From a virus: a DNA stretch of 64,000 nucleotides. How positions within the stretch are numbered: the stretch's first letter is position 1; the number at the start of each line of letters is the position of its first letter. Below, piece after piece: positions 1-64,000 of the stretch. The notes under the pieces were generated by a model, which saw nothing but the letters and a program-made list of their open reading frames with translations, did no database searches and was not told the DNA's origin. Both the position numbers and the translations under genes were made by a program. The stretch covers positions 28,701 through 92,700 of the IMG/VR virus record IMGVR_UViG_3300010413_000011. One strand, 5' to 3'.

Positions 1-31
1 CATTCTACCTTCTTAGTACTAAAGAAAAGGC

Positions 32-60
32 TTGATCTTTTTTATAAAGAGATATATAAT
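32..60 (+). promoter_or_regulatory. sigma70-type promoter
   Basis: TTGATC-N17-TATAAT, ending 6 nt before the ATG at 67. Confidence 0.6.
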
Positions 61-66
61 ATCCTT

Positions 67-513
67 ATGTCAAAATTTGTTAAAAAAGAGAAACGCTTTT
101 TCGTTAAGTCGTTCGATCGGTGTTTGAAGGACTACCATGGATACATTGCAAATGAAATAAAAATACTTCGCGATCGGCTACCTTCATACACCATTTTAGA
201 TAACAATGACCTATGGCAAGAGGCCCGCCTTATTTTATTTAAGGTCTGGATGAAATTCGATCCCTCTAGGAACGTCCAATTCCAAACTCTATTAGTTCGA
301 TACCTCAAAAGATATTTCACAAACATACTCGCCTCCCATTTTAGATCTTGTAGAACTCCCGGTGTTCAAATTGTTGAGTTTGATTGGGAAAATTTAGTTG
401 ATGAGAATGCCACTCAAATCATTTTCGATGAGGATCTAAGACGACTCCAACTCAGGTATAACAAGAAAAGAAGGAAGTTTGTCAAGGTATCAGATCGGAA
501 ATGGGCCGCGTAA
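67..513 (+). CDS. phage RNA polymerase sigma factor (sigma70 region 2-like)
   Basis: DLWQEARLILFKVWMKFDPSRNVQFQTLLVRYLK resembles the region 2 pattern DLxQE...FDPxxxxxFxTY. Confidence 0.7.
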   Translation: MSKFVKKEKRFFVKSFDRCLKDYHGYIANEIKILRDRLPSYTILDNNDLWQEARLILFKVWMKFDPSRNVQFQTLLVRYLKRYFTNILASHFRSCRTPGVQIVEFDWENLVDENATQIIFDEDLRRLQLRYNKKRRKFVKVSDRKWAA

Positions 514-1916
514 AAGCAAAACTAACTATCCGAAACAATTGGACCACACTTGAGACGAATAGTAGTTCGTTTCGAAAGGCGGTCGACACCCATCTAAAAG
601 TTAAGGACCGGAACGCGTATTACTCTTGGAATCGAATCGGACCTTTGGATCCTTATAAACATTTCCTAACAGATGCCGACAGGTTCATGACCGGCTTGCT
701 TCCCTCGGTCCTCGAGTTATGCGCAGAGGAGAGTGTCGAGGTCGTCTACAAAGACCAGCGACGGTCTCCGCCGCAAGTCCTGCCCAAAATCCCCAAACTC
801 AAAGACCTGCGCGACTACCAAAAAAGAGGTATCGAATTATCGTGTTCATCTGCTCGAGGTATTGTGGATGCCGCAACAAATGCGGGAAAGACCAATATCA
901 TAATTGGAATAGTTCGGCGAGTCCGTTGTCCCTCTTTAATATTGGTTCGAAATGCCGATCCAGTTAAACAACTCCATTCAAATTTTTTGAATCATTTTGA
1001 TCGTTCTTTGATGGGTCAAATACGAGGAGGAGTTTTTGAACCAAATGTGATAACGATTGCTACTGTTCAATCTGTTTATAAATTAAATAACAAATTCTTC
1101 GAACCATTTGAGTGTCTGTTGTTTGATGAATGCGATGAGGCAACTTCCAGAACTAGCAAACTGACGATTCGGAAAATGACTCGAGCATATTATCGAATCG
1201 GTCTATCTGCCACGGCTCTCAAAAAGGATCCAATTCGAAATATGACTTTGACTGGACTGTTCGGACCTCGGTTGTTAGAGGTCTCCCAAAAAGAGTTAGT
1301 ACAGCGAGGAATATCTTGTCAGGCTCGGATTGAATTTTATAGAGTCGAACAACCGGGCTTGAAAAATGCCAATTATGATGATGCCCAGTGGTCAGGCATA
1401 GTTGGAAGCGAGATTAGAAATCGATCCGTCGTCGGAGTGACCCAGGATTATGTCAGAGAAGGTCGGGCTGTTTTTGTTGTGGTTGACAAAAGAGACCACG
1501 GTGAATTATTAGTCCGAGAGTTGGAGGACCTAGGGATCTCTGCTGTTTATGTCCACGGCGGAATTAAAAGTCAAAAGAGATGGTCATATTATGAGAGATT
1601 AGGTAGAGGGATCGATGTTATTGTCGGAACAAAGGTCTTGAACCGCGCACTAAATCTGCCATTGATCTCTGGTATAGTAAATGCAGCAGGTGGATATGCT
1701 GATACCAATACCCTTCAAAGGCTGGGTCGAGGACTTCGACAAAAAGAGGACCCGATGAATCCGCCTCTCCGAGTTGCAGATTTTATGGATGGTCCAAACA
1801 AGTATCTAAGACTGCATTCTAAGCGTAGAAAAAAGACCTATAAAAAAGAGGAGATTTTCGATGTGGTGGAACTCGAATATAAATATAGGCGCCGTTACTT
1901 TACGAAGGCAGAATAA
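501..1916 (+). CDS. superfamily 2 DNA helicase (UvsW/XPB-like)
   Basis: Q motif LRDYQ, Walker A ATNAGKT, FDECD, GLSAT, motif VI QRLGRGLR. Confidence 0.9.
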   Translation: MGRVKAKLTIRNNWTTLETNSSSFRKAVDTHLKVKDRNAYYSWNRIGPLDPYKHFLTDADRFMTGLLPSVLELCAEESVEVVYKDQRRSPPQVLPKIPKLKDLRDYQKRGIELSCSSARGIVDAATNAGKTNIIIGIVRRVRCPSLILVRNADPVKQLHSNFLNHFDRSLMGQIRGGVFEPNVITIATVQSVYKLNNKFFEPFECLLFDECDEATSRTSKLTIRKMTRAYYRIGLSATALKKDPIRNMTLTGLFGPRLLEVSQKELVQRGISCQARIEFYRVEQPGLKNANYDDAQWSGIVGSEIRNRSVVGVTQDYVREGRAVFVVVDKRDHGELLVRELEDLGISAVYVHGGIKSQKRWSYYERLGRGIDVIVGTKVLNRALNLPLISGIVNAAGGYADTNTLQRLGRGLRQKEDPMNPPLRVADFMDGPNKYLRLHSKRRKKTYKKEEIFDVVELEYKYRRRYFTKAE

Positions 1917-2009
1917 GGGCTGTATTTTTCCGAAGAAATCTGATGATGAAATTCCTGCAAGTAACTGATTTTACGAACAAAAACAATTCCACCGGAATCC
2001 ACTTTTCGC

Positions 2010-2038
2010 TTGTCTTTTGGAATGTAATGTGGTACGAT
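2010..2038 (+). promoter_or_regulatory. sigma70-type promoter with extended -10
   Basis: TTGTCT-N17-TACGAT with TG upstream of the -10. Confidence 0.5.
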
Positions 2039-2042
2039 CCCT

Positions 2043-2459
2043 ATGATGACTGAAATAGCCAAAATAGATCTGAACTGGGCTCGCAACGTTTGGTGTATTG
2101 CAGGAGGAGGCCACCGGGTGATTTTACTGGATGACGCCTCTATTAAGTTGTTGTTGGACCCTGGCGGAGATATGACTCTCACAGTCCCGGTGGATTGGCT
2201 ATTGAAAGTCAACGATCAAGGATTAACGATGGTGGTTATTTCTGTAGCACTGTGGGAGCACGTTAGTTGGAAAACGGCGGCTCTCCGGGTGGCTAAAGGG
2301 GACAGCGGGAAAGGTTGTCTATACTACAAAAGGTCTGCTCTTAAATTATGGCGGATGCTTATCGAGGAGGTTTACGGGAGGAGGTCAGGGAATGGCACAA
2401 GAAGGTTCGCGCCGGTTTGCGAAAAAAGAGAAACCGGCAAGTGGCAAAAAGTTCGTTAA
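2043..2459 (+). CDS. hypothetical protein
   Basis: 138-aa ORF directly behind a promoter; no family recognised. Confidence 0.5.
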   Translation: MMTEIAKIDLNWARNVWCIAGGGHRVILLDDASIKLLLDPGGDMTLTVPVDWLLKVNDQGLTMVVISVALWEHVSWKTAALRVAKGDSGKGCLYYKRSALKLWRMLIEEVYGRRSGNGTRRFAPVCEKRETGKWQKVR

Positions 2460-2901
2460 ACAAGGCAAGGTTAAAACCAAGGATGGTTGGCCAGTCAAGA
2501 GTGCTTGGCCAACAGAGAGAGGACGAGAATTAGGCACATGGCCTACGGCGGGAAGGTTCGAGTCTCTACCAGGAGATTACAGTACTGAGTACAGCGATCG
2601 AGAGTTAGTAGATCTCAAGGTACAATCTATGAAGAGAGCATTCGGATTAGTGGCACCAGAGGTTTGTGACGACAAAGAACTGCTTTCAGTACTTGCGAGA
2701 CTCGGGCCTAAGACCTTAGTCAAACTGACCGAGATCATCAGAGATCTCGTGCTGTTTTTAGCATATAGGTCGGACGCGCCAAAGACGGCTTTGGGCTTTT
2801 GGCTAAAAGGCGATGGAACCGTAAAGGTTAACAGGCCAGTTCATGCTGGCGGAAACAAAGGGCCTAAACGAAGGCTCGTAAAAAAACAAAGGAGGTTTAC
2901 G

Positions 2902-3984
2902 ATGGCAAAGGGAAAGAAAAAAGAGTCCAAGAAAAAGGACGGCAAGAAAAAAGGGTCGAAGAAGGATGCGCTCAAGGGCTACACCAGAGACGACCTGAAG
3001 AAAATCGCGAAGGAAGTTGGCGTAAAGGTCAAAAAGTCGATGTCCGATGAGGAACTCGTCGAGGCTTTGGAAGCGGCTATTGGGTCCGTAGACCCGGACG
3101 AGTGCTCGTCCAAGGTTACCAAGTTCTACGGCGCTCTCGGCTATGTCATCAAGGACGATGACGACGAAGACGACTCCAAGAAAAAGAAGGGGAAGAAGAG
3201 CAAGAAAAAGTCCGAACCGGAACCCGAGGACGATGAGGACGAAGACGAGGACGAAGACGAAGACGAGGACGAAGACGAAGACGAAGACGAAGATGAAGAC
3301 GAGGACGAAGACGACTCCAAGAAAAAGAAGGGGAAGAAGAGCAAGAAAAAGTCCGAACCGGACGAAGACGAAGACGAAGACGAAGACGAAGACGAAGACG
3401 AAGACGAAGACGAGGACGACGAAGTCGACTCCGACGACGAAGAGGACGAAAGCGAAGCGACCGAGTTCGAAAAAGGCGACCGGGTCGTGGCAGAGATCGA
3501 GGGTGAGGACTACGCCGGCGAGATCATCAAACTGGTCGGCGAGGATGAGGCCAAGATCAAGTTCGATGACGGGGACAAGATGACCTTGGCTCTGTCGGAA
3601 CTCCGGGCCGAAGACGATGACGAGGAAGGCGACGAAGACGAAGACGAAGACGAAGACGAGAAACCCAAGAAGAAGTCCAAGAAAGGCAAGGACCGCAAGG
3701 CAGCGGCCGCCGAAAAGAAAAAGGCCAAAGAGGAGCGCCGGACCAAGATCGAAAAGGGAATCCCGTACTCTGACAAGGCTCTGAACAAAATGATCAGGCG
3801 GGAACTCCTGGTCCTGGCCAGCATACTCGGCGTCAACACCTGGGAACTGAAGGACACTGACAAAATCAGGGAAGCCTGCAAAAAGGCGCAGAAGAAAGGC
3901 AAGGGCGGCTCCGAGAAGTCCGAAAACAAGAAGGAAAAGAAATCGAAGGACAAAAAGTCCAAGAAGAAAAAGAGCAAGAAATAA
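2902..3984 (+). CDS. highly charged nucleoid-type protein with Lys blocks, Asp/Glu tracts, Rho-N/SAP-like helical motifs and a Tudor/SH3-like domain; possible in-frame N-terminal extension from 2392
   Basis: AAGGAGG SD before ATG 2902; GC3-rich codons; YTRDDLKKIAKEVGV and FEKGDRVVAEIEGEDYAGEIIK segments. Confidence 0.8.
   Translation: MAKGKKKESKKKDGKKKGSKKDALKGYTRDDLKKIAKEVGVKVKKSMSDEELVEALEAAIGSVDPDECSSKVTKFYGALGYVIKDDDDEDDSKKKKGKKSKKKSEPEPEDDEDEDEDEDEDEDEDEDEDEDEDEDEDDSKKKKGKKSKKKSEPDEDEDEDEDEDEDEDEDEDDEVDSDDEEDESEATEFEKGDRVVAEIEGEDYAGEIIKLVGEDEAKIKFDDGDKMTLALSELRAEDDDEEGDEDEDEDEDEKPKKKSKKGKDRKAAAAEKKKAKEERRTKIEKGIPYSDKALNKMIRRELLVLASILGVNTWELKDTDKIREACKKAQKKGKGGSEKSENKKEKKSKDKKSKKKKSKK
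3163..3362 (+). repeat. 59-bp intragenic direct repeat (3163-3221, 3304-3362) with GAC/GAA microsatellite
   Basis: Both copies encode DEDDSKKKKGKKSKKKSEP and flank (DE)n tracts. Confidence 0.9.
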
Positions 3985-4014
3985 ATAGTCCTGGGCGTCG
4001 CTCCCCGATTCAAG

Positions 4015-4047
4015 ATGGGGCCGGCCGTAATGGTCGGCCCCATTTTT
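4015..4047 (+). terminator. intrinsic terminator between convergent genes
   Basis: ATGGGGCCGGCC-GTAAT-GGTCGGCCCCAT followed by a T run. Confidence 0.8.
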
Positions 4048-5743
4048 ATCGTTTGAATTTTTTGGGTGAGGTTATCAGAGATTTGGCCCCGTCAAAGTCC
4101 AACCACGTATCCCCTCCCTCGGAGTACCGAGAGCGGTCTATTCTGACCAGGAGACGCCTGGAGAGCACTTTTCTCCTGGCCGCGCTGCCGTCGGTGGTCT
4201 CCTCTCTGTGAAGCACCACAATGGCATCGGCATCCGCCTGAATTAGACCGCTGTCTCGCAGATTTTCAGAGGACATAACCTTGCCATGGAGTTTGGTTGG
4301 TTGAGCGACCAAAATAATTGGAACCTCCAACTCCTCTGCCAATAACTTGAACGAGTTGCTCAAGACACCAATTTCAGCCGTCATATTTTTAACATCGCGG
4401 CAAAGGAAGTTGAGGTTGTCAAAGCAGACTATTTTGATTCCATGGCGTCTCACTGACGCCTTTATCCGGTCGAAAACTTGGTTGGCGGAGTTCCGTCTGT
4501 AGTCCTTGACAAAATAAAGTGGTAAGTTTTTCAGCTCCGCAGCGCTTGCCAGAACCCCGACATCCTCGACCTCCGCCCGTCTCCGGTACAATGAAACCAA
4601 TTTTTTAGCAAGTCTGACGTCCCGCATCTCTAAACAATAGAGCATTGCCGGAGTCTGGCCTCGAGCAAGATGATATAAGACGTTGAGAGCGAAAGTCGTC
4701 TTCCCTACTTTGGGTCGGCCCGAGAGAACTATCAAATCTCCGGGTGCCATTTGGACCATCGTATTAACCTTTTCCCATGGTGTCTTGAGAGTTGAGAGCG
4801 CATCACCATCCATCATTATATTTTCCGCCAGCTCCCAGATCGACTCGGCGGCAGAGACTACAAATGGGATTTTGTACGGTTTAGATTTGTCTAATATTTT
4901 TTGGAATCGTTTTTTGGTCCCACCGAGTTGGAAAAATTCGATGGTATCTTTTCCTTTTGGTAGTTGAACATCATAACATTTGTCGTATCCTACTCTGGCT
5001 GCGAGTTCACCGGCCCCTCTGCGTCCTTTGACATCGTAGTCCAGACTCATATAAACTCGTTCCTTTTGAGATAAGAGATCAATCCATTCGGTAGGGAATC
5101 CCATTGCTCCCGCTGTTATGCCGACCACATTTTTGAATCCCTTCTGCCAAAGGATCATCGCGTCCAATTCACCTTCGGTTATGATAATGACATCATATTT
5201 GTCGATGGCATCTTGGTTAAACAACATGGTCGGACAACCATATACGCGTTTGAACTCTTTTTCGTCTGGAGGGATTGATCGGAATTTCATATTCCAAACT
5301 TTATCCTCGACGGTATGAGGAATGGCCAACCATTTTCGTCCACCTTGTTTCCGGATCCCCAATCGAAAATGTTTGATTGTCTTCAAAGTGAGGCCTCGAC
5401 CACTTAGATATTTAAGAACAGAAAGGTCCTCGAGGAGATTTTCATGGTACTGGTCAACTCGGTTTAGAATTTTTTGAGACTTCTTCGGTATTTTTTTCTT
5501 TTTTCTTTTGTCTCGAAGTCTGGAGGCAGGATCACTCGCATCGCCTACGAGTCGTTTCAATTGTTTCAACGTACCTCTTTCATTACATTTGAAACAATTG
5601 AACTGACCGGTTTCTTTGTTAAGAGAAAAGTGCTCGCCACTATCGCTACAGAAAGGACAAGTTGTAATAACTAATTGTTCGCCCCTTTGTCGATAGTTCC
5701 AACCTCTACTCTTTACAAAATCTTCTACTCTTTTTCTTGCCAT
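4046..5743 (-). CDS. primase-helicase fusion (T7 gp4/Twinkle-like)
   Basis: Zn finger CPFC...CFKC, TOPRIM ITEGELD and DYD, DnaB motifs GRPKVGKT, FDNL, LRDSG..ADAD. Confidence 0.92.
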   Translation of the reverse strand: MARKRVEDFVKSRGWNYRQRGEQLVITTCPFCSDSGEHFSLNKETGQFNCFKCNERGTLKQLKRLVGDASDPASRLRDKRKKKKIPKKSQKILNRVDQYHENLLEDLSVLKYLSGRGLTLKTIKHFRLGIRKQGGRKWLAIPHTVEDKVWNMKFRSIPPDEKEFKRVYGCPTMLFNQDAIDKYDVIIITEGELDAMILWQKGFKNVVGITAGAMGFPTEWIDLLSQKERVYMSLDYDVKGRRGAGELAARVGYDKCYDVQLPKGKDTIEFFQLGGTKKRFQKILDKSKPYKIPFVVSAAESIWELAENIMMDGDALSTLKTPWEKVNTMVQMAPGDLIVLSGRPKVGKTTFALNVLYHLARGQTPAMLYCLEMRDVRLAKKLVSLYRRRAEVEDVGVLASAAELKNLPLYFVKDYRRNSANQVFDRIKASVRRHGIKIVCFDNLNFLCRDVKNMTAEIGVLSNSFKLLAEELEVPIILVAQPTKLHGKVMSSENLRDSGLIQADADAIVVLHREETTDGSAARRKVLSRRLLVRIDRSRYSEGGDTWLDFDGAKSLITSPKKFKR

Positions 5744-6485
5744 TGATTAACCTTTGTGTTCTCGCGTCGAGTTCACCTAAATGTAGTCGCTGTTTGAAAA
5801 TGATATAATCGATTTGTCCAGGACTCGCTGTCCCGTCCTCGAGACAATCCAGAGCCTCAAGGTATTTTCCGTCATCACCTAACTCGAGATCGACAGACTC
5901 GCCGTATTTCAATTTTCGAATTTCATTTTCGATTTTGTCGATCGAAATTAATTGGTTTGGTAAAGGAAATCTACCAAAACTTTTGAATCGTTTGATGTGT
6001 AATCTGATGTAGTCAGCATAAGAAATCCCATGCTCGTCTGCGATCGCTGCCGCCTTGACTAAAAAGTGATATACTTTTGAGGAAGGAGTTATAGGTCTTA
6101 AATGTTTGTTACCCAGGTGTTGAGATCTGAGCAGAGTATAAATTCGATTAAAGTGGTCAACCTTAGATTCTTGACTAACCACCGGCTTCGATGTCACTTC
6201 GAATCTTGCCAAATTGTTTAAGCGGATGGCGACAATGGAGCCATCTCTTCTAATGAGACCAGACTTCCTCAAGGTCTTCATACACCGTTTGGCATCTCTT
6301 AGTTCAATATCTAAAGTACTCGCCCATTCGCTCGCCTTCATTGGGATTTTCGATACGAATCGATATCTCATATACATCGAAACATAGAAAAATCTTGCCT
6401 CCAAAGGTAGGTCAAGTGTGTTTAAAGAGACGACAACTCGTCGAGTTTCAGCTAATACTTTTTCAGATTTCATTGAGATCCTCAT
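5706..6485 (-). CDS. hypothetical protein with N-terminal winged HTH, possibly replication initiator-like
   Basis: EWASTLDIELRDAKRCMKTLRKSGLI wHTH-like; overlaps the primase-helicase start. Confidence 0.55.
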   Translation of the reverse strand: MRISMKSEKVLAETRRVVVSLNTLDLPLEARFFYVSMYMRYRFVSKIPMKASEWASTLDIELRDAKRCMKTLRKSGLIRRDGSIVAIRLNNLARFEVTSKPVVSQESKVDHFNRIYTLLRSQHLGNKHLRPITPSSKVYHFLVKAAAIADEHGISYADYIRLHIKRFKSFGRFPLPNQLISIDKIENEIRKLKYGESVDLELGDDGKYLEALDCLEDGTASPGQIDYIIFKQRLHLGELDARTQRLINGKKKSRRFCKE

Positions 6486-6945
6486 ACGGAAAGACTACCT
6501 TGCCATCATTAGGACCTATTCGTTGGGAAAAATAAATGGGTCGATATAACGTCTGCCCTAGATCTCGGTAAAATATAAACGCGCCTAGAGATTTTACCGA
6601 CATGCCGCTAAAACAAGCACCCTGAAAAGTCAAACCAGTATCTAAAATATCGTCGACAAAAATACAGCGGCCAACCGGTCTATCTAATCTTATGTCGAGT
6701 TTAAGGAAGTGAGATAACATTACGGCGGGTATGAGACCGCCCCGGGGCTCGCCCCATAATTTCCAAAGATGGTTCGGAGACCAAACAGTTTCCTCGGGAA
6801 TAATTAGATGACCTTGAAGTTCTTTTTGTAGTCGTTCAAGTTGTCTAATATTTGTAGTAGCCAAAATTTTTTTAATATCGATTGCCATCAACTCGATGTA
6901 ATCTATATAATCCTTCCATTCAACTTTAATCGGATTCGAAGACAT
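6463..6945 (-). CDS. type I phosphoribosyltransferase (xanthine/guanine PRT-like)
   Basis: PRGGLIPAVMLSH, PRPP loop IFVDDILDTGLT, C-terminal VVFPYE. Confidence 0.85.
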   Translation of the reverse strand: MSSNPIKVEWKDYIDYIELMAIDIKKILATTNIRQLERLQKELQGHLIIPEETVWSPNHLWKLWGEPRGGLIPAVMLSHFLKLDIRLDRPVGRCIFVDDILDTGLTFQGACFSGMSVKSLGAFIFYRDLGQTLYRPIYFSQRIGPNDGKVVFPYEDLNEI

Positions 6946-7094
6946 ATTCCACTCCTTTTTAAAACTTTTGTGACCGAAGGACTCAGTATTAGTTTTACCT
7001 TTGGTATAACTTTAATGACCTAATATTTCAAAACTTTTTTGTTTCCCACGGAACTCTAACGGCTATATAGAATATAGGGAGGATGACTTGAAAA

Positions 7095-7703
7095 ATGAAA
7101 TTCTTAATCGCAGTTTTAGGTACTCATGGCTCTGGCAAAACTGAAATCTGCCAAAAAGTCTCAAGTCTTATACGTCACGCATTCTCAGACCTATCTGTTT
7201 CCTCAGTAGATAAAAAAGATAGTGTACCGAGATCTTTGGCAGAGGCAACGCAGTTATATAAAAATATCGACCATCGAACCCAGGTAGAAATTTGTTTTAA
7301 GGTTTTAACAAATGCGATGGCCGGTCTTGTCTATTATGACGTCGTTTTTGTCGATCGACTATTGGTCGATTCTATTGCTTATATTCGAACGGCAGAAAAA
7401 GTCGATCGCGGTATTATTGCCTCTCTAGATTCAGCAATTCGTTTTTTGTTTTTCGAGAGTCCTCATATCCATACCATAGTAGCTGTTCCGGCACCGAGTT
7501 TTCCCCTACCTAAAGATAATTTCAGATTCGAAGACGAAGAGTATCGCCAATATATTTCAAGATTGATTACGCGAGAACTAATTCGAATGGCTATACCGTA
7601 TTATTTTCTTGATCAAAAATCTTTAGATGAACGAATAAGTTATCTGACGAGTTACGTCAGTTCAGCAATATCATTATCGAAATTGAAAGGAGAAAAACAT
7701 TGA
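7095..7703 (+). CDS. P-loop nucleotide/nucleoside kinase (AAA_28/dNMP kinase-like)
   Basis: GTHGSGKT Walker A; DRLLVDSIAY; lid DNFR. Confidence 0.75.
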   Translation: MKFLIAVLGTHGSGKTEICQKVSSLIRHAFSDLSVSSVDKKDSVPRSLAEATQLYKNIDHRTQVEICFKVLTNAMAGLVYYDVVFVDRLLVDSIAYIRTAEKVDRGIIASLDSAIRFLFFESPHIHTIVAVPAPSFPLPKDNFRFEDEEYRQYISRLITRELIRMAIPYYFLDQKSLDERISYLTSYVSSAISLSKLKGEKH

Positions 7704-8515
7704 AAGTAGCTCACATAGTCGGTATTAACCATTTGAATTTGGTCAGGGATAAAAATTTCCATTTAGTTCTTGCTCATCTTCTCGACGAAAGTGCCACCTA
7801 CAGAAATTTCTATAAGGAAGTAGGTAACGAAGGTGCCTTTTTAATCTTGGACAACTCTGCGTTTGAGTTAGGCGAACCTTATCCGCCAGAGGAAATGATA
7901 AAACTAGGTAACGAAATCAACGCGTCGGAAATTATGGCGCCCGAGATTTACCAAGATGGCAGAGGAACGATCGAAGTAGTCGAGGAGTTTGCCGCAAAGG
8001 TTAAAGAATTAACTAATAAGAAATGGAATATCATAGCAACCATCCATGGTAAAACCTTCGACGATTGGATGAATTGTTTCAAAGCTATTATCTCGATCAA
8101 CAACATAACCACGATTGGTTTATCTTGTAGAGCGGCAGAGTATTTCACTGACCTACGGTCGAGTTCAGTCACCACCCAAAGAACTTTTAATCGGATTGGT
8201 CTTACTCATATCCTCAATAAAACCTGCGTCGGCAAGTTTACTCCTTTGAGACAGTACCATCTATTAGGTTCCACCGATCCTGTCCTCGAGTTAACTGTTC
8301 AAACGAAATACGATTGGATAAGAAGTATTGATACGAGTTCCGCTTTTGCTCATGGTTGTCAAGGTATAAACTTTGGTACCCGGGCTCTGGCAACCGAGAG
8401 GATAGGGGATATCGATTTCAATACGCCCCACGATCCTCATAAGATAAAAACCATTGTTCACAATATGAGAATACTTGACGAATTGGCAGGAGAAGAAAAT
8501 GATTTTACCAGGTAA
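7700..8515 (+). CDS. TGT-like TIM-barrel protein (putative base-exchange enzyme)
   Basis: LILDNSAFELG, HLLG and IRSIDTSS correspond to TGT-fold DS(G), HxxG and SxDS motifs. Confidence 0.55.
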   Translation: MKVAHIVGINHLNLVRDKNFHLVLAHLLDESATYRNFYKEVGNEGAFLILDNSAFELGEPYPPEEMIKLGNEINASEIMAPEIYQDGRGTIEVVEEFAAKVKELTNKKWNIIATIHGKTFDDWMNCFKAIISINNITTIGLSCRAAEYFTDLRSSSVTTQRTFNRIGLTHILNKTCVGKFTPLRQYHLLGSTDPVLELTVQTKYDWIRSIDTSSAFAHGCQGINFGTRALATERIGDIDFNTPHDPHKIKTIVHNMRILDELAGEENDFTR

Positions 8516-9029
8516 CAAAGTAATAGACTTTATAGAAACTGATTTACCAAGGACCTACTATCCCGAAGGTGGGGTCTCTCCTGAACAATTACAACCGAAC
8601 GGAGTCGACTGTCGTTTATTTTTTGTAAGGAGAGTCGACCCGGATCGTATTATGATATTTCGTAAAAATGAGAAGGATGTACCAGAGCTGGAGATGGTCG
8701 AACCTATAATCCATAGGTCCTTTCATGAGCGCGACAAACAACACGCCTTTTTCAATTTGGAACCTGGGGCCTATAATTTTGAAATGGCCGAACGAATAAA
8801 AGTTCCTCAAGGTATTGCGGCAATGTTCTTTGGTCGGAGTACCCTTAACCGAAACGGAATACTCCTTTTGTCGTCGGTCTATGATACGGGTTATGACGGT
8901 AGAATAGGAGGGACGGCGTATGTCTGGCGGCGGATACAAATAGAAATGTTTGTTCGAGTCGGACAAATTGTTTGTTGGGAAGCTCACGAAACGAAGGAGT
9001 ATGACGGTCAATATGGCGACGGAAAGTAA
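8499..9029 (+). CDS. trimeric dUTPase / dCTP deaminase superfamily protein, probably a dUTPase
   Basis: LQPNGVD, GRSTLNRNG, VYDTGYDG, RVGQIV; lacks the ITLE catalytic Glu of Dcd; AGGAG SD before ATG 8499. Confidence 0.8.
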   Translation: MILPGNKVIDFIETDLPRTYYPEGGVSPEQLQPNGVDCRLFFVRRVDPDRIMIFRKNEKDVPELEMVEPIIHRSFHERDKQHAFFNLEPGAYNFEMAERIKVPQGIAAMFFGRSTLNRNGILLLSSVYDTGYDGRIGGTAYVWRRIQIEMFVRVGQIVCWEAHETKEYDGQYGDGK

Positions 9030-11613
9030 ATGGCATAAGACTTCAATCGATCTTACTAGAAGTAAGCAGGGTCGTAAGACCTGTTTGAAGTGTCCTTGGT
9101 TTAAAAAGTTCGAGCAGGGAAAAACCGATTCGATCAACTTTTGTGTTGGCGGATACGGTTTAGTACCTGCCGATGTAATGATTGTTGGTGAGGCCCCGGG
9201 TTGGCCCGAGGCTAATGCGCGACCTCATCAACTTCATCCTTTCATGGGAGAGGATTCCTATATATTAGATTTCCTATTAAAAAAAGCAGGACTATCTCGT
9301 CGACAATTCTATATAACTAACGCTATCAAATGCAAACCTCTTCAATATGGCAAAGTCCCGATCGATATTGTTAACCGTTGTGCCTCACATCTTTGGTACG
9401 AAATAGAAATGGTTCAACCTAAATTAATAATTGCTCTAGGTGCTGACGCTCTCAAAGCCTTGACAGGTAGACCATTTTCGATAACACAGGAAAGAGGATT
9501 CAGGCGAACGTTTAGTGACTTCGTCAATTTAGAGAGAATAGGACTAGCTGAATCTAATTGGTCGGATCTCGAGGACGATTTCGGAGACATTTGGGTTTAT
9601 CCGATGAGACATCCTCATTTACTTTATAAAGATCCTAGATGGTTATCTACTTTTAAGTTCGACTTTAAAGAAATAAAACGGTTGATGAGAAAAGGATTTC
9701 CCGACCATAACGAACCACCTAAGATTAAAGTTACCGATACTCTAGAACGTTTCGAAGAATTCTATAAGGCGATTCAGAAGGCACCGGCTTACTCGGTCGA
9801 TACTGAAACGACCTCCACTAGTATGATTGATGCCAAAGCTCTCTGTATCTCCTTTTCATGGGGTAGAAAAAATACCTGGGTCGTACCACTGAGGGGCCAA
9901 GGAGGAAAAAGATTTTGGCAATCTGGTGCCGATGAAATTATTCGGAAGGACCTAAAACAAATTTTTAAGGAGAAAAATATTTATCGTATTGCTCAAAATT
10001 TTAAATTTGATTATAACGTTCTCCGGAAGGAAGGATTCGGTGAGGTTTATTTTGAGTTCGACACAATGACTGCTCATCACGTTATCGACGAGACCGGTCC
10101 TTACGATTTAGAAAATATTGCCAACTTTTACGGACTCGACCTTGGTTATTGGCCAGATTCGATTTGGAAATATACTCCTCGGAATAAAAAAGCTCAGTTT
10201 GCTGACATTCCAAATAAGATTCTCTGGCAATATACCGGAGTTGACGCGTGGACTACTTGGGAACTAGGTAAGCCGAACGGTGGTAGAGTTAGGACTGAAT
10301 TAGAGAAGAACCCTAATTTAGTTCGACTGGTTAAAGAAGTTACCTTCCCACTTTCTTATCCGTTAGCAGATATGGAATACTATGGAGTCAAGTTAAACCT
10401 AGATCGAATTGGGAAATTGGAAAAATTATATCAGAAAAAATTGGATATGATAACTGGTAGACTCCGCGTACTAGCGAATAAAGAAGATTTCAATCCCTTT
10501 TCTCCCGATCAAGTTATAGAATTACTATTCAATAAGTTGAAGATGACTACTAGAGGACTAACACCTGGTCGCAAACCAAAGACCGATGCCGATGTACTAG
10601 AGATAATGTTAAGAGAGGAACGGTCGCCCAAAAAGAGAACGATCCTTCGTCTCATAATTTTAGCTCGAAGTTACAGAGCAACAATTTCTAGAGAATTACA
10701 AGGGCTCCGAAAATTGGCTCCAGACGGAAATATAAGAACGACCTATTTGATTCCAGGAACCAGAACTGGTCGTCTCTCTTCAATAGGTCCCGACTTACAA
10801 AATGTCAAACGCGGTCCTGAAATCAGAAATTGTTTTACAGTAGAAGAGGACTCATTATTTGGAGGCGGTGACTACAAGGCGATAGAACTTCGACAAGCAG
10901 CGTTGTTAAGTGGTGACCCGGAGATGTTAGATATCTTTGAGAAGGGTATAGATTTTCATACAGTCACGACAGCTCGAGTTCGTAAAATACCAGAGGAGGA
11001 AGTTACCAAAGAACAGAGAGCACGAGGAAAAGCGGTTGTGTTCGGTGGAATAATGTATGGTAGATCGATTCAAACAATGGCCGACGAATATGATTTACCA
11101 TACGAAGAAGTAGAAGATATGATGGATGGAATAGCCGAGTTGTACCATGTATTCATGAAATGGCGTGAAAGCAATGTACGAGAGGCGAAAGAAAAGTTTT
11201 ATTTGGAAACGGCTTTTTGGAAACGGACTAGACATTTCCCTGCTTTCGAGATGATCGCGGATAGTAGATTGGCTAAGGTTCAGAGATTAAGGAATCAGTT
11301 AGGTCGCGAATTCAAACAGACGGTAGAGAAAACTGTTCGAGAATGTTACAATTATAGGATTTCCTCGCCGGCTGCCGATTGGGTTAATAAAGGAATTATT
11401 AGGCTTCATACTCGACTTCGCGAAGAGAATATGAAAACCTATTGTTTAATGCAAGTTCATGACGCGCTGTATTTGAGAGTATTTAAAAAAGAAGTTTTAT
11501 TCGTTAAACAGTTGATTAAAGAGGAAATGGAAACCACCTTGAGGTATAAAGGCAATAGACTTAAATTAGAATTTGATACTGAAATGGGAAGGTGTTGGGA
11601 TGAAAAAGAGTGA
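9013..11613 (+). CDS. polA: family A DNA polymerase with N-terminal family-4 UDG-like and 3'-5' exonuclease domains (SPO1-type architecture)
   Basis: GEAPG..NAIKCKP UDG domain; Exo DTET, NFKFD, YTGVD; TGRLSS, DYKAIELR, KAVVFGGIMYG, VHD; start could be 9001 or 8950. Confidence 0.93.
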   Translation: MATESKWHKTSIDLTRSKQGRKTCLKCPWFKKFEQGKTDSINFCVGGYGLVPADVMIVGEAPGWPEANARPHQLHPFMGEDSYILDFLLKKAGLSRRQFYITNAIKCKPLQYGKVPIDIVNRCASHLWYEIEMVQPKLIIALGADALKALTGRPFSITQERGFRRTFSDFVNLERIGLAESNWSDLEDDFGDIWVYPMRHPHLLYKDPRWLSTFKFDFKEIKRLMRKGFPDHNEPPKIKVTDTLERFEEFYKAIQKAPAYSVDTETTSTSMIDAKALCISFSWGRKNTWVVPLRGQGGKRFWQSGADEIIRKDLKQIFKEKNIYRIAQNFKFDYNVLRKEGFGEVYFEFDTMTAHHVIDETGPYDLENIANFYGLDLGYWPDSIWKYTPRNKKAQFADIPNKILWQYTGVDAWTTWELGKPNGGRVRTELEKNPNLVRLVKEVTFPLSYPLADMEYYGVKLNLDRIGKLEKLYQKKLDMITGRLRVLANKEDFNPFSPDQVIELLFNKLKMTTRGLTPGRKPKTDADVLEIMLREERSPKKRTILRLIILARSYRATISRELQGLRKLAPDGNIRTTYLIPGTRTGRLSSIGPDLQNVKRGPEIRNCFTVEEDSLFGGGDYKAIELRQAALLSGDPEMLDIFEKGIDFHTVTTARVRKIPEEEVTKEQRARGKAVVFGGIMYGRSIQTMADEYDLPYEEVEDMMDGIAELYHVFMKWRESNVREAKEKFYLETAFWKRTRHFPAFEMIADSRLAKVQRLRNQLGREFKQTVEKTVRECYNYRISSPAADWVNKGIIRLHTRLREENMKTYCLMQVHDALYLRVFKKEVLFVKQLIKEEMETTLRYKGNRLKLEFDTEMGRCWDEKE

Positions 11614-12034
11614 TATACGAAAAGATTTAGATATAGATGTGTCGAACATCAATAGGGAGATGATCGAACATCCTTTATCTCTCCAACGGTGGGGAGTTAA
11701 GTTGGCCAGAGCAAAACGAGTAGCAGCGAAGGCGAAGGCCCGATTACAATTTCGTGAAGCCAAATTGGATGAGGTTTACAGAATAAAGAACGAAAAATAT
11801 ACGGAACAACAAATTAAAATGAAAATAAGGAAGTCCACTTCGTATCGGGAGGTTCAGAAGGAGTTGATCGAGGCGGAATTCATAGTCGATACTTTAGACA
11901 TGGCGGTCAAGGCTTTGATGGCTCGGACCGGAATGTTGTTATCTCTCGGAGCTGTAGATCGTAAAATTTCCGATGGTGATGATTTACATATAATGAAAGA
12001 TAAAGTCAAACGTAAACTGGTTAAAAGGAGGTAA
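11600..12034 (+). CDS. UvsY-like recombination mediator (helical)
   Basis: DLDIDVSNINREM... helical protein between polymerase and SSB. Confidence 0.55.
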   Translation: MKKSDIRKDLDIDVSNINREMIEHPLSLQRWGVKLARAKRVAAKAKARLQFREAKLDEVYRIKNEKYTEQQIKMKIRKSTSYREVQKELIEAEFIVDTLDMAVKALMARTGMLLSLGAVDRKISDGDDLHIMKDKVKRKLVKRR

Positions 12035-12037
12035 CCA

Positions 12038-12940
12038 ATGCCAAAGAAAAAGGAAAAAAAGAAGGGCGGTAAAAAGAGTCTTATTGAAGAGGTTCAAAAG
12101 ACTCTGAAGGAACAAAATCGCAAGAGTGCCGGAGCGATGTTCGGCGACACTTCCATTTGGACTCCGGGTAAAGGGACCAATAAAATTCGGATACTACCGA
12201 GTTGGAACCCAGACGAAACTCCGGTCTTCTACAAAGAAGTTGCCTACCATTACTCGGTAGGACCTGATGAGTCGATTGTCATGTGTCCTCAAAGGATGGC
12301 CGGTAAACGGTGCTTCATCTGTGAGCAGGTCAAGGAGCTAAAAAAGGCAAAAGGCAAAGGAGCGAAGAAGGCAAAGGCTATCATCGAGAAGGTGAGAGCA
12401 AAGGGAAGAATTCTCTACAACATCGTGGACCTCAACGACAAAAAGGCTGGGATTCAGGTCTTTATCTCTGGACCAAAGATTTTCAAGGAATTGTTATCGA
12501 TGGTCATTGATGAGGATATCGGAGACATCTCCGACCCGAAAGAGGGATTCGATATCAAAATCATCCGCGAAGGTGAAGGTCTCGACACCGAGTACAGGGT
12601 CCGGGCCGCTGCGAAGGCAACAGCAATCAAGAAAAAGGCTTGGCTAAAAGGCCTGAACGATCTCGACGCTCTGGCTGGTGATCTCCCGAGTTATGAGGAT
12701 ACCAAGGCGGCTTGGGAAGGCGAAGACGAAACGGACGACGAAGAGGATGACGACGACGAGGAAGCAGACGACGAAGAGGATGACGACGAAGACGAAGAGG
12801 ATGACGACGAAGACGAAGAGGACGAGGATGACGAAGACGAAGAGGACGAGGACGACGATGAAGAAGATGACGATGACGAGGAAGAAGAGGAGCGTCCGAA
12901 GAAAAGTAAAAAGAAAAAGAAGGGAAAGAAAAAGAAGTAA
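12038..12940 (+). CDS. gp32-like single-stranded DNA-binding protein
   Basis: KIRILP, HY...CP...CFICE Zn site, DISDPKEGFDIKI..G.G.DTEY; long acidic tail; AGGAGG SD. Confidence 0.85.
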   Translation: MPKKKEKKKGGKKSLIEEVQKTLKEQNRKSAGAMFGDTSIWTPGKGTNKIRILPSWNPDETPVFYKEVAYHYSVGPDESIVMCPQRMAGKRCFICEQVKELKKAKGKGAKKAKAIIEKVRAKGRILYNIVDLNDKKAGIQVFISGPKIFKELLSMVIDEDIGDISDPKEGFDIKIIREGEGLDTEYRVRAAAKATAIKKKAWLKGLNDLDALAGDLPSYEDTKAAWEGEDETDDEEDDDDEEADDEEDDDEDEEDDDEDEEDEDDEDEEDEDDDEEDDDDEEEEERPKKSKKKKKGKKKK

Positions 12941-12952
12941 CTGGTACTTGCC

Positions 12953-13870
12953 ATGATCTTAATTATCGACGGTAACAATGCGGCCTTCAGGGCTAATTCG
13001 GTTCTTACCATGAGTTGGAAGACCAAAAGGACAAGTGCCATTTTCGGAACTTTATCGATAGTTCGGTCAGTCATGAACAGAGTGGATCCTAGTAAAGTTA
13101 TCGTCGTATGGGACATCGGCGGTTCAAAATACCGAAAAAGATTGTTTCCTGAGTATAAAAAGAAACGAATCGAAAAAAGAGATGACGATGATTTCCAAAC
13201 TTTCATCGACCAAGTTCAAATACTCAGAGATCGAATCTTTCCAGTTCTAGGGATTACTCAAGCGGTAAAGTCTGGAGTCGAAGCGGATGATGTTATATAT
13301 CGTCTCGCAAAATACTACTCGGTTAAAAAGGAAAAAGTGATTATACTTTCGGGAGATACCGACTTGTATCAATTGGTGAGCAAACGAGTTTCAATAATCT
13401 CACCTAGTCGGAAACGAAACGATTTTATAACCAATAAAAACTTTACCCGGATTACTAAAGGATTGGATCAAGATCAATTTGTGTCATACAAAATGTTAGT
13501 CGGAGATCCTTCCGATGGTATCCCGGGCGTACCAGGTTTCGGTGACAAAACTTCTCGTGTGGCCTTGGGACACTATAAGTCGGCAGAGGAGGCGGTCGAG
13601 CATTATGACGAACTGGTTAAACTGATGCCTCGGATTGCCAGATATGTAACCAGTAAGAAGGCAGAGAGTATCGTTGACCGAAACCGAAAATTAATCGATT
13701 TAAGTATCTACAATCGACCGAAACGGGTAAAGGCTTCAACGAAATTATTAATTGAGTCTGAACTAAATGAACAGGAATTTCGAAAAATTTGTAAAGAGTT
13801 CGGGTTCGTTTATATACTATCTAATTTTATGGATTGGATTGAACCATTCAAAGAGTTGGACAGGGGGTGA
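12953..13870 (+). CDS. 5'-3' exonuclease / flap endonuclease (T4 RNase H-like)
   Basis: IIDGNN, YRKRLFPEYK, EADDVI, SGDTDLYQL, GDPSDGIPGVPGFG. Confidence 0.92.
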   Translation: MILIIDGNNAAFRANSVLTMSWKTKRTSAIFGTLSIVRSVMNRVDPSKVIVVWDIGGSKYRKRLFPEYKKKRIEKRDDDDFQTFIDQVQILRDRIFPVLGITQAVKSGVEADDVIYRLAKYYSVKKEKVIILSGDTDLYQLVSKRVSIISPSRKRNDFITNKNFTRITKGLDQDQFVSYKMLVGDPSDGIPGVPGFGDKTSRVALGHYKSAEEAVEHYDELVKLMPRIARYVTSKKAESIVDRNRKLIDLSIYNRPKRVKASTKLLIESELNEQEFRKICKEFGFVYILSNFMDWIEPFKELDRG

Positions 13871-14850
13871 CCATGTATGGTTATCAAATTTATCTGACCC
13901 ACGGCTGTAATCTGCGGTGTCGGCAATGTGGTGTCTGGAGGGCCAAATCGATCGGTCGGGAAAAACAATGGACCGAATGGGCAGCTATCCTACCGACCAT
14001 GGTCCAGGTTTTCGAGAAAACATTTCATCGGAAACCAGCGTTCAAATTGATGGGAGGCGAACCAACAATTTATCCGGGTTTCGAAGAAGTTTGTAGAGCA
14101 ATTAAAACACTCGGTTGTAATATTTCTGTTCTGTCGAATGTTAGTAAAACCTGGCAGTGGGAAATGTTGACTCGAGTTTTGGGAAAAGGGGATTCAATTT
14201 TCGTTTCAATGGATTTCTTTCCGAATAGAAGGAAACAATATGAGATGAGATCCGATCCGGCAGAAGAGAAGGCTTTTGCTGCCCTCCATTTCATCGAGAC
14301 CTTTCCCGACAACCAAACCGATTTCGAGGTCGGCGTAAATATTACGGTATCTTCGGATACCTTGCCTAGATTATCTGGCCTTATTGATTGTTTGGTTCAG
14401 TTGAACGCTAAGATGAATATTTGTCTTCGGCAAGGCAGCGAACCGAATGAGGACGAACTCTACCACGTTCTTAGGGCACCGAATCGAACTGGCAATTTAA
14501 ACCAGGAGGAGGTCGACCAGTTAGTCAAAATTATGCTATCCGACTTATTGCCAGTTCCAGATCTTTTTCTCGGATCAAAGGAATACATTAGGATAATTCA
14601 GGTTCACGGAGCGAATAACGATTGGCATTGTAGAGATCAACTCCACCTTCCGTATATTTATTTGGATTGCGATGGTTCGGTAATGGCGTGTCCAGACGTC
14701 GCCTTACCAGATCCTCAGGTTTTACCTTTAGCGAGTCCGACTCCTTTTGTTTGGACCGAGAGGATGTTGAAGACCTATCGTGCCAAATGTTGTGGCTGTA
14801 CTATTTCGTCAGCGATGACCGATGTTGTCGCAGCACTCTGGGAGAAATAA
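13867..14850 (+). CDS. radical SAM enzyme with C-terminal Cys-rich (Twitch/SPASM-like) region
   Basis: CNLRCRQC, GGEPT, WHC...DGSVMACP...CCGC. Confidence 0.88.
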   Translation: MTMYGYQIYLTHGCNLRCRQCGVWRAKSIGREKQWTEWAAILPTMVQVFEKTFHRKPAFKLMGGEPTIYPGFEEVCRAIKTLGCNISVLSNVSKTWQWEMLTRVLGKGDSIFVSMDFFPNRRKQYEMRSDPAEEKAFAALHFIETFPDNQTDFEVGVNITVSSDTLPRLSGLIDCLVQLNAKMNICLRQGSEPNEDELYHVLRAPNRTGNLNQEEVDQLVKIMLSDLLPVPDLFLGSKEYIRIIQVHGANNDWHCRDQLHLPYIYLDCDGSVMACPDVALPDPQVLPLASPTPFVWTERMLKTYRAKCCGCTISSAMTDVVAALWEK

Positions 14851-14851
14851 A

Positions 14852-16762
14852 ATGATACTTTCTGCTCCTAAAATTGCCCATATTGGCTTGGACAATCGAG
14901 TTTACCAAACTCATTGCCTTCATCCGAAAAATTTTTTACAATTTTTGGGAGGGCGAGGATTGAACAGTCATCTGACTTTTCAAAACCGCTCTATTAATTT
15001 CCCGATGGTTTTTATTACTCCAGGGTTGTTGACTGGAACTCTGTGTCCATCGTCGTCTCGCTGTACTATTGGTACTAATATATCACCCTCTTTAGGAAGA
15101 TGGGCTGATGGGAATCTCGGAGGATTTTTTGGAGCTGAACTAAGAAGAGCAGGTTGGAATCAAATTTGGTTAGAAGGTATTTCCGAAAAACCTATTTTAA
15201 TATATATTGAAAACCAAAAAATAAAAAGTGTTGACGCTGGTAATCTTTGGGGACTCGGAGTTCATGACACAACTGAGAGAATCCGAGAAGAGTTTGGGCC
15301 GGACGCTCAGTCTCTTGTAATCGGGCCGGCCGGAGAAACCCAGGTCGCGTACGCCTGCGTTATGTCGGGCGATAGAGCGGCAGGAGGAGGCGGTATTGGT
15401 GCCGTCCTCGGGAAAATGAAAGTCAAGGCGATCGTTGTTCGGGGAACTAGAGGTCTTGAACCTGCCCAACCCGAGGAGTTTATGGACGCTTGTCTGGCGG
15501 CTCATAAACAAGTTCGATCGAATCCTTTGTTCGGTGAGTTTTCACAATCTGGTACTTCAATTATTACATCCATTTATAAAGGAGTCAAAGCACTACCGGT
15601 TAATTATTGGGATAAAGGAGATTCGCCACACGCTTACAAATTCGAACCAGGAAATTTGAAGACGAAAGTTGTAAAAAGTCGAGCTTGCTATGGTTGTTCG
15701 ATTCATTGCTCTCATGAACTTACTTTCGGGTTCGAAGGGGTAGAGTACGAGGCGTTGAACGGGCTCGGTCTTAAAATTGGAATCACCGATCTAGACGAAT
15801 GCCTTCGTTTGATAAAATGGTTCAACAACCTGGGTCTCGATGTAGTCCAGACCTCTGGCGTTCTAGGTATGTTGATGAAAATGACCGAAGATGGCTTCGC
15901 GATGAATATGGATCGAATTAAATTTGGAGATGCTGAGGCTATTTGGACGCGAGTTGCTAGTTGGATGGATAGTAGAAGAAGAGATCTCAGTTTTTGGAAT
16001 GGTCTTGACGCCGGGTTCGAAAGATATTCTGAGATATTTCCTCCAGGTCCTGACGGAAATAAGGGCGATGTTCTTAAACGATTCCGTCGAAAGTATTCGG
16101 TCGATATTAAAAATTCAATGCCACCCAGCCTAGACTTCAGGGTTCCAGAAAACTTTGCGGCTACTATTGCTTGTATGACGGCTACTCGAGGCGCTGACCA
16201 TCTTAGAAGTTTGGCACCGATTGAGGCCTACGGTCAGTGGTACGGGAGAGAGGATCTCGAGGCGATGGCTATTCATTTTGGAATACCATCTGATATTATG
16301 AAAGAATGGTTGGACCTGGACGGGTTCGATCCTAAAATAAATTCGAAAAGTATAAGAGGAAAGGTTGCTATCATTTCTTACTTTCAAGATCAAAATGCTG
16401 TGACCGATGCCCTGGGTCTTTGTCGATTCGCCTCAAGTTGGAGAATGGGAGTCGGCCTCGAGTTGATGGCGGAGATGGTTTCGACTTTTCTTGGTATAGA
16501 TATGAACTGGTGTGGCCTGCGAGCAGTGGGCCAGAGGATAACCGTCTTAGAAAGATATCTGAACTCGAAAGTGTACGGCATGAATAAGTTCAGTGATTAT
16601 CCTCCCGAGAAATTTTTCGTAGAGCCTTTGAATGGGAGGAATCAACTCTCACATCATGACGTAAGATCAGCCCGCGATCAGTTCTATGAGTATAACGGAT
16701 ATGACGAGCAGGGATGTCCGACACCGGATACTTTTGAAAAATTAGGATTGGTTGTCAAATGA
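14852..16762 (+). CDS. aor: aldehyde:ferredoxin oxidoreductase family (W/Mo-bis-pterin) catalytic subunit
   Basis: LGGRG, GGFFGAELRRAG, IGPAGE, RAAGGGGIGAV, CYGCSIHC, EYEA, LGLD, RGADH, DALGLCRF, RITVLERYLN. Confidence 0.9.
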   Translation: MILSAPKIAHIGLDNRVYQTHCLHPKNFLQFLGGRGLNSHLTFQNRSINFPMVFITPGLLTGTLCPSSSRCTIGTNISPSLGRWADGNLGGFFGAELRRAGWNQIWLEGISEKPILIYIENQKIKSVDAGNLWGLGVHDTTERIREEFGPDAQSLVIGPAGETQVAYACVMSGDRAAGGGGIGAVLGKMKVKAIVVRGTRGLEPAQPEEFMDACLAAHKQVRSNPLFGEFSQSGTSIITSIYKGVKALPVNYWDKGDSPHAYKFEPGNLKTKVVKSRACYGCSIHCSHELTFGFEGVEYEALNGLGLKIGITDLDECLRLIKWFNNLGLDVVQTSGVLGMLMKMTEDGFAMNMDRIKFGDAEAIWTRVASWMDSRRRDLSFWNGLDAGFERYSEIFPPGPDGNKGDVLKRFRRKYSVDIKNSMPPSLDFRVPENFAATIACMTATRGADHLRSLAPIEAYGQWYGREDLEAMAIHFGIPSDIMKEWLDLDGFDPKINSKSIRGKVAIISYFQDQNAVTDALGLCRFASSWRMGVGLELMAEMVSTFLGIDMNWCGLRAVGQRITVLERYLNSKVYGMNKFSDYPPEKFFVEPLNGRNQLSHHDVRSARDQFYEYNGYDEQGCPTPDTFEKLGLVVK

Positions 16763-17379
16763 GAAAAGAACGAATTAAAAGTCTATGGAGTCATCTTACA
16801 TCGACACCGGTCGAAATCGTTCGAGGTTTTTCTCGTGCCGTTGTTTTGGTGACAAGGCAGTTAATCCTTTTAGAGAATCCTGTAGAAAGGATCTTACCGA
16901 AGTCAGCGCTCCTCTGTTCTTTTCAGCCTAAAAAACTTTCATACGAAAAGGCTGACTCATACCTGGGTTTCCTCCTAACCAAAAGGATTAGAGTCGATTA
17001 TACTAAATGTACGGGCTGTAAGGCATGCGAGTTGGCGTGCTCTTTAAACCATTACGGACGCTGCGAACCCGAGGAATCGAGAATCAGAATTGACCGACAA
17101 TGTAAAAAGTCGGCAGAGTTCTTTCCTTTCGTTTGTCAACACTGTACGATGCCCGAATGCGTTGTGGTCTGCCCGTCTGGAGCTTGTACGAGAACAAAAG
17201 AAGGTCTCGTAGTCGTAGACCCGGAACTTTGTATTGGTTGTAAACTTTGTATAATCGTTTGTCCGCTGAGTTCAGCGGCATGGAATTGGAGATTAGGTCA
17301 ATCGATGAGATGCGATCTTTGCGAAGGTGAACCGGTCTGTGTCAAGGTTTGCTCGACTAAGGCCATCGATTTTCATTGA
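16759..17379 (+). CDS. multi-[4Fe-4S] ferredoxin subunit (AorA/DmsB/HydN-like)
   Basis: CTGCKACELAC, CQHCTMPECVVVCP, CIGCKLCIIVCP, CDLC...CVKVC; ATGA overlap with AOR. Confidence 0.88.
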   Translation: MRKERIKSLWSHLTSTPVEIVRGFSRAVVLVTRQLILLENPVERILPKSALLCSFQPKKLSYEKADSYLGFLLTKRIRVDYTKCTGCKACELACSLNHYGRCEPEESRIRIDRQCKKSAEFFPFVCQHCTMPECVVVCPSGACTRTKEGLVVVDPELCIGCKLCIIVCPLSSAAWNWRLGQSMRCDLCEGEPVCVKVCSTKAIDFH

Positions 17380-17390
17380 GGAGATAGATC

Positions 17391-17651
17391 ATGGTAGAAA
17401 CAGAGCAACAAAAAGTCTATGAGGCTCTAGTTGGTTTAGGATATATTTACGGAGTGAATTGCGCACTAGAGCATATAGGCATTGACCATCGAATAATGCC
17501 AGAACAGGATGACGAGAAAGAAGGAATACTCTATCCTTGGTACGATAAAGGACCATCGGGACAAATGGAAAAGAAATTAAAACAATTGGCAAGTAATTTG
17601 GTTCAAGATGGAATTTCAGTAGCTGACGTGGAACAATGGGGTTCGTTTTGA
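17391..17651 (+). CDS. hypothetical protein
   Basis: GAGGAG SD; lies within the operon. Confidence 0.65.
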   Translation: MVETEQQKVYEALVGLGYIYGVNCALEHIGIDHRIMPEQDDEKEGILYPWYDKGPSGQMEKKLKQLASNLVQDGISVADVEQWGSF

Positions 17652-17679
17652 TCCCTAAAGGTCAAAGAAGGAGAAGATT

Positions 17680-19257
17680 ATGAAATGGAATGAAGGAATC
17701 TTTAAGGCAAGAGAATTTCCAGACGAGCCGTTGAGTATGTTTTCTTGCCTAGCGGAATTGTGTAATTCGCAACCATCGGTCCCCTGGAATTATGCTGGTC
17801 GAATGATTCGAGTAACCGAAAAAGTTTCGATCGACTACGAGATAATGAAATTCGTTCGCGCTTCGGCTGACGATCCCTCTGGATTTAGCCCCGGGTTCAT
17901 ATTCGAGAATGTTTCGAGTGAGATGGCACCAGATCCGAAAACGACTCGATATCCAATCTCTGTTGTCGCTGGAATGTATGGAACCGAGGCACGAGTAAGT
18001 CGTATATTGGATTGGTGTTTAGGAACCAAAGAAAAATTCGACTTAAGTACTCCGGCCTGGCGAAAATATCAGCGAGCGTTGAACAGAACGTCACATGGCG
18101 TGGTTCGGATTTTTCCCGAAAGAGACGACTTAGGTCATGTATACGACATTCGATACGAACTCCAAGACCTTCCGATTTGTCTTCACAACGAAAGAGACGG
18201 AGGTCGATTCATCACCGGAGGTGTCCAGATCGTCTGGGATCCGGAATTCGAATGTTATGTCTCTGGTATTCACCGAATGAAGGTCATCGATAAAAATACT
18301 CTCGGGTGTTTGGCTACCGGCGAAAGAAGGATCGGTAGAGCGATAATGAAATGGCATGAACGAGGATTTAAGGCACCTGTTATTACATTAATAGGAGCCG
18401 CACCTTGCGACGTTTTCGCGTCTCAAGCCAAAGTACCTCATAACACGGATAAGTATGCTGTCGCAGATCGCTTCACACCCGGAAACGAGAAGAGAGATTT
18501 TTGTGGTTGGACTCCTTCCAAACATGCGAAATACGCTCCCGACCACTTACATATTATCCCTACAGATTCTGAAATTGTTATTTTGGGATTAGTTCCATTA
18601 GGCGAACCGAACAAACCAAACCTTATTAACGACAACCCGTTTGGGGAATTTCCTGGTACCTATTCCTTTTCGAATACTTCCGCGGCTTGGAGAGTAGAAG
18701 TAGAATATGTTATGACCAGATCCGACGCACCGATCTATCAAACCATGACCACCGGATTCCCTGTGCTCGAGGATCATATTCTTTGTGGCACGGCGAATGT
18801 TCCTTACCTCTTCGAAATTCTTCAAAGAGCCTGTTCAGAAGTGGTCGATATTAGCTTGGGAAAAGAAGGCAACTATGTTTTCGATGCTCACGTTTCCATT
18901 AAAAAGAGAATGTCTGGCGAAGCGCGCAATGTTATTTTAGCAGCGCTCTCGACCGTCACTATAAAAAGTGTTTGGATATACGACGACGACATCGACGTTC
19001 ATAATCCTCGTGACCGGCAGTTCGCATGGAACACGAGATACCAGCCTGCGACCGATACAATTATTATTGGCCATCCTTTGGTTGGTTCGAGTCTCGATCC
19101 ATCTTGTCCTGTCTTTCGGCACACGACTAAGGTAGGTTTTGACTGTACCAAACCTTTAGGTCAGGAGGATCGATACAAAAAGGCTTTGTGGCCAAAGGAT
19201 GAAATAGAAATCTATTCGAAAAAAGTACTCGATTTAATCGATAAGTGGGAGGACTAA
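17680..19257 (+). CDS. ubiD: UbiD family prFMN-dependent (de)carboxylase
   Basis: LPICLHNERDGGRFITGG, GIHRM, SEIVILG, DNPFGEFPGTY, YDDDIDVHNP, SSLDPS, KVGFDCTKP. Confidence 0.9.
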   Translation: MKWNEGIFKAREFPDEPLSMFSCLAELCNSQPSVPWNYAGRMIRVTEKVSIDYEIMKFVRASADDPSGFSPGFIFENVSSEMAPDPKTTRYPISVVAGMYGTEARVSRILDWCLGTKEKFDLSTPAWRKYQRALNRTSHGVVRIFPERDDLGHVYDIRYELQDLPICLHNERDGGRFITGGVQIVWDPEFECYVSGIHRMKVIDKNTLGCLATGERRIGRAIMKWHERGFKAPVITLIGAAPCDVFASQAKVPHNTDKYAVADRFTPGNEKRDFCGWTPSKHAKYAPDHLHIIPTDSEIVILGLVPLGEPNKPNLINDNPFGEFPGTYSFSNTSAAWRVEVEYVMTRSDAPIYQTMTTGFPVLEDHILCGTANVPYLFEILQRACSEVVDISLGKEGNYVFDAHVSIKKRMSGEARNVILAALSTVTIKSVWIYDDDIDVHNPRDRQFAWNTRYQPATDTIIIGHPLVGSSLDPSCPVFRHTTKVGFDCTKPLGQEDRYKKALWPKDEIEIYSKKVLDLIDKWED

Positions 19258-19258
19258 A

Positions 19259-19663
19259 ATGGCAAAGAAGAAAAGTTTAAACAATAGGGAAAGGGAAATC
19301 GGACGTAAGTTAGGAGTTACCCGGAGGGCTGAACACGACTATGCGACAGAGTTTGATCCTTTCGAACAAGGATACCGAGAGTCCATGGAACACGAGTCTG
19401 ACGAATTCAAATACGTTCTGCCCGGATGTTTCGGTAGGATGAATTTTTGGCCTCCTCGAGAAGAGTTGAAGGCCGTGTCTGGCATGGACGAAGGTTTCGT
19501 AATTCAAAAGGGAGTTGCTCAGTATTTGGAAGGTGAGAGACAAGCCGGGATTGTCAAAAAGTGTTTAGGTTGTTCTCAATACCAGCGATGTGCTTTGGCT
19601 ACCGTAGTTGGTAAAACTTCCTCAATCCGAGAGAAAACTAAACCTACTCCCGTAGACGAATAA
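19259..19663 (+). CDS. hypothetical Cys-containing protein
   Basis: PGCFG...KCLGCSQYQRC; GGAGG SD. Confidence 0.65.
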   Translation: MAKKKSLNNREREIGRKLGVTRRAEHDYATEFDPFEQGYRESMEHESDEFKYVLPGCFGRMNFWPPREELKAVSGMDEGFVIQKGVAQYLEGERQAGIVKKCLGCSQYQRCALATVVGKTSSIREKTKPTPVDE

Positions 19664-19683
19664 TTTTTGAGACAGGAGGAATT

Positions 19684-20649
19684 ATGAAAATCGAATTAAT
19701 GCGCCACACGGTTGAACCAGAAGAGCTGTTGGAAGAACTGGTAGAGCTTAGTTACCGGACGCAACACTTCCCGAAACACCCTGCTCTTGTCGAATTTAAG
19801 AGTGGTCGTCAAGTTCCTTTGACCCAATTGAAAAATCTTACCATGATTCCGAAACCCGGTACTGTGATCCCTGGGTTTGAAAAAGACGACGTAGAAGTTG
19901 TTAAGGTGATCCCCAGGACAGCAGAGAAGGCAGTCAGGTTCGCCATCGCCATCGGACATTTCGCTTTGTTCCGTCAGGTAACTGTAACCTGGAGAGTCGA
20001 ACTCAGCAGGAAATCTGTTCTTCATTATTTGAGATACCAACATACAGCAGAGAACATGGTGTCACAAAAATACCTCGACCAAGGTCAGTTCGAATTTATA
20101 ATGCCGACAACCCGAGATTATCCTCCCGAGGAACTCATGGTCTATAAAGAAGCAATGCAAACGATTCAGTCATATTATGAACGCCTTCGGAATTTCGGCT
20201 GGGACCCGGAGGATGCTCGACTGGTTTACCCGAACTCTGCTCTTCAAAAATTTATCTTCACCGCTAATATGGAAACCATGCGTCGGCTATTTGATATCCT
20301 ATGCGACGAGGACTACGTCGATGAGATGCATCGGTTCGGTTTGGCCATGTTGGCTACCATTAAAAAAGTTATGCCAGCGTTCGTATATGATTACAGATTC
20401 TATTCGAGGAATGACGACGGACATATTTATGCGAAGCGTCGGAGAAGAAAAGGTGGAGACAACGTTAAAGTGAATTGGACTGATCCGAATTGGATGGAGG
20501 AAGATGAGAAACGAGAAACCGACGAAGTTTGTCGACTCCAAGAAAAAATACCTAATGAGTTAATAAATTTTGCGAATGAAGGTCAACGATTCTTCACTGT
20601 AGTTCCTGAAAACGAAATTCCAGAACCGGAACATTGGGAAACAGAATGA
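19684..20649 (+). CDS. thyX: divergent ThyX-like flavin-dependent thymidylate synthase homologue
   Basis: IGHFALF, SRKSVLHYLRYQH..SQKY, PEDARLVYPN, TANM; the RHR signature is altered. Confidence 0.75.
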   Translation: MKIELMRHTVEPEELLEELVELSYRTQHFPKHPALVEFKSGRQVPLTQLKNLTMIPKPGTVIPGFEKDDVEVVKVIPRTAEKAVRFAIAIGHFALFRQVTVTWRVELSRKSVLHYLRYQHTAENMVSQKYLDQGQFEFIMPTTRDYPPEELMVYKEAMQTIQSYYERLRNFGWDPEDARLVYPNSALQKFIFTANMETMRRLFDILCDEDYVDEMHRFGLAMLATIKKVMPAFVYDYRFYSRNDDGHIYAKRRRRKGGDNVKVNWTDPNWMEEDEKRETDEVCRLQEKIPNELINFANEGQRFFTVVPENEIPEPEHWETE

Positions 20650-20825
20650 AAGTAGTCGCAACACAACTAAAACTCGAGAACATAGAAATTCTCCACAATG
20701 CGAAGAAGGGAGATACGCTCTCCCTAAAAATAATTAATACGCAGGAAGTGCCACTTGATGAAGACGGACTCGACCCAGACAGCTGTCTCTTGGTTCTCTT
20801 CGGACGATTGGGAACCGGGAACTAA
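20646..20825 (+). CDS. small hypothetical protein
   Basis: ATGA overlap with the ThyX-like stop codon. Confidence 0.45.
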   Translation: MKVVATQLKLENIEILHNAKKGDTLSLKIINTQEVPLDEDGLDPDSCLLVLFGRLGTGN

Positions 20826-21897
20826 CGATAGAATAGGTTTTGAAAAAGTTTGCAATAAAGGAGTGCGCCGAGACACTTACAACGGTTTATACTTTAAGGG
20901 TGGATCAGGCGCCTCTGAATTTTTCAAAACCGAGCCAGATCAAAAGCAGATCAAAATTCATCGAACCAAGATCTTCTTAACCACTACTCGAGCACAACAC
21001 ATGTGGGGCCTTCTCGACGCGAACTACCCTTACATTTTAATGTCGTTTTGGTACTACAAGACCGTGACAAATGTTTTCGGTTCCCTCCGGAATGCCTTTG
21101 CTGCTCGAGATAAAAACATCGACGATTTCGAAATTATGGTAGATAGCGGCTCGTACAGTGCTACGGTCAAAGGTACCTCGGTAGATCTGGATACTTATAT
21201 TGAATGGCTCTACCACGAAGAGGATAATGTCGATTGGTATGTTAACCTCGATACTCAGTTCAAACCAGAAGAGGGACTTCGAAACTGGGCGATCCTTTGT
21301 GCGAACGGATTACATGACGCCATTCATGTCCACCATAGACCAGAGCCTTGGAAGTACTGGGATATTATAGCAGATCATTGTGGAGAGTTTGGAGGTCTTA
21401 GTCCGATGCCTCGAGCAAAGAGAGGCGTTAAACTCGAGTACTTTACCAAAGCTCATTCAATGCACCCACAGAAGAAACTTCATTGGTTTGGCTCTGTCGA
21501 TAAAGAGTTGGCCAAAATGTTCGATGTATATTCTATGGACTGCTCGAGTGCTGACGCGGTCGCTTATCGCGGGATTGTTTGGACTCCTTGGGGAGCGGTT
21601 AACCTGGGTTTTAACCCGAACTACAGTAATCACATTGATCGCTTACCTCTTGACATCCGCTCTAAGGTCACCGAATGGTTTATGACACATGGTTTTGAGC
21701 TTCATGATTTAAGGCCCGGGAGACCCTATATGCCTTCGCATAGATTCAGAATTTATTTCAACGCACTGGGTTATCTCGCGTCCATGGTCGAGATTGAAAA
21801 AGAGAAAAGTTTAATTGAGTTACCAGATCCAGAATGGATTCGGTCTTCGGAAATTTATACTAATTATGAAAGTGAGTTACCAAAAGGATGGAAGTGA
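20755..21897 (+). CDS. TGT/DpdA-like base-exchange protein, paralog 1
   Basis: ILMSFWY, MVDSGSYS, YVNLD, IHVHH, LHWFG, YSMDCSS; start uncertain. Confidence 0.7.
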   Translation: MMKTDSTQTAVSWFSSDDWEPGTNDRIGFEKVCNKGVRRDTYNGLYFKGGSGASEFFKTEPDQKQIKIHRTKIFLTTTRAQHMWGLLDANYPYILMSFWYYKTVTNVFGSLRNAFAARDKNIDDFEIMVDSGSYSATVKGTSVDLDTYIEWLYHEEDNVDWYVNLDTQFKPEEGLRNWAILCANGLHDAIHVHHRPEPWKYWDIIADHCGEFGGLSPMPRAKRGVKLEYFTKAHSMHPQKKLHWFGSVDKELAKMFDVYSMDCSSADAVAYRGIVWTPWGAVNLGFNPNYSNHIDRLPLDIRSKVTEWFMTHGFELHDLRPGRPYMPSHRFRIYFNALGYLASMVEIEKEKSLIELPDPEWIRSSEIYTNYESELPKGWK

Positions 21898-22124
21898 TGG
21901 CAACCTCGTATTTTAGAGGTCACAAAGGTTGGTACGACAATATTGAAAAAGTATGGAAGTATTTCGATACCAATCTTCCTATCGATCCTCGTCGCCCTTG
22001 TGTCCGATGTGGTAAAGAACCCACTCCCGAAGGTCATGACGCGTGTTTGGGACGGCTAGACGGTGCGTGGTCAGCCTGTTGTGGTCATGGAGTAATAGAA
22101 CCATATTTAAAAATTACATTATGA
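21888..22124 (+). CDS. small Cys-rich phage protein
   Basis: RPCVRCG..TPEGHDACLG.L.G..SACCGHG. Confidence 0.7.
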   Translation: MEVMATSYFRGHKGWYDNIEKVWKYFDTNLPIDPRRPCVRCGKEPTPEGHDACLGRLDGAWSACCGHGVIEPYLKITL

Positions 22125-23143
22125 GAAACCCTACAACATTTAAAGTCGGAACCGGTCGAGTCATGGTCCCGCACGATCACAAAAAGACTCGACTTTTTCT
22201 TGCCGTTAGTAACATGACAAGTTTTAGACCGATCGTCCGCTATACCTATCCATATCTTTTGATGAGTTATGCCTTTCTGAGAAGGTGGTGTCGGAGTTGG
22301 CGCTGTAACTCGATGAAGGAACTCTTTGCTTTATATGGTGGTGACATTCGAGACTTCAAAATAATGATTGACAGCGGTTCCTATACAGTCACGACTAAAG
22401 GAATTAATATAACAATTGACGACTATATAGAATTCCTATATGAAGAATGGGGTTCCTATAATTGGTATGTCAATTTGGATCTCCAATTTAAACCCGAAGT
22501 TGGCCTCGAGAACTATTTAATAATGTGCGCCAACGGCCTTCACGACGCAATTCATGTTCATCACCGACCGGAACCCTGGAAGTATTGGGATATGATTTGT
22601 AACGATATGGGTCCGTATGCCGGGCTCAGTCCCATGCCCAGGGCTTCAATGACGATCAAGAGAGAATATTTTTTGAAGGCCCATTCAATGCATCCCGATG
22701 TAAAAGTTCATTGGTTTGGGTCTGGCGCAATAACATTAATCAAACAGTTCGGTCCTTACTCTGTAGATGTTTCCTCTTATACTCAGATGGCTGGAATGGG
22801 TCATTGCTATTTTCCTTTTGGTACTTTCTACTTTGGTAGAAATACTTCGATTAAAAATTATTATGGAAACCTCGATAGTTCAATTCGAAAACAAATAAGA
22901 AAGTATCTCAAAACCGTTCCCCATTTTGTCGAAGATCGATTTATTAAACCCGAAGATCTGTTGTCACCAGTTCAAGATGAAACGGAAGCTCGTACCGCAG
23001 TCAATGTATGGTACTTCATGACTCATCTTCAATCGGCAATAAACGAAGAAAGAAATCTTTTGTCTCTTGAGGATGGTGACTTAATTCGCTACTCACCGTG
23101 GTATCACGGATGGGAAGATAAACCAATAGAGAAATGGAGTTGA
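22121..23143 (+). CDS. TGT/DpdA-like base-exchange protein, paralog 2
   Basis: LLMSYAF, MIDSGSYT, YVNLD, VHWFG, YSVDVSS; shares CANGLHDAIHVHHRPEPWKYWD with paralog 1; ATGA overlap. Confidence 0.7.
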   Translation: MRNPTTFKVGTGRVMVPHDHKKTRLFLAVSNMTSFRPIVRYTYPYLLMSYAFLRRWCRSWRCNSMKELFALYGGDIRDFKIMIDSGSYTVTTKGINITIDDYIEFLYEEWGSYNWYVNLDLQFKPEVGLENYLIMCANGLHDAIHVHHRPEPWKYWDMICNDMGPYAGLSPMPRASMTIKREYFLKAHSMHPDVKVHWFGSGAITLIKQFGPYSVDVSSYTQMAGMGHCYFPFGTFYFGRNTSIKNYYGNLDSSIRKQIRKYLKTVPHFVEDRFIKPEDLLSPVQDETEARTAVNVWYFMTHLQSAINEERNLLSLEDGDLIRYSPWYHGWEDKPIEKWS

Positions 23144-23146
23144 AAA

Positions 23147-25261
23147 ATGACAGAATTGAATCCAAACGTTGTAACGTTATTGAAAAAAAGATACCTAAAA
23201 ATAAAAGAGGACGGATCACAAGAAACACCCGACGAGATGTTCGAGCGCGTTGCCAAACACGTCGGTGGCGCTGTATCCGTTGGAGCTTGGGAAGTGTTTA
23301 AATCAGTCCTCTGCGAATGGGATAGCGCCACAACTTATTTCGAAGAAGTAATAAAAAGTTTACATTTTATGCCTAGCACCCCTTGTTTGATGAATGCCGG
23401 TTCTCCAAACGGTCAACTATCTGCCTGTTTTGTTTTGCCGGTCAAGGACACCTTGTTAGGACCTGGGTCGATCATGGGAACTCTCCAAGATATGGTAGCC
23501 GTTCATCGATCTGGCGGAGGGACCGGATTCGATTTCTCTAACACAAGGCCGAAAGGAGCAACAGTTTGGTCGACCGGAGGGAAGACGGATGGACCTCTGG
23601 CATGGATTTCAATTTACGATGAGGCGTCTGAAGCTGTCAAACAAGGCGGTAAACGACATGGTGCGAATATGGGAATCCTAAGTATCCACCATCCCGACAT
23701 ACTCAGTTTTATAAAAGCTAAACAAGAAAGTGGCAAGTACGAAAATTTCAATTTTAGCGTTGCCGTTACAGACGAGTTTATGGACATGCTAAAAGAAAAT
23801 CCTGGTGAAAACTGGTCTGCGTTTTTCGATAACGGGGATGAATTGATTCGCGAGGAGTTCAATGTTGGTGAACTCTGGAATTCACTTTGTCAATCGGCGT
23901 GGGAGAGCGGTGAACCAGGAGTTTTCTTCATTGATGTCGTTAACGAATTTAATCCTTTTGAGGAAAAAATAACTTCGACCAATCCGTGTGGTGAACAACC
24001 TTTGTTACCGTATGAGTCTTGTAATTTAGGTCATATTAATTTGTCGAAGTTATATGATCCTAATGGCGAAGACTTTATTAATCATGAGTCATTCAGAAAA
24101 CTTTGTTGGTTGGCAGTTTTATTTCTTGACTCTTGTATTGACATCAATTGTTATCCAATAAAACAAATTGAGACCGCTACCTTCAACACAAGAAAAATAG
24201 GAGTTGGAGTTTTAGGCTTTGCCGATTTATTATTGAAGGCAGGAGTACCTTACTCTTCTGATCGAGCTGTCGAAATTGCAGATGTGATTGCTTCGTCTCT
24301 TACCAGATATACAGATCAAGCATCAACAGTTCTCGGTAAAGCTCTAGGTAACTACCCTGCCGTCGTTATGTGTAAAGATGTAAGTCGAAGAAAACACTTT
24401 CCGAAACGGCGAAACCTTACAACAACTACGATCGCTCCAACGGGCATTACTTCTTGGATATGTGGTGCTTCGTCAGCTATTGAACCGGTGTTCGCTTGGG
24501 AAACAGACAAATATGTTCTCGAGCAGACTATGAAAGAGGTTCATCCTATCTATAAAAAATGGCGTGAAGAGAATCCTCCTAATACAGTAAATTTACCAGA
24601 ATATTTTGAAGTCGCTCACGACATACCGGCCGAGCAACATGTTAAGGTCCAAGCGGCTTTTCAAAAACATATTCACTCGGGAGTATCGAAAACAATTAAT
24701 CTCCCCGAGTCGGCAACGCCCGAAGACATTTCAAACATTTATAAATTTGCTTGGGAATTAGGATGTAAGGGAGTTACGATCTACCGAGATATGAGCAGAG
24801 ACAATCAGGTACTTGCTAAAAAAGGTTCTCGGATTAAACAAGTCGACGTAGAACGACCGGATTCAATACCAGGAGAAATTCATAAAATTCAGGTAGACAT
24901 TGGTAAGGAGAAATTATCTAACGTTTATTGTGCGGTCGGTTTCAAAGAACAGGGTGTACCATTCGAGGTTTTCATAATTGCTCATCCAAAAGGAATGAAA
25001 GATGTTCAATTTATGGAAACTCTTACTCGATGCGTTTCTCTCTGCCTAAGATATAAAGTTCCCCTGCCCTCCCTTATTAAACAGTTGAAAAAAGTAGAGG
25101 GTACAGCCCTGGGTTCTCTACCGACTGAAATTGCTCGAGTCCTCGAGTTGTATACAGAGAACCCGACCTGGGTTTGTCCAGAATGTAATTGTCGACAACC
25201 GATCGAAGGAATCACTCGGTGTCGAACTTGTAGGAATTGTAATCACCAAGAGTGCGGATAA
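23147..25261 (+). CDS. nrdJ: class II (adenosylcobalamin) ribonucleotide reductase
   Basis: [47 protein letters not shown]-terminal Zn ribbon; no NrdB gene seen. Confidence 0.92.
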
Positions 25262-25271
25262 GGAGGAAACC

Positions 25272-25511
25272 ATGATTAACATTCAATGTGGTTGTTGCGA
25301 AAAAGTATTCAGACCAAGCCTCGAGGACCTTGACGTTTTTACAGGGCCTGACGGGTACCTTCACATTCGGTTCAGCTGTTCTAACTGTAACGAGTTGTCA
25401 ATTTGGAGGTCTGGGCAGAAGGGTCAGGTCGAGCAGGACAAGATAGCTGACCTAAGGAAAATGGAGGCACACGAAAAAACAAAGGCGAGGCAAGCCGGAA
25501 TAAAGGTTTAG
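25272..25511 (+). CDS. small Zn-ribbon protein
   Basis: AAGGAGG SD; CGCC...CSNC. Confidence 0.6.
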   Translation: MINIQCGCCEKVFRPSLEDLDVFTGPDGYLHIRFSCSNCNELSIWRSGQKGQVEQDKIADLRKMEAHEKTKARQAGIKV

Positions 25512-25598
25512 TTATGGCTTGGACAAAAATAGAGGCGGCTGAAACAAATATTACTCATCATGGGACAGAGACATTATTCGACGACATAAGGAGTTATA

Positions 25599-26594
25599 AT
25601 GGCGAAAAAATTCAAAAAGAAAAAGAGCAGTCTGAAAAAGGATGCAGAGGCTATTGCCAAAGAATTTGGCGAGTCTGTATTAATTTTGGATCCCGATTCC
25701 GCAGACGACGTTCTCGTTAAAGGAGTACCGTCGTTCTCTACTGGATCGATGGCCCTAGACCTTTGTCTGGGTACCGGAGGAGTTCCGGTAGGTCGAATCG
25801 TAGAGGTCTTCGGTCCTGAGGCGGGAGGAAAAACAACTCTGGCGTTACATATTGTCGCCTCCTGTCAGAAGGAAGGCAACCTCGCGGCGTATATAGACGC
25901 CGAGCATGCTCTTGACCTTCGGTATGCCCAGAAGATTGGAGTCGATACTGCTGCCCTTCTTTTCTCTCAACCTGATAGTGGAGAGCAGGCTTTACAATTG
26001 GCTGACAAACTATGTTCCAAAAAGCAGATCAGCGTTATCGTTATCGACTCGGTTGCGGCCTTAATACCAAAGGCAGAGTTGGAAGGTGAAGTAGGCGAGT
26101 CTAAAGGCGGTATGGCTCTACACGCTCGATTAATGTCTCAGTCACTTCGCCGACTAAATCTGAAGGCTTCGAAAACCAAGACCCTCGTAATTTTTATCAA
26201 CCAAATAAGAGAGAAACCAGGCGTTATGTTTGGCAACCCGGAGACGACAACCGGTGGTAACGCTCTCAAGTTCTATGCTTCGGTGCGATTAAGGATCTCG
26301 AGATCGAAAAGTATGAAGCAGGGAAATAAGATAGTTGGCTTCAATACGAAGGTCCAGGTAGCCAAAAATAAATTGAGTGCTCCTTACAAAACCGCTAACC
26401 TTCAATTACTTTTCTCTCAAGGTTTCGATGAGACCTTTGGGATTGCTGATGCTCTGGTAACAATGAACCTTTGTAGAAAATCGAAACGCGGGCTCAAGAT
26501 TTTATTCGGAGACCAAAAAGGAGAGTTCCTCGAGGAGGACTCCGAAGAGTTGGTCGAGTTCGCAAAAGAGATTTTGGATGAGTTGAAGGAATAG
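25599..26594 (+). CDS. recA: RecA recombinase
   Basis: STGSMALD, GPEAGGKTT, IDAEHALD, IDSVAAL, NQIREK, TTGGNALKFYASVR. Confidence 0.95.
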   Translation: MAKKFKKKKSSLKKDAEAIAKEFGESVLILDPDSADDVLVKGVPSFSTGSMALDLCLGTGGVPVGRIVEVFGPEAGGKTTLALHIVASCQKEGNLAAYIDAEHALDLRYAQKIGVDTAALLFSQPDSGEQALQLADKLCSKKQISVIVIDSVAALIPKAELEGEVGESKGGMALHARLMSQSLRRLNLKASKTKTLVIFINQIREKPGVMFGNPETTTGGNALKFYASVRLRISRSKSMKQGNKIVGFNTKVQVAKNKLSAPYKTANLQLLFSQGFDETFGIADALVTMNLCRKSKRGLKILFGDQKGEFLEEDSEELVEFAKEILDELKE

Positions 26595-26597
26595 AAA

Positions 26598-27137
26598 ATG
26601 CCAGGTCCTAAATTTCCAATATTAGTGGACGAGAACTATCGGAAGTGTCCAGAGTGCGGTTCAATTTTGGTCCGACTGTCAAAAGATCCGCCCGATTATT
26701 GTGACAACTGTGGATGGACTGAGAAGCAAGTCGGTGAATACCCAGGTTCGTTAAAAGCAGAAGCTATTGAAATTTTAGAAAATGGTCCTGAAGTTTCTGT
26801 CTATCTTTTTATTGATCAACTAGGAGGATTTCTTTGGCGAACACATCATGATGCTGCTCACGGGCGAATCAAAATAACTGAAAAATTACAAAAGGACATA
26901 ACTAATACTCAATATGCCGTAGAATATGCTGTATTGAAATCTAGAAGATTCGGAGTAGAAATCGAGACACCGGAAAAAGGGAAACATATAGTTCGTACAG
27001 AGTCATATAATAAATGGTTTAGATGGTGGGATGACTACGTTAGCGGGCTGTTAGAGGAACAGTTCCGAGACCTAGATCATCTACTGGCTACCAATCAAGA
27101 CGTCTCAATGTATCGACCGAAAGGCGATTGGAAATAA
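26598..27137 (+). CDS. hypothetical protein with N-terminal Zn ribbon
   Basis: CPECGS...CDNCG. Confidence 0.65.
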   Translation: MPGPKFPILVDENYRKCPECGSILVRLSKDPPDYCDNCGWTEKQVGEYPGSLKAEAIEILENGPEVSVYLFIDQLGGFLWRTHHDAAHGRIKITEKLQKDITNTQYAVEYAVLKSRRFGVEIETPEKGKHIVRTESYNKWFRWWDDYVSGLLEEQFRDLDHLLATNQDVSMYRPKGDWK

Positions 27138-27181
27138 AAACGGGTCAAGAAGAAATTCTGGATAAGTTGAAGGAGTAAAAA

Positions 27182-28114
27182 ATGGGAGGTATTTTCGATG
27201 GCAAGAAGCGATGGCATGTTCCAGATACGAAACCTAAGAATCTGAAAGAGTTATTACCGAGAACATCGATCAATAAAAAAATCGGTATATTAATTCAATA
27301 CCGGAACCGATGTCATTACGTTGAGATGTGTTTAACTCGCATCTTAGCGAACACTACTTATCCTTGGAGGAACATTAGTCTTGTGTTAGTCGACGACGAC
27401 TCTGACAATTGGGTTACGGAACGAATCGCAGCCCTTGTCGAACAACACCACGAAAAACGAATAAGACTAATTAAAAATAAAAAAAGACGAGGCACGACGC
27501 CTTCGTTTATCGATTTCCTAGAGGAGTATTCTGATCATGACTTTCTAGTCAAGTTAGACAGCGACCTTCTGGTTTGCCGAGGATGGTTATCGGCCGCGGT
27601 CGATTGGCTAAACAAACATCCTGACGTATCGCTCGCCAATTTTAGGCTGACTTACTTAGCAAGGGAACCAAAACCGGACGACCCATGGATTACATACCTT
27701 GACAATTTGAACGGTGCTCTTATTTTTCGGAACTCCTTAATTCCTTTAATCGATATGACCACCGATGGGAAATGGGAGTTCTGGACGGACGCCAATTGGC
27801 AAAGAAAATTGAGTAGCGAAAATCATTTGTTGGCGATCATGCCGATCGACGTCGAGCACATAGATGGTACTCCGGTATTCGGTGCCTTTGGTTCAGTTTG
27901 GGAGAAGGGTCCTCACCCGTTGTGGTTAGGCAACCGGCAAAATAAATTGGAGGGTACCGAGCAGATTGGACCAATTTTTACGAACCAACTCGAGTCCTAT
28001 GCGGACTTCAATCCAGAGGACGCCTGGCCTCGAGCACGAGAAATTCGGCATGGTAAGCGAATGGGCGAGTATCAACTAAAAGTTAAGGCACGAGAAGGAG
28101 AACTCATTAAATGA
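27182..28114 (+). CDS. glycosyltransferase family 2 (GT-A fold)
   Basis: ILIQYRNR, LVLVDDDSD, FLVKLDSD DxD motif, VEHID. Confidence 0.82.
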   Translation: MGGIFDGKKRWHVPDTKPKNLKELLPRTSINKKIGILIQYRNRCHYVEMCLTRILANTTYPWRNISLVLVDDDSDNWVTERIAALVEQHHEKRIRLIKNKKRRGTTPSFIDFLEEYSDHDFLVKLDSDLLVCRGWLSAAVDWLNKHPDVSLANFRLTYLAREPKPDDPWITYLDNLNGALIFRNSLIPLIDMTTDGKWEFWTDANWQRKLSSENHLLAIMPIDVEHIDGTPVFGAFGSVWEKGPHPLWLGNRQNKLEGTEQIGPIFTNQLESYADFNPEDAWPRAREIRHGKRMGEYQLKVKAREGELIK

Positions 28115-28434
28115 AACAGATTAAAGAAGGTAAGGTAAAAAAAGGAGGAATCAACAATCCTCCGACAACACCTCGTCCTGCTCCGCCGAAAGGACGAGGG
28201 GGAAAGGAAAGAGGAAATGTTATGAAAACTGTTTTGGAATTGTTGATTGAGTTGTTACAAAGAATAAGTTCGGGAGAATTCAAAAACGTTCCGCGCCAAC
28301 TAAGTCAGGTTTTAGAAATCAAAAGCGGACAACCGGCCGATACAGGATGGCTTGTGGAAATAACAGACGAAGACAAGTATCGATTTGAGTATAGTAAAAT
28401 CGACGGTGAGTGGGATTGGAGACATATCAGATAA
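28111..28434 (+). CDS. hypothetical protein with Pro-rich N-terminus; second start possible at 28223
   Basis: KGGINNPPTTPRPAPPKG; coupled to both neighbours. Confidence 0.55.
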   Translation: MKQIKEGKVKKGGINNPPTTPRPAPPKGRGGKERGNVMKTVLELLIELLQRISSGEFKNVPRQLSQVLEIKSGQPADTGWLVEITDEDKYRFEYSKIDGEWDWRHIR

Positions 28435-29483
28435 TGAAAATAGCAGTATTTACAGATCTCCACGCTCATAACTATCGGTACTTTTCAGAACCGACACACG
28501 ACGGGCTCAACTCTCGACTCCTCGAGGCGATGGAAGCCGTTCTCTATATTGCCGGCATCGCCCGAGAGGAGGGTTGTAAGTATTTGATCTTCGCCGGGGA
28601 CTGGTTCGAGGAAGGAAAGAAAGTCGACGCCGACATCCTTTGGTTTAGTAGTCGACTTTTAAAAGAGGTCTCCAAGTGGTTTAGCGAGGTCATATTAATA
28701 CCTGGCAACCATGACTTTTTCCAGTTTGTCCGGGGTCGAACTCTACTCGAGAATTTTCACTCTGGCAACATACGAGTAATATCGAAACCTACAACTCTAG
28801 TTTTCTCGAGTTGTTTTATTTATTTGTTTCCATTTTCTTTAACGTTCCAAGATGATCTCGAGGAGGCGATGAGAAAGGCACCCGGTAAGGATAGAGCATG
28901 GATATCGATTGCTCACGCCGGAACTGACAATGTCTCCTTTTATTGTCAAGGGGATACGGTATTGACTAATCCGGTCTCTCATAAACTTTTTGATCGGTTC
29001 GATTTAACCCTTCTGGGTCATTATCATATTCGACAAGCAATAACCAATAGGATAAAATATATTGGCGCTTGTCGTTGTCGAAACTTTAAAGATGAAGGAG
29101 TATCACCAGGTTTTGAAATTGTCAATGTTGGTCGTGACCATCTAATGACCCAGCCTTTTGATTTAGATATGTTGCCTACGTTCAAAACTGTTAATGTAGA
29201 TTCCGATGACGACCTCCCGATCATAACTCGACAAAAAGAGTTTGTCAGGATTAAGGCTGCTACTCCTCTTTTAGAAAGGCGAGCCCGAGAGCTTCACCCT
29301 AATATTCCTATCGTCTCTGGTAGAGCGATTGAGAAAAAAGAATCGCGACCCGTTGAACAATTTTTATCTCTATCAGACGCGATGGTCCAATTTATTGATA
29401 AGGCAAAAAAGGCTGGGGCCTGCGAAGACCTAAGTACTCGTCGATTAAAATTACTTGGTCAATATTGTTTAAATAGGATCTAA
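28434..29483 (+). CDS. Mre11/SbcD-like nuclease
   Basis: FTDLH, AGDWF, PGNHD, AH, LGHYH; adjacent to Rad50-like gene. Confidence 0.88.
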   Translation: MKIAVFTDLHAHNYRYFSEPTHDGLNSRLLEAMEAVLYIAGIAREEGCKYLIFAGDWFEEGKKVDADILWFSSRLLKEVSKWFSEVILIPGNHDFFQFVRGRTLLENFHSGNIRVISKPTTLVFSSCFIYLFPFSLTFQDDLEEAMRKAPGKDRAWISIAHAGTDNVSFYCQGDTVLTNPVSHKLFDRFDLTLLGHYHIRQAITNRIKYIGACRCRNFKDEGVSPGFEIVNVGRDHLMTQPFDLDMLPTFKTVNVDSDDDLPIITRQKEFVRIKAATPLLERRARELHPNIPIVSGRAIEKKESRPVEQFLSLSDAMVQFIDKAKKAGACEDLSTRRLKLLGQYCLNRI

Positions 29484-29484
29484 A

Positions 29485-31281
29485 ATGAAAATACTCTCGG
29501 TCCATATTAGGAATTTCCTTTCCTATAAAAAATCTGACTTGAGTTTAGATGGGCGAGGGCTCTGTGTTGTCTTGGGCGAGAAGGACACGGGAGGGTCCAA
29601 TGGAGCCGGCAAGTCAGCGCTATTTGAATCTATCTATTGGTGTCTGTTTGGTCGCACTATAAGAGACCTATCACCCGACGAAATTGTTAACAACAAAGTA
29701 AAAAAGAATTGTCGAGTCTCTGTTGTCTTGGAAACCGAGTCCGGCACGAAGGCTAAAATTACTCGTTATCGAGGACACTTCGAATATAAAAATTCAGTCT
29801 CAATTAAATACGACGACCATAAAAAAATTCGATACGGAACAACCGACGGCAACCGTGCCATCAATCTTCTTGTTGGCATGAGTCCCCAGACTTTTCTTCG
29901 GTCGGTCATGTTAGGTCAGGGAGGAATTTTTTCTAAACCTTTCGCAGAGTGTACGGACAAAGAGAGAAAAGATATTCTCGAGTACTTAGTACTAGACCCG
30001 GAGAAATTAAAAGAGCTGTCGCAGATTGCCAAACAAGAAAGAAACGATCGACAAAAGGAGATCGATAAAATACAAAATGATATTGAAGTCTGTGTGATGA
30101 TGAGTGCTCATCTATCGGAACAAATTACTGAACAGAAGGATAGAATAAAAGATTGGGAAGAGAAACAAAAGAAAAAAATAAAAGAACTACAAAAGAAAGT
30201 AGACGAATTTTCAGAGGTTCGAACAGTACCAGAGATTAAAAGGGAACTCGACCGCCTCGAGGCAGACATGAGTCATGCCGACAAACAGAACTCAAGAGGG
30301 TCGGTTATTCTAGATAAGCTGAATAAAAAATTGGCAAGAGAAGAGGCACGACTAACAGGTTGGAAAAGAATCCTAACAACTAAAAAGAAACTTATTGCAG
30401 ATAAAAACTGTCCGACCTGCGGTCAATCTACAAAGGCTCTAAAGAAATCATTCGATTTAAAAATTCTCCCTGCCTTAATTAGAGCTGCACAGGGAGATGT
30501 GGAGGATCTAGAATATTTGTTTGAATATGTTCGAACTCTTAAACATGAATTTCAATCAGAAGTAGAAAATTCTCGACCTATCCATATCGATCTCGAGGCA
30601 GAGAAGGAAGTCGCTATTGATGCGGCCTATCAGCGCAACGAACTCGAGGCGGCTATAAAGGAATTGAATCCGTATACCGATGCCACCGACTCGCTTCGTA
30701 AACAACTAAAAGAAAATCGAGTCAAGAAAAAAGAGTTAAAACGATCCAAAGAGAAAAAAGAAGTCGAGTTGAGGCATTGGGAATTTTGGGTTCAGGCGTG
30801 GAGTGACCGAGGTATCAAAGCCTTGATATTGGAGTCAGTGTTACCGTTGCTCGAGGAATATACTAACTATTACGTATCTCTTTTGGCAGACGATAAACTA
30901 ACCGTAACTTTTGATGTGGATGTAAAGGACGCGAAAGAGAAATTTGTGGTTAAGGCAAAAAATGAAGACGGTGCCGATGTCTACCGTGGTAACAGTGGAG
31001 GAGAAAAACAAAGAGTGGACCTAGCGATTTACTTTGCATTAGGTTCAATTTCGGCTCTTCAACAAAAGGAACCCATGCGAACAATGTTTATTGACTGCGG
31101 TCGTTTGGGCGAACTCGACGAAGAGGGACTCGAGGAGTTAGTCAGACTCCTTGAGACCGAGGTCTCGAAGAAGTACGACACGATACTAATTGTTTCACAT
31201 ATGAGAAGAGTCGAAGATTTAATCGAAGATCAAATAACGATAAGGAAAATTAAAGGAGTATCGGAGGTGTACAATGGCTGA
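29485..31281 (+). CDS. Rad50/SbcC-like ATPase
   Basis: NFLSY, SNGAGKS, coiled coil with CPTCG hook, SGGEKQR, IVSH. Confidence 0.9.
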   Translation: MKILSVHIRNFLSYKKSDLSLDGRGLCVVLGEKDTGGSNGAGKSALFESIYWCLFGRTIRDLSPDEIVNNKVKKNCRVSVVLETESGTKAKITRYRGHFEYKNSVSIKYDDHKKIRYGTTDGNRAINLLVGMSPQTFLRSVMLGQGGIFSKPFAECTDKERKDILEYLVLDPEKLKELSQIAKQERNDRQKEIDKIQNDIEVCVMMSAHLSEQITEQKDRIKDWEEKQKKKIKELQKKVDEFSEVRTVPEIKRELDRLEADMSHADKQNSRGSVILDKLNKKLAREEARLTGWKRILTTKKKLIADKNCPTCGQSTKALKKSFDLKILPALIRAAQGDVEDLEYLFEYVRTLKHEFQSEVENSRPIHIDLEAEKEVAIDAAYQRNELEAAIKELNPYTDATDSLRKQLKENRVKKKELKRSKEKKEVELRHWEFWVQAWSDRGIKALILESVLPLLEEYTNYYVSLLADDKLTVTFDVDVKDAKEKFVVKAKNEDGADVYRGNSGGEKQRVDLAIYFALGSISALQQKEPMRTMFIDCGRLGELDEEGLEELVRLLETEVSKKYDTILIVSHMRRVEDLIEDQITIRKIKGVSEVYNG

Positions 31282-32182
31282 CGAAAAAATATATTTATAT
31301 ACTCATACCGACCTGGACGGCGCAGGTTGTGCCATTGTCGCACGAGCTGTGTTCGGAAACAGTATTCAAATTTTTTACTGCGACTACTCGACTTTCGACA
31401 AAAAAATAAAGTCCGATATCCGAGAAATGCCTCATGATTCATCGGTATATATGGCGGACATTTGTCCTAATGACGAGAAGACTCTTCGTATTATTCGAAA
31501 ATATATGAAGGCAAAGAATCTAAACGTCATTATCTACGACCATCATATTTCAAAAGAACCTTTGGCTAATAGATTTAAATTCCTCACTGTCGATACAAGT
31601 CACTGTGGAACGAAGTTGTTAGCAGATCATTTACTAGCCGGTCAACGTCTAAATCTAAATACTTTCGCTCAAATTATCGACGTTTATGACCGATGGCTTT
31701 TGAAGGATCCGTTACGACCTCACTCTGAAAAAATGAATCAACTATTCAATTTTATGGGTATGGACAGATTTGTTGAAAGAGGTCCTAGACCAGAATTAAC
31801 CGATGAAGAACAGGAGTTAGTCAAAACTCTTCAAGAGAGAAAAGATCGTTCAATCTATTTCGCGAAGAAGACCGCTGTATTACTCGAGGACTACAAGGGA
31901 AGACTTTTTATGTTTGTCCCTTCTTCTATCTACGCGGGCGATGTTGCGGACGCTTTGTTACCCAAAAAAGGAAAAACAAAGTACGCCATGTTCGTTGACT
32001 TTGGTAGATACGAAGTTAGTTTGAGATCTCGAGATCCCAATTTTGATGTCAGTAAGATCGCCGCTCGTAAAGGAGGAGGCGGACATCCAGGTGCGGCAGG
32101 GTTTCCGATAAAAGGAAACGAAAAGTTCGTTTGGAAATATTTCCGACTCTATATGGAATATCGAAGTGAGATGATGAAATGA
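31274..32182 (+). CDS. DHH/DHHA1 phosphoesterase (NrnB-like)
   Basis: THTDLDG, MADI, YDHH, SLRS, GGGGHPGAAG. Confidence 0.88.
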   Translation: MADEKIYLYTHTDLDGAGCAIVARAVFGNSIQIFYCDYSTFDKKIKSDIREMPHDSSVYMADICPNDEKTLRIIRKYMKAKNLNVIIYDHHISKEPLANRFKFLTVDTSHCGTKLLADHLLAGQRLNLNTFAQIIDVYDRWLLKDPLRPHSEKMNQLFNFMGMDRFVERGPRPELTDEEQELVKTLQERKDRSIYFAKKTAVLLEDYKGRLFMFVPSSIYAGDVADALLPKKGKTKYAMFVDFGRYEVSLRSRDPNFDVSKIAARKGGGGHPGAAGFPIKGNEKFVWKYFRLYMEYRSEMMK

Positions 32183-32916
32183 AAAGATTAAAAGTCTTAG
32201 GTGTTGACCCATCACTTAACGGAACTGCCCTTGTAGTTCTGGCGGTGGGTCCTCATCCGAAAAATTATGAGATGGTCGACGCCATTGTTTTCAGCGATAA
32301 CAAGCAAGCTCAGAAGTTAAAGTATGTCAGACCTCTTGACATTTCGACTTATGACAGCGAACAGACTCAACTCGACCGAGCGCACTTAGTCGGTTGTGCC
32401 ATCTATGATCTTTGGAATAAACATGAAACCATAAGTCATTGTGGAATAGAAGGGTACGCGTACGGCATGCGCCAAAAGAGTCGAGCTGTTTATCAACTAG
32501 GAGAAGTGATTGGTCATATAAAAAGGACTGTATATGAAATAGGGTTTCCGTTTCAGGTCCTGCCGCCGACCAAGGTTAAACAATTCGTCACAGGGAACGC
32601 GCATGCTAACAAGGCTTCCATGATGGTAAGTGTCGCGAAACATTATGGAATGGATTTCGAACCATGGTTGATTAATACAACTGTTACTCCAGGTTTCGAT
32701 TTGGCTGATGCCTATTCGGTTGCTCGAGTTATTTCGACTAAAGTTTTAATACATCGAGGAGTCTTGAGTGTAAGAGATTCAATGGATGTCTCGGCTAATG
32801 AGAAGAAGGCTTTAATGACGGCGCCTAAAGGATCGTCGTCTATATTCGATACGCCCTTCACTAGACTATCGAGAAAAAGAATCTGGATTAAAGTAAAGGA
32901 GGAAAGTAATGGCTAA
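32179..32916 (+). CDS. ruvC: RuvC-like Holliday junction resolvase
   Basis: LGVDPSLNGT, IEGYAYG, PPTKVKQFVTGNAHANK, DLADAY. Confidence 0.85.
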   Translation: MKRLKVLGVDPSLNGTALVVLAVGPHPKNYEMVDAIVFSDNKQAQKLKYVRPLDISTYDSEQTQLDRAHLVGCAIYDLWNKHETISHCGIEGYAYGMRQKSRAVYQLGEVIGHIKRTVYEIGFPFQVLPPTKVKQFVTGNAHANKASMMVSVAKHYGMDFEPWLINTTVTPGFDLADAYSVARVISTKVLIHRGVLSVRDSMDVSANEKKALMTAPKGSSSIFDTPFTRLSRKRIWIKVKEESNG

Positions 32917-33979
32917 ACACCCTCACGTTATTGTTGTTTGCGTTGACGCGCTCCGGAAAGATCACATGCCGAAGATGCCGATTCTTCGAGGAATGGCGGC
33001 ACAAGGAATTTCTTTCGAACGGCATACGGCGACCAACGACTATACTCTGCCTGCGGTAGCTACTCTATTGACCGGGTTGTTGGCTTCCGATCACGGAGTA
33101 TATCGGTTCAGTTCCGAACTAGATGACAAAATACCAACACTGTCTCCTCTCGGTGTAACAACCTTCCCAGAAGTTTTTCAATCGGTGGGTTACAATACTG
33201 CCGCGGTCGTACCCGGCGGCTGGACGAGTGCTCAGTTTGGTTTTAATCGAGGATTCAAAGATTATCTCGAGTTACCAAACCGAGTTCGCCAAGAGTCGTT
33301 AAAACTCTTAAAGGATTTGTTAAAGTCTCAACATCCGATGTTACTCTACATTCATTTGTTAGAGGTTCATGACTGGTTCAAACATACCCAAATCACAATT
33401 CAAGAGTGGAAGAAAAAAGCCTTTGAGAGAACCTTAACTCGAGAAGATCAGATCGCTGCTATGTCGGCGTACGGATCGATGTGTTCTCTGGTAGACGATT
33501 TCTTACTCGAGTTGGTCGAGTTGTTACCAGAACACAAAGAAACCTTTGTGTTGGTAACCGCCGATCACGGCGAAGGTTTTGGAGAAGGACACCCGAGTCA
33601 TTTCCACCATGACGTTATTTGTCCGAGGACCAGGCAGTTAACCCATATTCCGTTCGTCATATATTCAACCAATCCAAAAACATTTCAAGCTGAAGGCGGG
33701 TTCAAAGTCTTCTCGAGGACCTGGGATTATGATTTCGCTCCCACAATCCTTCATCTTTTAACGATGGCTATACCGTTCAGGTCTGAAGGAGTAAATTTGT
33801 TCGCGAGTCTTTCGGCTGAACTCTTTCAAAGACAAAGTAACATCTATAAACACATTCCCAGACTGGGCTTGACCGAGGATCTTGGCGATGGTTATTCTTA
33901 TGAGGAGGTCGACGACAAAGGAGTCATCGAGAAACAACTACAAGGCCTTGGTTACATAGATGAAGACAAAGAACATTAA
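32909..33979 (+). CDS. sulfatase/alkaline phosphatase superfamily protein with Thr nucleophile
   Basis: VDALRKDH, YTLPAVATLLTG, HLLEVH, TADHGEGF, HIPF, C-terminal LQGLGYI. Confidence 0.82.
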   Translation: MAKHPHVIVVCVDALRKDHMPKMPILRGMAAQGISFERHTATNDYTLPAVATLLTGLLASDHGVYRFSSELDDKIPTLSPLGVTTFPEVFQSVGYNTAAVVPGGWTSAQFGFNRGFKDYLELPNRVRQESLKLLKDLLKSQHPMLLYIHLLEVHDWFKHTQITIQEWKKKAFERTLTREDQIAAMSAYGSMCSLVDDFLLELVELLPEHKETFVLVTADHGEGFGEGHPSHFHHDVICPRTRQLTHIPFVIYSTNPKTFQAEGGFKVFSRTWDYDFAPTILHLLTMAIPFRSEGVNLFASLSAELFQRQSNIYKHIPRLGLTEDLGDGYSYEEVDDKGVIEKQLQGLGYIDEDKEH

Positions 33980-33989
33980 GGAGGAAACA

Positions 33990-34163
33990 ATGAAAAATTG
34001 GGTTTGTACCGTTATTGCTGCTATATTGCCTGAGCGAGTCGTTTATTTTGTGGCGATTCGGTTAGGCGCTTACGCTACAACAGGAAAATATTCGGATACG
34101 GTCGTTCCAGAGCTTCCCTTTATGGAAGCTATCAAACGATGGGAAAAAGACAAACTAAAATAA
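33990..34163 (+). CDS. small hypothetical protein
   Basis: AAGGAGG SD before ATG 33990. Confidence 0.6.
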   Translation: MKNWVCTVIAAILPERVVYFVAIRLGAYATTGKYSDTVVPELPFMEAIKRWEKDKLK

Positions 34164-34181
34164 AAAAGGAGGAAAAAGGAA

Positions 34182-34499
34182 ATGGAAAACTCAAACACAT
34201 GGTTGGTGGTTGCTGTCGTTGTATTGGCGGTCTACTCGTTTCTATCTACAGCAATTCTGATGTTCACCATCGGAAAGTACAACAACATCAACAGTTGGGA
34301 AGACGCCAAGGATCTCTTTGAAAAGGAAAAGGATCGAATCCTCGAGGAGGCGGAGAAGAAGGGACGTGACAAAGTCATCACTCTTCTCCAAGAGGAGTTC
34401 AAACCTCTTGGAATAAAAATCGTCGATGGCGGAGGAGGAGAGAAACCAAAAGTGGTTCACGAACCAATAAAAGTTTCGGGAGATAAGGAAGCAACATAA
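34182..34499 (+). CDS. membrane-anchored hypothetical protein
   Basis: N-terminal hydrophobic helix WLVVAVVVLAVYSFLSTAILMF. Confidence 0.65.
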   Translation: MENSNTWLVVAVVVLAVYSFLSTAILMFTIGKYNNINSWEDAKDLFEKEKDRILEEAEKKGRDKVITLLQEEFKPLGIKIVDGGGGEKPKVVHEPIKVSGDKEAT

Positions 34500-34540
34500 A
34501 AGGCTAATTGAGGCCTAAATAAAAAAGGAGGTAAAAGGAA

Positions 34541-34858
34541 ATGGCAAGTATAACAGATGTCGCTCGTGAGGCTGGCGTCAAAAGAGATGATGTAAAGAAA
34601 GTGATGAACGCTATCACCGGTATCGTTCGCAGGGGCGAACGGGTCACTTTCAAAGAGTTCGGCACCTTCTTTCCCAGGACCAGGAAGGCCAGGACTGCGC
34701 GGAACCCGAGGACGGGAGACTCCGTCAAGGTCCCGTCCAAAACCAAGATGGCATTCCGGACCAAGGTCGAGTTGAAAGACACGGCCAAGAAAAAGAAGGG
34801 AAAAAAGAAGCTCACCAAAGAGAAGGCCAAAAAGGCCGGCAAGAAAAAGAAGAAGTAA
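34541..34858 (+). CDS. hup: HU family DNA-binding protein with Lys-rich tail
   Basis: GERVTFKEFGTF...RKARTARNPRTGDSVKVP...F. Confidence 0.92.
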   Translation: MASITDVAREAGVKRDDVKKVMNAITGIVRRGERVTFKEFGTFFPRTRKARTARNPRTGDSVKVPSKTKMAFRTKVELKDTAKKKKGKKKLTKEKAKKAGKKKKK

Positions 34859-34885
34859 TAATTTACCAGGTGGGCTTATCCTAAA

Positions 34886-34922
34886 AGTGGTCGGCCACCC
34901 AGGTGGTCGGCCACTCTTTTTT
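34886..34922 (+). terminator. intrinsic terminator
   Basis: AGTGGTCGGCCACC-CA-GGTGGTCGGCCACT hairpin followed by T run. Confidence 0.75.
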
Positions 34923-34938
34923 AAGAGGAGAAATTGGA

Positions 34939-35631
34939 ATGAAGATCGATACAACAAAATTAATGAGATTGTGGTGCTCGAGTGTTGATGGCGAAATTTA
35001 TCCTCTGCCAGACGGACCGGTCACGGAAGCTGTTCCCGAAAAGTTCGAGTACTACCATAGTCGACTTCCGCTCCAAATTGAAGAGCACGTTCACCGAAGA
35101 GTTTTCCAAAAGGATGTCGACGGTTGCGACCACCCAGACGAACTCGTTCGACCGACCGACGGTTGGATTGAAGGCTGGGAAGGCAGACAGTGTATGAAGT
35201 GCTACGGTACCCAATCGAAAAAAGTCGAGGACGAATGGCCTGACTTCTGGGATGCGGACGAGATGATCAGGATCTTTGTTGGCATGGTCGGTGTCCATGA
35301 GGAACTCGCCCTTGCTCTGGCTACCAAACGTTTAACCCACAGACGAGAACCTTTTTCACTCTCTGACTCTCTTTTAATAGCCTCCATAGCGTGCGAGCGC
35401 TGTTTAAATGCGCTTATCTTTGAATATGGGTTGGAAGGCGGTTATCAAGAGTTCTCTCAGAGTTGGCACGCGGCAAACACTTCGTGTCAATTTTGTGAGC
35501 ACTACAATACGGAAGAGGAGAAGGCAAAGTTACCTCACTTTCCTGATAGTCGGAAGGCTGTGCCGGTGCCCAAATCAGACCCGATTAGTTTCAGTCCACA
35601 GGGAGCCTCGGATCCAAAGTCGAGCAGCTAA
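34939..35631 (+). CDS. hypothetical Cys-rich protein
   Basis: GAGGAG SD; CMKC, CERC, CQFC. Confidence 0.65.
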   Translation: MKIDTTKLMRLWCSSVDGEIYPLPDGPVTEAVPEKFEYYHSRLPLQIEEHVHRRVFQKDVDGCDHPDELVRPTDGWIEGWEGRQCMKCYGTQSKKVEDEWPDFWDADEMIRIFVGMVGVHEELALALATKRLTHRREPFSLSDSLLIASIACERCLNALIFEYGLEGGYQEFSQSWHAANTSCQFCEHYNTEEEKAKLPHFPDSRKAVPVPKSDPISFSPQGASDPKSSS

Positions 35632-35641
35632 AGGAGGGACC

Positions 35642-35884
35642 ATGACGAACGAAGATCTAGCACTCAAGTTATTCAGAGACTTCGATAAATTGAAGAACGA
35701 ACCATTTCTTTGTTCAGCATTCTTACGAGTAGACGACTCCGGTGTCCCTTACTTGGATGTCGAATTCCAAAAAACAGAAACAAGTAAGAAGGAAAGGATG
35801 TGTTACAGACACGAGTCGGGAGGAATCTGGTCTCGGGTTGTTAATACAGAAACAATTCATATGAAACTCTTACAACCGAGGTAG
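35642..35884 (+). CDS. hypothetical protein
   Basis: AAGGAGG SD before ATG 35642. Confidence 0.6.
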   Translation: MTNEDLALKLFRDFDKLKNEPFLCSAFLRVDDSGVPYLDVEFQKTETSKKERMCYRHESGGIWSRVVNTETIHMKLLQPR

Positions 35885-35997
35885 CACCACTATGAGACGA
35901 GTTGCGGGGCGACTTTAAACCCTCGTCTCGGGCCATATTGTGGTTTGCCGATCTACTCTGAAATCCTTCAGGGACCCTTGCCAGACAGTCGCCCCGC

Positions 35998-36027
35998 TTG
36001 ATTCAATTTTTAACCTCATGGTATAAT
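35998..36027 (+). promoter_or_regulatory. sigma70-type promoter with extended -10
   Basis: TTGATT-N18-TATAAT with TG upstream; no long ORF downstream. Confidence 0.5.
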
Positions 36028-36137
36028 TATATCAGCTTTAAGTTTTTATATTGTCTCAAAGAGAAAATGTAATTGGGATTTGGCTTACGAACAAAAGGAG
36101 GTCTAAAATGAAATAACGCGATGGGTAAATCCTCGTA

Positions 36138-36253
36138 AAGGAGTCGGGCGGACTTCTATTCAAATCTTTTCAAAAATTTCCAATCCACACCCCCGGGAAC
36201 TTTTGGAACTGTGTAATAATACTTCACTCTCTCTTTAGTCCGCCCGACTCCTT
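36138..36253. repeat. 17-bp perfect inverted repeat
   Basis: AAGGAGTCGGGCGGACT (36138-36154) and AGTCCGCCCGACTCCTT (36237-36253). Confidence 0.85.
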
Positions 36254-36592
36254 CCTTTTCTTTCTTCCTTTGTAGCCACACCCGGGATACTGGCCAGCTC
36301 GTCCATAAGGAAATCTACGACACATATCTGGTCGAGTAGAATGGATTTTACATTGAGCTTTGTTACCATTCGAGATCATGGGTGCGATGTAATGTTTACA
36401 AGTACAAAACCATCCTTTTCCGTCTGGATGCGGTTCGATGGGGATGATCATTTGGCTAAGGATTTTTCCATCTAGAACGTTTTTAAATTTGTTTTTGAAT
36501 AGATCGTTGACTGTTTCTTTTTTATCAGAGAATTTAATATGAAGATAAAACCTCGAACAACATTGACCGCACCGCTTACAGGCTCTAGGCAT
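36224..36592 (-). CDS. YkgJ-family cysteine-cluster (putative Fe-S/Zn) protein
   Basis: CKRCGQCC...CKH...CKIHSTRPDMCRRFP. Confidence 0.8.
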   Translation of the reverse strand: MPRACKRCGQCCSRFYLHIKFSDKKETVNDLFKNKFKNVLDGKILSQMIIPIEPHPDGKGWFCTCKHYIAPMISNGNKAQCKIHSTRPDMCRRFPYGRAGQYPGCGYKGRKKRKESGGLKRE

Positions 36593-36593
36593 A

Positions 36594-38426
36594 TCAATGA
36601 ACTTTCTTAGGCGGGAAGGCTTTGTTAACAGCGTCGTTGAGTCCTCGAGTCCAATTTGGCAGGTCGACCGGAGGAGGGTCGTCTAGGATAAGGATGTCGG
36701 CGGTTCGTCCTTTGGGCGGACTCTTGAGTTTAGGATGTAAGACTTTTTTATTGTAGGTAAGGCAAAAAAAGAAATCAAACTTCCAAAGTTTGAAGTGGCA
36801 ATGTTTGATCATAGTTTTTTTAGTTTTCATTTTTTATCTCCTTTCTTGACCGCGATCATACCGTTTGGTGGTCGACACTCTGAACAAAAGGCTGCACCAA
36901 TAAATTTAACTTCAATATTAATTCTTTCACCATCCCACGAAGTTTTAATTTCGTCAGGTCTGAACGTTAATAGAGGAACGTAGAAAGACTTTTGACAGCT
37001 ACTACATTCGAATTCCAATTTAGTTTCCATCACCAATTTATGGAGATCAAGAGCGTCGATCTCCTCTAACGGTTTAACTATTGTTTTCAGAGCCATGTTT
37101 ACCTCCTCATACAATCGTTATCTAGGTCTTTTTCGTGCCAACGGTGTTCGTCTCTGTTTCGCTCCATCTCGTCGTGCGCCCATTGAAATTTTTCTTCAAT
37201 GATTTTATCGGCGAGGTTGAGTAACATCTTTTTTCGAGCCTTCAGTTTAACATGGAAGAGGTATTTGTCAACGCAATCCCTCAACTCACAAGCCGCTGCG
37301 GCTCGGTCCATACCCAGGGCTATACAAGCTTCGAAAATCATTTCCATTGCGGCTCGATCGGTTCTTAACAGCTTCATTGTTACCTCCTCTTCGAAAGTGT
37401 GTGGCCTCGAATCTTTTTTCGAGGAGCACACTCAGGACACCAACAACGATCGCCATCGTTTGAAAATCTCCAACCTTTTCTTTCTAAGTAGTTTCTGAAA
37501 GATTCCAACGGTTGACTCGAGTCTCGATGCGAGTTAAGAATATGGGTATAGATTTTAGTACAATTAATATCGTCACACCTAGCCACTAATTGAATTGACA
37601 TTCTAATCTCCTTTCATAAACAATAGTTTAAATTTTGCTCGAGCATAAGGCGTTAGTTTTTTCTCTTCATAATATCCGCAACCATGGTATCGACAATCGT
37701 TATCACCCATCATTCCCCTGTACGGGCACGACCTGGGTGTACCGTATATTTCGAAAATTAACCAACGACGACTATGTAAACAGTATCCGTAGTCGTCGTC
37801 GAGTTTATGAATGAAACGACTCACCTGCGGTTTCTCGCCCTTGCCTTGCGGGCTATTTTGTTTCGCTTCCGATTCTTTTTGATTTTCATTTTTTGTGAGG
37901 GAGTCCTTTCGGTTCCCATTTGTTTTTTCGATTTCGATTTTTGTTGTCTCTCTTTTTCGTTCGCATCAAATGCCGCCACCATCCCCAACATTGTTGTAAA
38001 CAAACCTGCACCTGGATTTTTCATTTAGTCCTCCTTTACAATAGATCTTATTTCCTCTATTAAACGTCTGTGGTGTTCGTAATTTCGTTTCCTAATGTGA
38101 GCCAATATTTTGACTAAACCTTTGCCGTTTCTATTTATCCACTCCCAAGTGGACATCAACTCTTCGTTGTGTTTTATACATTCACAATACCATACATATC
38201 TTTTTTTATTGTATTCGAAAATCGCAAGAGGAAAATCTCGTACTCGTATTTTATCTCCTTCCGGAATTAACATTTGTAATTCATCTTCGTCGTCGCAAAC
38301 TCGTTCTGGGTCCAGAGTCCAACACGACTCGTAGACAGTATAATGATGAAGTCCACAGGCGCAAACGAAATCATATTCTCGCTCGTCGATCTCGAATGCC
38401 TCTTGGAATATTTCCCACCACTCCAT
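36594..38426 (-). other. run of about 7 small translationally coupled hypothetical genes (36594-36830, 36827-37096, 37099-37377, 37380-37601, 37603-37824, 37821-38024, 38025-38426)
   Basis: Abutting or overlapping ORFs, several with GGAGG SD and CxxC pairs. Confidence 0.65.
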
Positions 38427-39004
38427 TATTCCTCCTTTACGTTCTCCCGCCAAATAAGTTGAACGGGTGCGGTTCCTTTTATCCCGAGTCTTTTGGCAGC
38501 CGCCATCGAAAGGTCAATAACTCGAGTAGGGTGATTGTATATGTGAAGAACTTCTTTGGTCTCCGGATCTCGTTTTATTTTATAAGGACCTCGGTCGTTG
38601 ATCCGAACGTCAATCGCTTTATTGTTGTTCAAATTAATTACAGTGACAATTGTTCCAAACGGCAAGTCGCGATGAGCAGCAGTACCAGGATCGTTCATGT
38701 CGAAGACTTCACCACTCGCCGTTCGCTTACCATGAAAACTCGTTTTCGAATATGAATCATACGGACCATACCATGACGCGATACCCTCTTGAGTCTCCAC
38801 CTTAAAAACGTCAGGAGACACCGGTGCCGCGCAGGGAGCGCAGGGAGGGCAGACCGGGGCTGGCGGACAGGGCTCGCATGTTAAATTGAGTTCTTTTTTG
38901 ATAGGCTCGCAGGCCGTATGAATAAAAATTATTCCAATTACAAATATAGTCAACAAAAAAACGACTGTTCGTCTAACGTTGAGTTCTATTTCGATTGTTA
39001 TCAT
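38426..39004 (-). CDS. rlpA: RlpA-like DPBB lytic transglycosylase with N-terminal TM segment
   Basis: GIASWYG, FHGKRTASGE, AAHRDLPFGT, VRINDRGP, RVIDLSMAAA. Confidence 0.88.
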   Translation of the reverse strand: MITIEIELNVRRTVVFLLTIFVIGIIFIHTACEPIKKELNLTCEPCPPAPVCPPCAPCAAPVSPDVFKVETQEGIASWYGPYDSYSKTSFHGKRTASGEVFDMNDPGTAAHRDLPFGTIVTVINLNNNKAIDVRINDRGPYKIKRDPETKEVLHIYNHPTRVIDLSMAAAKRLGIKGTAPVQLIWRENVKEE

Positions 39005-39016
39005 TTATTTCTCCTT

Positions 39017-39241
39017 TCAATCCAAATTATAATCTAATTCGTATGCTTCCATCATCGCGATTTCTGCATTCTTCTCTCTGCATTTGGGACAGACTCGATT
39101 ATAAATTCCTTCTGATATAAAATATCGGTCACACCGTAAACATATTCGCTTAACTTTCTTTTTTGGTCTGCGTCCTTTCTTTCTTACAAATTTCCTCTTG
39201 ACCTTAACAAACCGCTTCCGCCTTACAAACCTTCTAGCCAT
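39017..39241 (-). CDS. small basic Zn-finger protein
   Basis: RICLRCDRYFISEGIYNRVCPKC. Confidence 0.65.
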   Translation of the reverse strand: MARRFVRRKRFVKVKRKFVRKKGRRPKKKVKRICLRCDRYFISEGIYNRVCPKCREKNAEIAMMEAYELDYNLD

Positions 39242-39242
39242 T

Positions 39243-39584
39243 TCACACTCCGCCGCGATCAAATAATTCTATTGACCGAACTGTTCCACCTAATTCATTT
39301 TTAATTATGTTGAAGGCCTTCGTTGGTTCCTTACCAGGATCTAAATTGCAATTAAAGATATCAACCGAATATCCTTTTTTCTCGGGCCAAGTATGGATCG
39401 ATAAATGAGAGTCCGCCAATAATACTATGACGCTGACTCCTGGTCCGTATTCATGGGTAAGGGTCTCCAAAGGAGTTGAGACAACTTCGGCAGCCCTCCA
39501 ACACAGAGACTCAAGCCCAGCCACTTTGTCGAGCAGTTCGCTTTCAGAGTCAACAACATCCGCTAATAAAGTTCGTCCCCACAC
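39243..39584 (-). CDS. speD: pyruvoyl-dependent S-adenosylmethionine decarboxylase family proenzyme
   Basis: GVSVIVLLADSHLSIHTWPE..YSVDIFNC; AGGAGG SD and GTG start. Confidence 0.85.
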   Translation of the reverse strand: MWGRTLLADVVDSESELLDKVAGLESLCWRAAEVVSTPLETLTHEYGPGVSVIVLLADSHLSIHTWPEKKGYSVDIFNCNLDPGKEPTKAFNIIKNELGGTVRSIELFDRGGV

Positions 39585-39723
39585 AATGTATTCCTCCTAA
39601 ATTTCGAAAAGTAATTCCAATATTACCCAAAATATTGAAAACGATTCTTTAACGTTAATCTCTCTACAGGTTAAGCAAAGACCGTCGGCTCGGTATTCTA
39701 ACCCTAAATGTTTTCCACAGAGT

Positions 39724-40080
39724 TCACAGTACATATCGACCTCCATATAATTCAGTGAGTCGATCTAATGCCTGAATAAGTCGATCTCTCAACGAGTCGC
39801 CCCAATATTTGAGTTCCCCTTCTTTTTTCAACAAAGACCAAACCATCAAGAGTTCACCAATCGTTTCTTGTTTGGCCATTAGGTTTCCTAAGGCACACTC
39901 TGCGTATTTATAGATACTCCTAATACGAGTTTGAAAACACGGACCGCTGTCACTCTTTAAATATTCGCACTCATGACAATTGCCATGGTTGCATCCAATA
40001 TTTATTAGGAACTCATGAACCCTTAATACTTCAGTAACTTTGACATCTTCTTTTCCTTTTTTGGCTATTTCCTCATTCAT
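39724..40080 (-). CDS. hypothetical protein
   Basis: Coupled ORF with Cys motifs. Confidence 0.6.
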   Translation of the reverse strand: MNEEIAKKGKEDVKVTEVLRVHEFLINIGCNHGNCHECEYLKSDSGPCFQTRIRSIYKYAECALGNLMAKQETIGELLMVWSLLKKEGELKYWGDSLRDRLIQALDRLTELYGGRYVL

Positions 40081-40610
40081 TTCTTATCCTCCTTTTTCTT
40101 CTTGTCAGGACTCAAGTCGCCGATCAATATCAATTCTTTCCTACGCGTATTTTCTTTTCCGACTTTTCCTTTGCTATCAGCCTTCACCACCGAGTCCCAC
40201 TTGACATACGCCATACGACCATTATTTAAGATTCGAAGGATCTTTCCATGGCGATCCCCGCGTCGAACCTCATCACCTTTCCTAAATTTCATATGTTTGT
40301 CCTCCTTTACAAATCTCTTCGTTACTTTTTTCGCCCGTGTCATTGCGCGTTCTAACGGGACTCCACAGAGGTCAATATGTTGTCCCCGCTCTCCGCGTTT
40401 CGAGACTTTAATTACTTTAACACCTAGTTCTCGAGCAGTCCTGATCAACCGCTCCTCATTATTATCCATCAAATGCGCCCACAACTTTGCTCTCTTAAAA
40501 CAGTTTGGAGCATTTGGAAATGACTTTGGCATTGCTGGGTAGACGTGTAGAGCTTGACCGCCGCGTTCAACATGATCGAAACATTGAGTTATTTTTTTAA
40601 ACCACTTCAT
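40077..40610 (-). CDS. DUF4031-like protein with C-terminal SH3-like segment
   Basis: WAHLMD..EE.L...ARELG...QHIDL; then KFRKGDEV...GKIL. Confidence 0.55.
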   Translation of the reverse strand: MKWFKKITQCFDHVERGGQALHVYPAMPKSFPNAPNCFKRAKLWAHLMDNNEERLIRTARELGVKVIKVSKRGERGQHIDLCGVPLERAMTRAKKVTKRFVKEDKHMKFRKGDEVRRGDRHGKILRILNNGRMAYVKWDSVVKADSKGKVGKENTRRKELILIGDLSPDKKKKEDKK

Positions 40611-43189
40611 TCAATTTCATCCTTTCTGAAAATATCCTTCAATAATATTTTTTGATGAGGATATAATTTTAAAAAATCCTCAGCCATCTTAAAAAACTTT
40701 TCGCAAGCCTGTTCATGATTTTCGAAAGACCTGCCAAAATCGTTTATTGCCTCCCCACAGAATTGACACTCCTTTAATTTTATTTTAGGCCTAACTCTAC
40801 TTTTAATCAACAAGGTATCTCGCCCACCACAACGGGCACATGGTATTCCGGTCCGTATAGTGAAGACTCTCCCTACGTGAGCGCAATCTTTACAGATGCG
40901 GAACCACCCGGGTACGAGTCGTCGTCCTGGTTTACTCGGCATTAGTAATATCCAAAAAAGGTCCAGAGAAGATAACCAATGAAAATAGTTAAGAGTGCAG
41001 GACCTGGTAAGTAGAACCACGCGTCGCCATACTCCTTCTTTTCCTTCATACTCATAAGAATGATTGGTATTTGGAAAAAGCCGATCACCATCAAAATAAA
41101 TCCTATTGAGTGTAACAATACGAACAGAAGGTCTATCCAATCAAACATTTTTCTTCTCCTTTTTCTCGAGTGAGTCGGCAAACTTGACCAATATTTCGAC
41201 CGGTCTTCCATAACAACAAGTTTCGAAAAACCGACAATCCTTCTTATCACAGCAGATGGCTGATTTAGTCACCATCTTTACAAATAGTTCAGCTAAGCTC
41301 AATTTTTAATCCTCCTTCGTTTCTGTTTCACCTACTACAGAGCCAATTGATAGACCATGCTCAATCAATGTCTTCTCGAGTTCGAGTTCAACTTCGCTTC
41401 CGCCGGTGCCCTTGATGGCGAACCCGACGAGTATGTTTGGATCGACTCCTCGAGGAACGTCCATCGAAAACCGAAATTTCTTTCCCTTCGAAGTCTCGGC
41501 TTCATAAACACAACGCCAGGCGATTTGAATGTAGTCGCCATCCTCATTGTTGAGTTGTACGAGCCCATCTTTCGATTTTTCCTGACTGACCAGTTTAGTT
41601 ATTTTCATGGCGCCTCCTATCTACGAACTTTGTAACAAACACCTTCTACAAACAACCAATTTTCTTTACCGTTTCCGAATACAGGTCGGGGAGAATAGGG
41701 TTGGCCGGTATGAGGCGATCTAACATCATGTAGAAAAATGTGTGATGTCATAAAATGGGAAAAATAAGGAATCCGATAATTCGGATGCCGTTCAATATAA
41801 GAAACGATCCCCGGAATAAAACATCGCGAACACCTTGCGGAACTCGAGTCGAGTTTGTTTCCGCAGACAATACAGTTACCATTGTATGAGTAAGTCATTA
41901 GTTTACCCACGATTCGTTAACCCATTTAGTTGTGTAACCGGGAATACCATAATCGAGTCCTTCCATAATAAAAGTCTCGATCGTCGTATACCGTTGTAAA
42001 ATTCTTACGATCTCTAACCATCGCCATTCCTCATCAAGATAGGTTGGCCACCAGAGGAAACGAATGACGATTCGCCTTTCTCCGACCTCTGTTGTTCGTT
42101 TAGGTTTCCATCTCATTTCAATCCCTCCAATGTTTGTTCACCCATTCATCTTTCTCTTCAATTATTCCTCCTCCGATTTCGTCGGTCCATAACTTAGCGA
42201 CTTTTTCATACTCCTGCTCGATCGATGCTCGTTCCAACCAACGCCATTCACCGTCGAGACAAATTGGCCACCAGAGAAATTTTTGGATAGTTCTTTTCTC
42301 GCCGATCTGTGGTCTTCCCTTTTCTTTCGAGTTCCATCTCATTGTTTGATCTCCTTATTCATCGACGGTAAACAATAACACCGCGTTCGCAGCTACCGGT
42401 TCAATATAAAGAACTCCGATGGCGTTGATATACAATCCGTGGTGACCGTTCTCGATCTTTTTTACTTCCGCTCTGAATTTGGACCGACCTATTTGGAATT
42501 CGATATGGCCGTCTAACGGAAGTTGAATTTTGTAATCTAAACTTTGTCCTTTTTTGTGTTTTCGTCTCATTCGAACGAGTGAGACTTTTTTGGTTTCTTC
42601 TATCATGTTAGACCTCCTGTTTGTAAAATCTGATCTCGTGGTCGTGAAGCATGATCAACTTGACCGGTTTGTCAATGTCGAAACCTGCCTCTTTTAAAAT
42701 TCTTGTTTCATCCTCTATCGATGGCGGCCATTGGCTCACATCGTCCTTAAGTCGGCTGATGGTAGCCTTTCGAATTAGAGTTCCATTTGACGGCGTAACC
42801 TCGAACTCGAAGCCTTCAGATATTTCGGGACTCGAAGCTTCATTCGAATTATCAACAATTAGGTCGAACCCTCGCTGAATCAATCTTTTTATATGATTTC
42901 GATTAGTCTCTGCTTTTAAAGCAGCGACAATAAAAAGTTCGATACATTGAACCAAATCCTCGTTGTTAACCCAATATCGGTTCCACCCACGAACGGTCCA
43001 AACACAATGGGATAAATCATTCGCATGAGTCGTTTCTCCAGCAACATAAAGATTGATATGTACTGGTTTACCTATACACTCAAACGACTTTCCAAACTCC
43101 CATTGTGCTTTGCCTTCACCAACACAGCCCAGACATTCACAATTTTTATCTGGACAAAATCTCGGTTTGTGTACAACAATCATTTTCAT
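40607..43189 (-). other. run of small hypothetical genes (40607-40942, 40942-41148 membrane, 41306-41608, 41617-41910, 41898-42116, 42118-42342, 42355-42606, 42608-43189)
   Basis: TAATG/ATGA overlaps and SD sites; 41898-42116 and 42118-42342 are tandem paralogs. Confidence 0.65.
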
Positions 43190-44484
43190 TTCCTCCAATA
43201 TTCTCGTAATGCTATTTGAGTACACCGTTCTTGAAATTGAGCACCGGTGTCACCCTCTCCGTCTTTCACAGTCGACTCGATTAAATATTCGCAATCTTCC
43301 AAAATTCTTTTTCCAATTTTTCTTCTACATGCTTCATCCAGCTCTTTCAATTCCAAAGAGACATCAATTCGTCCTGGTCGACTAGAAATATTAGTTCCAT
43401 TTTTTATTTCTGAAGTCCCCAAAGCGGGATCTAATGTTTCGATTCGGTTTGAAGTGACGACAGTAAAAATCCCATCAGATCTCTCTACGCCATCCAGACA
43501 ATTTAGAAGACTACCAAACGAAAGTTTGTCTTTCATACTATTTCCTTCATAGACATTCTTTCGTCCTTCAAAAACGTTATCGATGTCTTCCATTAAAACA
43601 ATACATGGAGTATTCCTCGCCGCCCTCCGCCATCCATCCAACAATTCTTCGTTTGTTAGAGTAGCCAAATCTAAAATGAAAATTGGAATATCTAAGGACT
43701 CTGCGATTGCTCGAGTCAAAGAAGTTTTTCCGGTTCCTGGTTTTCCGTAGAGCAACCATCCTCGTTTCCACGGAATACCTTTACTACGATACCATTGTTC
43801 ACTATCCTTCCATTTTTTGATATCGTCGATTACAACTTCGACATTTTTGGGAAACGCTAATATGTTTATTTCTTTATCTTTATAATCGAACTCGTATCCG
43901 AGATCGTCGAGTGTCCATTTAAGGAGTCGAGCTTCTCCGCGTTCGATAGCTCCTTCATCGCTGCTACTTGCTGTTTTATTGAGCGGCGATTCCTCATCTC
44001 TATTATTTCGACCAAAAAGATAAGAGATTCGGAATCTACGATTATTAAAAACCGATTTAGTTTTTTCATTATAAAAATCTAAAGCATCGATGATAAATTG
44101 ATCGGAATCTATCGTTCCTCGGATAACTGTAATTTTTAAATCCTCATCTCCTCCATTCTTATCAGTTTGTCTATGTATTAAAATAGGACGCCATTCGTCG
44201 AAAAAAATTAAAAGATTATTTCCAATCAATTCAAATCCGACTAATCGTCTCGTTTTAAGAGGACGAACATATCGGTCGTCGCATTGGTACGATCGATCGC
44301 CGATCGGAAGTCTCCAATAATTATTCCAACAATAAGACGATACAGCTTTCGCTGCATCATATCGGACTCCGAAAGTCACGAATACGAGACTCGTTATTTG
44401 ATTCAAGAGTTGTTTCGATCGCTGCCAAAACGTTCCTACGACTCCCGCAAACACTCCTGCTCCTAATAGTGTCGTCGTCTCCAT
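43186..44484 (-). CDS. BCS1-like AAA+ ATPase with N-terminal hydrophobic anchor
   Basis: WYRSKGIPWKRGWLLYGKPGTGKTS, LMEDID, LLNCLDG, LDPAL...RPGRID. Confidence 0.85.
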   Translation of the reverse strand: METTTLLGAGVFAGVVGTFWQRSKQLLNQITSLVFVTFGVRYDAAKAVSSYCWNNYWRLPIGDRSYQCDDRYVRPLKTRRLVGFELIGNNLLIFFDEWRPILIHRQTDKNGGDEDLKITVIRGTIDSDQFIIDALDFYNEKTKSVFNNRRFRISYLFGRNNRDEESPLNKTASSSDEGAIERGEARLLKWTLDDLGYEFDYKDKEINILAFPKNVEVVIDDIKKWKDSEQWYRSKGIPWKRGWLLYGKPGTGKTSLTRAIAESLDIPIFILDLATLTNEELLDGWRRAARNTPCIVLMEDIDNVFEGRKNVYEGNSMKDKLSFGSLLNCLDGVERSDGIFTVVTSNRIETLDPALGTSEIKNGTNISSRPGRIDVSLELKELDEACRRKIGKRILEDCEYLIESTVKDGEGDTGAQFQERCTQIALREYWRK

Positions 44485-44635
44485 TCGAAGTTCCTCCTTA
44501 AAATTTTCTTTCGCGTTCCATTCGCCGAAGAGTGTCGCCCATATGTTCTCCAGAGTTCATCTCATAACCATAACCGATACAGCCACCTTTCCAACTACCG
44601 GTTCGCTCTCCTACTTCGTAAATTGTTTTTTCATC

Positions 44636-47600
44636 TTATCTATCTCCAAACTCGAGTTTGATGACCTGTGCTCCGTTATAACTCTCGGCATTGTTGTCGT
44701 CTGCCTTCTCTGCCTCCATAAGCCGAGGACAGTTGTCAGACTCGCACCTTCTGTCTTCTTGACCATAAAACCAACACCTATGCTCGAGAATCTTGTGGTT
44801 GTCTTTATCGACTTCAACTCGAAGTTGAAGGAAGTGACAAACACCACCATTGTTGACGATGTCCTCGAGCATCGACAATCTGTTATCCGCGAATACTGGT
44901 TCACTCATTTTTTCCTCCTCCTAAACTCTACACTCGCAATTTTTCAAAGTAAGTATCTGTTTTTGAACCGATGGAGTCTGCTCGACGCCATCGAACTTCG
45001 ATATATGAAACTTCTCATATGTAACAAAGTCAGACTGAACAATATGTCCAATAGCCTTTGTTTTGTCTATGGGAGAGCGATGATTAAAACCTCGCCTCTC
45101 CATCTCTTCGACAACCGAAGAGTGACGATCGTATAAAGAAGCTAATTTACCAAACCAACGCTTCACTTCTGGATGTCTCGAATAACCATCTCTCTGTTCA
45201 GCGACAACAGTAAAAATGGAATGGATCTCTCGGTGGAGACCGAGTAAGTGTTTGTCACAAAGAAGTGACGGGTGGATGTCCCAGACTCGCATTTTTAAAC
45301 TCCCCAATTTCTTAAAAGTAGAGCAGCGATCGCAAACCCTAGACTACCACCAGCGACCACACCAAAGAAAAGACATTGCAACGCGAGTCGTCGGGCAGAC
45401 CTCAAGGGGACCATGGTCCCGTCTAGGTCATCGCCCGACGGTCTCTGACCGTCTCCTGAGGTCTCAAGGGAAACTTGACCGAGGTTATGGCGTTTAGTCT
45501 TTATCATTTTGTCCTCCTATGTTGTTTACCAATTTTAGAGATGGCCTCGAGATCGGATTTCTTCATATCGCCCTTCTTCCAATTTTCAAAGGCGGCGAGT
45601 CTTTGTGGATCCGTCAGATCGACTCCCGAAACCATTTTCATAAATTCTGTGAAGTCCTTGAACCCAGCCTCCTGAACAGCTTTGTCTCTCATCTCTTCCA
45701 TCGACTCCCCAGATGGAATCTCCAATTTCTTTTTAATCCGCCAACGATGTCCTCGAACACCACAAAAAGTCAACCACCCGTCCTCTCCAGCAATGACACC
45801 GCCTCCACGACCGGGTTGAAGACCGCAAGCGAACTGCTCTCCGAGAACTTTAAAGAAGAGTTGATCGCCAAACTCCTTGAGTTCTATGTCTCGAATAACA
45901 GTGACGGTATTAGCTGGCGTCTCGGAACCTTTCGGCATGTTGATGGTTTCGAGGAGTCCGCCAATCCACTCATCCTTTTTGTTTACAATCTGTTCCCATA
46001 TCGATTCCATTATTCATTCCCTCCTTACAACAATTTTGAAATTCGAAATGGCTTCACCAATTTGTTTAGCCATACGAGTGAGGTCGAATACACGAGCACT
46101 CTCGAAGATTAGTTTGTCGTCTACAAAAATTTTAAACTCCTCTCCGTTCGCGACCTCTACATCAGTCATAGTCATCTCGAATGTCTTTCCATTGTCTGAC
46201 ATCGCGACCACGCGAATTGTTTTAGTTGCCATCGTCATCGTTCTCCTTCTTCAACCAACGATCCAAAAACTTTTCGTCTTCGGTCGCGGCATCAATGATG
46301 TCGATTGTCGAACGAACTGTACGACAAAAGAGTTTGAACTCTCTCTTGTTCGCCTTAATGTCGTTCTTCTCAACGATACGACGAAGAATCTTGTCTACCT
46401 TTTCCGCCTCGGCATAAGCATCCATTGTTTAGTCCTCCTTTCAAATTCCAATTCTCTCCACAACAAAGTCGTGGTGAAGTGGTTTCATAACAACGAACTT
46501 GAGTTCGTCATAGTCGGACTTAGAGCAGCGAACGAGTTTCTCGGAACATTCAGGACAATGCGCGTCTCTCAACAACAGAGCCTTCCTGCTGAACCCTTCA
46601 ACTCGAACTCTCCAACTATAAATGATTTTACACTTTCTACATTTCCCGTTTTGAACTCTTCTTTTTCGCGCCATCCTTCAATCTCCTTAAAAACTTTTTA
46701 ATTCGAGTCCACAACTTGCGACACTCGATACATCGGTCGATCGTATAGACATAACCACCCTCTACCTTCTTAACATCAATCGTTCCAGTAAAATTCATGG
46801 GTATGGCTGCCGCCTCGAATAAAGATATCCGCTTTGTAGTCTCGATGCCGCACTCACTACAAACCATGGTAGTGTTAACTCGTTCCATTGTCTCCCTCCT
46901 CCTTTTTAAAAACTAGCTTCACTCTACTTTGGCTCGGATCAAATTTGTAGCCTTGAGTTACCATGGTGTCAATAATTCGATTTTGTTTATCGAACTCGCA
47001 GTCCGCCAACACTACTTCGCCTCTATTCTCAATTCGTTCCATTTATAATTCATCCTGTGGCCAATCTCTAGGAACCGCTTGAGCAGTTCCAATTGCTATT
47101 GTAAAAAACGGCTCCCCACAATGAGGACAAACCATTTTCTCTCCTTTTTGTACCGGAGTTCCATCAAAGCGACAAATAGTATCGGCAGTAATCGGATCCA
47201 ATGACTTGAGATCCTTTTTAGTCTCATATACAGGTCCACCGCAGGCATAACAGGTTATAACGGAACCTTTAAGTAGCTTGTTATTTGGAATGACCATTAC
47301 TACCTCGAAATTCTCTTCGCAGCCTCGTCGGCAGGTACCGCAAAGAGTCCTAAAAAAGTTTGCTCCTGAGTCATCTGCCAATCCCATTCCTCCTGAGAGT
47401 CTATTAAAGGAGCACAACAATACATTCCACAATCGAAGAGTCCAATCAACAACTCTCTGGTCTGTAATTTGTTTTGAGACTCAGCATAGGAACTGGCCTC
47501 AATCTGTCGACCTCCAGCCTCGAGCAACTCGGTGTCCGTCGGCGGGTTAAAATATTTTCCCATCTCCAAAACCTCCCTTCAAACGACAAGTAAGTAAATT

Positions 47601-47827
47601 GCTATCGACAATAATAAAACCGACTCGAGCACATAGAGTCGATAGTGTTTCCAAAACTGAAGACGGTTAACAAAAACGATGTCTGAAATTTTTACCATGT
47701 CGTCCTCTCCGTCGATAACAAGAAAAGGTTCGACCCTTGTGTTATCGGGAAAAATTTCTGTATTTTCGCAAATCACTTTGTCACCAAGTACAACGACATT
47801 ACTTTTTACTTCCATTCCAATTTTCAT
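44636..47827 (-). other. further small hypothetical genes (44636-44908, 45295-45507, 45504-46010, 46014-46238, 46222-46425, 46441-46674, 46637-46888, 47043-47297, 47300-47569, 47579-47827)
   Basis: Tightly packed minus-strand ORFs with GGAGG SD sites; several CxxC pairs. Confidence 0.6.
44921..45292 (-). CDS. pyrimidine dimer DNA glycosylase / endonuclease V family protein
   Basis: MRVWDIHPSLLCDKHLLGLHREIH...YSRHPEVKRW...EMERRGFNH. Confidence 0.78.
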   Translation of the reverse strand: MRVWDIHPSLLCDKHLLGLHREIHSIFTVVAEQRDGYSRHPEVKRWFGKLASLYDRHSSVVEEMERRGFNHRSPIDKTKAIGHIVQSDFVTYEKFHISKFDGVEQTPSVQKQILTLKNCECRV

Positions 47828-48720
47828 CCCTCGACCTCCCTTCATCAAACAAAAATAAAACTGTCGGGTGCCAAAACCCAACGCAATACCCAGACTGGAA
47901 ACAAACAAAACCCTAGGCGCCGTAACTCTCAACTCATTAATCGTTCCAGTCTCCAACTGCACAATAAAACAAAATAATAGCCATCAAAGTTCTACCCTAA
48001 GATTCGTAGGTCATCTAAAACAAAAATGATTCCAGTCAAACAAAAGTAAGTCAGGTACCCAAAGCAAAGAATCCCGACCACCGGAAACTGGAAAATATAT
48101 AGAAGTCGAATAGCGAAAAAGGGAGGCAGGGTAGAGGAGGGCAGAGAGAGTAGGTAGATATATAGTACTTGTATAGAGCCAGTAGTCACTAGTGCCTATT
48201 CCAGGAGCCCGGGAGCCGAACAATAAAGTATTCCTGCTTACTGCCGAGTCTATACGAACACGTATACTTCGACCACACTCGAATGGCGTGCGCCCGGCTG
48301 ACTTCGGTTCCATGCGAACCAGAGCGTATTGCAGTTGGAATACACTGGCAAGTTGCAGTATAGTCGGAGCTAGAGCGTATTGCAGTTCGAATACTCTCTA
48401 CCTTCGGTCTGCCCTTCCCTAGAGCCGCAGACTATAATTATCGATAATTAAATATACTGGATAGATAGTTGGAACGACAAGTACTGGAACTTGTGGACAA
48501 TGCATTATTAGCTAGTTTTGTTGTTCGTCTCTAGGGTGGATCTCGCGGTACTGGCAATATGGTGCAGTCTGGGTGGCGCCCCGGGCCTCGTGGATCCGTA
48601 CGATTGCACCTCTGCCATCTCCTCTTAAACTGCAGATCCTTGACAATTAACCAGAAGTAGATTTTGGAATACGAATACTGCAATTGCAGTTATTTACCTA
48701 CGAACTAAATTGGATATTCG

Positions 48721-51120
48721 AGGCGCATGAAACCGGAGTCATCTGGTCATTTCGTTGTTCGGGTTTCGATCTGAATCTGCAGTATTTTCTCGGATTCCGA
48801 TTTTTCGATTTTGGAATTGGCATAGATCCGGACCCATCTGCTCATTTTGTATAACTGACTCGAGTCAAGGTATGGACGAGTTTGTAAAATAAAAGGCGCA
48901 TGGAACCGGACCCAAATCGAAATTTTGTTGTTCTGCCTCCTATCTGATATTGCAGTATTTTCTCGGATTTCCATTTTCTAATAATTGAAATGGCATGGAT
49001 CCGGACTCATCTCGGACTTTTGTTGTTCTGACGGAAATAGTGGATATTGCAGTATTCCGATGAGTGGGAGAGTCCGGTTCTATGCCAAACCTATAATTCG
49101 GTATTTTGAGGGGTGAACTAAATTTACAAATAGAGGTCGCATAGAACCGGACTCTCCTTGAAATTTCGTTGTTCTGGTTCGCATCTGATCTTGCAGTGTT
49201 TTCTCGGATTTCCATTTTCTAATAATCCAAATGGCATGGAACCGGAGTCTCCTGGTCAAAACGTGTTGCTGCCGAATTGTGTCTCATTTGCACTCTACTG
49301 CATTCTTCGGTTTTATTAGAAGTCAACCGGAATTTGAGGAGATACGGGGAGACTCGAAGTCCTGCACAATTTGGCAGAACGAGATTTTGTAATATGAATA
49401 CTGCAATTCCACTAATTTAGTTGGTCGCAGATTGTCAAAATAAAGTCGCATAGAACCGGACCGAGATCAGAATTTCGTTGTTCTGGTTCGCATCTGATCT
49501 TGCAGTGTTTTCTCCGATTTGACTTTTTGGATTATTGAAATGGCATGGAACCGGACCCTCCCGGTCATTTTGTATAACTGACTCGACTCTCAAGAGTGGA
49601 GGAGATTTGGAAATTGAGGTCGCATAGAACTGGACTCTCCCGGTCATTTCGTTGTCCGGGTTCCTATCTGATATTGCAGTACTTTTTGCAATTTGGGATT
49701 TCTAATAATCCAAATGGCATGGAACCGGACCCAAACGGGCATTTCGTTGTTCTGACGGATATTGCTGAAATTGCAGTATTCTCATGACCAGATGAGTCCA
49801 CTTCTATGCGGGCCGGCTAAGTGCATCAATAACAGCATACTGCACTTCTTCCACAACTTACCCTATACTAATTATAGGTTTATCTTCGCCAAATCTCGAA
49901 CGATAAATGACCAGGAGATGCGGTAGGTACCGCACTTCGAGAAATCTATAAGTCGGCCTCCACCGAGATCCGCGACGATAACTTACGATTTCAACAAAAT
50001 GCGGTAGGTACCGCACCAGATAACAATTGTCGAGATCTCAAAAGACTTATTAAGTCAAATTCTCACTTTCTGCGGTAGGTACCGCAATCCGGTTTATCTG
50101 GATAGTCGGCCTCGGGCGAGAATGGTCACGATAACCCTAAAATTCCATCTCCTGCGGTACCTATGCGCCCAGATAACAATTGTCGTAATTTGAGAAGACT
50201 TGTCAAGTTAAATGACCGGAAAGGCCCGGAGGTACCGCATCCGTGGAATCTGGGTTGGCGACCTCCGGCGAGATCTCCCAAGTTTCCCATAGTTTTCTAT
50301 AAAATGCGGTAGGTATGCGACTAGATACCAATTGTCGTAATTTTTCAAGACTTGAGCGATAAAGTCTCATCTCCTGCGGTAGGTACCGCAGCCACCGAAA
50401 CTGCTCGCGTCACAATTGTCGAAATCCTCTGCGATTCACCCAAAGTCTAATTAAATGCGGTAGGTACCGCAATAGATTCGACTTTTGAGATCCCAAACAA
50501 ACTCTAGTGGATAAAGTGCACTTTTCTCGGAATCGCTGAAGTCTTCTAAAAAAACTGCACAAGATCCACCATAAGTTAAACCCATAATTAGTCCAGGGTA
50601 AATACCGATAGAAGTGCAGTATGCTGTTATTGATGCACTTACCTCCGAATGACAAAATGAGGAGATGACTCCGGTTCTATGCGAGGTCGGAATAAATAAA
50701 CTGCAATTCCAGTATATTAGTTGTGAACGAGATTTGGAAATTGAGGGTGCATAGAACCGGACCCATCTCGGAATTCTGTTGTTCTGCCTTCGATCTGTTC
50801 TTACAGTACTTTTTGCAATTTGGGATTTCTAATAATTCAAATGGCATAGATCCGGACTCTCCTGGTCATTTCGTTGTTCTGACGTAAGACTCCGAGAATG
50901 CAGTATTCGTATGCCGCGCTAGGTCCCTATCTATGCCAATCCAATATTCTAACACTGACCCAATCTCAAAAGTCAAGGCGCATAGAACCGGACTCAAATC
51001 GGAATTTCGTTGTCCGGGTTCCTATTTGATATTGCAGTACTTTTTGCAATTCCACTTTCTTGAAAAATAAAATGGCATGGAACCGGACCCATCTGGTCAA
51101 AACCTTGTTCTGCCGAATTG
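48721..51120 (+). repeat. seven degenerate units, each with two GCATRGAWCCGGA-like boxes exactly 95 bp apart
   Basis: Box pairs at 48725/48820, 48898/48993, 49139/49234, 49448/49543, 49622/49717, 50749/50844, 50980/51075; inverted single boxes near 48300, 49071, 49794, 50667. Confidence 0.9.
49818..50641. repeat. 32-bp perfect inverted repeat enclosing an array of eight TGCGGTAGGTACCGCA-type palindromes
   Basis: IR arms 49818-49849 and 50610-50641; boxes at 49919, 50000, 50071, ~50153, ~50224, 50305, 50375, 50456. Confidence 0.9.
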
Positions 51121-52626
51121 TCAAGAATCTGCAGTCTCCCGAGAGAGGCTCCTCCAACATACGTACGGATCCAGTGGTCTCGGGCCACCCGGTAGACTGC
51201 AGATCCTTAAGGCTCACTGCAGATCCGGTCATGGTCTGCAGTTCAAATCTAGCCAATACTGCATTGTCACAAGTATCAGTGGCTTAGGTATTATAATTAT
51301 ATTTAATTAATATCGACTGGATACTAATTATAAGTGCCAGTCTAGTCCGGTAGGTACCGCAGATCCTCGGACTATTCGAACTCCAATACAGTATCGTTGG
51401 ATATAGGAATAAAAATAATCTTCTGCCCAGGGCAGGCAGAGGAAATCAATAGTATACGAAGTCCGATCCAGTCCGACTCCAATCGAACAACCTAGAACAA
51501 AAGGTATCCAGGGCTAGGTCGCATAGTACCGGAGCTACATCGATCGTATCGTGTTGGCATTGGAAAAAGAATATTTTTCTTTTACTTCGAGGGTCGGCCC
51601 TGGAGACGAAGGCCCCTGGCAGGTTCTTTGGTCAAGGAATGGATCGCTATCTGTCGGGTTAGTTGCAAATTCCTACAATAGATTTTCTCGGAGATCGACT
51701 TGATAGAAAAATTTTTGCAATATATTTTCCAGGGGACAGGCCCGAGGACTAGTGACTGCCCTTCTATGTCTGCCCGAGGCACTACCGACTACTCTTTTTT
51801 TACTCGAGTCCCCAGGGCTCGGACAGTATTCGCCTGCCTATATGGGGTTATTCCGGATCCGGTTTAGAGTTTGTATTCCATTCCGTTCGGAGTATTCAGT
51901 TGTGAGTATTTATTCCTGCATATTGGAACTGGAATATGCAGTATTGCATAACTGGCTAGTGCAGGTTTGATGCGGGGTAGAGCCGAATGCAGTATTGGAA
52001 GGCCTATACAGTGAAATCTTAAAGAAGAACTTGTGGAATATCTGATAGTTACAGTAAAGTTTGTGGAATTAGGCGCTTATAAACTTGATTGGAAGTGCAG
52101 TGATTTACAGAGGGTACCCAATTCGACGAAGTCTCTTGCATTTTAAGGGGTTCTTTTGAGTCCGACTTGGCCCCTAAACTACTGGAATTGCAGTATCTGG
52201 GTTTGAGGGGCTAGGGGAGGGTGGCCTTTTTGTCGAATTAAGGGAGATCTCGAGTCTGGGGCGGGCGGCTCGGTCGCAGGTTTGGTCGATTGGAGGTCGG
52301 AGAGAGTCGCTGTTTGTCGCAATTTGGCTGAAATGGAAATACTGGAATACTGCAATTGCAGTTATTTACGTTCGAAATGGATTTTGAGGTCGACTGTAAG
52401 TTGCAGTGTTTCCAGTAGAACTTCGGTTTTTGGCCTTTTTGACCCTTTTGTCTAGGGGTACGGCTAAGATCCTATAAAACTTTTTTCCAGTAAATAGTGG
52501 ATATTGCAGTATTCGTAGAAATCTCTTAAAAAGTTTTTATAAAAAAACACTGCAATATCCACTATTTGGTCATCGAAAATCTGCACTATTTCGTTCATAA
52601 AAGTACTAGTTTACAAGTCGCCGAAT

Positions 52627-52654
52627 TTGTCTTTTTAAAAATGTATGCTACCAT
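52627..52654 (+). promoter_or_regulatory. sigma70-type promoter
   Basis: TTGTCT-N16-TACCAT with TG extension, just downstream of the first 88-bp repeat. Confidence 0.45.
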
Positions 52655-52711
52655 AGCCTCATAATGAAGAAGCAAGGAAATAAAAAAGAGGTCGAAAAAA
52701 AGGAGAGCAAA

Positions 52712-52969
52712 ATGAAAAAGAGAGAAAGCAGCTATTATGGAATGATTTGTTGTCATTGTGGGACTCAGCAGGCGACAATGAAATTGGTCGAGGGTGAAAA
52801 TGTCAGATGTTATAATTGTGGTAAAGAGATCATGGCGGTCGATCATGTTAATAAGATGATTGATGGTCATGAGAAGGCGAGAGCAAAAGAAGAGAGGAAG
52901 AAGGCGGCTCAGATAAGGCGCATGAGAAAAAAGGCTGGAAAAGTTAAGAAAAGCAAGTTTGAGTGTTAA
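52712..52969 (+). CDS. small basic Zn-ribbon protein
   Basis: AAGGAG SD; CCHCG...CYNCG. Confidence 0.7.
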   Translation: MKKRESSYYGMICCHCGTQQATMKLVEGENVRCYNCGKEIMAVDHVNKMIDGHEKARAKEERKKAAQIRRMRKKAGKVKKSKFEC

Positions 52970-52994
52970 TTGATTGAAAGGAAAGGAGGAAAAA

Positions 52995-53288
52995 ATGAAA
53001 AAATTTGGATTGAAGGTCAAGGGTGAAGGCGCGATGGTCGATTTTGAGGCGAAGGATAAGGCGGCGGCTCTGGTGGTCATGGAAGAGCAGGCGGATGAAT
53101 GGGGCGTCGAGATCGAGGAAATGGAGCTGATTGAAGGCGGGCTCAAAATTGAGAGCAGTTATGTTTGTGAGGGTTGTGGCGCTGTTTGGGATGAGGATTT
53201 TTTGTTGGCGGGGCTCTCTGATGAGGGGGATGATTGGCATTGTTCGATTTGTCGGCAGTCTCAAAAGGACCCTAATATAGAGGATTAA
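52995..53288 (+). CDS. small acidic Zn-ribbon protein
   Basis: AAGGAGG SD; CEGC...CSIC. Confidence 0.7.
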   Translation: MKKFGLKVKGEGAMVDFEAKDKAAALVVMEEQADEWGVEIEEMELIEGGLKIESSYVCEGCGAVWDEDFLLAGLSDEGDDWHCSICRQSQKDPNIED

Positions 53289-53301
53289 AGGGCGGTCGCA
53301 G

Positions 53302-53333
53302 AAAAAGGGCTCTCTTTTGAGAGTCCTTTTTTT
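53302..53333 (+). terminator. intrinsic terminator, possibly bidirectional
   Basis: AAAAAGGGCTCTC-TTTT-GAGAGTCCTTTTTTT. Confidence 0.85.
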
Positions 53334-53627
53334 CCACTAATCCACTATATATAGAGCAGCCCGATATTTGGAGATACTGGAAAATACGAACAAAAAGATC
53401 TACTGCAAATTCGATTGGAACTTCCAATACTTCTGGTCGATTTTGGTCAAGGTCGAAAAATGGTCTATTCTCTCAAAAAAGATTTATCCAGTAAATAGTG
53501 GATATTGCAGTATTCGTAGAAATCTCTTAAAAAGTTTTTATAAAAAAACACTGCAATATCCACTATTTGGTCATTAAGAAATCGGCGAAATTTGTTCGAT
53601 GATTGCAGTATTTACAAGAGCCCCGAC

Positions 53628-53655
53628 TTGACTTTTTCAATAAAATCAGTATCAT
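53628..53655 (+). promoter_or_regulatory. sigma70-type promoter
   Basis: TTGACT-N16-TATCAT downstream of the second 88-bp repeat. Confidence 0.5.
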
Positions 53656-54013
53656 CGTACTCATGATGGTTAGAGGACAAAGGAGGCAGAGCAGCAAGGC
53701 GGCGGTGGCGGGCGCTCTCTGTCAGTCCATCAAGAGTCCGCGGAGAACCATTTTTAGCAGGCGCTTTGAAAATTTGGATTTGATCTCTCAGAACCAAAGG
53801 CCCGGTTTGGAGCTTGTGGAAATTGAGAATGCGTCCTCGTCCTTTGAGACGGTGAAAGAGGACAACGGTCTCAGTGGAAGCAAGTTGGCCAAAGTGGCGG
53901 CCGACAATTAGGTCTGGAGAGATCGAGTCGCATGTAATTAATAAATAATTGGTCTTGAGGTCTGGGTTCATGGCCAGACCCTCAAGTCGTTTTCTGATAA
54001 TGAGGAGGTCATT

Positions 54014-57000
54014 ATGGCAAAGGAAAAATTATTGAATAAAGGTAAGGTCGTGATTGGCTATCACGAGGACGGAGTCTGGGGCGAAGGATGGAAGGTCGGC
54101 GTTATTGAGAGTCGGAGGACGCGCAAAGGATATAAAGGCTCGAAGCTGATTGAATACAAAGTCAAGTGGGATGGCGGTGGCGCACCAAAGTGGGAGTCGG
54201 AGGCCTCAGTGATTGTCCCTTCAATCTATATTGGCAAGCGCGTTGGACAGACCGTCGGAGTTTGCGATCAGTGTGGGGACCGGGTGGCGGTCAGGGAATG
54301 TAAATTGAGTCGATCGGCAAAGACCATTCAGAATTGTTGTGGTGATTGTGCTGGTCTTTGGAACAATAAAGAAATTTTGGTTTAAGAGGAGGTCATTATG
54401 AAGGCGAAGAAGACAACGCGGCAGAGTACCATTACAAATGGCAATACGACTTATAAGATCAAGAGCACCAATAAAACCTACCAGGGAAACCCGGCCGGCT
54501 TTATTGTCTATGTCAACGGAAAGAGATTTGACATCGCGGTGCTCGATCGGCGGGTGGCAGAGGACAAGGCGCTTGGTCGTTATATTGGCGGCCCCGAGTT
54601 CGAGGCGATGGTGAAGGCGGAGGAGAAGGAAAGGGCGGCCAAAGAGGTCAAGACAACAGAGGAGGTCGCAGGTCAGCGAGTCGGATTGGATGAGGCGGCC
54701 AAAAGACAGCTTGAGTTTTTGAAGAGCAGTTTGAAAGGCAAGGCGTTGGAAAAGGCGCTCAAGGCGAGTTATGGACTGCTCATAGCAATGGTGCAAGACT
54801 CGAGGCCCGGGGCGTACTCGAGAAGTCCAGAGGTCGAGAAGATTCAGGCTCAAATAAATGAGGCGGTCAGGCTTTATGGCAAGGCAATAGAGGAGGTCGT
54901 AAAATGAAAAAGAAAAAAGTTCATTGGTTAAAGTACTCGGACCTTTGTTATATGAGGTTTGAGGAGACGGATAAAGGGGTCCATGTTAAAGGACCCCTTG
55001 GATTGTCGGCGTACAAAGATACGGTGATGAGCAAAGAAGAGGCAAGGGCCTATTGGGAAGAATTGGTGAGTCATGGGTACCGCAAAACCGACGACCCACC
55101 ATCGGAACATTTTCATGACGCGATCACTTATGGTCGTTGAGGGAGGTCAGGACAATGGAAGCATTTCAGGTTATAGTCGATAACGCGGCGGTGGTCGAAG
55201 TCTCGAACTTCGACCTCGCTGTCTGGTATTGGGAATGTTTTGAAGAGGAGATCGAAGGTCAACTCGCGAACTATAATGGTTGTTGGATTGAAAGGGTAGA
55301 GGCGAACCCAGGGCTCTGGACTCATTGTTGTGGGGACTGTGGTTCATATTGGCATGATGGTATTGAGGTCGACAGTCCGACCTGTCCGATCTGTGGGTCG
55401 GCTCTGGTGGATGGCGTGGCTCAAAACTGATGAGAGGAGGTCAAGGATTATGTTAGGAACTAATTGGGTGGCTCCAGGCGATGGGAATTCGCTATTGGAG
55501 TTGGCAGAGTTTGTTATGTCTGGTGAAAGGTCATTAGACATAACTCCGTTGATGAGAGTCGAAGCAGTTCAGCATTTAGCACAATTAATTCAGTGTAAAG
55601 GTCTCGGACCGAATTGGAAAACCAATCTTCGAATTGATGAAAGTCGAGTTTTGAAACCGTACGATTTGGATAGAATCAATTCTCTATAATTTAAGAATAA
55701 AGGAGGCAAATTCTTTTTAGGGGAGGACTAATGGCTAAAAAGAAAAAGAAGCGGTATATCAAAAAATCGACTCGCACTCTAATGAGTAAATACGAATTGG
55801 AATTGCGAGTCGATTGGGATTGCGAGGACAACCGAGTGGTTGTCCTCCAGACTCTGGAAGATCGATCGGTTGGGATTTTCCCGGTAACCCTCGGTTGTCT
55901 GACTCCGGCAATCGGCAAGGCAGAGTTGGAGGAGGAAGGAATAAAGGAGATCAAAGAGGATGTGGCGGATTATGATTTGACAGCAGATGAAATCGAAGAC
56001 GACTTCAAAACCATTATGAAGGATCTGGCGGTCGTCTACGATTGTAAGTTAAAGGAGGCGTAGTGTATTGGTTAGTCGGCGGCATGATGGCCGGCTTGGT
56101 TTTATATGTTCTAATAACCAATATTCGTTAACGAATATTGAAAACAGAGGAGGTCTGAATGGATATAAAAGAGAAGGCAAGACTCGAGGCGGACCGGCTG
56201 ATGGAACAGCTCGGTTGTGATTGGGATGACTCTCTTACTCAAATGAAACGCCAAGTGGGAGGCATCAAAGTGGTCGTTACCAGAACAGCGGACAACAGCT
56301 CGTTGGCTAAGTTCATCTGGAACGATGGGCGGGTGTTTGGCGACACCCCGTAGCAAGAGGAGGTCAATATGAAATCAAAACGATTTGAAGTAGAAATCGA
56401 ACCCGACGTTCTACCGAGTCATTTGGATAAGGTCGGCGAACGATGGGAGAAGAAAAAGAAGTGGAACGAAGAGGAGAACGGTTACATCACCTGGTATGGT
56501 GAGGCGAAGATCGCGGTGGAGTTGACCAATGAAACGGCTCCAGACTGTTACGGGGGCAGCGAACGTTGTGTCTCTCTAGTGGCCACCCATAAAATCTTCG
56601 GACCCGACGAGAACAACAAACCGATTGAAAAGAAGACGGTCAAGTTATTGGTGAGACCGTCAGAGTTGATCGCCCTAGGTGATGCGTTGAGAGGCGCTGG
56701 TCTGGGAACCGGTCGCAAAACGAAAATGTAAAAGGAGGAGGTTTAATTATGGAAAGGATTGTAATCGATGTTACCAGCGCAGATATACAAATAGTCGAAT
56801 GTTCTAAAAATATTGTAGTCGTTATACAAAAGAAGAACGAAGATTTAATTTTTGACAGAGTAGATAAATCTTCGTATCTACCAATTAAATTATCGAATTA
56901 ACGAAAAACGAATTGAATGTACAAACAACAATTTAAAAAGGGAGGATTAAATCATGTCAGTAGGAACTGAAACACGGCAGAGGAGAAGGGAACTCAAACA

Positions 57001-57958
57001 GTACCGGTGTTTTGTAAAGGCTCGCAAGCGGAAGAAGATGTTCGCCAAAGAGAAGACCGGAGTCAAATCTTTCAAAGGCTTCGGCATGGTGGACTTCAGA
57101 GAACACCAGGTAAAGATGGCTCAGGAGACAATGGTCAAGGAGGCCCGCAAGGTCAAAGGCTGTGCGATACCTGGGTGTCAAGCGAAGCATCACGCGAAAG
57201 GGTTTTGCGCGAAGCACTACAAGCAAATCAAGCGCAATGGCAAGGTGAACGGAGACTGATTGAGAGGAGGAGGAATGGCAAGAAAAAAGGTCAACATAAA
57301 AATCGCGGTAGAGATCGACGACGAGAAGATCCCATTGGATGAATTAATTGATATGGTTGAGGATAAAGTCAATTGTATCAAAGGAGCTGTTTGTGTAGAT
57401 ATCGATTTCACAGACAACACTTAGGGGAGGAAGGCAAATGAAAACAATTTTAGGAGGGTTGATCGAAATAGCACAACAAGCGGATCGGAATGCAGAACAC
57501 CATTTCGATCACCAAAGACAAAAGTATACCGATAAGTCGAAGGCCTACTCGAGATTGGCGGAAGACATTCGAGAGTTGATCGAAAAACACAGAGACACGA
57601 TAGGATACTAATCGGAAATATCGAAAGGACATCACTTTGTAGTTTGGTAAAGGCGAAACCGGAAATAGGAAAACCAATAAATTTGAAAGGAGATAAGACA
57701 ATGGCAAAGAAAAATTTGGACAGTATCAGGGTCGGATCGATGGTAAAAGGAAATCTCGGAGACAAGAAAAACACCATGGTGGAAGGCAAGGTCCTCAAGA
57801 TCAATTGCAAAGGCAAGGCGGTCATAATGAATGAGGAGCGCGGCAAGTTGATCTTACCGTTGAAGGTCCTCAAGAAAGTGACCGGCAAGAAAAAGGAGGT
57901 CGCAGAGAAGGGCACCACCAAGAAAAAGAAGACCTCGAAGAAGAAGACCTCAAAGTAA
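54014..57958 (+). other. early-type cluster of small hypothetical genes (54014-54385, 54398-54907, 54904-55140, 55155-55430, 55450-55689, 55731-56063, 56159-56353, 56369-56731, 56954-57259, 57701-57958)
   Basis: Mostly preceded by very strong GAGGAGG(TC) SD sites; purine-rich sense strand; 56954 has a CAIPGC..HHAKGFCAKHY Zn motif. Confidence 0.7.
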
Positions 57959-57983
57959 CCCACCTATAAAACCTACCTATTCG

Positions 57984-58017
57984 AAAGGGCCGCGGCTTTA
58001 GTCGCGGCCCTTTTTTT
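57984..58017 (+). terminator. intrinsic terminator
   Basis: AAAGGGCCGCGGC-TTTA-GTCGCGGCCC followed by T7. Confidence 0.85.
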
Positions 58018-58070
58018 CCTCTTTTATTTCATGGTATAATCTTGTTAAGGCTGAAAATGTGGAGGTTGTA

Positions 58071-60230
58071 ATGGCAGAGAAAAAGATCGTAACAATCAAT
58101 ACTTGTGTCGGAGATCTTGTGGTTGCAGGTTATGAGTGGTTAAAGCCTTTACCCATCCCCGACCAAACCAAAACTGCGATGATTGGCACTCTGGTGCAAG
58201 ATATGAGGAGGAGAAATGAACGACGACGAAGTGATCTATCACGGTGTCCGATTCGCTAGAGGACGGGCTAAGGACGGTCTGCCTTTTGTTGTTGCGCAGC
58301 GGATACCTTACCGTATTAAAAAGAAACCCGCTCCGAAAAAAGATCATCGCCACCAGATGAGCAGGGTACTCGGCATTGTCTATCCTCTTGCCTTGGTTGA
58401 GAAGTGGAACCGAGTCCACCGGAACCTTCAACATACGACCTGGGTTGTTGAGACTTACCGGCGGGTTTATCCAACTCGTCCCGAGACGAACGACCTTATT
58501 CATATGGAAAAGGAGATTCGGAGGAGAGGTTACGACTGCAATTGTAAAGGTCGTAAAAAAGTTTTACAGTTGGCAAAGGATTGGGGACTGTACTCTTACT
58601 ATTTTTAAGGAGATGTCATGCCGGAAAACAAACGATATCATATTGTATACAATCCGAACGATGAGGAGATGAGACGAGTCTGTAATAATATTCGAAAAGA
58701 GTTTGAGGCTTGGGGATTCGATGTTGAAGATATGAGCGATGAAGAAATTTGTAAGTCGATGTCACAGTTCGCAGAAGCCATTCGCCAAACCGGCGTAACG
58801 GTTCAACAGGCAAGTGAAGCTATTGCGAATTTTAGTCGTCGACTAAAGGAGTTGGTTGATGAGAAAATTTGTCAAGGATCGTCGATCGCGTAAACTTCAA
58901 ATTGGTATTCAAAACCTTAAAGAGATCGCTTCCAAAAAAGGTCATGACTTAGTCGAGCCCTTTCAACAATGGGAAGGACAAAATCAAAACTTTGTTGCGG
59001 CTACCTATTGTAAACGATGTAAGCGGCAGTACCTAGTCCGCGCAACCCTCGGTGGCTTTCCGGCCCCTCAAGTCCTTGGTGACCTAGACTCTAATTGTAA
59101 AAGGAGATCGTAATGGTCAAACCAAATCCGAATATCGAATGGACTGAAAAAAACAATAGAATTATTCTCCTCTCGGGTTCCCATCATGACGAGTTCCTCG
59201 ACGAAGTCCCTGACTCCTATTTAAAGTGCTGTGTTAAACAATTTACCGACGAAGGATGGTTCGATGAGAACCTTATTGTTGAGATGGAAAAGGAACTCAA
59301 GTTTCGGAAGACTCATAATACTCCGGTGGAGGATTAATGGGCAGACCACAAACATTGATGATAGGGGATACGGTCGGGTTTGATAGCAAACGGAACGGAG
59401 GTCGTACTTTTCGGATCGGCATAGTGTCTCGGATAGAAAATGGTCACGCCTGGATCAAACTGGACGAGAGTGACGATTTTCAACGGATGTGGCGAAGACC
59501 GATCGAAGATCTCGATGACCTCAAGTTATATGGAGTTATCAAGGATGATCGGTATCTCCTACTAACCACCAATTTCTCTGCAGCAGAGTTGTTACAGAAA
59601 TCAATTCGCAACTCTAGATTGAAGTTAATTGAAGATTATGATGCGATATTCGTAAGTCGTATTGCCATTTTTGTCGGGTACAGAGCACGAGTTGTGATAG
59701 ATCGGATAGAGTCGCAGCTGTAACGGTATTTCGCTACTCACCGAATAAAAGATTTTGGTTGGATAAATTGTGATTCTGCCAACTAAAATCAATCTTTTTA
59801 TTTCTCTATTGTCTTCTAAGGCGTTCTATGGTAGGATAATTCCAACATAATAGAGGAGGTCAAGATGGCGGAAATCAATTTTAGTTTATGTCATGGTCGC
59901 ACTTTAACGAATGTCCCAGTGCCCGACCAAAGTTGTTGGTACTTTGACGTCTGGACTTCTGAAAAAGCACTCGCTTATGGATTAACGTTGGACACCTTGT
60001 CAGTTTCTAGGTTGTTGGCAGGGTACCAAGTGGTCGCAAGTAACGGCTCGAGGCATACTGTTCGCTTGCGATTGACTCCGGTTAGACCGCAGGAGGACCT
60101 AGAGCGTGCTTGGACTCTTAGTATTAAAAGGAACGGATGGTCTTTGTCTTTGGTTCTATCGGTTCAGAATTTTGTAGAGCTTATAGAAGGAAAGAGTGTG
60201 GCGGTCGAGGTCAAAAGCAAGGCCGCTTAG
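58071..60230 (+). other. small hypothetical genes (58071-58259, 58216-58608, 58618-58893, 58859-59113, 59113-59337, 59337-59723, 59865-60230)
   Basis: TAATG overlaps, SD sites; extended -10 TGGTATAAT at 58032-58040. Confidence 0.6.
59809..59837 (+). promoter_or_regulatory. sigma70-type promoter upstream of the UbiX-containing unit
   Basis: TTGTCT-N17-TAGGAT with TG extension. Confidence 0.5.
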
Positions 60231-60384
60231 GTATAATCGGAAGAGGAGGAGGTCATCATGTCGGACCTACAATCGTTACGACATTCTGAACGCGAACAGC
60301 GCGCTATCAATTCGATAATGTCGGCGTACGAAGAGTATTTAACTCTCTCGCCGATTGAGTTAACCGAAGAAGAGGAGAAGATTG

Positions 60385-60999
60385 ATGAAGATTGGGATTG
60401 CGATAACAGGTGCTAGTGGTCAAATCTACGCGTATAGACTTTTGCGCCTGCTCGAGAAGCATATCTTGACCGGTTGGCAAATCTCGGTCGTTGTTTCCGA
60501 GACCGCATTCAAGATTATGCACTTAGAAGGAGTTCCGTGGAAATATATCAAATATATTGAGAAGGAAAGACCTCAGATTGTAAGGCATAACATCAAGGAC
60601 TTCACCGCTCCAATCGCCTCGGGCTCTTATGGCCTCGATTGTCTCATTGTCATACCTTGCACTGTCGGTGCCCTGGGTCGCATTGCTAGTGGAGTTTGCG
60701 ACGACCTTATCACTCGGGCGGCTCACGTCCAACTAAAAGACCGAAGAAAACTAATTGTAGTATTGAGGGAAACACCCTTAAATTTGATCGATATACGAAA
60801 TATGGAGACGGTGACTTTGGCGGGTGGAATTATAATGCCAGCATCGCCCGGATTATATTTAGTTCAACATCGAGTTGGTTGTATTGTTCGCGGAGACGTT
60901 ACCTTCGAAGAAGTGGCTGACAAATTTGTTGAACGAGTCTGGGATATAGCACGGTTACCGGATATAGGACAAAAGAGATGGGGTGAAAACAATGGCTAG
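60385..60999 (+). CDS. ubiX: flavin prenyltransferase UbiX
   Basis: ITGASG, APIASGS, IPCT..LGRIASG, LITRAA.V.LKDRRKL, LRETPL, PASPGLY. Confidence 0.93.
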   Translation: MKIGIAITGASGQIYAYRLLRLLEKHILTGWQISVVVSETAFKIMHLEGVPWKYIKYIEKERPQIVRHNIKDFTAPIASGSYGLDCLIVIPCTVGALGRIASGVCDDLITRAAHVQLKDRRKLIVVLRETPLNLIDIRNMETVTLAGGIIMPASPGLYLVQHRVGCIVRGDVTFEEVADKFVERVWDIARLPDIGQKRWGENNG

Positions 61000-61019
61000 T
61001 AACAGGAGGAGGTCAAACA

Positions 61020-61496
61020 ATGTGGGCGGAAAAAAATGTGTCTTACTCGATTAGGGTGCATCTCGAGGACTTTAAACGTCTCCGAATCATCAGGCGGCGG
61101 TACAAACAAGAGACCGGGAGGCGTTTAAGATTCGAACCAATCGAAGAGAGGCTATGCGCAGCGAGAAAATATTTGATTCAAACCAGAATAAGGCGTACCC
61201 TCCCAGATGAACTAACCGTCGAAGATTGGGCTCGCGTTTACGCGATCGTCTTAGGTTATGGAACTAAACAATTGAAGGAGTGCGGTGGCATCAGATTAAC
61301 TGACGTTAGTGAACGCACTTGGTGGCCAACTCAACAATGTCGATGTGGAGCAAAGAACAGCAAGGTCCAACAGGACATAACACCGATGGGTAACTTAACC
61401 TTCGTTTGTCCAATCTGTAAACAACCAAAAAGAAGGTTCGTCAAAGATGACGAGGATAAGATAATACCGAAGAAAAGAAAATTTAAGAAGAAGTAG
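61020..61496 (+). CDS. hypothetical basic protein with Zn ribbon
   Basis: GAGGAGG SD; CRCG...CPIC; Lys-rich end. Confidence 0.65.
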   Translation: MWAEKNVSYSIRVHLEDFKRLRIIRRRYKQETGRRLRFEPIEERLCAARKYLIQTRIRRTLPDELTVEDWARVYAIVLGYGTKQLKECGGIRLTDVSERTWWPTQQCRCGAKNSKVQQDITPMGNLTFVCPICKQPKRRFVKDDEDKIIPKKRKFKKK

Positions 61497-61608
61497 ATTA
61501 GTTTCCTGCCTGGAGCTTGACCTCCTCCAACGCAGGCCGGGGTGTTCGGGAGTCGGCTCACCGCCAACGTCGACTCCCGACACCTGCCTTTGGTAGAAGG
61601 ATAGTGTT

Positions 61609-62274
61609 ATGAAATTCAGTAAAAATGATAAAGGTCTTCCACCCATCGATTATATGGCTCTCCGGCGGCTCGAAAGTCGGCTGGCTAATTGTCAAGGATG
61701 TGCGCTCTCCCACACGCGAACCAATCCTGTGTTGATGAGGAGCAATAGACTCGAGCAGGGTGGTATTCTACTTATAGGGGAGGCCCCAGGCCGGAATGAA
61801 GATGAAGTCGGGGTACCCTTTATTGGTAGGGCTGGACAAAGATTAAACAAAATTCTTTATAAGCATCAGGACGTTCCTTATCAAATTGCCAATGCAGTCT
61901 GTTGTCGTCCTCCGAAGAATCGAACTCCTGACGAATTTGAAGTTGAGACTTGTTTATTTCATTTAAGGCTCTTGATTTCTATTCTTCAACCTCGTATCCT
62001 AATATGCCTAGGACGAGTTGCTGCATTCTCTCTGTTCGCGTTATTTCATAGTCAAGCCAAATTTCAAGGCGACAGTATTAAATTGATAGGTCCGATTTCA
62101 GTAACACGGTCAGAAGTCAACGCGATCCAAATGAATGATAAAGTGATTCGGCATTGGTTGAGAACTTGGCATCCGTCATTCGTAATGAAACCTTGGAACA
62201 AGGATAAGTTCGGTCCTTATTTCGACGAGGATATAAATATTGCTTTCGATTATTGGAGAAGATGGTATGGCTAA
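61609..62274 (+). CDS. udg: family 4 uracil-DNA glycosylase
   Basis: CQGCAL, IGEAPGRNEDEVGVPFIGRAG, NAVCCRPPKNRTP, TWHPS. Confidence 0.9.
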   Translation: MKFSKNDKGLPPIDYMALRRLESRLANCQGCALSHTRTNPVLMRSNRLEQGGILLIGEAPGRNEDEVGVPFIGRAGQRLNKILYKHQDVPYQIANAVCCRPPKNRTPDEFEVETCLFHLRLLISILQPRILICLGRVAAFSLFALFHSQAKFQGDSIKLIGPISVTRSEVNAIQMNDKVIRHWLRTWHPSFVMKPWNKDKFGPYFDEDINIAFDYWRRWYG

Positions 62275-62899
62275 ATTTGTGAAGGCAGGTGAAACAAATT
62301 GGAAAGAAAAAAAGAGATCTAAACTCTCGGTTCGCCGAGTAATCGTTAATGACTTGAAACGACTGATTGGTCAGAACAGAACCGACGACGAAATAATGGA
62401 AGAGTTGGGATTAAGTCTCAACGAGTTGAGATATTATCGGAAACTAATGTTTAAAGTCGGTGCTGAAGAGCTTAGAGAGACGAGCACCGAGGAGTCCTAC
62501 CTTGACTATTGTATAAGACAACGAGAAAATCTAAGAGAGTTAGACAAAGCCATAAAAAACTTTCAAGGTTCTAGACAGTATAATGCCTTGGTAGGAGCGA
62601 TCAAGGCTAAGGCAGACATACTTAACGACATGGTTGACAAAGGTCAAGCTCTAGGCTTTTTAGATAAAGTTCCCGATCGTCTGCAAGTTCTTGCAGGAAT
62701 ACAATTGAAAGATATGAGTTCTAAACAAATGCGCGACCAACTAGAGAAGTATTTGTTGGAAATAAAAGGCATGGCTGGCGAGTTGAAAGGAAAACCGGGT
62801 GTCGTTCTAGATACTCTCTTGGACGAAATCGAGGGTATGAAAAATGTCACACCGGCCCTGCCTCCTGCTCCAGGGAAAAAACAATTCCGTCGAGATTAA
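62267..62899 (+). CDS. putative terminase small subunit (HTH)
   Basis: DDEIMEELGLSLNELRYY HTH, directly upstream of TerL. Confidence 0.55.
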   Translation: MAKFVKAGETNWKEKKRSKLSVRRVIVNDLKRLIGQNRTDDEIMEELGLSLNELRYYRKLMFKVGAEELRETSTEESYLDYCIRQRENLRELDKAIKNFQGSRQYNALVGAIKAKADILNDMVDKGQALGFLDKVPDRLQVLAGIQLKDMSSKQMRDQLEKYLLEIKGMAGELKGKPGVVLDTLLDEIEGMKNVTPALPPAPGKKQFRRD

Positions 62900-62943
62900 A
62901 ATTCTTTCTTAAATTTTTTTAACTGCAAGCCACTTATCAAATC

Positions 62944-62972
62944 TTGATTTGGCCCGAGGACTGTAGTATAAG
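62944..62972 (+). promoter_or_regulatory. promoter-like element upstream of TerL
   Basis: TTGATT-N17-TATAAG, ending 8 nt before ATG 62981. Confidence 0.4.
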
Positions 62973-62980
62973 AATATACT

Positions 62981-64000
62981 ATGGGGCGACGGCTCACTAA
63001 CTATCAACTCTCAACGAACGATGACTTGCCAAGCAGGTTATTGTTGGCGTACCGCACTAGGAATGAGTTACTTCGGCATCTTATTCTTCAACAAAAACGC
63101 GCTGACATTCTTTATCGAAAAATTCTCGGGCTTACTTTAAAACCATTTCATCTAACAATGATGAATCATAGCTTGGGCCGTAAAACCTCTCTTACGTTAG
63201 CACCCCGCGGATTCGGTAAGTCAACGATCTTAACCATTGCCTTTAACGTTTTTAAAATTCTTCAAAATCCTAACATTCGAATTCTAATAGCTTCAAAAAC
63301 CGATAAACAAGCTGAGAAATTTTTAAGGGAAATTAAAGCCTTCCTAAAGTTGCCTTCCTTGGTTGAGGTTTTCGGAGATCAGGTTGGAGAGAAATGGGAC
63401 ACAAGAGAGATAATCGTTCGCGGTCGAACTAGAATCGCCAAGGAACCAACGGTATCGACCGTCGGTGTGGCAGGTTCGGTTGTTGGTGGCCATTACGATA
63501 TAGTGATTAAGGATGACCTGGTGGAGGAACAAAACTCGAGGACTGAAACCCAACGAAAACAACTGTTAACCTGGTATCAAAAAGTTCTGGAACCTTGTAT
63601 CGAGCCTTGGGGAATCGATCAAACTGTTGGTACTCGTTATCACCCCGACGATCTTTACGGTCATCTTATTCGAACTCAATTTCGGAAGGCGAAGAAAAAA
63701 GGTTACCTTCGGATCGGGCCTTTTGATAAAGACGGAAATAGTATTTGGCCAGAGCGATATACAGTTGATTATTTAAAAAAGAAAAAAGGTCGAATCGGAA
63801 TTACAAATTTTATGTCTCAGTACCATAACGATACTAGTTTTATGGAGGGCGATTTCTTTTCAGCTGATGATTTTCTCTTCTACGATTTCCCACCACCGAA
63901 TCTGAAAGTATTCCAGGGAGTTGATCTAGCAATCAGGCAAACAGAGAAGGCAAGTCGGTTCGCAACAGTAACGATAGGAATCGATGAACCTAAAGAAGAT
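62981..64000 (+). CDS. terL: terminase large subunit (partial, runs off the window; absent from the ORF track)
   Basis: Own translation from ATG 62981: LAPRGFGKST Walker A, GGHYDIVIKDDLV Walker B, GTRYHPDDLY, GVDLA nuclease motif. Confidence 0.9.
   Translation, partial: MGRRLTNYQLSTNDDLPSRLLLAYRTRNELLRHLILQQKRADILYRKILGLTLKPFHLTMMNHSLGRKTSLTLAPRGFGKSTILTIAFNVFKILQNPNIRILIASKTDKQAEKFLREIKAFLKLPSLVEVFGDQVGEKWDTREIIVRGRTRIAKEPTVSTVGVAGSVVGGHYDIVIKDDLVEEQNSRTETQRKQLLTWYQKVLEPCIEPWGIDQTVGTRYHPDDLYGHLIRTQFRKAKKKGYLRIGPFDKDGNSIWPERYTVDYLKKKKGRIGITNFMSQYHNDTSFMEGDFFSADDFLFYDFPPPNLKVFQGVDLAIRQTEKASRFATVTIGIDEPKED

What the first reader, a model, noticed from the sequence alone, without database searches (positions are those of the whole stretch)
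13867..23143. Candidate novel phage nucleobase-modification pathway built from redox and (de)carboxylation enzymes inside the replication operon
Seen: a tightly coupled run of genes sits between the 5' nuclease and NrdJ. It encodes radical SAM, AOR, an Fe-S subunit, UbiD, a divergent ThyX and two TGT/DpdA-fold paralogs. A PRTase, kinase, third TGT-fold protein and dUTPase lie just before polA, GT2 and a sulfatase-like protein lie downstream, and UbiX is at 60.4 kb. Established: DpdA/TGT enzymes swap guanine for 7-deazaguanine derivatives; UbiD/prFMN enzymes reversibly decarboxylate (hetero)aromatic acids such as pyrrole-2-carboxylate; AORs interconvert aldehydes and carboxylates; phage modification genes usually lie among replication genes. 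Inference: the set processes a base through carboxy, formyl and decarboxylated states, either a 7-carboxy-7-deazaguanine-derived purine or a C5-substituted pyrimidine. The product would be inserted by base exchange or via PRT, kinase, RNR and PolA. I know of no described phage modification system using AOR plus UbiD. No folE/queD/queE/queC is visible here, so any deazapurine precursor would come from the host or from elsewhere in the genome.
Basis: partly seen in the sequence, partly recalled or inferred. Interest (0 to 1): 0.92.

Follow-up and report, generated by a model that had tools for sequence, protein, structure and literature searches.

The report
Phage guanine-swap system with tungsten/prFMN enzymes
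An uncultured phage carries enzymes for swapping guanine in DNA but not the usual genes that make the replacement base; in their place it and a family of distant relatives keep a tungsten-type aldehyde oxidoreductase, a UbiD/UbiX decarboxylase and an altered ThyX, which points to an undescribed way of making or trimming a modified DNA base.

Summary
The genes at 13867-23143 are rSAM, AOR, an Fe-S subunit, UbiD, a ThyX-fold protein and two TGT-fold proteins. UbiX is at 60.4 kb.

New points:
- The "third TGT-fold" gene (7700-8515) is a DpdA3 homologue. DpdA3 is the transglycosylase of phages that fully replace G with 7-deazaguanines. A PRTase shared with phage immuto_2-6A lies beside it.
- Ten metagenome contigs are syntenic phage replication modules, 30-47% identical to this one. 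They keep AOR, UbiD and ThyX-like, plus UbiX in one contig and DpdA3 in two. An aminotransferase and a SLOG protein stand where this phage has rSAM and the Fe-S subunit.
- The two DpdA-like paralogues are lineage-specific.
- No FolE, QueD, QueC or ThyA on the 92.7-kb contig; FolE, QueE, QueF and DpdL of DpdA3 phages find no homologue.
- The ThyX-like clade has lost the RHR motif and the arginines equivalent to R90 and R174.

Best reading (about 0.4): a DpdA3-type guanine-replacement system. Its base is supplied or trimmed through aminomethyl/formyl/carboxy/H states at C7 of 7-deazaguanine. The chemistry is inferred, not shown.

No paper describing such a system turned up. This scan has already noted the aminotransferase variant on other DNA (e1-2927970).

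The parts
6463..6945 (-). Small phosphoribosyltransferase-like gene
   Evidence: Weak match to phrog_8995. 36% identical over 92 aa to the PRTase gp211 in the 7-deazaguanine cluster of Flavobacterium phage immuto_2-6A.
7095..7703 (+). P-loop (d)NMP-kinase-like gene
   Evidence: AAA_28 4e-08. phrog_2107 thymidylate kinase 5e-11. Weak similarity to the kinase next to DpdA3 in CP220.
7700..8515 (+). DpdA3-type DNA guanine transglycosylase homologue
   Evidence: tblastn hits to immuto_2-6A 'DNA guanine transglycosylase' (5e-16), phiST CGPG_00065 (4e-08) and CP220 gp056 (2e-09). The reciprocal searches also hit. It shares all invariant residues of the family: LDN, HLLG, S.D. Homologues are present in L088 and L093.
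8475..9029 (+). dCTP-deaminase/dUTPase-fold gene
   Evidence: DCD 1.5e-13, dUTPase 1.5e-05. Conserved next to DpdA3 in L088.
13867..14850 (+). Radical SAM enzyme with Cys-rich SPASM/twitch-like C-terminus (specific to this lineage)
   Evidence: No homologue in L085-L094 or next to 80 cellular AORs.
14852..16762 (+). AOR-family tungsten/molybdenum-pterin aldehyde oxidoreductase
   Evidence: CxxCxxxC, TATRGADHLRS, DALGLC and NNLGLD motifs are intact. Start at 14852.
16759..17379 (+). Poly-[4Fe-4S] electron-transfer subunit of the AOR
   Evidence: Fer4_11 3e-14. Homologues flank AOR in 46 of 80 cellular loci. Absent from L085-L094.
17391..17651 (+). 86-aa ORF of unknown function
   Evidence: No family hit.
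17680..19257 (+). UbiD-family prFMN-dependent (de)carboxylase
   Evidence: GIHR and DNPFGE (the E(D)-R-E motif) are conserved in all phage relatives.
19259..19663 (+). 134-aa ORF of unknown function
   Evidence: No family hit.
19684..20649 (+). Divergent ThyX-fold flavoprotein (new clade)
   Evidence: Thy1 3e-23. ThyX fold. Clade-wide motif changes: LRY, SQKY, DCLC. 38-47% identical homologues lie next to UbiD in 9 of 10 related loci.
20758..21897 (+). DpdA-like transglycosylase paralogue 1
   Evidence: phrog_887 1.4e-15. 41% identical to paralogue 2. Keeps the invariant residues D, D, H, D.
21888..22124 (+). 78-aa ORF between the paralogues
   Evidence: ORF list. Its ends overlap both neighbours.
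22121..23143 (+). DpdA-like transglycosylase paralogue 2 (start probably ATG 22121; the longest ORF starts at 22043)
   Evidence: phrog_887 5.8e-21. Model pLDDT 86.8. TGT fold. Invariant D110, D146, H223, D242.
60382..60999 (+). UbiX flavin prenyltransferase (makes prFMN for UbiD)
   Evidence: Flavoprotein family 4.5e-36. A UbiX homologue sits between PolA and SSB in the related locus L091.

Best explanation
The finding is one half of a phage DNA guanine-replacement system of the DpdA3 type.

Shown:
- The phage encodes a DpdA3 homologue with a PRTase-like and a kinase-like gene, two further DpdA-like transglycosylases, an AOR with its Fe-S subunit, UbiD plus UbiX, and a ThyX-fold protein of a new clade.
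- No FolE, QueD or QueC domain was found on the contig, and FolE, QueE, QueF and DpdL of known DpdA3 phages have no homologue there.
- AOR, UbiD and ThyX-like, together with UbiX and DpdA3 where the contig reaches them, form a module conserved in distantly related phages.

Inferred:
- The module interconverts the one-carbon substituent at C7 of 7-deazaguanine.
- The thermodynamically easy order starts from a host-made precursor such as preQ1 (7-aminomethyl).
- The precursor is oxidised to 7-formyl-7-deazaguanine by the PLP aminotransferase in the sister phages, and perhaps by the SPASM-type radical SAM enzyme here.
- AOR with its Fe-S subunit then oxidises the aldehyde to 7-carboxy-7-deazaguanine.
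- UbiD, using prFMN from UbiX, decarboxylates that acid to 7-deazaguanine. The acid is an analogue of indole-3-carboxylate.
- The base is put into DNA in place of guanine by DpdA3. Alternatively it enters through PRTase, kinase, NrdJ and PolA.
- The two extra DpdA-like enzymes may insert intermediates or serve other sequence contexts.
- The ThyX-like enzyme either re-functionalises the freed nucleophilic carbon or methylates a pyrimidine other than dUMP.
For: - DpdA3 homology, in both directions, with the family's invariant residues.
- Known DpdA3 phages carry dDG, dADG or fdPreQ1 at 100% of G (PMC10516641).
- The PRTase is shared with the immuto_2-6A deazaguanine cluster.
- The TGT fold and the conserved Asp residues of the two paralogues.
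- No QueC, QueD, FolE or ThyA domain on the 92.7-kb contig, which runs from the portal gene to a cut terminase gene. FolE, QueE, QueF, DpdL and DpdN of known phages have no homologue here.
- Ten syntenic phage loci at 30-47% identity keep UbiD next to ThyX-like (9 of 10), with AOR upstream in 6, UbiX in 1 and DpdA3 in 2, always inside the PolA-SSB-NrdJ-RecA operon.
- In L093 the gene order is rearranged, yet DpdA3 lies about 700 nt from ThyX-like.
- The sister loci add a class V aminotransferase and a SLOG protein between AOR and UbiD. This completes an amine/aldehyde/acid/H series that matches preQ1, formyl-DG, CDG and DG.
- The cofactor and catalytic motifs of AOR and UbiD are intact in all phage copies.
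- The nearest solved UbiD enzymes act on heteroaromatic acids: HmfF and the indole-3-carboxylate decarboxylase AnInD.
Against: - No substrate was tested. Nothing in the sequences identifies the base.
- Without FolE, QueD and QueE the deazapurine skeleton must come from the host. That may not sustain full replacement of G.
- The relatives are one phage lineage with conserved gene order, so adjacency there is partly shared ancestry.
- This phage lacks the aminotransferase and SLOG genes. The step that would make the aldehyde rests on an unassigned radical SAM enzyme, whose nearest look-alikes are generic viral rSAM clusters.
- A UbiD-AOR pair also exists in a Chloroflexota MAG with no nucleotide genes nearby, so the pair can act on non-nucleobase substrates.
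- The ThyX-like gene has no necessary role in the C7 scheme.
- A close relative (AOR 80%, UbiD 78%, a 12,050-base contig) seems to lack the DpdA-like pair.
Confidence: 0.4

Rival explanations
1. Pyrimidine C5 route. The module works on dUMP or dCMP (or the free pyrimidine). UbiD carboxylates C5-H, AOR reduces 5-carboxy to 5-formyl with low-potential ferredoxin, and the aminotransferase of the sister phages gives 5-aminomethyl. The ThyX-like enzyme handles a related C5 one-carbon step. The product enters DNA through kinase, NrdJ and PolA. The DpdA-type genes would then be a separate system.
For: - ThyX-like is the best-conserved partner, lies directly beside UbiD, and belongs to a family that acts at C5 of a pyrimidine nucleotide.
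- The kinase, the dCTP-deaminase/dUTPase-like gene, NrdJ and PolA are all in the same operons.
- 5-Carboxypyrimidines are alpha,beta-unsaturated acids, the classic UbiD substrate type (established chemistry; my knowledge).
- In the clade, the arginine that reads the uracil carbonyls (R174 of T. maritima ThyX) is replaced within a conserved DCLC motif. This could mean a change of base, for example to cytosine.
Against: - It needs both UbiD and AOR to run in their unfavourable directions.
- It leaves unexplained why DpdA3 and the PRTase shared with a deazaguanine phage travel with the module.
- It gives no reason for the presence of a SLOG (base-releasing or nucleotide-binding) protein in the sister phages.
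- In the downhill direction the route starting from a ThyX product would be futile.
Confidence: 0.2
2. No link to DNA modification. AOR with its Fe-S subunit and UbiD/UbiX are auxiliary metabolic genes taken as a pair from anaerobic hosts, for aldehyde or aromatic-acid turnover or to reduce ferredoxin for the rSAM enzyme and other reductive steps. ThyX-like is simply the phage's thymidylate synthase. The DpdA-type enzymes use host preQ0 on their own.
For: - A UbiD-AOR pair exists in a Chloroflexota MAG among Fe-S, HdrD-like and cupin genes.
- The Fe-S subunit is the ordinary AOR partner.
- ThyX-like is the only thymidylate-synthase-family gene on the contig.
- In long phage operons, adjacency alone is weak evidence.
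Against: - The module is kept at the same place in the replication operon across phages that share only 30-47% identity. This is unlike the variable position of typical auxiliary genes.
- The phage also keeps its own UbiX (L091).
- The ThyX-like clade has lost the RHR motif and the R90 and R174 equivalents needed for dUMP methylation.
- AOR and UbiD are otherwise absent from bona fide deposited phage genomes, and the pattern scans of IMG/VR found none. They are therefore not common phage cargo.
Confidence: 0.15
3. Folate-independent methyl supply. The AOR acts like a formaldehyde:ferredoxin oxidoreductase and delivers formaldehyde from formate to the ThyX-like flavoprotein, which uses it directly as the methylene donor.
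For: - FOR is an AOR-family enzyme.
- ThyX soaked with formaldehyde has been solved (PDB 7ndw, listed).
- The ThyX-like clade lacks several canonical motif residues.
Against: - It gives no role to UbiD/UbiX, or to the aminotransferase and SLOG genes of the sister phages.
- The phage AOR is closer to AOR proper than to FOR.
Confidence: 0.05

Closest known systems
Phage 7-deazaguanine DNA modification with DpdA3 (Cellulophaga phage phiST, dDG; Campylobacter phage CP220, dADG; Flavobacterium phage immuto_2-6A, fdPreQ1; Cui, Hutinet et al. 2023, PMC10516641)
   Same: A DpdA3 homologue with the family's invariant residues. A small PRTase is shared with immuto_2-6A, and a kinase gene lies next to DpdA3 as in CP220 and immuto_2-6A.
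   Different: No homologue of FolE, QueD, QueE, QueC, QueF, DpdL or DpdN was found. In their place stand AOR, an Fe-S subunit, UbiD, UbiX, a ThyX-like gene and an rSAM gene, plus two extra DpdA-like paralogues.
DpdL, the proposed CDG decarboxylase of phiST (a QueD paralogue)
   Same: It would carry out the same proposed reaction (CDG to 7-deazaguanine) that I assign to UbiD.
   Different: It has an unrelated fold and cofactor: a metal-dependent T-fold against prFMN-dependent UbiD. DpdL activity could not be shown in E. coli (PMC10516641). There is no DpdL homologue here.
DpdA1/DpdA2 phage transglycosylases (e.g. Streptococcus phage MS1/Dp-1 type, phrog_887)
   Same: TGT-type TIM barrel with the conserved DSG, D, H and D residues.
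   Different: Only about 24% identical. The paralogues form a very small clade of their own: seven relatives among 1.84 billion cluster representatives of about 15 billion proteins score better than 1e-30, against a large family at 1e-29 and weaker. They occur as a tandem pair, here and on one other contig.
UbiD/UbiX heteroaromatic acid decarboxylases (HmfF, AnInD, HudA/PA0254)
   Same: Three-domain UbiD with the E(D)-R-E motif and a co-encoded UbiX.
   Different: About 25% identity to solved members. It is encoded by a phage inside a replication operon, and its substrate is unknown.
Tungsten AOR with a poly-ferredoxin subunit (P. furiosus AOR 1aor; bacterial AOR with an Fe-S subunit, 8c0z)
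   Same: Both AFOR domains, the cluster cysteines, the pterin motifs and an adjacent Fe-S subunit.
   Different: At most 35-37% identity to any cellular AOR. It lies on its own long branch in the tree. No FAD subunit is present, and it is phage-encoded.
Flavin-dependent thymidylate synthase ThyX
   Same: The fold and part of the motif set: GH, SRK, S-Q-K-Y, R..PN.
   Different: RHR is replaced by LRY. The R90 equivalent is Lys. The R165 and R174 equivalents are replaced (TN..Q.RH..DCLC). There is an extra conserved N-terminal ~85 residues.

Membership tests
DpdA3 subfamily of DNA guanine transglycosylases (gene 7700-8515) | Sequence homology to the founding members (phiST CGPG_00065, CP220 gp056, immuto_2-6A gp206) | tested here: met
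   tblastn 5e-16, 4e-08 and 2e-09. The annotated genes were confirmed. Reciprocal hits 8e-20, 1e-10 and 7e-14.
DpdA3 subfamily of DNA guanine transglycosylases (gene 7700-8515) | Family-invariant residues (LDN, HLLG, S.D) | tested here: met
   D51, N52, H187, L189, G190, S209 and D211 are invariant in the six-sequence alignment A7.
DpdA3 subfamily of DNA guanine transglycosylases (gene 7700-8515) | Co-encoded 7-deazaguanine synthesis genes (FolE, QueD, QueE) | tested here: not met
   No FolE, PTPS or QueC domain on the 92.7-kb contig. No homologue of phage FolE, QueE or DpdL.
DpdA3 subfamily of DNA guanine transglycosylases (gene 7700-8515) | Replacement of dG by a 7-deazaguanine in virion DNA | not testable with these tools
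   Needs nucleoside mass spectrometry. The phage is uncultured.
TGT/DpdA superfamily (paralogues 20758-21897 and 22121-23143) | TGT-type TIM-barrel fold | tested here: met
   Model pLDDT 86.8, pTM 0.84. The 50 best listed PDB matches are all TGT or ArcTGT. Phage 'queuine tRNA-ribosyltransferases' are the best BFVD matches.
TGT/DpdA superfamily (paralogues 20758-21897 and 22121-23143) | Catalytic and substrate-binding aspartates (equivalents of Z. mobilis TGT D102, D156, D280) | tested here: met
   D110, D146 and D242 are invariant in 60 homologues and in both paralogues. Their equivalence to D102, D156 and D280 is inferred from their order on successive strand ends, not from a superposition.
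TGT/DpdA superfamily (paralogues 20758-21897 and 22121-23143) | Match to the Pfam TGT model | tested here: not met
   No Pfam hit for either paralogue. Only 1 of 60 relatives reaches PF01702. This is usual for DpdA proteins.
AOR family (PF01314/PF02730) | Both domains, four cluster cysteines, pterin-binding motifs | tested here: met
   (C289, C292, C296, C534; RGADH; DALGLC; NNLGLD).
AOR family (PF01314/PF02730) | Tungsten or molybdenum pterin cofactor and aldehyde/acid activity | not testable with these tools
   The cofactor must come from the host. No cofactor-synthesis gene was noticed among the contig's ORFs that were scanned, but none was specifically searched for.
UbiD family | Three UbiD domains and the E(D)-R-E catalytic motif | tested here: met
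   GIHR and D-N-P-F-G-E are conserved in the window and in relatives.
UbiD family | Partner UbiX for prFMN | tested here: met
   UbiX at 60382-60999. UbiX is inside the module in L091.
ThyX (flavin-dependent thymidylate synthase) | ThyX fold | tested here: met
   Thy1 3e-23. Profile match to M. tuberculosis and C. glutamicum ThyX at 1e-19 to 6e-20. All best fold matches are ThyX (the model has only pLDDT 66).
ThyX (flavin-dependent thymidylate synthase) | ThyX motif RHRX7-8S and the dUMP-binding arginines (T. maritima R90, R174) | tested here: not met
   RHR is replaced by R-Y-Q (the clade has LRY). S-x-R-Y is replaced by S-Q-K-Y. The last arginine is replaced within DCLC (DILC in the window copy). 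All nine clade members show these changes. I therefore do not file it as a thymidylate synthase.
QueE (CDG synthase) for the rSAM gene | Specific similarity to QueE beyond the rSAM core | tested here: not met
   Only 27.7 bits to the QueE-like PHROG, over the core. phiST QueE finds nothing in the contig. The Cys-rich SPASM/twitch-like tail is unlike QueE.
Tungsten-cofactor oxidoreductase rSAM maturase (TIGR04317) for the rSAM gene | Score above the family cut-off | tested here: not met
   33.5 bits against a cut-off of 380. No homologue next to 80 cellular AOR genes.

The most novel reading that the evidence does not exclude
The phage family makes a DNA base that has not been seen before. Candidates are 7-formyl-, 7-methyl- or 7-hydroxymethyl-7-deazaguanine, or a CO2-derived 5-formyl- or 5-aminomethyl-pyrimidine. 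It would do so with a tungsten/molybdenum-pterin oxidoreductase, a prFMN enzyme and a re-purposed ThyX. This would be the first use of these three cofactor chemistries in nucleic-acid modification, and a route independent of the FolE/QueD/QueE/QueC pathway.
Probability: 0.3. Interest if true: 0.92.

Novelty: new variant of a known kind. Interest (0 to 1): 0.8.

Why it matters
- All known phage 7-deazaguanine systems build the base with FolE, QueD, QueE and QueC. The decarboxylase step to dDG is still unproven: DpdL was inactive when tested.
- A phage lineage that keeps DpdA3 but swaps the whole biosynthetic set for AOR, UbiD/UbiX and a ThyX-like enzyme offers a concrete candidate for that step.
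- It may also be a salvage or tailoring route from host queuosine precursors, or lead to a new base.
- It would extend tungsten-pterin and prFMN enzymology to nucleic-acid chemistry.
- It would show that strictly anaerobic cofactor chemistry is used by viruses.
- It provides new enzymes for making 7-substituted deazapurines.
- The altered ThyX clade is a ready test case for how flavin-dependent methylases change substrate.

Tried and rejected
**Searches for relatives that found nothing**
- Close DNA or AOR relatives in GenBank phages: none.
- IMG/VR scans with the single AOR and UbiD proteins, and with alignments of AOR, the DpdA-like paralogues, UbiD and ThyX-like: no confirmed relative.
- First metagenome scan, aimed at the 12,050-base contig that carries the 80%-identical AOR: nothing.

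The Logan and ENA contigs holding the other DpdA-like pairs (16,499 and 25,187 bases) and the 20,372-base AOR+UbiD contig could not be read.
- The genome search could not reach the record behind L088.

**Checks that led nowhere**
- A sample of 401 Planctomycetota genomes gave only ordinary ThyX matches with the ThyX-like profile. No mis-binned phage turned up.
- A tree of the DpdA-like clade could not order the duplication.
- Trees of AOR and UbiD place the window's copies outside the well-supported clade of the aminotransferase-type phages, but the deep nodes are weak. I make no claim of independent capture.

**Ideas rejected**
- rSAM as QueE, or as the tungsten-cofactor maturase.
- rSAM as the maturase of the sulfatase-like protein: that protein has Thr, not Cys or Ser, at the nucleophile position.
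- The 271-aa gene as a dihydroorotate-dehydrogenase-like enzyme: the hit is only 20 bits, below the cut-off.
- A profile comparison of the 271-aa gene with the DpdA-like profile gave only 4% probability, although the motifs line up. Its DpdA3 identity rests.

Full report
**Where the window lies**

The window is bases 28701-92700 of a 92.7-kb IMG/VR virus record. The first 28.7 kb encode the portal, head protease, capsid, tape measure and tail fibre. The last ORF of the window is a terminase large subunit cut by the contig end. The contig is therefore probably close to a whole siphovirus-like genome, although CheckV estimates 68%. G+C is even, 0.40-0.51, with no island at the finding.

**Check of the observation**

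- Pfam gives Radical_SAM, AFOR_N plus AFOR_C, a poly-ferredoxin, all three UbiD domains, Thy1 and NrdJ.
- Upstream lie a primase-helicase, a kinase-like gene, a dCTP-deaminase/dUTPase-like gene, UDG-PolA, gp32 and a 5' nuclease.
- Downstream lie RecA, GT2, Mre11/Rad50-like genes, a sulfatase-family gene and, at 60.4 kb, UbiX.
- The two 'TGT-fold' ORFs have no Pfam hit but match phrog_887, 'queuine tRNA-ribosyltransferase'.
- With a 60-sequence alignment, paralogue 2 folds with pLDDT 86.8. The 50 best listed PDB matches are all tRNA-guanine or archaeosine transglycosylases. The best viral matches are phage DpdA-type proteins.
- D110, D146, H223 and D242 are invariant in the 60 homologues.
- The AOR most likely starts at ATG 14852, behind a GGGAG, one codon after the rSAM stop.

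**The key gene lies outside the finding**

- It matches the annotated 'DNA guanine transglycosylase' of Flavobacterium phage immuto_2-6A (5e-16), CGPG_00065 of Cellulophaga phage phiST and gp056 of Campylobacter phage CP220.
- These are exactly the proteins on which the DpdA3 subfamily was defined. Their phages replace all G by fdPreQ1, dDG or dADG (PMC10516641).
- The reciprocal searches hit the window gene, and the family's invariant residues are kept.
- The small minus-strand ORF at 6463-6945 is 36% identical to the PRTase inside the immuto_2-6A deazaguanine cluster.
- A kinase gene abuts DpdA3 here, as in CP220 and immuto_2-6A.
- Yet the contig has no QueC, PTPS/QueD, GTP cyclohydrolase I or ThyA domain.
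- FolE, QueE, QueF, DpdL and DpdN of the known phages find nothing in it.

**Rarity**

- AOR has no match in 50,697 deposited phage records.
- UbiD and UbiX hits in that collection are bacterial contigs or unannotated fragments.
- Pattern scans of IMG/VR found no relatives.
- Literature searches for DpdA with UbiX, for UbiD with AOR and phage, for viral AOR as an auxiliary gene, and for 7-formyl-7-deazaguanine found no description of such a system.

**Relatives**

Nearest homologues of AOR and UbiD:
- The nearest AOR (80%) and the nearest UbiD (78%) lie together on one 12,050-base JGI contig.
- The next AORs are at most 35-37% identical.
- The single GTDB genome of that subfamily, a Chloroflexota MAG, has a UbiD gene directly upstream of the AOR. 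A UbiD-AOR pair therefore also exists in cells.

Ten metagenome contigs were recovered with a UbiD relative as query. They proved to be syntenic phage replication modules. Their gene order is:
- DpdA3-like, dUTPase-like, UDG-PolA, (UbiX), gp32, AOR;
- then a class V aminotransferase, a small ORF and a SLOG protein;
- then UbiD, a small ORF, ThyX-like, NrdJ and RecA.

Conservation across these ten contigs:
- Identity to the window proteins is 27-31% for AOR, 30-40% for UbiD, 38-47% for ThyX-like, 35-42% for NrdJ and 24-30% for PolA.
- ThyX-like follows UbiD in 9 of 10 loci.
- AOR precedes UbiD in the 6 loci that reach far enough.
- DpdA3-like genes are present in the two loci that extend to that region. 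In L093 the order is rearranged, but DpdA3 still lies about 700 nt after ThyX-like.
- None of the ten has the rSAM, the Fe-S subunit or the DpdA-like pair.
- The window phage has no aminotransferase or SLOG gene.

I could verify its gene order on my own loci, but I could not verify that they are the same genomes.

**The DpdA-like pair**

- The pair belongs to a very small clade: seven relatives among 1.84 billion cluster representatives score better than 1e-30.
- One other contig also carries two copies.
- One relative comes from a Tara Oceans mesopelagic sample.
- No DpdA-like protein from the 12,050-base sister contig appeared in the search, although that contig should reach about 6 kb beyond ThyX-like. 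The pair therefore looks like a recent accessory. This is an inference from contig lengths, because the contig itself could not be read.

**State of the enzymes**

- The AOR keeps the four cluster cysteines, RGADH and the DxxGxC motif in the window copy and most relatives.
- UbiD keeps GIHR and D-x-P-F-G/A-E in the window copy and in 8 of the 9 related phage copies.
- The nearest solved UbiD enzymes are the furan-dicarboxylate decarboxylase HmfF, the indole-3-carboxylate decarboxylase AnInD and a phenolic acid decarboxylase. They score too similarly to choose among them.
- The ThyX-like protein has the ThyX fold.
- All nine members of its clade replace RHR by LRY and S-x-R-Y by S-Q-K-Y. They replace N-x-R...R by TN..Q.RH..DCLC. 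They also add a conserved N-terminal segment.
- The lost arginines correspond to T. maritima R90 and R174. Both have been studied as point mutants in solved ThyX structures (entries listed). I do not file this protein as a thymidylate synthase.
- The rSAM has a Cys-rich SPASM/twitch-like tail. Its nearest look-alikes are viral rSAM clusters and AslB-type dehydrogenases. It is neither QueE nor the tungsten-cofactor maturase.

**Mechanism**

What is shown is gene content, conservation and intact catalytic motifs. The rest is inference.

The four activities found in the family form a one-carbon series:
- aminotransferase: amine to aldehyde;
- AOR: aldehyde to acid;
- UbiD: aryl acid to C-H;
- DpdA3: base exchange in DNA.

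This series maps onto preQ1, 7-formyl-7-deazaguanine, CDG and 7-deazaguanine. Three of these four are already known as phage DNA bases, and dDG is the base of the DpdA3 phage phiST. Run in that order, every enzyme works in its favourable direction, and the missing FolE/QueDEC genes are explained by salvage of a host precursor. CDG is a pyrrole-3-carboxylate fused to a pyrimidine, that is, an analogue of indole-3-carboxylate (my chemical reasoning).

In the window phage the rSAM dehydrogenase-like enzyme may replace the aminotransferase. The Fe-S subunit may carry away the AOR's electrons. I give this reading about 0.4.

Weak points of this reading:
- host supply may be too small for full replacement;
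- ThyX-like has no necessary role in it;
- synteny within one phage lineage is not independent evidence;
- a cellular UbiD-AOR pair shows that other substrates are possible.

Rival readings:
- a pyrimidine C5 route with uphill carboxylation and reduction (0.2);
- unrelated auxiliary metabolism, with the DpdA enzymes using host preQ0 (0.15);
- formaldehyde supply to ThyX-like (0.05).

**Verdict**

The system is best described as a new variant of the DpdA-type guanine-replacement systems, with an unprecedented enzyme set for base supply or tailoring. Interest is high. No paper describing it turned up in the searches. It gives testable candidates for the unproven CDG decarboxylation step, and it may lead to a new DNA base.

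Noticed in passing
window 8950-11613 and 61609-62274: The family A DNA polymerase carries an N-terminal UDG-superfamily domain. A second stand-alone UDG-family gene lies near the terminase. The UDG-PolA fusion is also present in the related loci L088, L091 and L093.
   Followed up: partly
window 32909-33979: The sulfatase-family protein has Thr-Leu-Pro-Ala-Val where sulfatases have Cys/Ser-x-Pro-x-Arg. It looks like a Thr-nucleophile alkaline-phosphatase-superfamily enzyme (phosphodiesterase or phosphotransferase type), not a formylglycine sulfatase.
   Followed up: partly
window 62981-64000 and L002:395-2170: The terminase large subunit is cut by the contig end, and the portal gene is the second ORF at the contig start. 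The 92.7-kb record is probably nearly complete, despite the 68% estimate.
   Followed up: no
L002:12804-15185 (contig coordinates, upstream of the window): A 793-aa protein with several glycosyltransferase-like segments sits inside the structural module. It is separate from the single GT2 at window 27182-28114.
   Followed up: no
L004:1-9031 (Chloroflexota MAG JAMCWX010000069.1): A cellular cluster: UbiD (cut by the contig end), AOR, a ThiS/MoaD-like protein, an HdrD-like CCG Fe-S protein, an M29-like protein, a cupin, a ferredoxin, a second AOR and an Fe-S subunit. It is an uncharacterised UbiD-AOR pathway in an anaerobe, and a possible source of the phage pair.
   Followed up: partly
L088:12888-13475: In one related phage locus a Methyltransf_24 gene is inserted between ThyX-like and NrdJ. 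This is the slot where the window phage has its two DpdA-like genes.
   Followed up: no
L088:9472-10008, L085:4256-4897: The sister phages encode a YAcAr/SLOG protein between the aminotransferase and UbiD. Some relatives in the SLOG/LOG superfamily release free bases from nucleotides (my knowledge), which would suit a base-exchange enzyme. There is no homologue in the window phage.
   Followed up: partly
window 21888-22124: A 78-aa ORF overlaps the end of DpdA-like paralogue 1 and the probable start (22121) of paralogue 2. Its function is unknown.
   Followed up: no
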